From NCBI GenBank assembly GCA_022813865.1, contig JALDZX010000010.1, forward strand, positions 186,001 through 250,000: a stretch of DNA of 64,000 bases, read 5' to 3'. Position numbers and translations under genes: made by a program. Below the pieces are notes generated by a model that worked only from the letters and a program-made list of their open reading frames with translations, searched no databases and was not told the DNA's origin. Below, in pieces: positions 1 to 64,000 of this stretch (position 1 is the first letter of the stretch; each line of letters begins with the position of its first letter). This DNA is from Xylographa opegraphella. Taxonomy: Eukaryota.

Positions 1-1184
1 CCCAGACAAACCCGGCGATGGTGCCATTGAGCCAATCTGAGACCATTGTAATGAAGCAACGCACAATGGAAGAATGGACAGCTGCTCGCAACGAGAGTTG
101 AAATTCAATGTATTGCTATCAAAGACTGGTTTGATTCCTATGCTACATACAATTCAAAATCAACAGGACTTATATAGACCATTTCCAATTGCTCGTTGCA
201 TGGCCTAGGCTACACAGGTACGTACTGATTTTAGCCCCAGGCACCCAACTGTTGACGCGCCATGTCGCTGCACGCCATTCTTGTAGCAATGCACAGGCCA
301 TTTCGATAGTCACTAGCATGAATAGGGAAGGTCGTTATCATCAAGTCGCAGGTTCATTTCATCTGTTTGACCTAGCGAAGAAAGTAGGTCCGGGATAGCC
401 TCATTTCGAGGAACCGGGGCATCATTAACTTCGAAGTAAGGACCAATAGTTTGGGGCTATGATATAGCGCGCCGATACCTTGGCCTTTCAATCCTTATGG
501 CCTACCTACTATTCAAAGCACTCTTATAGTATTCAGAACTTATGTACCGATCTACCTTACGGTTGACGTGGTTCGGTGTCTCTCAAAGCCCAGCAGTCTC
601 AATCTTCACACCCGTCCACACACATATCGCATTTGACTCACATTCACCACACCCCACGAGAAGAGGACGTCTTGTGGCAAGCTAAGCTTCTCTACCAAAG
701 CTATACATCTATCGACCAGCAGAGAAAGGGGCCACCAGAAACCCAAACAATCATCACAACGCATCCATATCTAGCGAGAATCGATTGCCCACATCCGATC
801 CACAACGGTCGTCGATGGAATGCCAAGAATGTCTCCCGAACCTCCTGTACATGGTCAGAGAAGAGAGCAGAACACAAACCGATCACCTTAGCTGAGTATG
901 AGATGCTATCAAGGTAGTAACAACTCAAGGTCTATCTCCTTCCAAACCCTCGAACACTAAAATATGCAGATCTACCACCTCTGCACTAAAATGAAGAACA
1001 AGTGCATGCAAGAAGAGAAAAAGCCAACAACCGCAAATCTCACTGCCCACCGAGGCAGAACATCGTGAGGTGCCTGCACTTTCGTGCACGGCAAAAGATC
1101 GTCGAGCCGAGGACAAATCATCATACATATTCCGAACATCCCGCTATGCGCGACATCTTCTTCTTCGTAGGTGTGTCATCGCCT

Positions 1185-4100
1185 TCAAGCAACGCCTGCT
1201 CCCCTCTTCCTTCTGGAGAACATCCTGGAGAATCCTCCGCTCTCCTCTTTCTCTGGTGCACCATTTCTCCCATAGGCCCGCCCAGTACCCGTGACAATGA
1301 GTGGCTCGGGTGGACCACTGTTTTTCAAAAAGTCGGCTAAGTCCCGCATACTGTTCATGTCATCCCGAGCAGCAGGTCTTGCTTGAATAGGTCGCCCAGG
1401 AGATTTGGGGACGGCGCCACGCGGCCGATCCGTATGGACACTGGTCGGGGGGCTTGCAGGCTTATGCGCATCGAGCTTACTATGCGGCTGCTGAGTCTTA
1501 TATGAGGAGTCCTGTCGGGGGTCGCCATATGAGGGACCACGCGTTGCATCATTCTTGACACGCTGGCCAGGGTTGACGACATTGGCGGAAATCGGTGGAA
1601 GAGATTTCGTGGGTGGTTGTTCGGTAGCGGTGCTGGAGGAGCTGCTACGAGTGAAGCGAGAGCGTACGCTCGTACTGTTTTTACGTGCCATAGAACTCGA
1701 AACGTCGATCGGTGGCGGACTATTACCCGCTTGAGGCGGGGGCACGCTGTTTAGAAAATCAAGGAGACTCTCCTCCTTTTGCTGGGGTTTTGGAGTATGC
1801 GACTCGTCATCCCCGTCACTGTCAAATTCAATGGGATATGGATCTTTAACGCGTCGTTGCTTTCGCGCCGGTTGAATTGGATCCTCGTATCGTGCAGGTA
1901 GTTTCTCGGCCGCTGGTTGAGTAAACGCTTTGGGTGTTTGGCGGCTCGAAGAATCGAGAAGCCCCGTCCTAGAATTGACGGAAGAATGCAGGGACTTCGT
2001 GAAGGAGCTATCTTGAGTACTGGCCAGGCTGTTGGAATCTTTCGCCTTCCCATTCAAGTTACGAATCTCATCAGAATCCATGGTGTTTCGGAACGGAGCC
2101 ACGGTACGCGGGATCCGGTGGTTTCCTTCCGTTCGCTCGTCGGGCGGGCCCTGGCGAATGAAGTCGATTAGGTCGGAGGTTTCATCACTACGACTGATCG
2201 CGGCATCACGAGCTTGCAACCGTGGGCCCCCTTTTTTAGTATGCTTGTTTTCCAAAATCAGTGGCGCAATGATCGGATTCAACCCACTGTTAGTCTTTCC
2301 AGCCGTTCGTGGAACGGTTAATTGTGATGTGCTTTGCGAACGAACTTCATTTGCAGCGGACTGAGGCCTAGGTCCCGGAGCAGGACGTGATACCGGCGTT
2401 TTGGGAAGAGACTTGGTTTGCTCAGGTCCCGTTGATCGGATGAAATCGGCAAAGTCCCTAATATTTTCATTTTCAACTCTGGCATCCCTTGCTACAGGCT
2501 GTGGGCCTCTCTTCAATGACGGTCCGGGACGTACGACAAAACTTGTACCAGAAGGCGCAGAAACATTACCAATCTCAAACGCAAGGGTTTGCTTTGTGTC
2601 GACCGGGTTCGAACGCAATCCGTTGATGCCATTAACAGGCTGCACAGTCGAGCGGCCTGTCGAGGGTCTGGGCTGTTCCACTGATGTGCGGCCGCTACGT
2701 ACCGTATTCACAACCTGTGTGGTTTTTGATGGCGAATGATAAGAAGGAGCTCTGGGCGACTCCGGTCCCTGAAGTCCAGTCAGCGTTAAAGCCGTGATAT
2801 TTGGACCAGGAAAACAAACCTCTATCTCTCGCATAGACTGAGGGGTGAGCGTATACTGTATAGTTTGATCACTATTGATAAGTTGCTCGAAGCTCTGCTG
2901 CCTATCGCCTGACTGCGAGCTTACTCGACGGTGCTTCTCATCACTCGTTGCCTTACTTCCATCACTGGGAGTTCTAGAAGGTACTACCTCTCGAACATTG
3001 TCTCTAGGGCTAGTTGCAGCTTTACTTTTTGCTTTCAAAGAGCCAGGCGAAGTGCCCGATGTTGCAGCATAAAGTGAGCGAAGATCACGGACGCTACTGT
3101 CGGAAGATCGTTCCTGTGGTGTGAGAGGGTCTCGAGCACCAACGAGAGATGGTGAAACACGCTGTACACCGGCCCGGTCCATACCTTGTGCCGGCTGTCC
3201 AGTATGTACAGAAGGAAGCTGACGCCGGAGATCAGAAGTCTTGCTGCCATTGGGTGATGTCTGCGCGCGAGAGATCGCCGGCGAAGAAAAGGCAGCTCCT
3301 TGTCCTTTGGACGAAGCGGGCTTTAGCGAACGTTCTGCATGACTTGGCGCTAAAGACGAATTCTCATCGGATGTATCGTGCGCCGCTTCCATCATTTCCC
3401 GCAATGGTGTGAGCGGTGGAACTCCATTCTCTGTTGCTGGCGGACGAGATTTCTTACTGGAGATTGTTCCGTCAACTTGAAGATCCTTGCCGGAGAGTGA
3501 TGATGCGTCGGAGTTTCGCGAACTATCGAGTGCCGATAAATCCTCGGGGACCACAAAAGCTTCACGCTTTTCGTCTTTCTGATAGTCATCCTCGGTGGGA
3601 CCCTCCATTCCGCGCTGTCTTCCGTGAGTCGAACGAGAAATACCACCTGGCACAACAGTATGGTCCGAAACCCTTTGGGATTTCACATTCTCTGACCGCG
3701 GGTAATCCGCGGCTGGACCTAGATCTTCAACAGTAGTTCCAAGCCTGCCTTCAGTCGGTGCTGAAGAAGCTTTTGCAAAGTAATGCTCATCTTCATCATC
3801 AGCAGGATCGATGGGCGAAACTTCGCCAGATACTACAAAGGTTGGGTCCAATGGTGACACTTCTCCGAGCACATGCGATGGCACACTTGAAGAAGTGCTA
3901 TACCTGGTCTGTGCATCCTCTCTAGCTTTTCCCAGACTTGCAATCAGATATTTGCTTGAGCCACCAATCTCTACTTTTTTTGGTCTGTGGCGTTCTGCTT
4001 TTACTAAATCTTCGGAAATATACTCTTGTGATTCATCATCTGAGGAATCGCTAGAAGGACCCCGAAGTTCCCGAGCAGCATGCTGGGAAATAGCATTCAA

Positions 4101-5663
4101 TACCGAGCCGAAGGGAGATCCTAGGTTTGACTTAGTCATAACGGTCGGGTTTGCTCCTTCGGCGTTGGTCCTCAAATTTTCGTCCACGACATGGCTCACG
4201 AGTCGTGGCGTCGTTCCATCACCATTGGCAGATCGTTTCTCGGCAGCATCAATCGGAACGATTAATCCATCACGAGGAACATGAGAACCAAACGTCTCCT
4301 CGGACTCTGTGGGGAAAGTAAATAGGGTCTGAGTTGGAGTAGGCAATGATTGGGATCGCGGGCGTATGTTCGAGGTCTCGTAGATTGTTTTGATTTTCAG
4401 GATCGACTGTGCCGAGACTTTAGAAGGTTCTTGATCGGGTGGTCGTGCACCTTGAGAACCGCGTGTCAGTTCCGCTGGCACAGCCATGCTGAATCGACGA
4501 CTGCCACGACTGCTGTCAGAGGTTTCACCAGACTTAGGTAATACACGTGGGGAGTATCCCGGAACTTCGATCTCGTCAACATCGTAGTCTGCTAACGGTA
4601 ACGGTATAGATGCCGGTTCAGCTCCGCTCAGCACTTCAGCGACCGAGGGCGTTCGATCCACAAGCGCCCGATCATCAATTGCGCCGATGCTGCTCTTCCT
4701 ACTTGTCGAGCCACTCGATGAAAAACCTTTCAGGGTTCTATGACCTCCCATGTCACGGGCCATGATTCTTGAAATTGAGGATCTAGGGGATCTTAGAAGC
4801 TTCCTCCAAGATCTCCAAAGCCGCCCAAGAGTGGCATTGAGAGCCACCTTTTCCATATCCATCTCTTCAACCACAACTCGTTGGGTCCCACGAGAACGTC
4901 GTGTCTCGCTTCGAAAAGAGTTCTCGCACCTCTTGTATGCTGCTTCCCCAGCTACCATAAGTGCATGCTCACCGATGAATTCGAGGATCGAGGTCAGGAA
5001 AATAGCCACGGCAGGAGAAACAATGCCAATATCTCTGGACAAACGGCGTGGTGTCGTTGGATCCTCAAGATGTTCCTGCTCGATATACATATCTTCGTCT
5101 TCTTCCTCCATATCACCAAGACGAGTATAAACCATGCATCTCAATCGGGTTCTCTTCCATACCAAGTCCAAGTCCCAGTCTTCCTGCCGATCATCCCCAT
5201 TGTGAAAATCCAACAATTCCTCGTCATCCCCACCTCCTAGAAATTCCTGCAACTCTTCGTCGGCACCTGTGATAGCTTCCTTCGCTAATCTTGGTTTCAA
5301 GACCTCAGTTACAGCAGGGCGCAGAGAAGCCAAGGACGTAGAACGGGCGCTGGCCAGAAAATTGAAGAGCAACCTATCGAGGAAGGCGTTGATCAGACTC
5401 AACGAACCAGGTGACACCAACGCGATCTCATTCAACGGTGGGCTAGTATTTTCTTCCTCCCAATCCTGATGCTGACTCTGGTATTCGCTGGTCACGATCT
5501 GTGAAGCTGCAGAAGCGGCTATGTATGCGGGTTCTGGGTTCACGCCGGGAGCCGATACTAACGAGAATGTGGGCGACATGGACGCATGATCTCGTGGGAT
5601 GTTGGAGGACGAATGAGCAGTTTCAAGCTCCAGGAGCTCCGGCCTTGTTGTTAGACGATGCAT
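1185..5663 (-). CDS. Large fungal protein with an N-terminal H2A-like histone-fold segment and a long disordered S/P-rich tail
   Basis: 1492-codon ORF. VSPAVAIFLTSILEFIGEHALMVAGEAA resembles the H2A helix [24 protein letters not shown]. Probable in-frame 51-nt intron 2769-2819 (GTTTGT..GCTGAC..TTCAG on minus). The true start may be the downstream Met (MSPTF, ~5579). Confidence 0.8.
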   Translation of the reverse strand: MHRLTTRPELLELETAHSSSNIPRDHASMSPTFSLVSAPGVNPEPAYIAASAASQIVTSEYQSQHQDWEEENTSPPLNEIALVSPGSLSLINAFLDRLLFNFLASARSTSLASLRPAVTEVLKPRLAKEAITGADEELQEFLGGGDDEELLDFHNGDDRQEDWDLDLVWKRTRLRCMVYTRLGDMEEEDEDMYIEQEHLEDPTTPRRLSRDIGIVSPAVAIFLTSILEFIGEHALMVAGEAAYKRCENSFRSETRRSRGTQRVVVEEMDMEKVALNATLGRLWRSWRKLLRSPRSSISRIMARDMGGHRTLKGFSSSGSTSRKSSIGAIDDRALVDRTPSVAEVLSGAEPASIPLPLADYDVDEIEVPGYSPRVLPKSGETSDSSRGSRRFSMAVPAELTRGSQGARPPDQEPSKVSAQSILKIKTIYETSNIRPRSQSLPTPTQTLFTFPTESEETFGSHVPRDGLIVPIDAAEKRSANGDGTTPRLVSHVVDENLRTNAEGANPTVMTKSNLGSPFGSVLNAISQHAARELRGPSSDSSDDESQEYISEDLVKAERHRPKKVEIGGSSKYLIASLGKAREDAQTRYSTSSSVPSHVLGEVSPLDPTFVVSGEVSPIDPADDEDEHYFAKASSAPTEGRLGTTVEDLGPAADYPRSENVKSQRVSDHTVVPGGISRSTHGRQRGMEGPTEDDYQKDEKREAFVVPEDLSALDSSRNSDASSLSGKDLQVDGTISSKKSRPPATENGVPPLTPLREMMEAAHDTSDENSSLAPSHAERSLKPASSKGQGAAFSSPAISRAQTSPNGSKTSDLRRQLPSVHTGQPAQGMDRAGVQRVSPSLVGARDPLTPQERSSDSSVRDLRSLYAATSGTSPGSLKAKSKAATSPRDNVREVVPSRTPSDGSKATSDEKHRRVSSQSGDRQQSFEQLINSDQTIQYTLTPQSMREIEVCFPGPNITALTLTGLQGPESPRAPSYHSPSKTTQVVNTVRSGRTSVEQPRPSTGRSTVQPVNGINGLRSNPVDTKQTLAFEIGNVSAPSGTSFVVRPGPSLKRGPQPVARDARVENENIRDFADFIRSTGPEQTKSLPKTPVSRPAPGPRPQSAANEVRSQSTSQLTVPRTAGKTNSGLNPIIAPLILENKHTKKGGPRLQARDAAISRSDETSDLIDFIRQGPPDERTEGNHRIPRTVAPFRNTMDSDEIRNLNGKAKDSNSLASTQDSSFTKSLHSSVNSRTGLLDSSSRQTPKAFTQPAAEKLPARYEDPIQPARKQRRVKDPYPIEFDSDGDDESHTPKPQQKEESLLDFLNSVPPPQAGNSPPPIDVSSSMARKNSTSVRSRFTRSSSSSTATEQPPTKSLPPISANVVNPGQRVKNDATRGPSYGDPRQDSSYKTQQPHSKLDAHKPASPPTSVHTDRPRGAVPKSPGRPIQARPAARDDMNSMRDLADFLKNSGPPEPLIVTGTGRAYGRNGAPEKEESGGFSRMFSRRKRGAGVA

Positions 5664-8600
5664 CGTTCCTCCAACAACGCCCTTCTTGCGCGCTGAGTGT
5701 GACCTTCACTGCAAGCACCTCGATGACAATGTGTATCAAGCCCGGAGTTGAAGCATTGTAAGAAGACTGATCCGTCGTGCTGAAGCTGTGATAGCAAGTG
5801 TTGTAGTGAAGTGATGGTCGTTGTCTAAAATGACCATCAGCCGCGGTGCTAGCTGACTTCAACGACGCATCGCTTCAAGTGAAGGTGCTCGGTCTGACAC
5901 ACACAAGTGAATGAGAAGCGGACAGGGTTCCTGGACACTGACAAGGTGGTCGTCGGCGCAAGCTGGGGATTCACAATGCCCGTCAATCCACCGTTGTTCC
6001 CCACCTGAAGGTACTCTGCCCAGCTATTTGAGATGGTGCGAGCAGCCTGTATCCCCGCCCTTCGAGCGGAGGAATCCGATGAAGCGTACGAAGACAGCGT
6101 TCAATGACTAGGAGGGTATATTATCGCGGTCTGTTCCGACGCGGGCAAGCGGCGAGCACAGGAGTCGGCGCTGAATCGATATTGTAGGCCGTTGTCGCAA
6201 TGAATGCAGCTGACCAAGAGCGAAGTATGTAAGATAAGGTGGTACAAAGTAAGATACACGCAACAGGCAAGATGCAGGAGAACGCAGAAGAAGCAGCTTG
6301 CCGAAGAGTGAGTCGGTGCATCCACGCTTCCCTCTGCCACATTGGAGACTAGAGACTGCGACTAGCCTACTCTGGCAGTCTAGATACCTAGTCTAAGCGT
6401 TGCGGCGCAGGGGCTGCCGGGGCCCCTAAATATGGGTATAAGGTCCTACCGTATGTTAAGGTCCCTCTTAGCTGGTCCCCGTGCTCCCTAATAGCCTCTA
6501 CAAAGTACGAAGTACCGTAAGGAGAACGGGTTCATTCGTTCCCTATTATTCTCTCTCTACAAGTATTCATGGAATCATGAGAGATGCAGCGACCGAGCCC
6601 GATCGCTCTCCACCATCCTACCTTAGGGCAGTACCATGTTACTCCTCCTCAGAGATCAGACCCCCCAATTCCCTATTGATTCCGCCAAGACTCACCTCCC
6701 GCTTACCCGCGGCCCTCCAATGGTGAGATATCAACGTCAGGTAAGGTAGGTGGTACTCTACCTTGAAAGGTAATCAAGCATGACTAGCGGCCACCATACC
6801 TCCCTTAGCTCGTACGCTCGTCTTCTCGTGAGATCACGGCCTCTCTGTGAGAAAGTGATCCCATCGAAAAGGGCCTATCGAGGCTGTACACGGCGCAGAC
6901 AGCACGCCGGAGTTTCTTCATGTCTCGGTCGTCCGCCGAGTCACACTGCTTACCCGGTCAGACCGTGGGATCGATCCACCAGCCAACGAACATACGCTCC
7001 TATCGTTGTTGCCGACTGACCGCTGCACCACAACTCCCTGGCTTTCGTGAGATTACAGGTTTGTGGCTGACAATGGGCCCAATACGAGGGTTCGATGTCG
7101 CCGCATCCTCTTGGCTCCAAAACACCAAGCCTCTTGGTCCATGGCTACAGTCCATCAAGGACAACCGAGAGCCTTTGGCAAATGAGGCACCATGTCGCAA
7201 TTCGAGCCACGAATATCCATGATGTATTTCATTCAGCAGTCGAAGAATCAATTATGAGGCAGATATCGATAGTTTGGCTGGTCTGACGGGAAACATGATG
7301 TTGGTGGCCAGTGCCGAACAAAGTACAGCGAGCGATCAATGACCATTGCATTGGATGATCGACGAAGAGATGCCCGCCACTCTTCGCATACCGTGAGAGG
7401 ACAGCACTCGACTGCATTCTTGTCCCACGCCACTACCAAGTGGGCGGTCCAGGTTCAGCCTGGGAGAGGAAATTCTCGTTGCTTCGGAAGGAGGCCATGG
7501 AGGCCACTACTCATGCACGTCGCTCAGCTGTGCCACCCGTCTCGTCAGCCATCCTACGCAATTCTCTTTGCGAGAGATCGCAGTCCAACCCCGCTCCGTT
7601 TCACATCTCTGACTTCTCCACTGTTCCCAAAGTCGACCAGTAGGTCTGATGCAAATTGTCTCTCGAAAGCTTCGATCGATACCTGGAAACCAACATGCTT
7701 CGATTTTGACAGTCCTCGTTTGTGTTTGTGTTTGCCGGGTGATGTTTTGTTTTGTCAATGGCATGTTGAGAACATTTGTTCGAAGTGGTCATTTCGTTCT
7801 CGATTGATAAGTGTACCTACCAGGTCATCAGCTGCGACAACCACCTGCTATCGAATCATGATGGCTACCGCGCGTTAGTCATGTTAACCCTCCGCAAATC
7901 AATGGACTAAGAAGTGTATGGTCAATCAGCACACGCATGTTACATGAACCCAGCTTTAGCACTCAACCTTGACCAACATACTTGGTTCACGACTGCAATT
8001 ACCTTGTAATCGCATGTCGTACTATTTTCCTTATCAACAATCTACTTTTCTGCCAATATCTACATCCCGACTCCGCATTCTGACGTGAATCAAAGCTTTG
8101 CAGCGTCGTCGCTTCCTTATTACCCAGTATTCGTCTGCCGTTCTTTCCGGATCATTTCTCTGCTTAGCAACTTTGCTACATTCATTCATGCAGATCTGGT
8201 GACCTGGTACAGTCCACGCTTGAAGAACAAGGATATTGTTCAGCATGCCGATGGCAAAGCCATCCATCAATGTGACAAAGCCACCCTTCAATGTCCCAAA
8301 CACGCTTCAAGATAAAAGAAATCTATATACGGAGTACACAATTGTATTCAAATTCGTTGTTATCACATACAATCGTCATGACCGGCATTGGCCCCAATAC
8401 CAAAACCAAGGGAATGAACTGTCCTCATCAGCACCACCCAAAATATTCAGTGATTTACAAACAGACCTATGATGTGGAAAATCAAAAAGGCTCCGGTGCG
8501 TTGGATGTAACAAGTCGTTTTTCGATCCGCATTTTCTCCTTTGCCGCCATCGATCAACGTGGATACCGTTTACCAGATCGCCATCAATGGTCGGGCTTCT

Positions 8601-11257
8601 TCGCGGAATTAGCGATGCCCTCCCACATATTCCAATTGGGATCGCGCCTGAGCTGTATTTCCTTGTACCTACAAGATTGACACTTATGACGGACTGCTTC
8701 GGGTCCCGCAATACACACGTTGTGGCACCCATATGATTTACCCTCACATCCACGTCCGGCTGGGCATGGGGAGTAGTTGAAAAGGCCACCCCAATGCTTG
8801 CATGGGGTGTGATAAATGTTGTAGAACCAGCACATGACATCTGCGCTGTCGGCCGGAACTTCACGGCGCCAAGGAGTAGAGGCTGAAGGTTCTCTGTGAC
8901 CAATGTTCAGCATAGTCTGTGAAGTGAGTACGGCGAGATCAGTTTCCGGACGTTGACGCAGATGCTCCTCTCAGCAAACACGGCGTCGTTCTTGTCTTAT
9001 ACTCTTGTTGTTGCTCGGACAAAGTCGCTGTGCATCTTTATTCCGGACCCAGGTGCGTACAAAGAGCATTATAGATGGGCGTCCAGGACATTGTTTGCTA
9101 TGGATACAACGGTCCTGTATCATTGTTGTGGACAATACCCACCTACCCAGCTTCATACCATCTTTCCCTTTGTCACGCCACATCTGTTTGTCTGCAGTTC
9201 AGTGAGGGCGATTTGCGCAAACGACGGCTTGTTTAGTAAGAACATCTGCCCACGCGTTACAACACCCTTGATGTCCTCATCGCATCTTGATCAAGCATCT
9301 TCCAGTGTTACGCGGAACCTCCTCACCCGTGTATCGGTACTTACGATACCGCTTCTTCTTCCGGATGCCGACTTGTCTCGTGAATGGCATGGACAACCAT
9401 TACGGAGTAGGATCGGAAAGTCAGCAGAGAAGAGTTTGGCCGCAAGTCGAAGCAGACGAACCGTGCTCGGCGCTCCGGGCGGCTGTGAAGTGGTGGGAAA
9501 AGAAGCAGCGACCTTTACGTCAGACCGTCATACGAGGACAAGTGGCAGCCAAGATGCGCTGGCAGCAAACGGAAGGATGACCAATGGTGATGTGATGTTG
9601 GGTTCTGCTATGAGAGCCTCCTCCATAGTGATATAAAATTGGCAAACATTCAGCCATGTCACGTGATGGGCGAAGCAGAGCCGCAGACTCCGACCCGCCA
9701 TCAACCCCGGATGATGATACATATTACAAGGTCGGGCTTTGAGCATCGGTGAGGAGACTGCTTCACGAGCATGCGGCGAGGAATAAGGAAGCGAGCTCGA
9801 AGCAAGCCTGTATCCTACTCGCTTTGTCCGCTGACCATTCCTGCCTCCGTTGTTCCCCAGCCCGGGTCAACCATTGCGCTTCGCATACGCAAGTAGCTCT
9901 CTCATCGTATCACTCTAGATCAATCGCCATAGACACTCTTTCCTATATGGACGATGGGACCACCCCGCCGTCCTGAACATTACATGCTGTAATCTATGTC
10001 GCTAACGCACACCACTCCTGTTCTACTGAGGGGATAGACGCCGTAGAACACTGCGGACATGCTCTACGGCTAACGCAAAAATCTTTGGTTTTGATGATTT
10101 CAACCCAGGACCGTAGCATGAAGTAAGGTATCTCTTCGCAGTCCATAAGAACAAAGCAGGCTATAGCTGGATCGATGCACAGGGGAGGCTTGGCATCTAG
10201 TGATCAAGTCCAAGCAAAGAAAAGTACGAGATGGAGGTTGTCTTTATGTATACTGTTGGGCCAATCGAATCACCTTTAGCCAGTAGTCCATGGCTTCCAA
10301 AGTGGCATCGTCCACTTTCCCATTTTCCGATACGTTGCCTCTCTGCGTGGGGCCGAGCAGCAGTAGTCAGGGGATTGAGTCACGGCGCCTCTCATTGGCG
10401 CGATAGCATGGAGATGGCGAGCACGCTAAGATATGCTAGGGCGGTGCCGGAGATCTCGAGAGCTTTGGTGCCAGTTGCAGGCAAGCTGCGTTCTCGGAGC
10501 CATTATCAATGGTGATTCTTCCTCCCCACCACCAAGGTCGGACGACGCAGCTACAGCTTCTGCATCTACCTACCGTAGCGGGGAGACGCGGCCGGTGCAA
10601 AGAGGTTGCATGCTCGGACGAACGTGGCAAGGCGGATCAGCGCCTCCGCCGCAGCGGTCGTGCTGTCCTTGGCCCATGCGGGTGAGGAATGTACATCATC
10701 TCCCATTCTTTAGCCGTGGGGAATGACCTCACCGCGGAGTCGGTGTCGTGCTTATCGTCGAACGACGGCAACGAACCTCGAGCCCAGTGAAGTGACAGCT
10801 GTGATGCCATGTGCCACGGGAAGCAGCAGAAGGAGATGCACACACCCCCAATATGAATGAAAGTGTTCTCCTGCGCGAGAGAAGGGCCGAACAGGGACGC
10901 GATGAAGCTGTCGCAGGAGCAAGGCCTGCAAAGATGCTGGAGTAACATCCACACCCATAGATCTACTCCGTACTTCGATAGACTCTCTGGGGCTGCCTAT
11001 CAGAACTAGCGGGCTTCAAGCCGCGCCAGGAGGCGAATCCACCCCACGCACAACCACCGTCTTGGCAAAGCAGCACCAGCCCACCGGCCATAGTTTAAAG
11101 CCCCGATCACCTCCCTCCCAGTCTTCCACCCCCCTCGTCTCCCATTCACTTTCACACCCATTGCTCCGCTCACTCCCAACTCACCCATCGCCTGAATAGC
11201 TCTACCGCACCGTAGCTGCCCCAATCACCCAGCACGGGACACCTCCAAGCCGCAAAC

Positions 11258-12872
11258 ATGGTCAGTCACGCTCGCTCTCAAGGCTGTGTCGCGCATACTG
11301 ATAAGAGCTCGCAGGCCGAATCAACCACGGTTTCCAACTACAGCAACGTGAGTGCCCCGGGCACTGCGAAGACAGAGCACTGGGAGACTAATCACGCTCG
11401 ATTCAGCTGGAGAAATACATGAATCTTCCCCAGAAGGGGAAGATCATGGCCGAGTACGTGTGGATCGATGGCTCGAACGGCGTCCGCAGTAAAAGCAAGG
11501 TTCGTCGTCCTCTTTCCCTTCGTGAAGTCCCCCATTCAATATCGCCGGGGCGCATCATCAATTCCTATTTTTGTCCCTCCAGCTGCTGCACTCATCCCAC
11601 GCTGCTGCAACCGGCTGCATTCGCGCTTCGCCTGTGCTTGGGCTCAAAACGTCATCGCCCATTTGCCTGCACTCGTATCCGATAAGCGGCCGAACCACAC
11701 GGCAATCCGAACCCTACTGCCCGAACATCAAACACTTCCACTCCACGTCCGCAGATGGACCGAAACGACCTGGTGGCTGATCTTCTATTCTTAGACTCTC
11801 TCCAAGCCCGTCTCGAGTCCGGATGAATTGCCCGAATGGAACTTTGACGGTTCCTCTACCGGCCAAGCCCCCGGCGATAACTCCGATGTCTACATTCGCC
11901 CCGTCGCTATCTTCCCCGATCCATTCCGTCTGGAACCCAACATTATCGTGATGTGCGAGACCTGGGACCCAGATGGGAGCCCCAACAAGTTCAACTACCG
12001 TCACGATGCCGCCCGCCTGATGGAAGCGAACAAGCAGCACGAACTCTGGTTCGGTCTCGAGCAAGAGTACACTCTCCTCGGAATCGATGACCGCCCATAC
12101 GGCTGGCCCAAGAACGGCTTTCCGGGTGCCCAGGGTCCTTACTACTGCGGTGTCGGGACCGGCAGGGTGTTCTGTCGTGATATCGTCGAGGCTCATTACA
12201 AAGCCTGCATGTATGCTGGGGTACAAATCGCTGGTACCAATGCTGAGGTCATGCCCGCGCAATGGGAATACCAAGTGGGCCCGTGTGAGGGCATTGAGCG
12301 TAAGTGGGCGCCGCGCATCAACGTCTAGCTTGCCTTGCTGATTGTGTCACTTGCAGTTGGTGATCATCTCTGGATGTCACGTTTCCTCCTCGCTCGCGTA
12401 GCCGAAGAATTCGGTGCCAAGGTCTCATTCGCGCCCAAGCCTATCCCAGGTGACTGGAACGGTGCTGGTCTCCATACCAACGTCTCAAGTGCTGAGATGC
12501 GCAAAGACGGAGGCATGAAGCATATCGAGGCAGCGATGAAGAAGCTCGAGGGCCGTCATGTCGACCACATCGCCGTGTACGGAGAAGGAAATGCTGATCG
12601 CTTGACTGGAAGTCACGAGACCGGCAGCATGGACAAATTCACATGGGGTGTGGCCGATCGTGGTGCCAGCGTTCGTATCCCACGTCAATGTGCAAAGGAA
12701 GGAAAGGGATACTTTGAGGACAGGCGACCGGCCAGTAACGCTGACCCATATCAAATCACCGGTATCATTGTTGAGACGGTGAGACACTGTGCTTGGAATA
12801 CGTATCTTCAGAAGCTAATCGACTGTCCAGATCTACGGTGGACTGCCAGAGGAGAAGATGGATAAAGAATAG
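11258..12872 (+). CDS. glnA: Glutamine synthetase (GSII), 6 coding exons
   Basis: Exons 11258-11260 (ATG only), 11315-11347, 11407-11499, 11795-12299, 12357-12778, 12831-12872. Motifs [61 protein letters not shown]. Confidence 0.98.
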
Positions 12873-13483
12873 ATAGTGCCGAAGCATTACGCTGGGAAGC
12901 TTGGAGTGTCGTGGGAGGAGGTTTCGGTTGTCAGGATAATGCGAAAGGGCCTGCGTCTCTGATCGGGGGCATTCTTGACCTCATTAGGTGGTTCCTGCTT
13001 GCTCACTTGCACGGGCTATCTTTGCACATAGTCTACCAGAATGCAAGCGACCGATTGAAACAATCCTCTGTAAACTCGTCGAACTTCTGTAAATTGTATA
13101 GAGCATACTTGTAGGTTATCGAAGAAATAAGGTATCGAAAGATATCGAAGCTAAGTTGGCGAAGTGTCTTCGCATTGCCTTGAGTCGAAGTCGGGTATCG
13201 TTGCAATTTCCTCTTGGCGATAGGACAACACCAAAAAAGCCCATACCACCTTGGATCTCAGCTCCCACCACATTCCTTACAGTCCAGACTTTCCAGTGGC
13301 ACATGTTACCGCTCCACAATCTTTCAATGATACTGCACAACCCACGGCTACCAATGCCTTGCTCGACATGACCATCGCCTTCACCACCACCCATCCCCAC
13401 CGGCGCGGCTTCTCACCACCATCTCACAACCCAGCTCCTTAGCTCCACCACGACCTCTAATCCACCACCCACCCTCCACTACC

Positions 13484-15676
13484 ATGTCTGCCACCTCCAA
13501 AGCCACCCCTCGTCCTGCGACCACGGGCCTCACCCCCTCCGCCTCCTCCCCTCCCCGTTCCGTCCCCTCGCCTGCCCACCTGCAAGCTCCCAACTCCAGC
13601 ACCAAAGCCGGCAAATCGCCCTACAAACATCCGTCGGCTGGCACTCCTCACAATGCGTCCAGCACGCCGCACCTACCGGGCAGCACGCCACACGCAGCTC
13701 TCGGTACACCTCACGCCACGCCCCTCCCTGCCTTCGGCACCCCCACCCCGCGCTTCGACCCCATGCTCGGCAGCAGCCCCGCCACAGGCGCAGACATGCG
13801 TGTTTCCGGCAGCGAGCTGGGCATGGGCACCCCAGCGCTGAGCATGAGCGTGCTGGGCGTCGGCATGGGCCTCAGTCTCAGCAGCATGGGCTTGGGCGCG
13901 CAGCAGCTTGGCGCGAGCGGTATACTCGATCCCGGGGGTCAACAGAACGGCGAGGATGAGGCCCAGCGGCGTATGGGCGCCATCGTGCAGCTGCTGGGCC
14001 GCCGGTGGGGCCGCGTGGGTCGCGAAGGCGTGGAGCGCTGCGCCCGACGCCTCGGCCTCGAGTGTCTGTGGGAGAACAATGAAGGAGACGGCCACAGCAC
14101 GCTGAGCATCGCGGGCAACGGCCTGCTGGTCGACGTGGAATGGGTGGGCGAGCGCGTGCGGGGCGTGGTCCTGAGCTTCCCCGGGGCGGGCGGGGGCGCG
14201 GAGCGCAGCGCGGGGGTCGGGGCGGAGGTTCTACGCAGGGATTTGGTGGGGCACAAGACGGGCTACGTGGGCTTGGAGGCCTTCGCGGCCAATCTGGGCT
14301 CGCTGGCGGGCATGGACGTCCTGGGCCGCGAGGGCGTCAGCTGCTTCGAAGCCGTCGAGGGGGTGCGCGCCAGCCTCGGCCGCGTGTGGGAGTGGGAGCT
14401 CCGTCAGGCACGGACCGACATTGGCCCCGCTGTGCCGGAGGAGGCTGTCGAGCGGGAGGTACTGTGCAAACGTAGCGGCCGGCCGCGCATGCACGGCGCG
14501 GGCGCCATCGGTCTGCGGCTGGAATACTGGCTCGCGCGCCGGAGGGTGCTGCCTCGTGCCCCGGACGCCGACGACATGGACATCGACGTCGATCCCTCCG
14601 CCGCCTCACATCCCACCGTACCCACAGGCCTGCATGCTCTCCTTATCGACTGCGAGGCCCACCCCGCCACTCTGTACCCCAGCATCCGCGTCTCCGACGC
14701 CTGGGTTTCACCCTCCGTCGTCGCCACCCCAATGATGTCCCCCTCCATCAGCACGCTGTTCGTTCCGTCCCCGATTATCGACTGGCTCGACCCGCCCCCA
14801 ACCTACCTCCCCACCTCGTCCTCGTCTTCCTCTCCCTCTCCACCCCTCGCTTCACCCTCGGTTCGCTTTCGCGCCCTCCTGCGCCCACCGCTAACCCTCC
14901 CGCTGCAGAAGGCAATGGAGCTGTTCAACATCGTCGGCGCTCCCCTCACCCAGGACGCCATTCACACGACAACCTTCACGCAGCTCCTGTTTCCCGCGCA
15001 CGCGGCGTCGGCGACGGAAACGCCGCTGCTCCGGGACGCGGTCATGCGCTTTGAGCGGCGCGTCAGGGGCTATGATGGGGAGGCGGTCCGGCATCACTAT
15101 ACGCTGCTGACGGGCGCCCAGGACTGGGGGCGCACAGTGAGTGAGATCCCGTTTGCGCATCCGCGGCAGCTGGTCATGCTGCTGCCGCTGCTGCGGCAGT
15201 GGGCGTTTGTGGGAAGGTTGTTGGGGCGGTTAGAAGGGAGGGGGTTGGTCGACGTACATGGAAACGGGGGGAAAGTCAACGGGACGACCGGGCGGAGTGG
15301 CGATCTGCAACAACAGAAACCTGAGGCACGGGGGCGCGAGACGGACTCCGACACAGACTCCGATACCGATACGGACGACGGTGCTGATGGCGAGCGTCCG
15401 GCTTCGAAAACACCGCCCCGGCTGCCGAGTGTCCCGCTTCGCCGCGTCGATGTCGAGCTATCGTTGGCGGTGCCGGGGACGCCGTCGATCAGACTCGTTA
15501 TTCCGGGCGGGAGGACGGTGACGTTTCACGTGGGTCTGAATGCGGAGATTGAGGTTGAGGAGGAGGAGGGAGGTGCGGATGGTGCGGGAGGGAAGAGGAG
15601 GAAGGAGGATTGGGGGAAAGTGTTGGGTGTGTGTGAGGATTTGGGGGTGGTGGTGGAGTGGGCTTTGGAAGCGTGA
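13484..15676 (+). CDS. MED1: Mediator complex subunit Med1 (fungal type)
   Basis: 730-aa ORF. TP-rich N-terminus, then EDEAQRRM..VGREGVERCARRLGLECLWE..LSIAGNGLLVDVEW and C-terminal EIPFAHPRQLVMLLPLLRQWA, typical of Pezizomycotina Med1. Confidence 0.82.
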   Translation: MSATSKATPRPATTGLTPSASSPPRSVPSPAHLQAPNSSTKAGKSPYKHPSAGTPHNASSTPHLPGSTPHAALGTPHATPLPAFGTPTPRFDPMLGSSPATGADMRVSGSELGMGTPALSMSVLGVGMGLSLSSMGLGAQQLGASGILDPGGQQNGEDEAQRRMGAIVQLLGRRWGRVGREGVERCARRLGLECLWENNEGDGHSTLSIAGNGLLVDVEWVGERVRGVVLSFPGAGGGAERSAGVGAEVLRRDLVGHKTGYVGLEAFAANLGSLAGMDVLGREGVSCFEAVEGVRASLGRVWEWELRQARTDIGPAVPEEAVEREVLCKRSGRPRMHGAGAIGLRLEYWLARRRVLPRAPDADDMDIDVDPSAASHPTVPTGLHALLIDCEAHPATLYPSIRVSDAWVSPSVVATPMMSPSISTLFVPSPIIDWLDPPPTYLPTSSSSSSPSPPLASPSVRFRALLRPPLTLPLQKAMELFNIVGAPLTQDAIHTTTFTQLLFPAHAASATETPLLRDAVMRFERRVRGYDGEAVRHHYTLLTGAQDWGRTVSEIPFAHPRQLVMLLPLLRQWAFVGRLLGRLEGRGLVDVHGNGGKVNGTTGRSGDLQQQKPEARGRETDSDTDSDTDTDDGADGERPASKTPPRLPSVPLRRVDVELSLAVPGTPSIRLVIPGGRTVTFHVGLNAEIEVEEEEGGADGAGGKRRKEDWGKVLGVCEDLGVVVEWALEA

Positions 15677-16296
15677 GGGCCGGTTGGAGGGGGGGGGGTG
15701 TATATTATCTCTCGATGTAGTATACAGAAATCGATCCTGATGATGATGATAACCATCATACTACGGCCGTTCCATAACGCTTGTGGCGAATTCTGCCCGA
15801 ACGAAACATTCGCTTGAAGTCAGACGCTCCAATTGTCAACGGAAAGTTCGCCACTCCGCTCTGGAACGCCACGTTCTCGCTTAACAGCCAGGAAAACCCT
15901 CGTCGGCTCGCCGTTTCGCCGACTTGCCCGAACGCAACCTTTCCACTTATTACGAGTACACTTCGACCGGACAGAGGCGCTCCCCCACAGCTCCAGCATC
16001 TGCGGCACGGGAACAGACGCTGACGTGCCACCTCAATGCCATCATCACCGTATGAATGCGGGGGAGCCCGGGCATAAGCTCACTCCGCGAGACGTCACCA
16101 TGCTAGGCACCACTTTTTGGTTCGAGGGCACGGGTTGGGTCTTGCTCCGTAGGCCGTGCCTGCCTTGGGAATATATAACCAGCACGATGTCGCTCCCTCT
16201 CTCACCGCCGTATAGTACAGCATAGCATAACCCAATCTCCTACCAAAACTCAATCCTACAGCACGAACAACCGCATTAACCACCACACTATCTAAG

Positions 16297-16625
16297 ATGC
16301 AGAACGAAAAAGGCCAAGGCGTGCGTCTACTCGTCCATTGCTCCCCTCCCGCAGCATCTCGTGCTATGCTAACACTCCTTCTGGCATGCAGGTCTCGCAC
16401 GCCACCGACTCCCAGCTGCCGGGCAAAGTGCAGGAGAAGGTCCCCGCCGGCATCGAGAAGCAGGTACCGGACGCGCTGCACGACACGGGCTCGAACGCCG
16501 AGACGGGCAAGGTCAGCCACGCGATCGGGGAGAGTAAGGTGCCGCAGGCCATTCAGGAGGGATTGCCCGAGAAGGTGGAGCGCATGGTGCCCGAGGCGAT
16601 TCATCCCACTGGGGATGGGAAGTGA
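16297..16625 (+). CDS. Small hydrophilic two-repeat protein (~85 aa)
   Basis: Exon 1 16297-16320 (MQNEKGQG), intron 16321-16391 (GTGCGT..GCTAAC..GCAG). Exon 2 has two copies of VSHA..S..P...QE..P...E..VP.A.H.TG. Confidence 0.85.
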
Positions 16626-17001
16626 GCGGGATGCAGCGGGGGAAGGGGGTTTCTGAGTACAGAAGCTTGCATATGTGTATGACACGATGGCTAGGTTGTT
16701 TTTGGTTACCTTGTGCTGCGGAATCGATTGGCTTGTCATTTGTTGGATGCGGTTTCTATACGACACTTGTCTTGGATGTCCCGCTACTGTAGCACGAATA
16801 TCGAGGTCCAAGAATACCTACAAAGCAGAGACTTGTTCTTGAGTGAAGCTCAGTCTGACATACTATCTCACTTCTATCACCAAAGTAAACAATGAGCCTG
16901 TACCCAAAATGGTATAGTTCGTCGAGCAAGAAGCGATTGCTCACGCCAAGAACCCCACAGCCTTATCAAAGCCCAGGCACTGCTTCGAAACCCTCGCCTT
17001 C

Positions 17002-19242
17002 ATGCCAGATGAAAACCTCTGTGACCATTGCAACTCCCTTGATTTCGGTACTATTCGCTATATCCCGTGGTCCGGCACACCAGAGGATTACACGCCGCTG
17101 TCTCATGGCAAGCCAGAACGGAGCGTGAAAGACGCCATTGAAAAAGCCAGTAGCTGCTTCCTCTGCAAGCAGGCCGCCCAGCTGTTCGTCGACCTGAGAG
17201 ACTCCGATGCCCGGCCTGCAACGGACGATCCGGCCGCTTTTGCGTACCGAATCGAGCACCCATCCAAACATTATGCTTGGGCGGAACCGGAGGACCCGGC
17301 GGGTGTGTTCGGCGCGCTCCTGCGTCTCAATATCGAAATCTCTTGTCGAACCACGCCGACCCTATTCGCGGAGAGGATTTTCCTCAAATGCGGGCCGGCG
17401 ATACCCCATGTTGATGCATTCTGCAGGGACGCGTCTTTGGTTGAGTGGGAGATGACTGGGACGCAAGCATTTGATGGTCGAATCCGCCCACTTGTTGCCA
17501 ACACTCGCCTCTTTCGTAAGTGGAAAGAAAGCTGTTCGGAGCGGCATGGCGGGAAGTGTCAACGAGCCGTGAGCATGTCCCGCCCCGGCGCGCTGCGCTT
17601 TATCGATGTGGTCGATCGGTGTATCGCCGAGGTTTCCAGTGACTGCAGTTACGTTGTTTTGAGCTACGTTTGGGGCTCAGTGGCAACGTGTGTGTTGACC
17701 AAATATACAGCGGCGACGTACGCGCAGCCTGGCTCGTTAAGCAGAGACCTGGTGCCGGCGACTATAGAGGACGCCATGGCCGTCACCGCGGCTCTTGGCG
17801 AGAGGTACCTCTGGGTTGATAGGCTGTGTATTGAGCAGGACAACGAGGCCGACAAGGCTATTTTCATACCCCAGATGGCTGCCTTGTATGGGTGCGCTGA
17901 GGTCACGATAATTGCTGCGGCGACGATCGATGCTCACGGTGGGCTACCGGGGATAAGACCATTGACGAGGAGGGTTCAGCAGGACCCTATTTCTTTAAAC
18001 GGTACAACTTTTATGGCCTCGTTGGAAAACTTTACTGGTCTATTTTCCAACTCCACACGGGACAAAAGTGTACGGGGGACGTCCAACTACAACACACGCG
18101 GTTGGTGCTTCCAGGAAAGGTACATATAGAACTGACGAGGACGAGATGCTCAACACTGCACTGACACTTTGTCATTCAGGCTTCTGTCTGCTCGATCGCT
18201 CATCTTCTCCGAGGAGCAAGTTTACTGGGAATGTCAAACCGCAAGTTGGTGTGAAGAAGCATTCTGGGAATCTGGAACCTCACGTTCTCTCTATCGTCAC
18301 TACATGACCGATTACGGCCCAATGTATCGCCTTCCCTGGAAACCCACTCCGCCTGGCTTGGAAATCCTTTACCGGCATTTGGCGGAAACTTATTCGGGCA
18401 GAGTACTCTCGTTTCAGACCGATGAGCTGAACGCTTTCCAGGGTATCCTACACCTTTTGACGGAAGGCTTCCGAGAAGAGTTCTTCTGGGCACTGCCAAC
18501 CACTTATCTTGAAGAAGCGCTTAAATGGGGTGCTGCTGCCCCGAGAACTCAAACACGCAACCGTGGGACTCATACTCAGATAGGACCTTCCGGTGGCGTT
18601 CAGCAAACTCCGTTCCCCAGCTGGTCGTGGATTGGATGGATAGGAAACAATTACATAAGTGCGTACGGATCGGCATGGACCGGCGCACACAGCTTAGTAT
18701 TTTACTGCCTGAACAACGACGGCAGAGTTGAAAAGATCGGTAAAGAAGCCGTCCAGAGAGGAACACCCGAACACCACAGTCCAGAGCGTGCCGAGCCAAT
18801 GCCGATGCGGGAGCGACGCGTGGGAAGGGGGAAGCAAGGCAAATCTGACCTCCCCTCGTTCTACGACACCGCAAGAACGGTCATCACAGAAGACCATATA
18901 CCCTCCCACATTCTTGGCAGCCCATTGGCCAGCGTAGTCCTCTGCTTCTGGACCAGCACCGCCGCTGTCACTGCGCAAAGCGACTGGAACGGTCGCGTTC
19001 GGTTCGCCCAAGGAAGCCACTCCGTCTCCGTGCGAGAGGAGGCATCACCTATAACGTATGAACCAAACACCACGCAGTCCCAAGAACTCATTCTGTGCTG
19101 CCGTTCGTTGACTACGAATTCCATTTTCTGCCTCGTTTGCTCTGTAGCTAATGGTATTGCGTATCGTGAGCATGTGGTTCAGGTGCAAGAGTCGCATTGG
19201 CAAGGGTTGCAGACGGTGTGGAAGCCGGTTATTCTGGGCTGA
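17002..19242 (+). CDS. HET-domain (PF06985-type) heterokaryon incompatibility protein
   Basis: YVVLSYVWG, PATIEDAMAVT..LGERYLWVDRLCIEQD, QMAALYGCAEVTIIAA, YNTRGWCFQER|LLSARSL, FPSWSWIGW. 60-nt intron 18120-18179. Confidence 0.92.
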
Positions 19243-20099
19243 GATCTGCCACGTGTGGGGAGGGATATGAACGGTGGGCCTAGAGAGTTTGTGCCAACCC
19301 ACATTGGCGGTGTCCGCTACTTCATAAGAGATATCCTTTTTTATGGTAAGCCGACTACCAATAACCATATTATTCGCTGAGCCTTTTCCGGCAATGTTTG
19401 TGGAATCATGCAGTTCCTTGGTAGTTTCTATCTCAGTCGCGTTTAACCGCCGTGACTCTAACTCCTGGGCAGATTATCCTCCCCAGGATTATCATCCGTC
19501 GTCCGATCTCTGGCATTGTCGAGTTGGTCGTCAGGGCGTTACTATTAACTTCATCATCCGCAACATCACTCCCTAAGATATCTCGACCTTCATCCTCGGG
19601 AAGAGACCCGACGAAATGCATATGCTCTTCGTCCTCAATCGCCACTGAGGAGATGGCATCTCGTCTCCGCTTCACTGATTCCCCCCGCAGGTAATTCTGA
19701 TTGAGTTCCTCGGGATTTCACTTGCTTTTAAGCTCCCGATTTAAAGCTTGTCTGGCTGCGATGCTTGCACTGGGTTTGATAATGCTTCTGCAGGATTGAC
19801 GGCGGCGTCAACCGTGTTCACAAGTCCTTTAGCGCTGATGCGTACACGGTGTACCGCGGTATGGTATAGTTTGAGAGTAGCAAGCAGATCCTGAGGAATG
19901 TGGTGATCGGGCCTTCGCAATGCTTTAGTAGGGAATTTCCAGTGTCGTTTGACGATTGCCAACCTGGACCTTTATAGCTTACTTGTCACAGGCAACACCT
20001 TGTCAAATCCAAGGCTGCCACCTGGAGGAGAATACAAGGCCGCGCTAAATTTCAAAATCGTTTTTAATCGCCTTTGGTTGCCTAATTTCTCCAGTAGCT

Positions 20100-21245
20100 T
20101 CATTGCTTGAACCACGCATCTTGCAAAAGCTCCCTTGCCGTTGGTCTGTCCCTGGGATCCAATTTCATCATTTTCGCGATGAAGTCCCTGTCTGGGCGTG
20201 CGAGTTCATCGTCTTCGGACATCGAGAACGGCAGCCACTTTTGGTTCTCCTGAATGTAAACAATTGCCCCCGTACAGATTGCAAGCCGTTCCGCGTCCGC
20301 GATCTCCTCGAAATTGTCATTGAATGGCCCGAAGCGCCTGACTTGTTCAACGAGCACCCAGAACCCGTAATGTTCATCGTCAAAGGAGACATTTGCTGGA
20401 CCAAAGATGTGCCAGTTTCCGCCGAATATAAGACTGATCAGCTGCATAGATCAGCACGAGATTCTTAGCGGGAAAGGTAGTCAATTACGTACGGTGGCAC
20501 CAAGAGACCATATGTCCGTCGGCGGCCCCCATCTGAGGTTTAATTGTGCCTCGGGACTTCTGAATATTGCGGCACTAATTACGTGATTTCCTTCCAGCGG
20601 ACCCGCGGTCGGGTTACAGCGATATACATCGCCAGAATCTCCGAGCACAACTCTACTAAAGCGAGTTGCGTCTTTGCCATAGTTGATAAGAGTATTATCA
20701 GGCTTGAGATCTGTCTCGGAATATAGTATCAGAACGGCAACCGGGCCGTACGATAAGCCATGAATACTGACCAGTATGCACAAAGCCATTCTCATGGAGC
20801 ACTGCGAGCGCCTCGAGCACAGAGCGAGCAACGGCTTTCACGTCCGAACCTTCCAGTCTTTTCCGACTGCATACGTCCAGGAGGTTATCGTCCAGGTACT
20901 CTAACACCAACGATGAACGGCTTTCGATGGTGTCAATCATCTGACGAAAGCATACGTGATTTCGCACGATCTCGAGAACTTCGCGCTCATTGTTCAAGAG
21001 GTGTGGCGGCGCTCTCTTGATGACCACCTGGCGAGCGTTCTCATCACTACCGCCTGGTCAGCCAAGGACAGAACACGAAAGTATACACATGACATGGCAG
21101 CTCACGTGGCTTTCCAAACATCTCGGTCTTTGGTAAACTGCTCCAAAACCTTGTACGAGCCCACTTTGCCTCTTAACCGACGACCTACTGCCAGGGTTGC
21201 AGAGACCTCGCCGGTCAGGCGCAGAAGCCGAGTGGCAAAACGCAT
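20100..21245 (-). CDS. Lineage-expanded fungal Ser/Thr protein kinase (CMGC/SRPK-like), multi-exon
   Basis: Spliced exons give VVIK, HENGFVHT|DLKPDN, VLGDSG (DFG variant), FRSPEA, TDIWSLG, MMKLDPRDRPTARELLQDAWF. Start inferred at ATG 21245. Confidence 0.8.
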
Positions 21246-22584
21246 ACCGACACGAATAGGAGTCGAGTGGTAATGGAATATTGATGTTAAGTGCCAAATT
21301 TGTGAAAGCCGTTCGTCAAATAAATGTCTGATGTTTTATGGCGCTTTGACTTCCTGACAACTGTTTCGCGCAGAAAGTTGAGTGGTTGTTGTCAGCACTT
21401 GATTTTTGTAGCTGTAAAATGTCAGTCTAGCGATTTCAGTCGACTAGTATTTGGGGTCGGTGTGGGGTTCACAGGGATGGTCGACGGCTGGGACGAATGC
21501 TGGAATGAAATGTGGGAAGTCAATGGAACTTTTCATCTCCTATAAGGCTCCTATGCTCAAGCCAATTATGAATCTTCGTCATTAAGATTTCTTGATATAT
21601 GTCAAACATAGTTAGACGCCAAACATATTCTTCTGTGATATCTGCTTAACAACGTGCCTGCGTGCTTGTGTCCCGACGAGGACTACGAGTGCTCGATATT
21701 CCTAACAATATCTACACACCTATTGTTTGATGTGTGGTACAGCGAGAACTAAGCGCTAAGCGCCAATCGCCAAGCGTCCCAAGACCTCTGCGTTGCCTTG
21801 CCCTCGGAGGCTGATCCCAGAAGCAGCGGCAGCATTCTGAAATGTGTCGACGCGAAATCCCAATATGCCAGTTTCCAGCAAAGCTGAGGTCTGTAAGGGG
21901 TATTATCCTTTCAACTAGATGACTCGATAGACCACAAGTCCTCCCGGTGGCGGCTGGAAACATCCTTGTGTTATTCATTGATGGGTATGCGTTTCTACTG
22001 ATCGAGAGTTTGAATGAAAATACTGGTCTAGTTCTTTATTGCAGCGTAGCTGCTCTAAGGATGAGGGGGTCCAAATTGAACTTCGGGCGCTATGAGGCAG
22101 ATAATCCGCTCCGATCAGTACCTTATTTCCTATTCAATTTTAGCTCCAGGGGGTCTTGGCTTTCCACAACGCTGCATATTGAGCGAGAGGTCCCCTCACG
22201 CTGGATCACCTGGTATTCTCGTCCCCAAGCTTAGATCACGTTGAGCTCGGTCATGACACCGCTGGCCTCGATGCTGCCATTATTGACCTGAATAAGGAGA
22301 TTTGATTATGCTGGGAGGCGTAAACCTCCAAACAGCCCCTAAAGTTGAACCCTTATTCCAGTTCTCAGGGGCCGCACTTGCGGTTAAGCGGGGAAACAGG
22401 TGCCATGCAGCGTGCTTGGGACCACGCGACGCGGCAGACCTATTTATTAATTAAATTTCACGAACTGTGTAAACAATGGCTTGCTCATTTGTGATCAATC
22501 AAACATTCCAAATGTGATGGCACGTATGAACATGGCTTGAGACACTTCGTACCAGTGTTCCTCCCTCCAAAACTCACGCCGGAG

Positions 22585-23939
22585 ATGTCGGATACTTTAC
22601 ACAATGCGCCCATTGTGCTTGATAATGGCAGTGGCACCATTCGAGCTGGCTTCGCCGGTGAAGACCTGCCTAAGTGTTATTTTCCTTCATTCGTCGGCCG
22701 CCCGAAACACCTTAGGGTACTGGCCGGGGCACTGGAAGGGGATATCTTCATAGGGCAGCGGGCGCAAGAGCTCAGGGGGTTGTTGAAGATACGGTATCCA
22801 TTGGAACACGGCATAGTTACGGATTGGGATGACATGGAAAGGATCTGGCAGTTCGTGTATAGCGAAGAGCTCAAGACGCTCAGTGAAGAGGTATGACATC
22901 GTCGCCAGTGTGATACTCGATGCTGGCAGGCAGTCTTCAACCAACATATGTCAGTTCCAGCTAACCAATTCAATCATCATTTCATAGCATCCAGTTCTCC
23001 TGACAGAAGCGCCACTCAATCCCAGAGCCAATAGAGATACGGCCGCTCAAATCCTTTTCGAAAACTTCAACGTTCCAGCACTCTTCACCTCCATACAAGC
23101 TGTTCTATCTCTCTACGCTTCTGGTCGAACAACTGGAATTGTATTAGATTCCGGTGATGGTGTATCTCATGCTGTCCCTGTGTATGAAGGCTTCGCCATG
23201 CCGAGTAGCATACGGAGGATAGACGTTGCCGGTCGCGATGTCACAGAATATATGCAACTATTACTCAGGAAGAGCGGATACGTATTTCATACAAGTGCGG
23301 AGAAGGAGGTGGTCAGAATGATCAAAGAGAAGACAGGATACGTTGCACTGGATCCTAAAAAGGAGGAGAAGGAATGGTCAACTACTATGGGTAGAGCCGA
23401 ATCTAAGATGACGGAGTATGTGCTACCAGATGGGAACAAGATGAAGGTATGTTGTTGTCAAACGAGATTCAGAGCCATTTTTAAGTGCCTGCTTTATCGT
23501 AGGTTGGTGCGGAGAGGTTTCGTGCCCCGGAGATATTGTTTGACCCTGAGATAATCGGACTTGAATACCCTGGAATTCACCAGATAGTAGTTGACGCTAT
23601 CAACCGAACTGATATGGATCTAAGAAAGTCACTCTTCGGCAATATTGTGCTTTCTGGGGGATCAACGCTGACAAAAGGCTTCGGGGATCGTTTACTTCAC
23701 GAGGTTCAGAGACTAGCTGTGAAGGATATGCGGATCAAGATCTTCGCACCCCCGGAGCGAAAGTATAGTACATGGATAGGGGGCAGTATATTGGCTGGTC
23801 TTAGCACATTCAGGAAGGTTAGTCAATGTCAACGACTTCAAAAAATTTGTATGAAAACCCGCTTATACTTGATTAGATGTGGGTAAGCATAGATGACTGG
23901 CATGAGAATCCGGATATCATCCATACCAAATTTACTTGA
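22585..23939 (+). CDS. ARP1: Actin-related protein 1 (centractin, dynactin filament)
   Basis: [42 protein letters not shown]; last exon [20 protein letters not shown]. Three introns. Confidence 0.96.
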
Positions 23940-24595
23940 TCTACTTAAACCCTGCTCATCGGGACGGAAATCAGAGTTGTAATGTTGGTCTCTAAGCGGC
24001 ATTTCGAAGCATACGACGGCGTCCCGGAGCAATCCAATCATAGCCCAGCATCGTCATTGGTGAGACTTGCTTCGAGATAGCCAGGGGGCCTGACTACCAT
24101 TACCATGTTATCTTCAAGGCCGGCGTCTTAGCCTAAGCATCGCATCCGAGGATCAACACGGCGCCGGATAGGCCTAAATTGTGCTTTCACAGGAAGCCAG
24201 ATTATATCTAGGAAAGACTTCACCTCTTCGTATTAGGCGCCCGAACGGTTTCTCCTAGGCTATGGTCCCCTATACTATATGGTATAGACAGGAAGGTGTG
24301 CAAACTTTTTGCGCTTGTGGTGATGTCACTCTACCATGACTGTCGTGAAAAGGGGTTGGGTGTGGTGTTCGTCCAGCCAGATTCCAGAGGTTTGGAGAAC
24401 ATGTTTGCGATACCTGTTGATAGTTGCAATAAAATATTCTGTTATATAGAGGAAACGCTCTCTAAGCACATGATTCACTCAATCACATCTGAGTAGCACT
24501 TACGACTTAAAATTCGCAACTTATGTCTTTTTACTGTATATAAATAGTAATAACAATGTAGAACTCTAATCATGGTCATCACAAGACCGTTCAAA

Positions 24596-24687
24596 GGTGA
24601 CATGGTGTAATGGCAGCACGTAACGTTGTGGTTCTCAACATGGATTTCAAATCCGTTCCGATCCCGGTTCGATTCCGGGTGTCGCCA
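24596..24687 (+). tRNA. tRNA-His(GTG) with ~21-nt intron
   Basis: Acceptor stem GGTGACA/TGTCGCC, D-arm TGGTGTAATGGCAGCAC, anticodon GTG at 24628-24630, intron ~24632-24652, T-arm CCCGGTTCGATTCCGGG, downstream T-rich terminator. Confidence 0.9.
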
Positions 24688-24982
24688 ATTATGTTTTGTT
24701 TGGCTGAGTTTTCTTTTGGTCTTTATTGGTCTGGATCGCATGTTAAGAAGAGAGTTGTCTCGGATCATATTATCTTTTGTACCGGAGAAAGATTCGCACA
24801 GAGCGCCTCAATACCTACCTAGTGAGAATGGCGGTTTACTAGCGCGATGTTTGACGCGCCTGGACGTGTGCTCACGCTCACTAAATTATTAGTCGATTAA
24901 TGTTCATGGGGGAGAAGTACCCCAAGGTATCAAGAGTCTCAAAAAGGACCGTATCTGGAACATGGTAAACAGCTGAAGCTCA

Positions 24983-26645
24983 ATGGCCAATGCTCCTACG
25001 GGGCCAGAGAGGCCGGATTCTTCGTTCTCTTCGGGTGTCGCAACACCACGAACTCCACATCCACGATATCGGCCTGCTAAAACCATTCCTTACGAGCTGC
25101 GAGAACATTGCTTGATTTATTTCGAAGAAGGACTACGTACGCCTTCTGGCCAACGTTGTATCCACGAATCTGTCTATACTAACAAGCCTGGCAGACTTGC
25201 AAGCCCTCAATCTTCTGTTCAGCATCACGATTGCTGGTGGCTCTACTCCAAACATAAAACCGGCCTTCGTCCCACCGCCACACCACCTTGCCCTGATTTC
25301 GACGTTATCAGTACACCCGGCTCTTACAACGCGAGCTAAAACAACAGAAAGCCTTGAGGCAGCAAATCTCGCTATCAAGTATTTAGGAGTTGTGAACCGA
25401 ATCGTAGGCCCGATTAATGCCAATGTCCAAGATGCATTCGTCTTTTTTGGGCCGGGGACAGCTTCTCGCCGCGGTGTGATCTCACGAAGGACCACTGGGG
25501 GCAATGTAAGCCCGGAGAAGGAGGAGTTCGAGGCCATAGACATTGAGCTGGCAAATATTAGCAGTTTATGGGCACGAGCGGAAGATTTTTGGCACATAGT
25601 CGGGTGGGGCTTCAACTGCAGTGTTGTGCACAAGAAGAGATGGGAGAGATGGCGAATGTGGTTGGAGTACATGGTCGGAGTCTTGGAGGACGACTGGTGG
25701 GTTAGACCTCCTGGCGAGCAGGGAAACAGTCTGATTGTGAAATACCTGGATCCCGAGGATCAAGGGAATATTGGAGAAAAGAGAATAATTAGGGCTATTT
25801 TCGCGGATGGAAGCTCGAGATCGCTGGGGGAGTTCAGGGAAGTATGGAGTAACGAGACTAGGGAGCGGAAAGCAGACACCAACGCTGGGATTGCGAAGAA
25901 GGCGGCGGTAAAGATTAACATAGATGAGGGCGAATACGGGGACTATATGCAGTCGTCAGAAGACGAGCTTGAAGATGAGATTCCTGTTGTAGGCGGTATG
26001 AATCATCACCTCAATTCGGACTCAACAACGCCGTACACAGATGGCTCGCTCCTTCTTGGAGGCAGTGTAGCACTACAGCTTCGCCTTCGGCTCACTGCGT
26101 TACTGATTCAGGTTGCCAAGGAGGGTCTAGATAAATTTATATCCTACGCTAACCTGTTCGACATCTACATAACGCATATACGACCTCTTCCACTTCCCAC
26201 GTTCTCTCTCTTTCTGTCACCACCTTATCTGCGCTTTCTCCAACTTGGTGAGCAGACGGACTTGGTCCAATACATTGCTTCTTCATTCATTTCGACCTCT
26301 GCCCCTCGCATGAGCTTCGATGATATCGACCAACAGAAACTAGAAAAATATGTTCTGCCATGGCCGGCAAACACCACCAGTATTGACGATAATGCGAAGT
26401 TGGGAGCTTGTGTGGAGACCTTGCTAAGGCTTTTTAATAACGTTGCTGGATTGAAATGGACTGAGAAGTTACAAAAGTGCGCAATCACGGGTATCGAGGC
26501 TAGGGAAGGGAACGCTACACATCGGCGAAAAAGAAAGGGGGAAGCCGCATCTGGAGTAAGAACGGAAGACGATAGGGCTTGGCTGGAAGCAAGTGGGAGA
26601 AGGATTCTAGGCGTGCTTCAGATGGCAAAGGAGAATCCCAAGTGA
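24983..26645 (+). CDS. Conserved-looking uncharacterised fungal protein (~530 aa) with basic C-terminal NLS-like patch
   Basis: Exon 1 24983-25136, intron 25137-25194 (GTACGC..ACTAAC..GCAG), long exon 2. Motifs PYELREHCLIYFEE, PPPHHLAL..HP..TTRA, DFWHIVGWGFNCS; HRRKRK near the end. Confidence 0.85.
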
Positions 26646-27021
26646 GCTATAAATCCCAACTGTTCATTACTCCGCCTGCAATGATATCAACTCCTACACT
26701 ATCGAGAGAAATACTCGAGTGTCTCCAGATGTCCATATTTACACGAAACACAGCGTACTTCGCCCCCAAATACCAAAATGCAATCGCACAGTTGAGTCGT
26801 GATGGTTATCCCTCAGAACTCCGCAGTGAACCTCCTTGAGGGTACTCATCAAGAGATGACCTGTCGAAGCAGACGAGATGTCGCAACACAATGCAGCGCT
26901 CGAAACAATAAAAACGACAAACTTTTCCACCGCTGGTGAGCACCCTCCCGAAAGCGGAGCCATGCAGTAAATGCTCCAAGAAGTCATGAAGCAAGACAAA
27001 AAAAACCTCGGAAAGATCGTG

Positions 27022-27495
27022 TTAACTGGACGTTGAGCCTCTTGACAGTCTCTCCCTGAGCCAGTCCTTGCTTCTCTCTCCGACACCCCGATCACTTCCT
27101 CCACTCCCTCCAGAGCTGATACTGCCAGGCCTTTGCGTCGTTGTGGTTATCCTCCGCTCGTCTAATAGGTTCCCGACTCCACCCCTTCCGATGTGGTACA
27201 CTGGCGCCATGCCCTCCGAACCTCTCTGCACTCGCTCGAGCTCCTCGTCGAAGCTGAACATGGCTCGTTCCGAGGCCGGATATCTGTTGCCAGCTCCGCC
27301 GCGCCCGGTAGTGCATTGGCGCGATAGTGCAGACGGATGAGCGGATCCGGCTTTCGAGGTCGATCTGATTGGACTGGGTGGTGTGGACGAGGCTGCCGGC
27401 TGATAGCGGTGATAATTGCCTGCTCCGCCAATGCCGGTATGGACGTACTTTGTCGAGGGCACGGAAGGGTGGGGAGAGGTGACGTGCGTGGGCAT
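27022..27495 (-). CDS. DUF3602 / Par32-like protein with GRGGAGN repeats
   Basis: Three motifs: TGIGGAGNY, TGRGGAGNR, IGRGGVGNL, plus FSFDEELER. Start at ATG 27495 (MPTHVT). Confidence 0.85.
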   Translation of the reverse strand: MPTHVTSPHPSVPSTKYVHTGIGGAGNYHRYQPAASSTPPSPIRSTSKAGSAHPSALSRQCTTGRGGAGNRYPASERAMFSFDEELERVQRGSEGMAPVYHIGRGGVGNLLDERRITTTTQRPGSISSGGSGGSDRGVGERSKDWLRERLSRGSTSS

Positions 27496-27731
27496 GATCA
27501 CAGCTTGTGTGTGTTCTGGTGCTGGAGTGGCGATGGAGGAGGTCTCGGTGCTCGGGGGGTAGTGTTTTGATATATGTTCAGCAAGGAGGACTTTACAACA
27601 CAAAGACAACCTTCCTTCTAAAATGCAAGCTCACGATATGTGTTATCCAAAGCTACCTACCAGAACTACATATATATATATATATATTATATACACCCCG
27701 AACTTGGTACTTGGGATTACCCTTCCGGGAC

Positions 27732-27845
27732 GGGAGAGGGAGCAGGGCTGCTTTAGGGGGAGCACCGAGGGAGCACGGGGGGGGCCACTGAGGGAGCGAG
27801 GCGAAGCACTACGGGGCAGTGCAGGGGCGCAGCAGGTGGGAGCCT
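27732..27845 (+). repeat. Subterminal GGGAGC(A) repeat array, left end
   Basis: GGGAGC at 27738, 27758, 27769, 27792, 27838, with degenerate copies in between. Confidence 0.75.
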
Positions 27846-28499
27846 GAAATGGATCTCCCCTGTCTCGGCTTAAGCTGCCTCTATGCTTTTCTACTGCTTA
27901 GACTTCGCCACTTCCTATGGGATTCTATAGCCAAGCTAAAGAGATCGTAAGACGCCTTAACAAGCGAAAGCCTGGGCAGTTTTTTTCACCCGTTCTATAT
28001 CGTCGAGCCAATCTTACGTTAATCCAATCCTTAGTAAATCCTCGCATTGGACAGCCCCTTTCCAGCGGCCACGGTGAAAGACGAAGTCTGATTTACATGT
28101 CCATATAAATCAATGAGGTTTTGAAACGTCCACCGTGGATAATTAGGGCTTAAAATACCATGTTTGAACACAGCATTCTCAAGGTTTCTGACGAGAGATA
28201 GGTGAGAAAATGCTGAAAGTAGAAATCCGTTGGAGGAACATATGACTGCTTACGAGCTAATGGGGAGAGCAGCGTCAACTTTAGGATTTCGAAGTATGAA
28301 ACGTATGAGCCTGCACAGTAAAAGGCCGATAACCATCAAGTTTTTCGCAGAGCAGTGCGCTTTGTTCGGTTTATTATTTTAAGAGCGAAGAAAGTTCATC
28401 AAATCTGTAAACACAGTCTATTGCGACCTTGAGCCTGAACAAGTTAAGTTCAATGTTGCAGTTGGCTCTCGTGGAGTGGAGTAGAGGAAGCAGGGCAGT

Positions 28500-29508
28500 T
28501 GTCAATTGCTGGTCACAACTTCTCAGAGCTTTAGGTAAGATTAAGATTGTTATTAAACACGAGAAGAGGTCTCGTCTACCTGGGAAGTCTACCTAGTTAT
28601 ATAGGCATTGTTTTGGGGATCTGGTTTGGCGGTCCAGGGTGTTCATCTCCTGGGAATCCTGAGCATCCTGAACGCCAAGTCCTGGGACCCTGCCTTGCTC
28701 CTGGGAGCGTACTGGTCCTGGGAGACCGTTCTTGTGACCATTGTCCAGGAAACGGTTCCTGCTGTTATTTCACTAAGATTCATCATTATCTAGTATTTCG
28801 GGTGTCGGTGAAACTAGAAGAGATCCCGACGAAATGCCGCACCCACTGTAACGGCGTGTTACATCGCACCTCGGCAATGGAGAGGCGGAAGGGGACTAGA
28901 GCGCATCAGGGGTTCAGGCTAGTATAAAAGTAGTTAGGAGTCTTGGCGCTGAGTTTGTGTCAGCGAGAAAGGCTGACTAAGCAAATAGTAACCTTAAGTA
29001 GCGGAAGCTTAAAACCTTGAACCAGTAGAATAACCAATCAGTGAATAATTGTAGATTGAATGATTGATATTCTAAGATGGGGTTTAAGCCTCCGTCGATG
29101 GGCACTTGATGTGGTCTTTTTCGGCATGATGGGGAAAGAAGCTGCTGGAATTCTTTCGGAGCAAGAATCTGGCGGGGGGAGCTAGTGTTAAGGTTCGGCC
29201 AGTACCGTGGGACACGGGATCGGTAGAACCCTATACCGGCTGACTCCTGTGCCTCGTTAGGAGGCAACGGAGGCATACTAAGGAACAGGACTTCTATATA
29301 GAGTGGAGGATTTCCTTTGTTATGGGAGGCGTGTTCAACTCCTGTTATGATCTAGCTTATAGAATAAGAACCTTCAATACAACTCTGTACGAAAACTGTT
29401 ATCTCTTTAAGAACGATAAGCCTGTTACTGTGCCTTCCTATTCATTCATTGACGAATCCAACCCAGATCCTTGATCAAGCTGTACCAGTGATATTCAGGA
29501 TCGTAACA
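28500..29508. mobile_element. Nested LTR fragments
   Basis: An LTR start at 28847 (TGTAACGGCGTGTTACA..GGGACTA..CAGGCTAG) is similar to the LTR at 33316. A second short LTR-like piece TGTTATGATC..GATCGTAACA lies at 29343-29508. A possible reverse LTR end is at 28500. No clean TSDs. Confidence 0.55.
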
Positions 29509-29821
29509 CTAATTTAAACAGCGTAAAAGCTTCGCACTAATCTATCTAATTTCCGTCTTCAATATGAACTGAATCGAATAAGTAGTTATTGCACAATGGT
29601 AATCGATAGTGAGGTGAGTTTTGGGGTGGGGGGGTGTGCATGGAGTGAGGCCATGCACGGACCCGTGAGGTCTTCTATTCCTGCGTTTCACGTGCGCGGA
29701 ATATTTCCATGGTTCTAACAACCTCTAGAGCAAAACCCTGAATTGCGTCGAATTCACAGCTGGGAAGTCTTGTCGACTTGCGCAGGCAGAACCAGGATAC
29801 AATTCTCTAGCCGCTATCACT

Positions 29822-32328
29822 ATGTCGGCTTTCGATATCATTTCCACGCTGAACATTATCGTCAATCTGGGTCTCGACATCAAAGCCCGGTTTGAGTCGT
29901 TGAATCAAGCTGCCGAAGAGATTAACCTGTTAAACACCAAACTTCGCCTTTTGTGCAAGCTCTTTGAGGATCACGGGAATGATGACATAATTACGACCTA
30001 TGTATCAGAGATTGCGATGATCGTGGATATCGTGCAGAGCATTGCACAATCGTATACAAAATGTGCAAAGGCCCTAGGCGTCGAAATCCCTGCGACGAAC
30101 ACTGCGACTTCAAAGCCAGAGGCACGTGGCAAGAAATATGTCAAGCGATTATGGGCTTTCTACAAGATTCCTGATCTTCTCGATGAGATTCAACGCAAGG
30201 CGGAACAACTTGAAAAGGTATATGGCGCAGTGTCTATTATGCTTCTCTACGACATTAGGACGCGACAGAGACGGTCGAGCGAGAGTGGAATCATTGAATC
30301 TAACCCCGTCCCAAAAATTTCAACTATACATGAACACTTGCTCGAGGTGGGCCTCAGCACGGAATTTGCAAGCATCGACCTGATGGTGGGAAACCTCATG
30401 AAGGAATGCAAACTCCTTCGACAACGACTGCAAGAGGTCACTCTATATCCCGACACTTCGGCCGTTGAGGATTATCAAGAGCAGCATCCAGAAGGAGCGT
30501 CGTTCTGGAGGGATCGATTCCAGAAGGACGAACTTTGCGCCTCTACTCTTCGCTATGAGGTAAGGAGCTCAAGTTTTCTTACTGTCTTCCCTTCCTGAAT
30601 TCCAATATAGCTGCATCGTAAGATATTGACACGTTATTGATTGACAGACGCTGTACGTTTCTTGGGCACGCTTTGTACATGAGATTGAAACGTCTTTTGT
30701 TCTCAAAAAAGTACCAACTGGGAATTTTGACCCCAGAAATATCAATCTCGTTCGCAAGCAAGGATCCCGCTATCGTATCGATCAAAACGGCATGCGTTGT
30801 CTTTCCACCATCCGGCCTCTCTGGCTTCCTGCTCTCCGATCTGCTCTTGATCCGCTGCACAAGGGCTATGTCAAGCCTCGAAACTTCTTCAGTGTCCTTC
30901 ACGACTCCTCCCTGTCTGATACACTAAGAAGAATAACCCTCGAATCCGCAGGCTATGGTATACTTGTCGAATGTGAAAGGGCATCGGGGGATCTTCCGTT
31001 GCCGGCGGTATTTGAGTCCCCTTCCGATCACGTCGGCTGGACCTCTGCCCAAATCGTGGCCGTTCCAACATCTAATGAACTTGGAATCTTTACCGAACGA
31101 GACTCCATAGGCTCAAGCAGTGAACTCCTCTTCACTTACTTCAAAGATACCATTCAAGACGTTCACGTTTACGTACGCTATCTTGAGACTGGTCAAATCG
31201 AGCGTAAAAGTCTTTCGAAGCAAATTCGTCCGATCGGGGGCATTTCTATCGGCGCTCCATTGTCTATTCGACATGAGCTAAAATCAGGTGGCCATGCTTG
31301 GAGCTGCGACCTTCACATCACCGAGTTCAAGGCATGTTACGGGGGGCAGTACATCATCACGACGGGTGTATGTTCGAGTGCTATTGAGTTTTCCACGAGA
31401 CCTCTTAAGAATTCCTTTGACTGGATATTACGCGACGACGATAATTTCTCCTTTTCTACAGCATTGAAGTTTGACTATAACCTTTTGGGGCCGTCGAAGG
31501 TATTTACCGACCCACCTAAAATTGGCGAAAAGGTTCAGGTATGTATTATTCTGCTAGAAAACTATGCGATACATCTATCGAGGTGCGGTTCTTATTCTGT
31601 GGTTTAACCAGATTGAGTTCGACGGATTTTGGTACGATGCGAGAGTCACGGCGGTGGACGGCGATGAGATAGAGTATTTCGATTGGGACGTTCCAACTAA
31701 TACGACAGAAGCTCTGGACGATAGTCAAGGGGATGAGAATGATAGCGGCAGCCTCTTCTTTCCCGAAGAGCAGTTGATAAAGCTCGGCAAGGGCTCGCGG
31801 CGACTGTGGCGACCATGGCGAAGAAACGTACAAAGGTACGACGTCCGACCTTATCGTTGCTTCCATATCGGCGACTCTATTGAAGCACCCGTCATGTACC
31901 CGGATTTCCGATTCCATTACCATACTATTGACACTTCGCATCTTTACCTTCCTGCTCGAATCGTCGACGTCCAAGGCGACAAGTATGTCATCCGATTCAG
32001 TCCGGCGCTTTCGGCTCACGGGTGGTGGCCCGGGAGGATGCCGAAGGGTCAGCCAATAAACCTCGTGCCAGGATTAGACATAAGGGTCGAAAACCCATTC
32101 GACTTTGATCGAGTAACGGTAGACATGGATCGGGTCCGCCCTTTCTCTGCGGGGCCACGACCGGTTCTGGGGGTCCAATCAATTAAGCCGTCTGGGTGGA
32201 GTTTGTTTCAGGGCGTTCATCTCGGCAATCTTGAGGATCTTTTAGAGCGGAGTCTCTGGAGAAACAACCACGATCCTAAGAGAACAGGTGGACAGAGGAA
32301 CCAGAGCCTATTCGTCAATGAGGAATAA
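29822..32328 (+). CDS. 781-aa multidomain protein: HeLo/MLKL-like helical N-terminus, Cbl-like EF-hand, two Tudor/Agenet-like domains
   Basis: Exons 29822-30559, 30648-31538, 31612-32328 splice in frame (GTAAGG..ACAG; GTATGT..CCAG) with no stops. Domain calls are by motif resemblance only. Confidence 0.8.
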
Positions 32329-33315
32329 CTGTATCGTATTGTCTCAGCAGGACATCGGAGCGGCAAGTATATTGGATTTGGGAAGGATGTTAGTAGGCGA
32401 AGCCGCGGAAGAACGAGGCAAAGCGCATATCTATCGGGCTTGGTATGTTACGGGTTGTACGTTGGAATGTGACGCAAAACTTAGGACCGAGATTATCTGT
32501 GAATTTCTGACTAACGAGCCTTCTCCATAGGAGAGTGTCACAATTTATGCTGTTGTACCAGGTGAGAATACTTCCTTACTATACTTGCTCGTGGGTCAGT
32601 GTAATAAAGTGATGTTCTCTTTTACCAGTGTTGGAGGGTTCTAAGGTTCCAAGGAAACTCTGAATGCGCGAACGCTCTTAGTGGAAAATGAGACTCAACT
32701 GTAAATGAGGATGATTTGATGTCAATAGCATTCACTTGTGCGATAAGTCTAAAGACTTAGGATCTATCTGAGGGTGTTGGTCCTAGCTGGTACTTATAGA
32801 CCAATTTTTGTAAGATTGAGTATAATCCTCCTCTTTTATGTAGAGAATATCGTGGTCTCTATATACCAATGTGATCGATGTGATCGTAATATTCTGTTGT
32901 GATCTGGTTCCTATACTCACCTGGTACGGGATACGTCTCACATAAAACTGTTTCGAAGGATATCAAATACGGTGTTATAAGGTATGAAAGTAGTATTGAC
33001 TATGAAATAGCTAAAACCATATAGCAAGGTTCATAAGGGAGATTGACTACGAGAATCTTATCTAAACTGTGGTAACGAGCGTCTTTATATAGACTCAGAA
33101 CTCTACGAATAGTGCTGATCCCCAAGTAGTAGTAGTATTAGTAGTAGTAGTATTAGTAGTAGTAGTATTAGTAGTAGTAGTATTAGTAGTAGTAGTAATA
33201 ATAGTAATAGTTCCTTATTCATTAGCTGACCCAGCCGCGGAAATCGCTGGCTAAGCAGTTCTTACTAGTCAGACTTCGGCGCCTAAGGCATCCAAGAACC
33301 TCGCCCGATGTAAAG

Positions 33316-33547
33316 TGTAACGGCGTGTTACATGGCACCTTAACAAGTGATAGACTGAACGGGACTAAAGCGCGTCCGGGACTCAGGCTAGNNNNNNNNN
33401 NNNNNNNNNNNNNNNNNNNNNNNNNNNNNNNNNNNNNNNTCTACGTGTATTACTAAACTTGCTTCCTTGTATTATTCTAGGTTGAAATCGCTCACCTATA
33501 GCTGAGGTTCTAGGCCTGCTTTTCTGGTGAGATAGCGAGCCGTAACA
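33316..33547. mobile_element. LTR insertion (solo LTR, or element collapsed in the N gap) inside the LINE 3' region
   Basis: Termini TGTAACGG...CCGTAACA, 5-bp TSD TAAAG at 33311-33315 and 33548-33552, N gap inside. Confidence 0.88.
33393..33439. other. Assembly gap (N run)
   Basis: Run of 47 Ns. Confidence 1.
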
Positions 33548-34549
33548 TAAAGTACTTTAAATCCACTATTGCCAGCAATGGGCTAATTTAGTTCTTGTTT
33601 TTCCCCTATCTAAAGTTGGCGTGTGCCGGATATTGTAACTTCTACCCCTAGTAATAGGAGGCACTAGGCCTATTGTACCGGGTGGTTACTTCTAAATTGC
33701 CCCAGAAGCCCCGTTCCCCATATAAATTTGGCCGGGTTTACTGCATATTTTGGGACCGTGAATAATATGCGGAGGCCTATGACCTTCCGTGATTTATGGT
33801 GAATGCCAAATCTATATTCTCACTCTGTTGTCCACATCCTCTCCATTGCTTCCCTGAAATTCCTGCAGCTTATGAGAATATGTGGCACCGTCTGCCCCCC
33901 CTGTCCGCACGAACATTGAGGGCCTTCGAAACCTGAAACCTTTTTCCGTGCAGAAAATCTCTCAATCCGATTTTGCCTGTTCGCAGTTGGATGACGACAG
34001 AGCTTATCAACCGGTGGGTAGCCTTATGTAAGAACCTTCTTCGTTGATTCCGGCGTGAATCGACGTAGGTGGGATCCTCTCGTTTCGTTTCGCCAGACTT
34101 ATCCATTTCTTTTTTATAGTGTCTCGAACCACGGTGTTTATCGCGGCTGTTTGTGGGTGAAGGTAATCGGGATGTTCTACCTCCTCTGACGGGGATGTAT
34201 ACGATTGTCTTGGTCTCCATCTGCGGCCTCTTTTACGGCTTTGTCGGCTTCCTCATTTCCAAGTATGCCTGTGTGAGCTGGAATCCAATGGAGTTGAATG
34301 TTCCACCCCGATTCCCTGAGTGGCTTCGACATCGTGAAGGCTCTTTCGATCAGATATTGCCCTGATGATTGTCTTGGGTAGACTATCGCCTTAATTGCCA
34401 TGCTGATCCCCTGCTGATCGTTTCAGATTAGTAACCAAGCCGCATCACGTGATATATCCCTCGGCTACTTTCCTCCGTATATATGAGTTGTTTTTAGTAG
34501 CAGTCCTCGCCCTCATACATCTCCTTGCCCATCCTCTGTATCCGATTCC

Positions 34550-36083
34550 ATGGAAAGCTGGCTGAAAGAATCTGGAGCGGTTGGCCTGAACGACTTGGAG
34601 CTCGCCAATTTTCAGGTCACCGGGCGTGGTGTTAGATCACTGCAGTATTTTAAGGAAGGAGAGAGGGTTCTAACCATTCCATTTGGCATTCTCTGGACAG
34701 TCGAACATGCATACGCTGATTCCCTTCTGGGGCCAGCCCTTCTCTCTGCGCAGCCGCCCTTGACTGTCGAAGACACCTTGGCGACATATATCCTCTTCGT
34801 CCGATCACGCAAGTCGGGATACAATGGCCTGCGAAGCCATGTGGCGGCCTTACCTACGAGCTACTCTTCAAGCATCTTTTTTACCGAGAACGAGTTGGAA
34901 GTCTGCGCTGGGACCTCACTGTACACCATAACGAAGCAGCTAAAGCGACAGATTGAGGAGGACTACGCGGGATTGGTCGCGCGAATTTTTGGACAGTATC
35001 AAGATCTTTTTCTCCTCGACCAAATCACTATCGAAGATGTAGGTGTTACATGTATGATGGATGTTACGAATCAAATGCTAACCTGTATTTCCCTTACTTT
35101 TAGTATAAGTGGGCTCTCTCCACTGTATGGAGTCGTGGGATGGATTTTGTGCTGCCGGATGGAAATTCGATTCGATTGTTGGCACCCTTCGCGGACATGT
35201 TTAACCACTCTTCTGAGGTTAAGCAGTGTCACGTCTACGATCCGTCGTCCGGAAATCTCTCTGTCCTTGCGGGGAAAGACTACAAAGTCGGAGATCAGGT
35301 ATGTTCTTTTTGTTCTCTGACAGTACTAGATTTGTGGTTGTAACATGGGACATATTCTTTCAGGTTTTTATCAATTATGGTCCCCTTCCGAATAGCCGCC
35401 TTTTACGTCTCTATGGCTTCGTCTTATCGAGTAATCCCAACGACAGCTATGATATCGTCCTTTCAACGCACCCCACGGCCCCTTTTTGGGAGCAGAAGCA
35501 AAAGCTCTGGATAACGGCTGGACTGGATTCGACCTGTACCATCTCCCTCACTCTTACCGATCCGCTACCGAAAAATGTCCTTCGATATCTCCGTATTCAG
35601 CGATTGGACGAATCAGATCTCTCCGTCATACAAGTCGACGCTACGGATGGAATAATTAACGAATCGAATGAGGTGGAAGTTTTGCAGTATTTAGTGGACT
35701 CATTCTGTGGTCTTCTGGAAAATTTCGGAATTCAACTAGAAATGCTAGAAGAACAACTCGCAGCGAGCGTCTACCCTCCGGGAGAGAACGCATGGGCCGC
35801 GGCGCATGTCAGCTTGGGCCAACAGCGGGTGTTGAGATTGGCGAGGAAGAAAGCGGAGGATCTATTAGCGGTGGCAGAGAGCGAACGTGCGAGAAGGGGA
35901 GATTTGTCGCCATTGGCACGATGCGCGAATTGCGACAAGGTTTCTGGGCCTTTCATGCTATGTGGGAGGTGCAAAGCGGTGATTTATTGTACGCGGACGT
36001 GTCAGGTCGCTCATTACAAAGAGCACAAGGTCGTATGTCGAGTCATAAGTACAGCTTCAACGAATGGTTCGGAGATAAAATAG
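34550..36083 (+). CDS. SET-domain protein lysine methyltransferase (Rubisco-LSMT/SETD6-like) with C-terminal MYND zinc finger, 467 aa
   Basis: Exons 34550-35038, 35104-35298, 35364-36083. GRGVRS, WALSTVWSR, LAPFADMFNH, GDQ|VFINYG..NSRLLRLYGF; MYND CANC..CGRCKAVIYCTRTCQVAHYKEHKVVC. Reading frame intact. Confidence 0.92.
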
Positions 36084-36529
36084 AAAGATCTTCGACCAAT
36101 CCACTTTTTGTGCCACCCGTCTTCAACTGTCCCTGAAACAGCTTTTGCGGCCCTGCATTGGCAGGATTTTGTTTTGGCATTGCGAACTTCTTCTGGCCTG
36201 TATATTGTCGAGACCTGTAATACTAAGATTATCAAGAGTGCAATTGCCAGGATATTTCTCTCCAGCCTCTATCTCCCGGCAGTTCCATCCTCAACACTAA
36301 GACGAGTTTCCCGGGCGGTAATGGCTTTGATACCACATGCATACTCTCCGTGTCACGACTGGTAATGCGTCTTTCCTTGCGTCCTGTTTTCTTTCACGCG
36401 CTGTCTCAACTCCTGTTGTGGAAATCGTAAGCCCGGATCCGAGAAAGGCGCCTTCTCTCATCCTCAGCGCTATGTCGATCTCTCTACCCTAATTCCTTCG
36501 ACGTACGCCTGTTCCTGCCCTTAGAGCCG

Positions 36530-36858
36530 CCCTCTATGCTACGCGAACTCGCTTTGCAGCTTTAGAGCCGATTTTTCGTGCAGCATTTGATTACGGACTT
36601 GTCTATCCGTGGCGAGCATTAGTAACATTTGCGCCGGAAAAGGTATTCAGCGATTTGATCGAGGCGATGTTGGGTGCGATACACATTGATACGAACGGAG
36701 ACTTAAAGGCTTATATCGCTATTTTGCGGAGGTTCGGAATGCTGGAGTGGGTGGAAACGGCGTTGAAGAACAACGTTCAGATCCGGCATCCGAAGGAAGA
36801 GGTCGGCCGTCTCGCCGGGAATAAAAAGGTAAGATATCATGTGTGGACAGTGAAGTAA
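36530..36858 (+). pseudogene. Fragment of Dicer-like 2 (end of RNase IIIb into dsRBD)
   Basis: YPWRALVTFAPEKVFSDLIEAMLGAIHIDTNG..RRFGML..HPKEEVGRLAG..VRY matches the fungal DCL2 C-terminus. The rest of the gene is absent. Confidence 0.75.
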
Positions 36859-36859
36859 C

Positions 36860-37794
36860 CTTTTATGCGGTGTTTCCGAAAAGCCTTTTGCGTCTTTTAT
36901 AAGTCGCACACCAATTTCCGCCTCTCCCTTTTCATTCTTGAAGATAACGAAGTCGATTGTCTGCTCGCAGCGTAAGCACGATGCTCGACTACTTTCTTGG
37001 TCGGCAGTGCTTTGTAGGATCAGTCCACTCACCTCATATAGTAGTCCACGGCCGGAGCCTCTGCGCATATTCGATTCAAAATACTCGCCTACTCGCGCCA
37101 ACGAATAGATGAAAAGCATATAGACAGCGTAATCCTGGAGGAGGATCCTCCCATGTCTGTATTGATGCCAATCCTTCATCTACATATGTTTGATCACGAT
37201 AACGAAGTGGTTCACTGTCGTGAAGTGCCGAGTTCGCCGAGTCGTTGAAAGGTTGAACTTCTTGCGTAGCTCGGTTTGTATGTACTAGTAAGATCATCAG
37301 CCCCGGCAAGTAGAGAGGAAGAGCAAGTCGGAGATCGGGTACGAAGAAAAGAAGGTAGACTCCGACACGTCAGGAGGAATCTTGTCGTTGCCAGGCCGCC
37401 GTTTCCAACCGGCGCCAAAGTTTGTCCATTTCTGAAGCATATAATACATAGATGGTTCCTTCTCACCGGCGCAGCAGCCGCGCACAACACCCTTCATAAA
37501 GTGCTTTGTCGTTTTCAAATGGTGGGGGCTTGCGCCAGGATTTCTCCTCCCATATCTGTTCCAGTAAAACGAGACATAGTTAGTAAGTATTTTATAGGAC
37601 TTCGTAACAACAGGGAGAGACGTGGAGACCTACTCGTCCCAAATGACCAACATTCGGTTATAGTTTACTTCAGTACAGGACTCGATATGCTTAGAGACCG
37701 TATCGCCATCGATATCGGCGTTGTTCAGAGACTCATGGCCATTTGATTCCGCATCATCGAAGAACTACGCCGCAGTCTTCTTATTCTTCACCAT
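36860..37794 (-). pseudogene. Truncated DUF3435 tyrosine recombinase (Starship captain) pseudogene
   Basis: Spliced reading MVKNKKTAA*FFDD..NYNRMLVIWDE|Y..KHFMKGV..QKWTNFGAGWKR..IPPDV..RRTRHF..KHM*MKDW..IYSLARVGEYFESNMRRGSGRGLLYE..FVIFKNEKGEAE..KDAKG. Two TAG stops; C-terminal half missing. Confidence 0.78.
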
Positions 37795-38127
37795 TGGAGA
37801 CTAGGTAAAGGGGGGGATTGTAGCTAGACAGAACTACCCTGGCCACTAAGGCGTATACAGCGAAGAGAGAAAGAGAGAGAGAGATGAGAGTGGATATTAG
37901 ATAACAACGTATATAGTGACGCGTTTGGTACACTGACGGGTTACTGCAGGACGTAGGTGACCAGAAGTGAAGGAAAAGAGCGAGAGGGCAAGAGCAGAAG
38001 ATAACATGGTGGGCGGTCGGTAGAGCCATAACCGGCTCCTCTCTGATCAGCATCCAAAACAGGCTGACCTGACGCTCTCGCCTAAAGTTGTAAAAAATCA
38101 TTACCAGCTAAAGAGAAGGAAGTGGCT

Positions 38128-38203
38128 GAGGGGGAGCACGGGGGAGCGGCGAGGGAGCATTGGGGAGCAGAGGGAGAGTATATCGACGTTAGCGGGGGAG
38201 CAA
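38128..38203 (+). repeat. Subterminal GGGAGC(A) repeat array, right end
   Basis: GGGAGC at 38132, 38142, 38153, 38163, 38196 and GGGAGA at 38172. Confidence 0.8.
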
Positions 38204-39547
38204 AGCGGCGGTACCTGAGTCAGCGGACGGTCACGTGTAGGCTTGGGTTGGGGGATGCTATATATATATATATATCACAAAAAATCCCCCCCGCAAAATC
38301 CTGCAAATCACGCACCACATCACACGCCCCTTCGCCGTCCGTGAGATCTCTCTTGCCCGTTCCCTCCCTACCCGTACGAGACGCGCCTTGCAGTTAACGG
38401 CAGCCGCTTTGCAGTTAACAGCTACCCGCTTGCGTATGGATTACTCAATAGCTCCCTTCCCCGCCAAAGCGGCGTTCCCGGAAATCCTCCCTCCCGTCCA
38501 CCATCTCGAAATTTTCCGCCCTTGCGTTTGCCGGTCATGTTTTTGCGGAGCCGAGCGTGCCAAGACGGAGTGCCGCTTTGGGTGACGAAGGGGGGGGGCG
38601 AAACGTAAGAGAAATCGGGAGGGCCAGTCGCTGCGGGCACGGTGCGCTGCGCTGCGCTTGGTGGAGACGGGGCCTGACTTGGTAGAGCTATTTCGAGAGG
38701 CTGGAGGGGGAGAGGTTTTCTGGGGGTAATGGATGGGTAATGATGGAATTGTCGGTGAAGAGGGGGCTCTTCTTAGGGAGTGGTGGCTTCGTTCGAAAGG
38801 GACGCCTTGGCTTGGGGTTGGTGGTGATCGCGTGAGTACCCTTCCAGAATGGCTGACTTGCTTGGGGGGAAATATGGCTTCGAGTCTGGCTCGTCAGCCG
38901 GGGAAGTTTTGGCTGAATGGGAAGTAGTGTTCTGGTCATCTCGCCCTTGGTAATGATGAATGATTCTTATGGCTTTTCTTCATCTATTCACGTCTTCGAC
39001 GACTTCTCTGCCATCAACAGTCTATATACAATATTCAGATCATTTGCTGTCTCTTGTGTATGGGGGCCCGCTTGGGCCTGTTCATATTGAATGACCCATC
39101 CATGTGAATTGCAGATCTCCTCTTTTTGCTATATATGATTTATGGAAAATGTGACGCCGTACCCCAAAGCCTCACAATAATCGGTTACCTTTTCAATTTG
39201 AACATCAGTCATTTGTTACCAAGTTCCCAATAATTCTCTGGTAATCCAGTTCAAATATTCAAACCCTCCTCCAGTTGTTCACCGCTCGCGGCTCTTCCAC
39301 AGCCTTTCAACCACCTTCAAGCATTAAATTTCACATGCAGAAATTTCCCCGTGAAACCTTATACTTCGATTTTCCGTGAATTGCACACTTTTTAGTAGTA
39401 TGCTGAGAATCTTAAGTACCAAGATTACGTATGCTGCGAGGTCCATCTCTGCTTAAATATGAGTCCTGTACCTACCTTCCTTATTACTTCTCCTGTTCGG
39501 CGTAAATCCATTTCTCCCTACACGAAAAACAGGAAAGATTTTTCAAA

Positions 39548-40867
39548 ATGTCATCCACCAGCCCCCATATCCCAGAAGCTTCCGCTCCGCAACATGAAGT
39601 GCAAGACGCGCCGTTCTGGACTGAGGATCCGCCCTCGTACGACACTTTCAAGAGCGAGGTTGAGAGCTTGCTATCTGGGGATTCTGCAAAGGTAGCTGCC
39701 AATCTACATTCCTCTAAATTTCCCTCTTTCGTCTGTATTGGGGTAGATACTACGCGGTTCTTCTAACCCCGCTGTATTAACGGATAGTTACTTGGGCTTC
39801 CACTATCAGCATTAGTTCACTATTCTCACGAAGATAGTCCATAACACTGGAAGCTGCAAGCTACATGAACTATACTTCGCACCTGTAATTTCATTATCAT
39901 ATCAGAGCAATGTGGAACTGCTTCCTTCCTTCCGCTCTCTCCGCCCCTTCCATACTGAGATATCAAGGAAAGCTTACTGTGTTTTATGACAGGCACGAAG
40001 CGGTCACCGAAGACAAACGGCAGGAGTGATGGCTTCCATTCGTTCCTTCCGAGAGAGCATCCAAATGCAAGTCATATTTATTTTGCTCTCAACATGTTGC
40101 CCTCCTGCAGACCTCCAGTCGTGCATGAATCACCAACACCAAGAACTCATACCCCAATCCATACCTCAAATCCACACCCAAATCCACAATGCCATTGACG
40201 GATTCAGAAGCCACCTCGGGCGGTTTCTACGTCGGTGTGGTTGGTCTGGTGCTCGCCGCTGTCGAGTTCCTCATTGTCTGGGGCCGCCGTGGTTACGGTC
40301 TTCTGGCGTACGTAACATCGTGATCGCCCATGGCGGAGGGTGCCATATACATGAATAACAGTGGGAACAATCGTTTCGAATTGCATATGCTAATATATAC
40401 TTTTGGAAACATTTAGTCGTTGTGGATGGGCGAGGCCCTCCTATATACCTCCTACGGAAGCCGAGTACAATGGTCTGCAGGGGGATCTTCAGGAGGCGCA
40501 GGATCGCGCTGAGAACGCGGAGGACCGCCTCATTACTGCGGAGGCCAGCCTCACAATTGCATAGGCCCGCCTCACGACTGGAGAGGCCAGCCTCACAGTT
40601 GCAGAGGCCCGCCTCACAACTGCGGAGGCGGGCCTCACAACTGCAGAGGCCTGCCTCACGGCTGCGGAGGACCTCCTGGGAGCAGAACGTCAAGCGCACC
40701 AAACCACGGTGCACGAGCTGGCCGAAACTCATCGCAATGAGCTTGCGAAGCTGCAGAACGACCGCATGGTCGAAGCAGAAGCCAGATACAGGGCTTCAGA
40801 AGCCAGGAACAGGGAGGAACGGGCGGAAAGGATGCTCCTGCTTCGCTTGGTGCGACGGCGCCGCTAG
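39548..40867 (+). pseudogene. Multi-exon coiled-coil protein gene with 21-bp tandem repeat and an in-frame TAG
   Basis: Last exon reads AEDRLITAEASLTIA*ARLTTGEASLTVAEARLTTAEAGLTTAEACLTAAED..LVRRRR*. Upstream exons (e.g. MSSTSPH..DSAK|GT) are tentative. Confidence 0.45.
40517..40676 (+). repeat. 21-bp minisatellite, ~7 copies
   Basis: Unit approximately GCGGAGGCCCGCCTCACAACT. Confidence 0.85.
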
Positions 40868-41106
40868 GGGTTGTGGCGGCTTGATCGTATGTAAGGGCAG
40901 GGTGATACCGCCGTATAGAGATATCCACACTTCATTTGTATTATTATGCAAGGTATGTGCGACGAGTAAGCGATAGAACGAGGCTCGGAAGAGTTCAATA
41001 TATGATTATGATATGAAAGTCCCATTTGCCATGTGATCTGAGACGATCCTAACAGATGCAAAAGGCTGACAATGCACAGATCTGCCATTGTATGATAGCT
41101 GGTACG

Positions 41107-42063
41107 TTAGAGCTTTTCAAAGGTCGGCTTCCGCTTCTTCACACCCGCCTGCATTGCCACCGGCACATCACGCGATTGTAGAGCGGCGCCATTCCAGATC
41201 TGGGTGTATCGAAGACCTGAAGGACATCAGTCCAGACAAGCCAACAATCAAAGGAGCCACTTACCATCATGTACGGAGTGGTCGCGGGACCAGTTCAATA
41301 ATTCCTTAGTACCTTGTACAGCCACTGGACTCTTGCTTGCAACCATAGACGCCCACCTGACTCCTTCCTCGACAGCCTTGGCCTTACCAGGATACACTGC
41401 ACTCACTAAGCCCACCCGGAGAGCCTCCTCCGCGCCGAATACTCGAGCAGTGAGGCAAACGTCTTTGACCCAGCTGTAATGACCGACAACTTTGGGTAAC
41501 CTGCTCAACGTTCCTACATCTGCAGCAAGTCCAATGTCTACCTCCTTGACAGAGAGTCGAGTATCGTCAGAACAGATTCTTACGTCGGCGCAGATCAGCA
41601 TATCGACTCCAAGGCCATAAGTATATCCGTGCAAAACACAAATTACTGGCTTTTCACATCGCTCGATAGCTGTGATGCAATCCTGAAATTCCAGCAGTTG
41701 GCGACGAAGCAGCGTCGCAGCGCGCGCTGGGTCAAGAGTTGAATGTTCAGTGTTGGTAGCAAGGGCCCCAGATTGAGTTGCAGCGTGTACATCCAGACCG
41801 GCGGTAAAGGCTTTGGCGCCTGCACCACTAAAAACAATTGCTCGAACCGAGGGAGAAACGGAGAGTATTTCGAACACTTCACGAAGCTCAAGCCACATGC
41901 TGCTCAATGTTAGTGCCAACCTCAGGACAATAGCCGCTTCAGCATACGCTTGAAAGAAGGAATTCAGCTTATCGGGCCGGTTGATTTCGACATGAGCAAC
42001 GTATTCCGCTGGAGAAGAGACATTGAAGTACTGCAACTCCGGTAGCTCCAAGGTTGGTGCCAT
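41107..42063 (-). CDS. Delta(3,5)-delta(2,4)-dienoyl-CoA isomerase (crotonase family, ECH1-like)
   Basis: VEINRPDKLN, AFTAGLD, ERCEKPVI, VKEVDIGLAADVGTLSRLPK, KSPVAVQGTK. In-frame 48-nt intron 41900-41947 and a second intron near 41217-41264. C-terminus KRKPTFEKL*. Confidence 0.92.
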
Positions 42064-42396
42064 AGCGGGTGCGAGGCAGCTTGTCGAGCTTTATCGTTCG
42101 CGGATGCAGACACACTTGGGGCACTGTAACCAGGTGCGGGCTTCCAGAAAGCACTTACTGGTGACGATAGTAGATAGCAGACGCAGAGTCGACCAGGAAC
42201 CGCGACAAATTGTTGTGAACAAACGAAAAGAAGATGTGGCAGATCTGAGATGTGCCTCGGTTCCCCGGGATCTTAAAGTCGTGGCTTGTGCTTACCTCAC
42301 TCAGGAATTCCACTAAGACCAACGAAATAGCAAAAATTAAAAGGTACAATCGATGGTGAGTGCCCGCAGGCCAGAAAAGAAAATATGTGCTTGAGC

Positions 42397-42752
42397 TTAG
42401 TCAGAGCCGGAGAATTCGGGCATCGTTTGAGTATTGGCCAGTTCCTGCATACATAGATCAGCACTACAAATATAGGGAACGACTCAGCAGCATGATCCTA
42501 CCTCTTCCAGCCTGGCTTTTAGACTGGACAGCTGGTTCTCCTTGACGACTAGTGTTTGGTCATCCAGATCTTCGATAATGTAATCGTGTTTGTCTTGATC
42601 AATCTTTAGGATGATCGCCTTGATAGAAGGATCGCATTCTACTAAGACTCCTAGACTTGGTACATCAGTCATCAGAGAACTCTTTCTATGCGAAAATTGC
42701 CAGACGATAGGGCATGAGATTTCATGTACGCACCTTTAATAGCTTTCGGCAT
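42397..42752 (-). CDS. TFB5: TFIIH subunit Tfb5/TTDA
   Basis: MPKAIKG|VLVECDPSIKAIILKID..YIIEDLDDQTLVVKE..LKARLEE|ELANTQ..*; two introns. Confidence 0.92.
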
Positions 42753-43048
42753 GACTGACCTTATGCATTTGCTTTCTCGACTTTGGGAGCAGTGCTTTGG
42801 GAGCGTCTAGCGTGTCGAACTACGGCCCTCGGACCCAACTTCATCCTAGCGTGAGGTTCATCCGGGGCACTACCGGAATATGTCTCGCAAGTACTCCGCG
42901 ATGACGCGAATCACCCTTCTCACGACCTGCTCGCTGTGGAACCATCAAAGAATATCTACAATGAACTTAGCGTCCAAGGTTCGACGGCCATAGATCTATC
43001 TGTATATTCTCAAAGATTACTGTACGGACAGAGCAAGGTTCTACAGCG

Positions 43049-43813
43049 ATGACCATGATTCGCCTTACCAGTCCCACCGGCACCCTCGTTCGCATCCTCT
43101 TCCTCCTCATCGCCACATGTCAAGCTCAACAAACTTTTGGCAATGCTCCTCCATCCTTCGCCACAGACATACCTTCTCCTCCAGGTGGTGGGGCTCCATC
43201 ATCCCCAACTGGTTATCCTGAATCAGCCGGTGGCACTCCGGGCTTTGCCAATTACTATTTTGTCCTGATCGGAATATTGGCCGTCCTGATCGTGATTGCA
43301 TGGCTAGTTGCGAGGCGGACAAGAAGACGAAACATGGCACGTAGAGGTGTACGACCAGACGGCACAACAGGTAGCGAAGGACAGACTTGGGCTGGACGGC
43401 ATTGGAGAATGGCAGCGGTGAGAGAATCACGACGGGAGGAGGGCTTGGACGAGAGGGGTGAAGCACCTCCGCCGTACATTCCCGGGGAGCCTGCACCAGT
43501 TCATGATGTCGCGGGTGATGGTCACAATGGGATAGCACTGCAGGATTATCATGGCAAGCCACCTGACTACGATGCTCATGGCTCTTCGGATGAGGACCTT
43601 GATCTCACGAGACCTCCGCCCACGCATCCTCCAAATGGTCAACATCAACATAATTGGACGAGACACTTACTGGGTAGGACTGATAGTTCGGAGCCTAGGA
43701 CTCTTCCAACTATCGCAGGAACCGGTAGAGGAGATCTTGAAGCTGGAGATACCGCTGGGGAGCCATCGGCACGACGAGCTTCAAGCGAGGTACATGACGG
43801 CGTGATCAGGTAG
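43049..43813 (+). CDS. Single-pass membrane protein with signal peptide and PY motifs
   Basis: Hydrophobic N-terminus, TM YYFVLIGILAVLIVIAWLV followed by RRTRRR, then EGLDERGEAPPPY and KPPDY. Confidence 0.85.
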   Translation: MTMIRLTSPTGTLVRILFLLIATCQAQQTFGNAPPSFATDIPSPPGGGAPSSPTGYPESAGGTPGFANYYFVLIGILAVLIVIAWLVARRTRRRNMARRGVRPDGTTGSEGQTWAGRHWRMAAVRESRREEGLDERGEAPPPYIPGEPAPVHDVAGDGHNGIALQDYHGKPPDYDAHGSSDEDLDLTRPPPTHPPNGQHQHNWTRHLLGRTDSSEPRTLPTIAGTGRGDLEAGDTAGEPSARRASSEVHDGVIR

Positions 43814-43827
43814 AAGAAAAACTATAG

Positions 43828-43862
43828 CAAGAACACGAAGCAAGAACACGAAGCAAGAACAC
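43828..43862 (+). repeat. 13-bp tandem repeat (GCAAGAACACGAA) x ~3 in a 3' UTR
   Basis: Directly visible in the sequence. Confidence 0.8.
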
Positions 43863-44140
43863 AGTACAGTATACTTCAGCGATACGAGCGTGGCGTTTGG
43901 TCTTATATGGAATCGGCAGCGTGTGTGCTTAAAGCATGGGCTACAAGGGACATCACAGCTATCTTGTCACAAAATAAGAGTTGCTTTTAATCGTTGATTT
44001 CATCCTCAGTCATTTACGTGGTCTGTGGCGAAGACCATTGCCCACAATCATCGACTCGAGCAATCATCTTTCACCCGAGAAAAGCTTTCTTCTAAATGGC
44101 ACCATACCGGCTTATGTCTTCCTGATTCTCTCCCACGTCA

Positions 44141-44565
44141 CTACTTCACGCCGAGCATGGCACCCAAGCCGCCCTTGCCACCACCAAATTGCTCCATCGC
44201 CTCATCACCCAGGCCACCTGAAATCGAATTCAGCTCATCCGTTGACATTACCGGGTTCTTCTTCAATTGATCTATCACACAAGAGATGTCAGCCTCATTC
44301 CTGATATACGCCCTGACACATCATCGCATGACCCAACACCGAACATCCACCCATGCAATTCACCTTTCAGGAAATCCCTCGCTGCGCCCTCTCCCGCTTG
44401 CTCCAGCGCCTTCTCCTCTGCCTTCGCTTTGTATTTAAAAAACCGCTTCCCTGCCCACTCCATTACGTCTTTGCCCGCATCCGTCGTCATGTACAGGGTA
44501 ACGGCCGCGCCGAAGAATAGGGCCAGAAAGAGGGTGATATAGAGAGTGATGGTTGATATTTCCAT
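44141..44565 (-). CDS. Small membrane-anchored hypothetical protein (~110 aa)
   Basis: N-terminal TM, exon 1 to ..RDFLK, intron GTGAAT..GCTGAC..TAG, exon 2 DQLKKNP..GGLGAMLGVK*. Confidence 0.7.
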
Positions 44566-45836
44566 TCTGGGGGCTTGGTCGCGTGTGCAGATTGAGGTGT
44601 TGCAGCAGTCTCCTGGCGTTGTAATTTTGTGCGAAAGTTGGAGAGAGGTCGGGGTAGGTGATTTAAGATGTGTGAGAGGGATTGGATTCTGACGGAAGGC
44701 TAGGGTGAGAGCTCAATGCTTTGATACCGGCTCAATGGGTGGGAATCTTGATTTGTAGACAAGGCGGCGTGAACGTCATGGGTGCGGGATAGACCATTGG
44801 CTCGCGGGGCATGTGGCTGGAAAGCCCGCACGCGCCACCAGGCGCTTAGGATTTCTGCAGCGTGATGCGGACTCGGAATAACGATACTGCGTATAGCTTG
44901 TACGCCTTGAAACCGTCAAGGGTTGACGTCCGGTATACGAGCAAACACCATGTCAATACTGTAGCATATTGATCATACTCGGATTGAATATGGAAGTATC
45001 GTCGTCAACAGTGGTAAGCGTCTGGTGATTGTTCGAAAAAAGACTCCCTTTGGATCATGCAGCATTACCTTAAAAATAGCTTCTGGTACGGCTGAAACTC
45101 ACGGTGCGCTGCGTATAGATGGCCATGATCGCCTTGTTCCAGAAATCGGTTGCAAGGTAGCGTAAGTATCCTTTACAACATAGACTGTGGAGAGCTGGTC
45201 TACGAGAGCCTACTATTGGTCTTTGAGCTAGCCATATTCTCCGCAGAAGCGACCTTCTCGTCTGCTGCAGAAGCATTCGGATTCTGTTTGCGTTTACAAC
45301 ATGCTCGATTTCATACCTTATCTAATGCCAAAGGGCGTGTCGCAAAGAAACCTTATTCTCTCCAGTGACCCAATATCTAGTCTAACTTATTCCTTTCCAA
45401 GAAGTACGTTATACTTTGTCTTATGGGCATAGTTGCATTATCTTTGCTTTCCCAGTCTATGTCTTATCACTGCTTCTGATTAATTCATGCGGATGACTGT
45501 TCGTTTGAATCGCTTGAATTAAGGTCCGCGAGGCTTCTCTTCTAGACTTCTTGTTCACCATCAACTTTCACTGTGGAGATGCTTCATACACCTACCACTC
45601 GTATGGTTAGCTGGATCTACCACTCGTGTTCATTAGTTGGAACCATGATAGACACATCTCTGAGCCTGAACTTTATTCTTTGCGAAGACCGCAATCGATA
45701 TATTGGGTAAAATGCGGTTCATGCTTGAGACATATATTATTGGAAAACATAAACTTGAATAGGCCTCTCATATCATACTCACAGCAGCATGTGCCCAGAC
45801 CCCGAGCGTTCTCCGGTCATCTACCATGAAACCTTC

Positions 45837-46786
45837 TCAGAAACTAAAGGTACCCAATTGCGGCAGAGTTGGAGCAGTCAGGAATCGAGAATGTCTCATG
45901 ACGTTCCTAACGATTCCTCCGGCTCCAAACTCATCTGCAAGCACCTCACCAGGCTCTCCGTCTGGGTGCAATATCATATCCTGGCAGGTTAGGCGGAAGC
46001 GATTCAGTTGCGTGAACCCACAGGATATAAAACGCGCCATAGACGTTGTAGGCTGAAAGGTACCTAAACAGGTTTCCTCGTATTCTGCGACATCGAGGCC
46101 CCACTGAAGAAGCGCGTCCGAAGAATCTTCGAAGAGCGGATCGACAAAGAGGTCGTGAAGAAACCAACATTCCATGAATCGACCTGATGAGAAATGTTTG
46201 AGGAACTGTATCTGTTCCATTCTTGCTGTTTCTGTGAAACGCTGCAGACCAGAATTACCGTGGATTGGTGGCATCGTTCTGAATTGTTGAAGAGGCCCAA
46301 GGATCGCTTTCTCTGAACCCATTTCAGTGTTGGTCAAGATCAGGACATTCAAGTCGGCTGACCTTCGTCACCTGATACAGTCGGTGGTCTAAATTGCGTT
46401 TTCCAGTGAACTGCCCTACTAGAGCTTCCAAAGCGTTTCCATACAGCAAACCCGGCAACAAGTTTACCTGGCGGGTCGCTCACGAGAGTGACAGCGCGAG
46501 GGTTTTCATTGAGAAGCTCAATCTCAGCTACTACTACAACTCTGCCGGGGTGTCCCTCCTGTAAATCCTCGTTCTGTATCCACGTTGACAGCTCCTGTTT
46601 GGATTGTCATGAGGCTCGAATAGCACAAAAGACATGGAACCGACTCACGACTGCAGTCATTCCTCTTACATGTTCTGGAGATTTGTCCGCCCAAATCCAA
46701 TCCCGGCGTGTACACCCGCCAGCGGAATGAATGATCTCCTCGAGACGCATGGTGTCTCTAAGGTTGGCATATCGAACATTATACAT
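45837..46786 (-). CDS. Divergent GNAT-family N-acetyltransferase
   Basis: Spliced MYNVRYANLRD.., VVVVAE..VAGFAVWKRFG, WFLHDLFVDP..ALLQWGLDVAE..FISCGF. The acetyl-CoA loop looks degenerate. Confidence 0.6.
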
Positions 46787-47906
46787 CGGGAGTAAGCGAA
46801 ATCGATATAGAGATTGATAGTCAGGGAATGTAAACGAATGTGTAATGACTTCCAGTAAGCTATAGAAGTTGAAAATGCTGGTTGTTTAAGACTACATAGT
46901 TTCGATTGTAATAAGAATAGAGACAAAAGGTCTATACCAATTGCTGCTACATATGGAAGGCACCACCGTTATGGAAATCGCCCCCTCTACACATAGCACT
47001 TTTTCGACAATGAGTAGCTTTTTCTGTAGAGACCGAGGCTGCAACACCGTGCTGTAATGTAAAAAACAATCCAAATCCGCGTAATATAACTTTACCAAAG
47101 TTGCATTGTTATACATCTCGACGAAGAGCTTCCTCTCTACTCCTAGTCCAGTGCATCCATTCGTACCGCTTGTCCTTATTCTGGACGTATGTGCACTGTC
47201 TTCCCTTTGCAGCTCCCTCTACTAGGTGCTAGAAAGCGGGCCAATCGGTGCGTTGTGGTACGCCTTGCAAGGAGGTCAGGATAGGGGTTTGCGGGATATC
47301 CTATGGACCGGACCGTCGCTTATCCTATCCTTGACAATAGCAGCTTCGTCAGCTATCATCCACGCCTCGTCGGACAAAATTACGGGAAGATCTCACGGCC
47401 AATGAGGAGGTTTAGTGAGAAAGGCGGCCAAGGTTTCAAGTGCGGCCGCATATCAGGCCACGACCAACCGTTGCGCTCTGCTTCACCTGAGCCGGCGAAT
47501 CAGCTTGTCGCTTCCCAATCGGGGCTAATCTCCCCACCCCAGTTTACGACCACAAAAACAGACCCCTCACCGCCAGCTCTTGACGACGCAATCTCACAGC
47601 ATCTTACTCCTGACTTCTTCTCGCGCTCAAGGGCTGACCTTGGCGTCTCAGCTACGGGATTAGAAAGGCAGGACCTCATCTAGGGCTCTTCAGATTTCAA
47701 AGACACTCGCTGCAATCGTCCCTGAACATCCTGTTGATCAGGAACCTCGACATCGTACCCCACACAGCGCTTATCGCCAACGCAGACCACCCACTTCGAT
47801 CCCAGCAACGCCCTCCGTATATCAGGGACTGGTTTTGCCTTACAGCTGACAGCAAGCATAAAACCAAGTTTCATTATCATTGAAAAGAAAGCAGGACGGT
47901 ACCAGG

Positions 47907-49478
<1,572 letters not shown>

Positions 49479-50352
49479 TGAGATCCGGTGCGAGGAAAGG
49501 TGGGAGACATCTAGGGGGATATTGGTCACTATAGGTCTGTGATCCTAGGCAACGGGCCCGTGACGGGGCTTTGGGGGTTTTATTCGTATGCGGCAATACC
49601 ACTACTTTTTTTCGGTTGCGGATAGATGATATGGTGCACGTGAGATAGAATGGACCACTGGAACGTCGGAGCTGTTGAAATGTGTTTGGGCGTGAGAGGA
49701 CTAGGTATCTTTAAGGTATGCCACCATAGCCATCGCCCCCCGCCTCGAAGAGTAACAGCTTCGCACGCCTCCTCCCTTCAATCCATTCGATCCCTATTCC
49801 AAATATCATCCAAGCTTATTATATAGTAGACTACAGAAAGTGAAAGGCTAAACACGGTAGCACACCGCTCTCTGCCACTATAATCACGATTCCTAGAATC
49901 TGAATAATCTTCTACCCTAAAGCGCTTGTCACATGACGAGCGAAGACCAAATACCCTGGCTCCTTTGGTTGCATAGACTCTGGGGAAGACTCGGAGCAGC
50001 AATGGGTAGTCGCTATGCCGGATACAGATTAGTGTTCACCCGCTTGATCACAGGGCGCACTCTGGTAGGGCGCATTCAACATTTAATTGGCCGGAAAGAT
50101 GGACAGGAGATCCATTTGGTTGGAAGATCTCTCCACATGGGAGGTATCTAATGGAGCGTGACAGCTTCCTCTTGTTCCTTCCTCGACCCTTTCCTCTGGT
50201 GTCATGCTTTTAATGCAATGCTTCTGTCTTCGTTGAGAAAACAAAAGATGGAATATACGCTTCTGCTCTCATGTATCTGATTATTACAGTAGCGTTGAGC
50301 TATATCGTTATCAGAGGCCAACCGCCTACACGCTTGCAGGATATCTATCAAG

Positions 50353-52389
50353 ATGGATGATTTGTTTTGCTTCGATAGCTTTCCGACAGATGTGGAGTTG
50401 TCGAATGAACTACTTTTTCAACTCGACAGCGATCTCATGGTGGCGGATCCAGGAACCACTGAAAGACTATTCCCACATCTCACATCGAAAGACCGGCAAA
50501 CTTATTGCCCGTATGGTGTCGTCAAAGACATGGCTGGAGATGATGGGTATCATGCTGATTATTCATATCTTCAACAGCATGGATTCGAATGGGAGGGCAT
50601 GGCTGACCACCATCTCAATGTTGACTGGACGATTCCGGAGTCTAAAAGTTACAGAATGTCGAGCAAGGCTACACGGTCACCTACGGAAAACGTCGAAACA
50701 AGGCGACCGTCACGAGAAGTGCTAACACCAACTGCTGACACCTCAAGTGATGTAGAGAAGGGTGCCCGGCTTTCGCAGGACTCGGTTACCATTCTCCGGA
50801 ATTGGTGGTTAGCCCATCAGCATCAACCGTGTCCTTCCAAGGAGCAACAAGAACGTCTTAGACTCGACACTGGCCTAAGTGATAAGTAAATCAAGAATTG
50901 GTTTGCGAATACCAGGCGAAGGACTAAGTTTCGAAATTCGAAATCCACCTCCCATTGTCCAGATCTCTCATCGCGGATCCAAGTCAATCGTCCCCCAACG
51001 CCGGTAATTCAAGCGATGAATCCGCTCGAACGCTGGCGCCATTCCCCTCCCGAGAATGAAGCTGTGTCAGTAAGCGCTCTGGCTAAAGCTATCACTTCTG
51101 CCAAAAGCTTGCTTGAGAACGAATGCTCCTGCGGTCTTACTTGCCCCAATGCTAGCTCCGAAGTGCAGCCCCTTTCCCTGTATTCGGCCTCATCGATGAG
51201 TAGCTTTGGTGGATTTCAGTCTAGTGATGAGTCGTCCAGTTCTGTGTTCTCACCACAGTTTGAAGGCCTCTCGCAATTCGCTGGGCTTCGCAAGAAGGGG
51301 ATAAGACGCCGGTGCCGACGGATAGGTCAAACAAGTTTAGAAAATGCTTCTCCTACCACGCCGCAAAAGTACCAGTGTACATTCTGCACAGAGACTTTTA
51401 AGCGGAGGCACGATTGGCAAAGACACGAGAAATCCCTACACTTGTCCCCAGAACGCTGGATATGCGCCCCTACAGGCCCGACCTACTTGTGTCCAAGGAC
51501 TAACGTTACGTTATGTGCGTATTGTGGTTGTAGGAACGCAGATCAAGCCCACTTGGACACACATGATATATCGAGGTGTAATGTGCGACCTTTGGAAGAG
51601 CGGACGTTTTATTGAAAGGATCATCTACGACAACATCTAAAGCTACGGCATAACATCACGATCCACGACCACTTATTTGATTCTTGGAGGATTGAGACAA
51701 AAGCACTCAAATCCCGCTGTGGGTTTTGCGACACAGTATTGACATGCTGGGCGAGCAGGGCCAATCACATAGCGTCTCATTTCAAGGCTGGCCGGGACAT
51801 GGCTGACTGGAAGGGTGACTGGGGATTTGAGCCTCACGTACTGGAGCATGTTGAGAACGGAATGCCGCCACGTGAGCAGCTCATTCACTCCATCTCAGTG
51901 ACTGCTCGGTGCTGACATTCGCAGCAGATCTCATTCATAACGGACCGCAGCACACCACTCCCATATCGGGCATCGCAGGAGAATCCCCAGCCATGGCGGA
52001 CAAGCAAGCACCACGATTCCCTGTGCATCGCACCCTCCTCTACCGCTCCTTCCACTACCCCTCCCGACGTCGACCCACAACAACTTTCTCGCCACAACGA
52101 GCCATCACCCCCCACCCCGCCCCTCGCTTTCGACCACACCATACCCACATCTCAGCGGCATTCTCCCAGCGACGAGGAGGACCCCTTCCAGCGCCTAGCG
52201 CACCGACTGTCCCGCTTCGTAGCCTCCTGCCTGTCGCCTAACAACCCGATGCAGCACGTCCCCACGGACGCTGAGATCCAGAACCAGGCCCGGTGGATCG
52301 TCTTCGACGACGACGACCCATGCGGCCGCACGGCTGCCGACCGAGCGAAATGGTTGGCGGAGTTCAAGCTCCGCGCGGGATTGTGGTGA
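50353..52389 (+). pseudogene. Homeobox (TALE/KN-like) plus C2H2 zinc-finger transcription factor pseudogene
   Basis: LSDK*IKNWFANTRRR (TAA 50887-50889), YQCTFC..WQRHEKSLH, TFY*KDHLRQHL (TGA 51613-51615), SRCGFC..WKGDWG, a 1-nt frameshift near 51940, and C-terminal PTDAEIQNQARWIVFDDDDP. Confidence 0.85.
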
Positions 52390-53087
52390 GCTCGAAGGGT
52401 CCGCTGCAGGATATCGTGGGAAGAGGGAGGGAGTTACCTCCTGCTGGCTTTCCGTGCCCTACCTATCGCATGCATGCATACGCCCTTGTAGTAAGCATGC
52501 CCCGTCTCCTGGCAGCTCCCTTCGCGGTAGACCTGTTGGGGTTGGAACGAGCGGTTCCCTGGATGTCCCGCTTCTCGGATGGTACCTCTTGCCTTCGGCG
52601 ATCGACTGCAATTCAGGATGACGTCCTGGATAACTATGATCTGATGAGGAAGGTACCGCTGAAATTGCCTCGTGTCAAGCACTATACCGGCCCGACTGAC
52701 CAATCACGCTTTCTTCCATCTTTTTCGCGCTCGTTACACCATATGAACGGGATCCTGTTCCTGTCAGATGTGTTCGGCGAACGGGATAAGGAGGCGTGTG
52801 ATTCTCCGGCTCTTGGAGAAAGTAGTCTACGCTTCCGGCTCTGGAGCGGAGGTCTGCGTAAAATGTTTGAAGAGGCTGAACGGTTGACAGGTTGAGGAAA
52901 TGGCATGGTTCAGGTTGTGTGTGTGGCATCTCTGACGCGGACGATGATGATAAAAGGACGAGGTCAATGTGGGTATGGAAGTATGCTTAGGAATGCAGCA
53001 GGGGAGGGGGTTGAGTATGGAGAAGTGAAATTCCTTTTCTGATACCCAAGCAAATATGATGTGCTTGTTTATTTTTCCGCCATCAAA

Positions 53088-54459
53088 TCAAGAGGTCTTC
53101 TCCCCTTCACCGACCTCCTCATCCGCACCCAGCGCCTCCAGCTCCCTCTCCGTCATCCATCCCCTCACACTCTGCATCACCTTGTCTAAGCTCGGCCCTC
53201 CTCCGAGCACATCATCCAGATGGTGCAGAGTGATCCCGCTTCGGTGATCCGTGATTCTCTGCTGGCCCCAGTTATATGTCCTGATCTTGTCCCCTCTTCC
53301 CATCCTCGCCACTCCGACCACACTGACCCGCAGCTTTGCCATTTCTTCCTCCCTCGCCTCCCGTCGTGCCTGGGCGATCCGGGACCGCAGAATATGCCAT
53401 GCTTTCTTACGATTAGCTATCTGCGAGCGGGAGTCTTGGATGGCAACGACCGTGTTGGTCGGGATGTGTGTCAAGCGCACGGCAGAATCGGTAGTATTGA
53501 CATGCTGGCCGCCCGCTCCCCGAGCACGCATGACATCCGTGCGAACGTCTTTCGGATCAACGAAATAGTCACTCGTGGGATCGCTGAAGCTATTTTGAGT
53601 CATCTCGTCCACGCCTGTGCTCGGGAAGCTGGGTAGCACCATGACAGATACAGCGCTGGTGTGAGTGCGGCCCTTGGACTCCGTAACGGGAACACGTTGC
53701 ACGCGATGGACACCGGCTTCGCAACGGAGCATGCCGTAAGCGCCCTCGCCTTCGATTTCGAAAATCGCTTCTTGCACTTGGCTTTCGTTGCCCATGCCCT
53801 CTGTTTCATCAAGTTTGAGAATACTGGCGTGGAGGCCATGGCGCTTGCAGAAGGCTTGGTACATCCGTAAGAGGTCACCTGCGAAAAGTGCAGCCTCGGA
53901 TCCACCGGCGCCAGGACGGAGTTCTACGAGACACGGAAGATGTGCAAACTCGTGGACGGGAACGAGACTGGTCTTCAGACGTGTAGTAGCCTCTTCCAAA
54001 GATTGGGACGAGCCTGGTAGCTCCTCTGCTGCAATGGAACGTAGCTCGGTGTCTGTGGCCGGATCACCAAGCAGTTGCTGAAGTTCCAATGTAGACTACT
54101 CAAATTATAAGCTGATGCTGCTCTCACTCGGCGAGGAAACACAAACGCGGCTAGCTTCTTCCCAATCACTCAAAGCGTTGTTGATTGGGCTCAGTTCCCC
54201 AACCTTTTTGGCAATCTTCACATCGTAGTTCTTCGCGAGCTGGTTCGAAAGCTCGGCATACTCAGCAGTAAGAGCACGCGCCCTTCCAAGGAATCTGGGT
54301 GAAAGGGTTGTCGCACTCGAGCTCACTGCAGAGTAAGAAGTCAGTAAAGTTTGCTAATCGGCGACGAGGAGCAATACCATTGCTTGAGAACCGCGACGGC
54401 ACGTATCGTGTGATGGCACATCTATAGTGCCCGAGAATAGCATAGCCGGCCCTTCGCAT
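53088..54459 (-). CDS. MRF1: Mitochondrial peptide chain release factor 1
   Basis: ELRPGAGGSEA, EAGVHRVQRVPVTE (PxT), RARGAGGQHVNTTDSAVR (GGQ), KIRTYNW. Arg-rich presequence-like N-terminus; two introns. Confidence 0.93.
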
Positions 54460-54849
54460 ACTATGCTCAGCTGGCCGAACACGAAGTCAAACAGACATGA
54501 AGCAGGAATATTATTTACCATTTGCACTACGGAGAGAATCTTGAGCTCGCGACAAGTGCACTACCGTAGTAGGACCTAAGACTAGCTCGATATATACTAG
54601 TGTCATGTTAATTGGGCTTTTTTTGTACGAAATTGTAAACAGACTACAGCTCACTTTTAAAATTAGAACTGTGAACCACCCGCGAAAAAGGGGCGGTACA
54701 CAACGCTGCTTTTTTGGTCCTTTCCACACTTCTACCAAAGCAGCCGCTCGCCCTCTAATGGAATCTACAGCGGACGTGACTTTACCGAGTTCCAGTTGTT
54801 GGTATTCACGATATGCGCTAAGCAGGTGCAGGTGACCCTGAATCCAATT

Positions 54850-55275
54850 ATGCTGAATATCGTTGTCTCAGAGACCAATCAATTCCTGAACATATGTACC
54901 GAATGTCTTTAATGACGGTTCTCGCTCCCCCGTCCCTTGAGTCACGCCTCGACCTGGCTGAGTGTATGAAAATGTGCCTGATTCACAACATGGCGGAATC
55001 ACTCGTGGGCGATCTTACACCAGCGGATGGGGGCCCCCAAGGATAGAAAAGAATCGACGAGTGACCATGACCATGGACTATATCACACAGCGACTCCTAA
55101 GGAAACGTCCACGGCGGACTTGCAAATGTTGGCGAGGAAATCCGAGCTATATGGCAGTAGCACAAGGAATCCAAGACGCTAGAAAGCCACTTTGTCCAAA
55201 ATATCGACAAGGTGGAGCTTCTCCTTCAGATGGTGGAGTACGAGAAACATGAAGAGGGCAAGGTCGACCTCAATG
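54850..55275 (+). pseudogene. HD-domain 5'-deoxynucleotidase (Ygk1/HDDC2-like) relic
   Basis: Across frames: HMYRMSLMT..KMCLIHNMAESLVGDLTPADG..TMDYI..IWQ*..FVQNIDKVELLLQMVEYEK. Contains frameshifts and a stop. Confidence 0.75.
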
Positions 55276-55627
55276 GACGCCGTGAGTCTTGCATGTTAGC
55301 ATCGGCCTTAAAAACTTTTAGCTTGAATGGGTTTCTTTCGTCCGAATGGAATTCCACCCAGTTTTTTTAGGGCAACTCAAACAGTCATCGTAGATACATA
55401 GCCCCATAATCGCTGGCCGCAGCTATTTGTCGGCTGCAGTTTCGGTCGATAGCGCTTTCCTAAATGGTAGAAATACCCAGCCGTAGCTGTACGGTAAGCG
55501 GGTGAGTGCGAGCGCGACATTGTGTCAATGATGGCTGACTTAGCAAAGAACGCGGACTGAGAACTTGTAAACATCACCTCCTATTGGTGTGGTATCACAG
55601 GAAAATCTGCCACGGGCTACCCACTAA

Positions 55628-57202
55628 ATGCCGACTCTAAACCTCTTCAGACTCCGGGCCCCTCCACTGCTGCGACAGCTTGCAAGAAGTTCTACGATGA
55701 CCAAAAGCCGAGAGCCCAAAATCCTCCCACCGGATGTTCCTGTGGAGGAAGAGACAATACCTGGCTATGACCCCGAACGTTTCTATCCGATGAACCCGGG
55801 CCAAGTGTTGCATGGACGATACAAGGTATTGGCTAAGCTTGGTTGGGGCACAACTTCGACCGTATGGCTGGCCGAAGACACTTCAAGGTAAGGTATGCTT
55901 TCCGTCAAGGCCATGGCTTTTGCCTCATCCACGTTCCCAGATGGTTGGCAGACGAAGAGACACTTTGCGGTAAAAGTCGCTGTATCTGAAGATCAAGGTA
56001 CGGCCAACCATGAACACAATATCACCAGACACCTCCAGGCAAATCCGCCGCATGATGGCTTCAATTTCGTGAGGACCGTGATCGACCATTTTGAACTTGC
56101 AGGGACGCATGGTACCCATTCTTGTCTAGTCTATGACCCGATGCGAGAAACATTGAAACTCTTTCAGAAGCGAATGCTCGATGGCAAGATTCCAGGGCCG
56201 CTTCTCAAGGCTTACCTTCGGTTCCTCCTCCTGGGGCTCGATTGTCTCCATTCTGAATGTGGTATTGTTCACACAGGTTAGTAAATAGACATTTCTTGGG
56301 TCGGTACATTCTGTTACTGATTTTGATTAGATATCAAGCAAGACAATATCATGATGGCATTTGAAGATCCATCGATACTCGAGAACTTTGTCCGGAACCT
56401 AGCTGAGGATCCTATGCCGCGAATGATAAAGGGTGGCGGCTCAGCATACCTCTCACACTTTGATCTTGGCAGATTGAAATCCTTCAGAACACTTCCCAAG
56501 TTGGTGGACTTCGGATCGGCCCAGCTTTCAGATGGTCAGGAACCTATGCGACACCCTATTCAGCCTCCCTCCTTCCGTGCGCCAGAAGTTATGTTAGGCA
56601 CGAGTTGGTCACATAGCGCGGATATATGGAACCTCGGCGTACTGGTGAGCCTCAGTAGCCGAATGACTGCTCCACTTTCTTGACTAATGACGATATCACT
56701 AGATTTGGAACCTCATGGAGAACCGCGATCTGTTTCGAGACATTCGCTCCAACCAAGGTGTTTACGACAGTCGAAAGCACCTTGCAGAGATGATTGCATT
56801 ACTAGGTCCTCCACCTCAGGAGCTCTTTAATCGAGAGGTAAAGTGGAGCAGGGTTCAGTGGACAAGGGCTTTTTCCAAACGTAGAAGGCAAACTTTGTTG
56901 GACCGCTCGAGAGTACTATGGAGGGCCGTTCTTCAATCCAGAAGGTACAGTGATAGCCTTGTGCAAGCTAGATATCATCGTCTCTTGCCTTCAGAACATT
57001 TCGATACTGACACTGGTGTATAGGTGTGTTCCTTTACGAAGACCTGATCCCTTCCAGCTTTAATCTCCCAGATTCCGTTCTTTCTCTCGAGGGCAAGGAC
57101 AAGGAACTCTTTCTCGATTTTGCGAGTCACATGCTTCAGTGGTTGCCGGAAAAGAGGATGACTGCCAAAGAACTTCTCAATCATCCCTGGCTCACTATAT
57201 GA
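55628..57202 (+). CDS. SRPK-like fungal protein kinase with one frameshift (pseudogene or sequencing error)
   Basis: [53 protein letters not shown]. One extra T in the T5 run at 56870-56874 breaks [17 protein letters not shown]. Confidence 0.8.
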
Positions 57203-57599
57203 GCGCATGGAAGTCACATACAAGGAGAGAACCCTTCTCTTTGCCCAAATGTAGCGTTATTGCAGCCAAAGTTGTCTACATGTTCCATTCCGCTCCGTTC
57301 CCTCCAGAGGACACCGAGAAAATCACCTAAGACTAGGAACCCATCTGAACTATATATCATATTTTGTCTTAGTCTCATTATTGTCCTGTTAGATCGGCAA
57401 GTGGCCGAAAAATGTTAAGGGCTCGACGGAAGACCGCAATTCCGCCACCACTGCGGTCATAGAAACTCGAACCCCCAAAGCAGGGAAAGCTGTGTTTGCC
57501 TGTTCATGCAATCTGCAGAATCGAGAGCAGAACCAGGCTCTTTGCCTGTTATATCCCTGTTGACAGATTTCATTGGATAGAGTGGCCGCGGCTGCCTGA

Positions 57600-58290
57600 A
57601 GAAGTGGGCGCTATATCATCACGTTGGGAGTGCTCTGGTGCTCTGTCAGCAAATGAATTCTCGCCCCTTCAGCTTCATACTTACCAAGTCCGCGGTGACC
57701 AGCGACGCTGGCAAAGTAAGCAGTTCCCCGCAGACGAGGTTCATACTGAGGCAAAAACTGAGGTGCCTCACTCGAAAGGTGGCTCGATGCAAGTCCAAGA
57801 TCCGTCACGTAGACACATTTACCTTTGGAGCCCGTGCCCACCAAGAAATTTGATGGCTTGATATCTTGATGGAGAATTTGTTTTGAATTGATAAATTGAA
57901 GTCGTGCGATGAGTTGTTCGGCTAGCATCAGTACCGTCTTCAGTGAGAAGCGGCGGTCACAGCAATTGAAGAGGCCATCCAGGCTAGGACCCAGGAGATC
58001 GAAGACCATCGCCTCGTTATTCGCATTCCCAGCCTGACCATTTCACATGAAGGATCCCTTCCACGCCAGAGAGGGATTTACAGATCTCGACCTCATCCCG
58101 GAGCAGCGATGGTTCAATCTCCTGAGATTCGAGCTTGACTGCCACCTCTTCGCCAGTCTCCGAGTCCGTTGCTGTGCCTTTGATCAGCATAAAATAGTCC
58201 AGGGGCCGGGCTGGACTGACCTTGGCAGACTGGACTCGAAGCTGTCCACCCAGTCTCCGTACTAGGCCACACCTGCCATGAATGCGAGGA
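57600..58290 (-). pseudogene. Casein kinase I-like pseudogene
   Basis: GEEVAVKLE, MVFDLLGPSL..RRFSLKTVLMLAEQLI, HQDIKPSNFL, DLGLA, GTAYFAS. Stop/frameshift near 58020 and a truncated 3' part. Confidence 0.78.
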
Positions 58291-59651
58291 TCCTGAGCCA
58301 GAACAGTTAATCACGCTGCACGCAAGGGAATCGGGATGCGTACGAAATTATGCATAGATGATCAGATTACCCACACGCTGTCGGTGATAATTTGGCGGCT
58401 GTACATCTTATCTGGGGTAGAAGCAACACCAGGCGCTCACCTTGGCAGTTCAATTGGCCGATTTCACCTTGACGAGCGAAGGCTCCTTCAAGCCTGGGAA
58501 TGCAACCCATTAGGATTCGAGGATCCAGAACCCGCTGGTGACCTCCCTCCTCACATTCATGTGTCATTTCTCGCCACACTGTCACGTCTGTGTCCCGGCA
58601 TGGATGCGAGTGGCGATAGGGTTTTGTAGTCTATTGGCTCGTCGACGGCGTCGACGAGGCTCCCTGGACCTGCTTATGTGCCCAATGGGACGTAATTCAC
58701 GGCCAGCCCGCCGGAACTATATGCAGCAGTGCCTGGCGTAGCGAGGGCGCGGCAGCGGGTACGCTTTCACCAGATTGACGACCTCGCGCTGGAGAGCGCG
58801 AGCTGGGCGGATGTGGCAGCGCGGTACCGTGCGATGCAGGCGACTGGAGGACTTCCAGTTCGCCTTGCGCCTGCAGTACGTCTCCGCATGACGGCATAGT
58901 CAATGCGATTTGGTGCTCGAGCATGTGGTGTCGCCCATTGTGCCGCGGTCAGAGCAAAGGAGGATTCCTTTTGATTTCGCTATGGATGAGGATTCAAGGG
59001 AAAGCAGTGGGGATGAAGCAGGCCCGGGGTATGACGGGAGTTTCATGTGGCTGTGGAGCCTGTCGTTGACGAGCAGTTCGTCGTCGTGGGGGCAGAATTT
59101 GTTGGTCGCCTGGAGAACCTGGAACGGTTGCTGGGTGGGCGCCAGGTGTGGTGCTCAGCGGCTGGGAGGACAGGAATGTTTATGCAGCAGGGTTAAGGCA
59201 GTCAATAATAGATCTATAGTGCCATAGGCATTAAGGCGTAATACCTGGTTCGGGGGCCCAATCAGGGAATGGCGATTTTCAGCTATGCCTTTTTTCCTTT
59301 GCAAAGTTGTGCCTCAGGTACTTCAATTTCTAGAGCTGAACATGAGCTCCGTGTATTAGGGTCAATGATAGCTTCAGTTACCGCTACCATGAAACCACGA
59401 GAGAGGTTATCAGGAAGTAAGCAAGTGTCGTCGGAAGGATTTTTGGCCGTTAGGAGTTCATCCCCGGGTAGCCGAGAACTGTAACCTTTGTTGATTCATT
59501 TCTTCCCCAAATATAAAGATGAGTGCCGCCAACAACTGATGGTCTTTCAATTTGTTTTTGGATAACGGTCTCGTTCCCATTTTTGGCCATTTCAGTATTT
59601 GATATATACTAGTAGCTATAATTACCAGCCAAATACAGCAGCGTGATCCAA

Positions 59652-60758
59652 ATGCCAGACACTCTCGACATTGAGCTGGTCAACAAGACCAGCTCCAACG
59701 ACGTATATGCCTACGTCACCGGTCTGGCTCTCGACAACAACAGCACCTGGTTTCTCCTTCAGGCCAATGGCAAAACCCCATACTACCCTCCATCCCCATC
59801 GTCTGTAGGATCACCTGTGCCCGAAGACTGTGCGATTGTCCTCAACGCCCCTGGAGAGGCCAGGACAATCACGATCCCACACATAGCAGGCGGCCGTATC
59901 TATCTATCCGTCGGCCAGAAACTAACTTTCCAGCTCAACCCCGGTCCAGCGCTCGTCGAGCCCTCCGTCACGAATCCCGCGGATCCAAACATCGATATCG
60001 ATTGGGGCTTCTGCGAGTTCACCTGGAACAACGACCAGCTCTACGCGAACATCAGCTATGTGGACTTTGTAAGTCTGCCCATCGCGTTGACGTTGACGAC
60101 CGACTCCGGCGAGACGAAAGAGGTACATGGGTTAGCATCCAACGGTCTTGAGAGTATATCCGACGGCCTAGAGCAACAGGCAGCTGCCGATCAGCAAGGC
60201 TGGAATTCCCTGATCGTAAAAGGCCAGTCTGGACAGACTCTTAGAGTTCTTAGTCCGAACCAGGGCATTGTGACGAACCCATCTCTTTTTGCAGGCTACT
60301 TCGAACCCTTCGTCGACGAGGTGTGGTCAAAGTATTCCCAGGAAGACCTGCAGGTAGACTATGGCTCAGGGTCCGCACGTGGCAGAGTGACGGACAATAA
60401 CCTCGTCTTGGATGGCCAAAACTTCCCCAAACCTTCCACTGGGGACATTTTCAATGCCAGCTCTGGACCTTTCGCCACTGGAACGGATGGAACTAGGAAC
60501 GCAATTATACCTCGTCTTAATGCGGAAATGAACCGCTCCACAATGCTGAGCAACAATAGCATTCCAACGACCCCCGACCAGCATTATAAGAACGGCATCA
60601 CAAATCATTATGCTCGATTAGTCCATGCTGCAAACGTGGATGGCCGAGGCTACGCACACCCTTATGACGATGTGGCGCCAGCGGGCGGACCTGATCAGTC
60701 GGGTTTTGTGAATGACGGCGCACCAAAGTTGTTGAGGGTCACTGTTGGTGGTGACTAA
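59652..60758 (+). CDS. GH64 beta-1,3-glucanase
   Basis: GGRIYLS, EPSVTNPADPN..WGFCEFT, ANISYVDFV, TNHYARLVH..GYAHPYDDV. Intronless; start at ATG 59652. Confidence 0.92.
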   Translation: MPDTLDIELVNKTSSNDVYAYVTGLALDNNSTWFLLQANGKTPYYPPSPSSVGSPVPEDCAIVLNAPGEARTITIPHIAGGRIYLSVGQKLTFQLNPGPALVEPSVTNPADPNIDIDWGFCEFTWNNDQLYANISYVDFVSLPIALTLTTDSGETKEVHGLASNGLESISDGLEQQAAADQQGWNSLIVKGQSGQTLRVLSPNQGIVTNPSLFAGYFEPFVDEVWSKYSQEDLQVDYGSGSARGRVTDNNLVLDGQNFPKPSTGDIFNASSGPFATGTDGTRNAIIPRLNAEMNRSTMLSNNSIPTTPDQHYKNGITNHYARLVHAANVDGRGYAHPYDDVAPAGGPDQSGFVNDGAPKLLRVTVGGD

Positions 60759-62951
60759 AATGCGAGAATTATTTGATCTAAAGCAGCAAATATTCTTGTC
60801 AGGTAGTATATGCTTGGGCTCCATTACTCGCGAAAGTGGCAAGAAAAGCAGCATTGGATATTGGTTTTTGTTAAAGTATTAGTTGATGACGCAAACACGA
60901 TCGTTTGTGATTTGAAGTCGCTGGCGTACAAGCATGGCTGTTACAGGTGGTGTCCTATGAATCATTCGTGTAGAGTATCTCCTTCTAGAGGAATTATATA
61001 ACGGAGTTCAGTAATCTCCCTTATTTACTAGCAAATAAATCATATCAAAACCGGCGGTTTCGGGAACGGCCCAGATCTAGAAACTAGATCGGGTTGCGTC
61101 CATATGGATCTGCAACCTAAGATCTGCGCTCTTCATGGTAAGGCCTTCAGTCCAGGAACGACTGTCAGACCAAGCAGCTAATCAAAGCGCCGTACACCCT
61201 GCTTGATCTTTATCACTGACATGTGACCTTGAGAGGCTTAGAAGTACCTCACCGAAGGACGGGTGACTATATCCAAACACAGCTGCTGGAATTCAGGAAC
61301 GCCAAATCGTCAGAGGTCTGGCCGAACGCCCACCAAAGCGTGGCCAGTTAAAGATCATGGGACGAGGCTCCTCGCCGAACCAGTTCCCCAAAGCGTATGT
61401 AATAGATTCCAATATAAATCAGATCAATAGCTTGGGACCGCCACTTGGTCGTTAAACAGACCCATAAGTGAGTATATCGTCCACTTGCATCTTATCTGCA
61501 CCAAAGACACTTGACATGTATCGTGCACAATTCGTCGCCAATAAAGCGCCAACTAGTACCACTGTTAGAGCATCAGGGCATTATTGCAGCAGAGTGCACT
61601 TACGGGCTGAATCGTAGATCTCCCAGTTGTGTCGCTGGCTTCAGAGAAATCTCTGAGCACCGACCGGAGGGAGAACATACGAGTTTTAAAGGTGCCTTTG
61701 AGGAGACCGAAATGAGACGTTGGTTTGGAATGCTGTATATTTGGCCTCTGTAAGGCACCGGTTTGTTAATGTAACAGCTGATGTTGAAGGACGAGTATGA
61801 GGTGGAGGCTGGCGAGGGGAGATGAAAGCGCGGGGGTGATGGTATTTGCATGAAGCTAATTCCTGTATCATGGTTGGGCATGCGGAAGTCTGGAATGGTG
61901 AACGGTATCAAATGCAAAGAAAACGATGATCAGAAGTCAAGAGGTAGAGGCAGAGGCAGAGGACGTCCAAGGTCATTTATGAGATTTGTAGGCTATCAAC
62001 CTCTTGCAACATTCTGCCGCTATGCTTCGCCATGCTAGCCTTTTTCTGTTATCGTCTCTGCGAGAGCAGCATCAGACGATCTGTCTCCTCGAATTTAGAA
62101 GTTGCAACCCGTCCTCGTCGATGTGCTTCCGTTGCATCGTAACCCCACTGCTTGGAGCCGAACCCTTTCTGCATTTAACAAGGATATTCTAAAGTGCCAC
62201 CATGATTGAGGGACTCGAGAGCACATCATTGAGCAGCAACGTCATACTCGTAGGGAATGAAGAAGCACCGATGGGGGGTTATAATATGAAAGGAATACCG
62301 ATTGAATTGCCGCGGAGACCACTACGATCAGAACTAAGGACAAAGTCCAACTCCAACCACAATTGTGAATTCGTTGTACAGAGGCGACAATTAAGAACAC
62401 AACCAACGTGAAATTCGCGCCGGGTCTTCAAATCCGACACGACGAGACTGACATTAGGCCATGCAGCTGCATGGATGTGGAATTGTAATGATTTTAGATG
62501 ACTCTTCCCTGGACCATAATCTTATCTCCGTTGTATCTAAGTGGGAGGTTTGGTAGCACCAACACTTCACTCTGCACCCACCATTCGGAAATCTACCAAA
62601 GACTCCTTTGATCAAACAATGGCCCACGAACTTGAAGCTCCTTGCGACCCCAAACGTGTGGTATAGCTTCACACTTCCTTCACACCTCAGTAACAGGAGC
62701 CATTGATGCTACTTGGAGTCATAGGGCTGTTCCAGCTGCTTAGTTCAATCTTCCAACCATCGGACTGGTCGTCATCGATAGAAGCATAGAATCGCAATGG
62801 CATCGACTACTTCAGAAGTGTCCTACTCGCTAGCTGTCACCGTCTAACCGGACTGATACATAGCTTCAGTAATCTGTGAGAAAAGTGCCAGCTTTACTCA
62901 ATGCTTGTGCGAAGTATGCCATGCAGTCTGTCACCCCTGGGGAAGACGATC

Positions 62952-63917
62952 CTATAAGAAACTCATCTGCTCCTTGCTCCAGTCAGAAGAATCGCTAGAT
63001 GAGCCTTGTAAACAACCACTTTTCTCTGAATTGGGCGACGCAGTGACAATTAGTGGTGGCGTGAAGATGGTGGTACCAGACGATGAAGTCCGCCGGAGAC
63101 GAGGCATTCTAGGAAGCGACCCATGACGTTCGGTAGAGCTAATCACGCGAGAGTTGACGGGCAAATGCGAAGCATTATTTTTAGACATGGGCGCAAGTGA
63201 GCCATGGTTTGGTGTGACTGCAAGTACAGGTGAGGTTAGTGATATGCGAGGGCCAACTATAGGACCGGCGCTGTTCTGGAGACCTCTGTACTGCCGAGCT
63301 GTTTTAGTCGGGCGGAAATTTCCTTCGCGGTCGGTGGAAAGCCGTAGATCTGATGCGATAGCGTGGTCATTCATACCTAGCGTCTTAGTGACCATCGGAT
63401 TTTGTGATACCTCCTGGTAGGATCGCTTCAGACACCGGAGTTGATGACGACTGACTGATCTGTCTATACTCTCCAATTTCGGGATAGTTTCATCCTTATG
63501 GGCTTGATCAATTGTCGGAGGTGATTCGAACTGTAGTAATGGCTGTGGCGTATCTCTAGTGTTAGAACTACCTGATTTGTGTTCTGGTAGATCGTAGGGG
63601 GTTACGTCGGACGAACGGAGCACTTTCGTAACGTTTCTCGACGTGACCAACAGTTCCATCGATCCGCGACCAGATACGGATTTCTGATGAGACGAGGATT
63701 CTGAGAGAAGGCCTCGCCTCCTTGATCTCAGATGATCTTGCGATTGGCTCAAAGCCGCTGGAACATCGCAAGCTTTGTCTCCATAATGGCGTGGCCAGAA
63801 TCTATGACTGATTGGATCCTGTCCCTCATATGCATAGATCTGAGTACGCGATCGACGTCGATCCCGGCGTGTTGCGCTGTATTTAGAGGCTGATGGGATA
63901 TTACTGTGTTCTGCCAT
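62952..63917 (-). CDS. Hypothetical S/R-rich disordered protein
   Basis: ~320-codon ORF with no recognised domain; gene structure uncertain. Confidence 0.35.
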   Translation of the reverse strand: MAEHSNIPSASKYSATRRDRRRSRTQIYAYEGQDPISHRFWPRHYGDKACDVPAALSQSQDHLRSRRRGLLSESSSHQKSVSGRGSMELLVTSRNVTKVLRSSDVTPYDLPEHKSGSSNTRDTPQPLLQFESPPTIDQAHKDETIPKLESIDRSVSRHQLRCLKRSYQEVSQNPMVTKTLGMNDHAIASDLRLSTDREGNFRPTKTARQYRGLQNSAGPIVGPRISLTSPVLAVTPNHGSLAPMSKNNASHLPVNSRVISSTERHGSLPRMPRLRRTSSSGTTIFTPPLIVTASPNSEKSGCLQGSSSDSSDWSKEQMSFL

Positions 63918-64000
63918 TCCTACGTTGTTCCTAGACAGAACATCTCTTAATGAAAGTGTTAACACCTAGCGATAATTCTAGGAGCCAGAGAAGTTTTGCG

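Follow-up and report, generated by a model that had tools for sequence, protein, structure and literature searches.

Very probable orthologues of the Podospora anserina het-v gene pair, arranged in tandem amid transposon debris in Xylographa opegraphella

The gene pair and its surroundings

The window analysed here is a stretch of 64,000 nucleotides from Xylographa opegraphella (assembly GCA_022813865.1, contig JALDZX010000010.1, positions 186,001 to 250,000), and all coordinates below are counted from its first letter. It contains two genes on the forward strand. Gene A (29822..32328) encodes a protein of 781 amino acids in three exons (29822-30559, 30648-31538 and 31612-32328), and gene B (34550..36083) one of 467 amino acids (exons 34550-35038, 35104-35298 and 35364-36083). 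On translation the spliced reading frames of both genes are open throughout, and in alignments with full-length homologues the exon joins of both genes abut exactly. All four GT..AG introns (30560-30647 and 31539-31611 in gene A; 35039-35103 and 35299-35363 in gene B) are precisely skipped in RNA contigs from relatives that are 95-99% alike (three studies) and retained in DNA contigs, and intron positions are conserved. Part of the spacer between the genes (33563-34377) is contiguous with exon 1 of gene B in the RNA contigs. The first-pass annotation described two intact, co-oriented genes, which agrees with our findings on strand, open frames and splicing, but it also took them for the only such genes in a decayed island, where further ORFs without Pfam matches exist.

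The spacer is filled with transposon debris (32870..34435). Within it lie a minisatellite (33116-33229), a 76-nucleotide LTR-like repeat (33316-33391) that recurs at 80% as a direct repeat in an LTR-like fragment upstream of gene A (28847..28922, forward strand), an RNase_H fragment on the reverse strand (34180-34422, 2.5e-6) and, also on the reverse strand, an ORF (33870-34232) which, judged by eye from a motif, is LINE-tail-like. Downstream of gene B lies a truncated DUF3435 tyrosine-recombinase gene of the 'captain' type (36850..37794, reverse strand), of which roughly the first 250 amino acids are left; its extent was mapped by tblastn, and PF11917 is present in six of its seven matches (best E 5.9e-33). 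These remains confirm that decayed mobile DNA surrounds the pair, as had been proposed; the Dicer piece said to be part of it was not found.

The core of the block, comprising gene A, the spacer and gene B (29737..36185), is common to three metagenome loci (L001, L002 and L003) at 95-98%, and L001 shares a wider span with the window (about 29665-36092 plus 36387-36824). The DUF3435 gene breaks off at about 36850, near the end of this wider span. In all, a block of 6.1-7.1 kb carrying both genes recurs at 95-98% identity in genomic contexts of which at least three are unrelated to one another: the flanks of L001-L003 are unrelated to the window, those of L001 having 22-27% GC and those of L002 and L003 containing ordinary genes. 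A partial copy in L015-L017 has been altered by repeat-induced point mutation (RIP), with C>T or G>A accounting for 738 of 806 differences. Because the block occurs in these unrelated contexts and in a RIP-mutated partial copy, a recent relocation of the pair is indicated, and we regard movement of the block between genomic sites as likely. An upstream segment (27677..28676) recurs in L015-L017, where it adjoins the RIP-mutated copy of gene A and is itself altered by RIP; it may be part of a larger ancestral unit. Across 27400-41200 no terminal repeats bounding the block were detected, a search range that an element larger than the window would exceed. The first-pass annotation had raised an association with Starship elements, which carry an intact DUF3435 captain at one end; all that is left of this gene in the window is a truncated piece, and across 19 related loci no DUF3435 match turned up within flanks of up to 10 kb per side (less on short contigs), so that Starship carriage, like addiction, stays conjectural here.

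The encoded proteins

The protein encoded by gene B consists of a SET domain, a Rubis-subs-bind domain (Pfam 3.4e-21) and, beyond it at about 415-453, a C-terminal MYND finger (zf-MYND, 1.2e-10). The SET model scores weakly in the window because an intron splits the domain; it is found in the precomputed Pfam annotation of most full-length homologues. An NHS motif lies at 196-198 and the catalytic tyrosine at 233; N197, H198, Y233 and eight MYND ligands are invariant across 56 sequences and are all present in the window copy, and the family alignment contains 58 invariant residues altogether. Judged by these residues, B looks catalytically active. Its profile matches the solved proteins SETD3 (2.4e-49), LSMT (2e-42) and SETD6 (2.7e-15), with which it shares a SET domain and, after it, the Rubisco-LSMT domain for substrate binding and from which it differs by the additional MYND zinc finger; the nearest solved relative is SETD3, an actin-histidine methyltransferase. 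By sequence, then, B is a protein methyltransferase of the SETD3/LSMT class with a terminal MYND finger. The earlier description as a SET-MYND methyltransferase was right about the two domains, but membership of the SMYD type is rejected. In SMYD proteins the SET domain is split by the MYND finger and followed by a TPR-like domain, whereas in B the finger is not inside a split SET domain. B does share SET and MYND with these enzymes, and the MYND part aligns at about 1e-9, but outside this stretch (profile positions 413-460) its profile has no match to SMYD chains.

The protein encoded by gene A comprises a helical bundle (about residues 1-235), an EF-hand-like region (about 211-348), Tudor-like barrels (about 348-735) and a disordered tail. 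Foldseek matched tandem Agenet, SETDB1 Tudor and FMRP structures (E 1.9e-4 to 1e-2), and VIA aligned the barrels with FXR1, FMRP and ADCP1 at Z 8.6-9.2. The modelled domains are five-stranded SH3-like barrels, as in the Tudor/Agenet royal family, an assignment limited to the level of the fold because Z is only 5-9. At that level the Tudor-type reader folds claimed by the first-pass annotation are upheld, and A probably carries four such barrels. No Pfam match for Tudor or Agenet reaches the curated threshold: Tudor_4 was matched by 30 of 48 family members, at E 0.0012 in the best case and with a score of 17.0 bits in P0001, where 25.8 is the cut-off, and the Agenet model by four of 48. Compared with the tandem Tudor/Agenet readers (FMRP/FXR1, SETDB1 and AGDP3/ADCP1), A has the same repeated SH3-like barrels but differs in their probable number, in a long disordered insert amid them (569-600) and in the missing Pfam match at threshold. 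Near-invariant aromatic residues in the family alignment include W550, W568, W609, W612, Y639, Y646, Y655, Y668, F672, W681 and W682; a profile search against the PDB for an aromatic-cage comparison gave no matches.

The region at about 211-348 has paired helix-loop-helix elements and aligns with the EF-hand of the Cbl TKB domain over 84-89 residues (VIA, Z 8.4-9.6, rmsd 2.1-2.5 Å); the fold was recovered at Z 6.5 in a model of exon 2. A calcium-binding EF-hand loop has acidic or polar residues at positions 1, 3, 5, 9 and 12 and glycine at 6, and this canonical 12-residue loop was not confirmed in A, where DPLHKGYVKPRN (314-325) carries L at position 3 and K at both 5 and 9. The EF-hand that had been noted in A thus stands as a fold but not as a canonical calcium site. 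The N-terminus is predicted to be a generic helical bundle at low confidence (pLDDT 50-60), and its structural matches are generic helical bundles with Z of at most 13.3, within the tool's stated noise range for such bundles. MLKL does not appear in the 50 matches listed, PF17111 matched one of 48 family members weakly (E 0.016), and no HeLo, HeLo-like or MLKL domain was detectable above background by Pfam, HMMER or structure search. The HeLo/MLKL identity previously given to this region is therefore unconfirmed. Like HET-S, HELLP and MLKL, A is all-helical at its N-terminus, which heads a protein of fungal incompatibility type, but in the low-confidence model its helices are far longer than those of a compact four-helix bundle.

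Orthology with het-v and linkage across fungi

Exon 2 of gene A matched 72 fungal proteins, among them the Podospora 'MLKL and TUDOR domains-containing protein', to which the family member P0001 is 72% identical over its full length; gene A belongs with this protein in a class of about 770 amino acids. The family is small (86 representatives of 1.84 billion searched with HMMER, fragments for the most part), is linked to no other family in that search and has 53 invariant residues in its alignment. Exon 3 of gene B matched SET-9 and PODANS_5_12720, with 67% identity to the latter. These comparisons make it very probable that the two genes are orthologous to those of the het-v locus in Podospora anserina, in which het-Va (Pa_5_12720) corresponds to gene B and het-Vb (Pa_5_12710) to gene A (Ament-Velasquez et al., 2022, PMC9262711). 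According to that paper, the Podospora proteins have 469 and 771 amino acids, and V/V1 incompatibility needs both genes and the catalytic Tyr233. The two loci have in common the protein families, their sizes and domain order, this tyrosine, the adjacency of the genes, the embedding in transposon clusters or replacement by them, and presence/absence dynamics. They differ in that the window comes from a host of another class (probably Lecanoromycetes; the best matches point to a lichen-forming fungus, probably one of the Teloschistales), that its genes stand in tandem and are separated by about 2.2 kb of transposon debris, and that the block occurs at several genomic sites.

Linkage of the homologues elsewhere, whose absence had been named in advance as grounds for abandoning the idea of a functional pair, is widespread. 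In 21 of the 23 organisms common to both match lists, A and B are on contigs of equal size, taken to be one and the same contig, the exceptions being Trichoderma barbatum and Mollisia scopiformis, where the sizes differ; 11 of the 23 have consecutive locus tags, and linkage extends to Glomeromycotina and Endogonales. Among distinct long metagenome loci, six of seven have B at most 2 kb from A. The usual layout is head-to-head, seen in four more distant loci and in one close relative's RNA contig, and suggests a shared promoter; in the window it is tandem. The main groups agree between the trees of A and B.

An allorecognition-type pair and its alternatives

On balance we favour the reading that the two genes are het-v orthologues forming a writer/reader pair of allorecognition type, rearranged to tandem and carried on a relocated block. 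By orthology, B would keep a cellular target methylated and A would read the methylation state of that target. Once cytoplasm enters from a cell without B, the naive target that comes with it would become newly or partly methylated, whereupon A would be switched on and kill the fused cell. Gene A would couple its Tudor-like barrels and EF-hand-like domain to the N-terminal helical domain, of a type thought to execute cell death in Podospora (PMC9262711). In this lineage the head-to-head pair would have been rearranged to tandem, with dead transposon pieces in between, and the whole block of 6-7 kb relocated between genomic sites. That the pair has a death or recognition function in X. opegraphella itself is argued by analogy and put forward tentatively. 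The first-pass annotation had likewise proposed a methylation-gated toxin-antidote or allorecognition module, in line with published Podospora genetics, but was mistaken in knowing of no such system: the Podospora study proposes the same writer/reader/MLKL-HeLo model (PMC9262711), and because that model was published with genetics the system is already known. New here are the linkage survey, the tandem layout with transposon debris, the relocating block, and the EF-hand-like domain and probably four barrels of A.

An ordinary, ancient, co-regulated signalling pair of a SETD3-like methyltransferase and a multi-Tudor scaffold with a housekeeping target, for which Podospora incompatibility would be a lineage-specific side effect and a death or recognition role would be missing here, we consider rather improbable. 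Such a pair would fit the conservation and adjacency from Pezizomycotina to Glomeromycotina and Endogonales, the invariant residues in both proteins, the conserved intron positions, the possibly common promoter, the kinship of B with SETD3 and the putative status of the death domain in A. It sits less well with a small and patchy family (PMC9262711 reports 63 and 125 matches across 2027 fungal genomes and, for Neurospora, repeated pseudogenisation and loss), with copies at different sites in transposon-rich or RIP-mutated DNA, and with dN/dS, which the first-pass annotation had proposed to estimate: measured against L001-3, A has 0.50-0.60 and B 0.40-0.50, every copy being open, and constraint among close copies is only moderate. 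These values and the open copies speak for the favoured reading; the only moderate constraint counts against it too. Quite improbable, in our estimate, is that the N-terminal half of A is a Cbl-TKB-like module, a four-helix bundle followed by an EF-hand, making A an adaptor or regulator instead of a pore-former of HeLo/MLKL type. In Cbl a four-helix bundle does precede the EF-hand, most of the 50 matches listed for residues of about 211-348 are Cbl, Cbl-b or Cbl-c TKB EF-hands (18-20% identity), and MLKL is missing from the matches listed. But the model of this half is of low confidence, bundle and EF-hand do not superpose jointly on Cbl (the sole joint alignment has an rmsd of 16.5 Å), and what follows the EF-hand is Tudor-like, not SH2-like. 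Six homologues of A are named 'Fungal N-terminal domain-containing' by one source, and a remote HHpred likeness of residues 1-140 to MLKL has been reported (PMC9262711).

A further alternative departs from the allorecognition-type reading by making the pair, along the lines of the first-pass annotation, a selfish, mobile addiction cassette that kills fusion partners or progeny without it and is spread by a Starship or some other large element, decayed here, of which it forms the cargo. The recurrence of the block in several contexts, one copy being RIP-mutated, agrees with this, as do the DUF3435 fragment abutting it and the introgression and presence/absence turnover described for het-v (PMC9262711). 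The moved block already held dead transposon pieces, and therefore a larger carrier or segmental transfer is implied. Both trees reject monophyly of Sordariomycetes plus Leotiomycetes (p 9e-11 and 1e-6, in a post hoc test), which speaks for the cassette; against it, monophyly of Sordariomycetes is not rejected (p 0.144 and 0.373), and the phyla separate cleanly in both. The DUF3435 stump ends at the edge of the block and resembles a neighbouring gene that was disrupted more than it does a carrier, and the related loci without DUF3435 and the block without terminal repeats tell against this alternative as well. It seems unlikely to us that the het-v pair moves horizontally as a self-preserving cassette, relocating within and between fungal genomes on a larger carrier, kept in RIP-degraded DNA by killing cells or fusion partners that lose it and spread across Pezizomycotina and perhaps arbuscular mycorrhizal fungi. 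If that were true, the het-v pair would be a eukaryotic analogue of bacterial toxin-antitoxin addiction modules, acting through protein methylation.

A lichen-fungus member of the het-v system

The two neighbouring genes studied here, gene A (781 aa) and gene B (467 aa), are a new member of the published het-v system, whose core idea is already in print. Homologues of B include PODANS_5_12720 and SET-9, and a homologue of A in Podospora pseudoanserina carries the name 'MLKL and TUDOR domains-containing protein'. In the het-v study (Ament-Velasquez et al., 2022; PMC9262711), the locus is made up of two genes, het-Va (Pa_5_12720, 469 aa, SET/Rubisco-LSMT/MYND, a homologue of N. crassa SET-9) and het-Vb (Pa_5_12710, 771 aa); in the latter, HHpred relates residues 1-140 to MLKL and the region from about 535 to 675 to TUDOR. 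The study states that the V allele holds both genes and V1 a transposon cluster in their place, that V/V1 incompatibility requires both genes and Tyr233, and that the NLR HET-R is triggered by Va alone, with activity not required. It also describes the locus as syntenic in Sordaria and Neurospora, as repeatedly pseudogenised and lost, and as subject to introgression. The authors propose that Va deposits a methyl mark which is read by the Tudor domain of Vb, whose MLKL/HeLo domain then kills (PMC9262711). The first-pass annotation of this DNA had put forward a methylation-gated writer/reader death module and knew of no description of such a system. That hypothesis is essentially the model of PMC9262711, published for the orthologues, and the claim of novelty fails; the putative N-terminal death domain is represented here by generic bundle matches only. 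The literature after PMC9262711 seems thin: for het-Va/het-Vb our searches returned only that paper and one het-B preprint as relevant, they found no paper linking het-v to a Starship, and, judged on search entries alone, no functional study of Neurospora SET-9.

The annotation was largely right in describing two intact genes on the same strand. Gene A has exons at 29822-30559, 30648-31538 and 31612-32328 (+), and gene B at 34550-35038, 35104-35298 and 35364-36083 (+). Both spliced translations are open, and the exon translations abut, with no gaps or overlaps, on the full-length homologues P0001 for A (781 aa, 93-96% identical) and P0074 for B (467 aa, 89-91% identical). Splicing was checked by aligning contigs of four public runs to 29700-36200. 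The three RNA runs (X15, X17 and X20) come from three studies, carry a lichen-metatranscriptome or coded-organism label, and resemble the window at 95-99%. Both introns of A (88 and 73 nt, GT..AG) are skipped by RNA contigs of X15 and X17, and both introns of B (65 nt each) by contigs from all three RNA runs, whereas all four are retained in contigs of X2, a run recorded as 'DNA?'. Close relatives of the window's strain thus transcribe both genes and splice them in agreement with the models. Two RNA contigs (X17 record 6 and X20 record 18) pass from transposon-derived sequence (33563-34435) into exon 1 of B and differ by 57 nt at 34377-34435; transcription of B may start in transposon debris or read through it.

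Enzyme class and domain architecture

Pfam recognised Rubis-subs-bind (3.4e-21) and zf-MYND (1.2e-10) in B, the SET model scoring weakly because an intron splits this domain; precomputed Pfam assignments place PF00856, PF09273 and PF01753 in most of 117 B homologues. A profile of 56 B sequences matched the actin-histidine methyltransferase SETD3 (2.4e-49), Rubisco LSMT (2e-42) and SETD6 (2.7e-15), whereas likeness to SMYD proteins was limited to the MYND finger. B therefore belongs to the SETD3/LSMT class, with a MYND finger at its end, and is not the SMYD-type enzyme that the earlier label 'SET-MYND' had implied. None of N197, H198, Y233 and the eight MYND ligands varies among B homologues, and the window's B has them all. 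PxLxP, the canonical MYND ligand motif, does not occur in the window's A, and among 48 A-family members two have it, at non-conserved columns, so the idea that the MYND finger docks onto such a motif in A was abandoned. A complex prediction for A(205-735) with B, run without alignments and without controls, gave an ipSAE of 0.00.

For A, Pfam returned nothing at threshold in the window's protein and 48 family members; below threshold, Tudor_4 appeared in 30 of the 48, Agenet in four, PWWP in two and PigL_N (PF17111) in one. The AlphaFold2 model of P0001 (48 sequences, mean pLDDT 68) is helical and of low confidence over residues 1-235 (pLDDT ~50-60) and better defined in the middle and at the C-terminus. 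The best Foldseek matches to this model were the tandem Agenet of AGDP3 (1.9e-4) and the triple Tudor of SETDB1 (3.8e-4), with MBT and FMRP also found, and VIA-align returned the tandem Tudor/Agenet domains of FXR1, FXR2, FMRP and ADCP1 (Z 8.6-9.2). Residues ~211-348 repeatedly matched the EF-hand of the Cbl-family TKB (Z 8.4-9.6, rmsd 2.1-2.5 Å) over 84-89 residues at 18-20% identity. A separate model of A exon 2 (pLDDT 76), in which all three structural matches had Z < 8, placed a Cbl EF-hand at its residues 1-101 (Z 6.5) and two small Tudor/PWWP/chromo-barrel/Agenet-like barrels at 102-196 and 195-281 (Z ~5-6). We read these models as a helical bundle, an EF-hand-like domain, about four Tudor-like barrels and a disordered tail. 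The earlier description of A as an EF-hand, double-Tudor protein holds for the kinds of fold, with probably about four barrels. Measured against the EF-loop consensus, the best candidate loop, DPLHKGYVKPRN, has no customary ligand at positions 3, 5 or 9, which makes calcium binding doubtful.

The N-terminal bundle matched generic helical bundles only, including the pore toxins ClyA and AhlB/C, with Z ≤13.3 among the matches listed, a range that the structure-search tool treats as noise for helical proteins; MLKL was not found among the 50 VIA-align matches listed. A HMMER search of 1.84 billion representatives with the A-family profile yielded 86 proteins at E ≤1e-3, nearly all fragments of the same family and none with another domain architecture. 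Against PDB sequences, the full A profile gave coiled-coil noise only, and a C-terminal-only profile (A8, 12 sequences) gave 0 matches at E up to 10.

Linkage, relocation and a RIP-mutated copy

The linkage of homologues suggested as a check by the first-pass annotation was borne out. Among the 23 organisms found in both homologue lists with usable contig data (Pyricularia oryzae and Rhizophagus irregularis were left out as uninformative), the contig of A and that of B have equal length in 21. Locus tags are consecutive in 11 of these: Trichoderma harzianum, T. virens, Xylaria bambusicola, Orbilia blumenaviensis, Ustilaginoidea virens, Dichotomopilus funicola, two Ophiocordyceps species and, in Glomeromycotina, Entrophospora, Ambispora and Racocetra. 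The other ten include Gigaspora and the Endogonales fungus Jimgerdemannia; contigs differ in length in T. barbatum and Mollisia scopiformis. The two genes have stayed together across fungal phyla.

Quick IQ-TREE trees of A and B for 21 linked pairs, rooted on the single Endogonales row (Jimgerdemannia), contain the same main groups, with Glomeromycotina as a starred clade in both, 16 ascomycete rows as another, and the Trichoderma trio recovered. The window sequence falls among Sordariomycetes, and Cadophora (Leotiomycetes) groups with Periconia and Tothia (Dothideomycetes) with a support of 100. AU tests did not reject Sordariomycete monophyly (B p 0.144, A p 0.373); monophyly of Sordariomycetes plus Leotiomycetes was rejected (B 9e-11, A 1e-6) in a test chosen post hoc, and hidden paralogy would account for this as well as transfer. 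Conflict at class level thus lends only partial support to horizontal transfer: the one significant grouping, Cadophora with Dothideomycetes, was tested post hoc.

A scan of metagenome contigs gave 19 related loci, 12 of them with long flanks; after near-identical ones were merged, seven were distinct, and B adjoins A in six. The genes are head-to-head in L004, L006 (= L007, L012), L009 and L011, with start codons 750-1615 bp apart, and in tandem in L001 and L002/L003, as in the window. With introns at positions homologous to the window's, models are open for both genes in L006 and L009 and for A in L005, the B model of L011 stops at 430 aa, and L004 gives no open model for A or B, being either a pseudogene or a pair with other intron positions. 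One RNA contig from a 95-99%-alike relative (X15 record 1, 4795 nt, the length of the single contig recorded for P0001's cluster) joins the 5' ends of spliced A and spliced B on opposite strands, at window 29721/34479, with ~289 unmatched nt between them. This suggests a head-to-head layout in that relative too, with overlapping divergent transcripts from a locus that has kept the ancestral arrangement, although an assembly mis-join may also account for the contig.

The DNA carrying A, the spacer and B has changed its address. By blastn, the whole window shares with L001 only 29680-36092 and 36387-36824, and with L002/L003 only 29735/29777-36185; the block is 95-96% identical, the 10-kb flanks have no match, and the alignments have a common left edge at ~29737 and a right edge at 36185. 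L001 has only a 6.07-kb block in common with L002 (98.0%) and L003 (97.5%). L002 and L003 share 14.9 kb at 97.9% and are therefore the same locus, flanked by a transglutaminase-like ORF, a DUF2921/RING ligase and a peptidase M16. The L001 flanks have 22-27% GC on both sides, and the window has a DUF3602 gene to the left and an enoyl-CoA hydratase to the right, with transposon debris between. Selection on the genes does not explain the sharp edges, since within the block non-coding positions have diverged by 4.8-5.2%, to the same degree as synonymous sites (dS 0.044-0.067). A and B are open in every copy compared (L001-L003), with dN 0.025-0.027, dS 0.044-0.050 and a ratio of 0.50-0.60 for A, and dN 0.026-0.031, dS 0.063-0.067 and a ratio of 0.40-0.50 for B; this is moderate constraint and fits either relaxed selection or some diversification. 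The spacer also holds a minisatellite (33116-33229) of AGT-rich 15-nt units, with seven overlapping copies of a 42-nt reference.

As to how the block moved, the unit already contains dead transposon pieces: an LTR-like repeat, an RNase_H fragment and an ORF that by eye looks like a LINE tail. It is thus more likely to have moved as a segment, or inside a larger carrier, than as a small autonomous transposon. Terminal repeats were not found at the edges of the block. A carrier of the Starship kind had been suggested by a decayed 'captain'. The ORF at 36706-37179(-) matches seven proteins longer than itself, of which six carry PF11917 (DUF3435; best 65% identical, E 5.9e-33), and by tblastn only about the first 250 residues map, at 37794-36850, ending 26 bp from the end of the L001-shared stretch. 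A decayed DUF3435 gene is thus present beside the block, but no DUF3435 match was found at the 19 related loci (≤10 kb flanks), where RIP-mutated flanks could hide one. Starships can far exceed 10 kb. With a fragment of ~250 residues here and no match at those loci, Starship carriage was not adopted.

Loci L015-L017 hold a RIP-mutated copy of A, of the flank 3' to it and of the segment at window 27677-28676. Of the 806 differences from the window, 738 are C>T or G>A, mostly at CpA (344) and CpG (310); the A copy has 67 stop codons, an ATG changed to ATA and a GC of 0.24, and the remaining divergence is only ~2%. The mutated stretch spans locus coordinates 8148-13032, and gene B is missing. As L017 has the assembly prefix of the intact copy L002, a single sample may contain both an intact and a RIP-mutated copy. 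Thirteen runs (X2-X14; twelve labelled rock metagenome, X9 a coded organism) contain 27-33% of sampled words from the 6.5-kb stretch, so near-identical copies seem common in rock-surface communities.

Surroundings and significance

Elsewhere in the window, two adjacent long ORFs lie at 16918-19239(+), the first with a HET domain (PF06985, 6.4e-30); by its domain it is a putative further incompatibility-type gene, ~11 kb upstream of the pair. A Mediator Med1 gene (3.4e-84) at 13331-15673(+) coincides with local GC of up to 69%, against the usual 45-55%, and a 1506-aa uninterrupted ORF at 1188-5705(-) has no Pfam match at E ≤0.001. The Dicer piece annotated earlier was not recovered: Pfam found no Dicer, RNase III or helicase pieces in 28 small island ORFs and 31 larger ORFs, the small ones giving an RNase_H fragment and two weak chance-level matches only. 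An Atlas search with the ORF at 40359-40973 returned nothing.

Over the published het-v work, the present analysis adds that the pair is conserved across phyla and expressed in lichen fungi, that it has been rearranged into tandem, that its block has relocated and also left a RIP-mutated copy, and that the domains can be mapped more finely, although Supplementary Figs 9, 13 and 19 and Table 6 of PMC9262711 may already hold some of the synteny and distribution. The system is among the few in fungal allorecognition whose trigger is apparently the modification state of a protein, and how the absence of its own products is sensed is a puzzle in the field. Natural sequence variants and the finer map of A, with its EF-hand-like domain and several Tudor-like barrels, are of mechanistic use here. 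The occurrence of the pair across phyla, its expression in lichen fungi, the changing address of the block and the RIP-mutated copies widen het-v beyond a curiosity of Podospora and the Sordariales and, taken together, present it as a widespread, possibly selfish, module.
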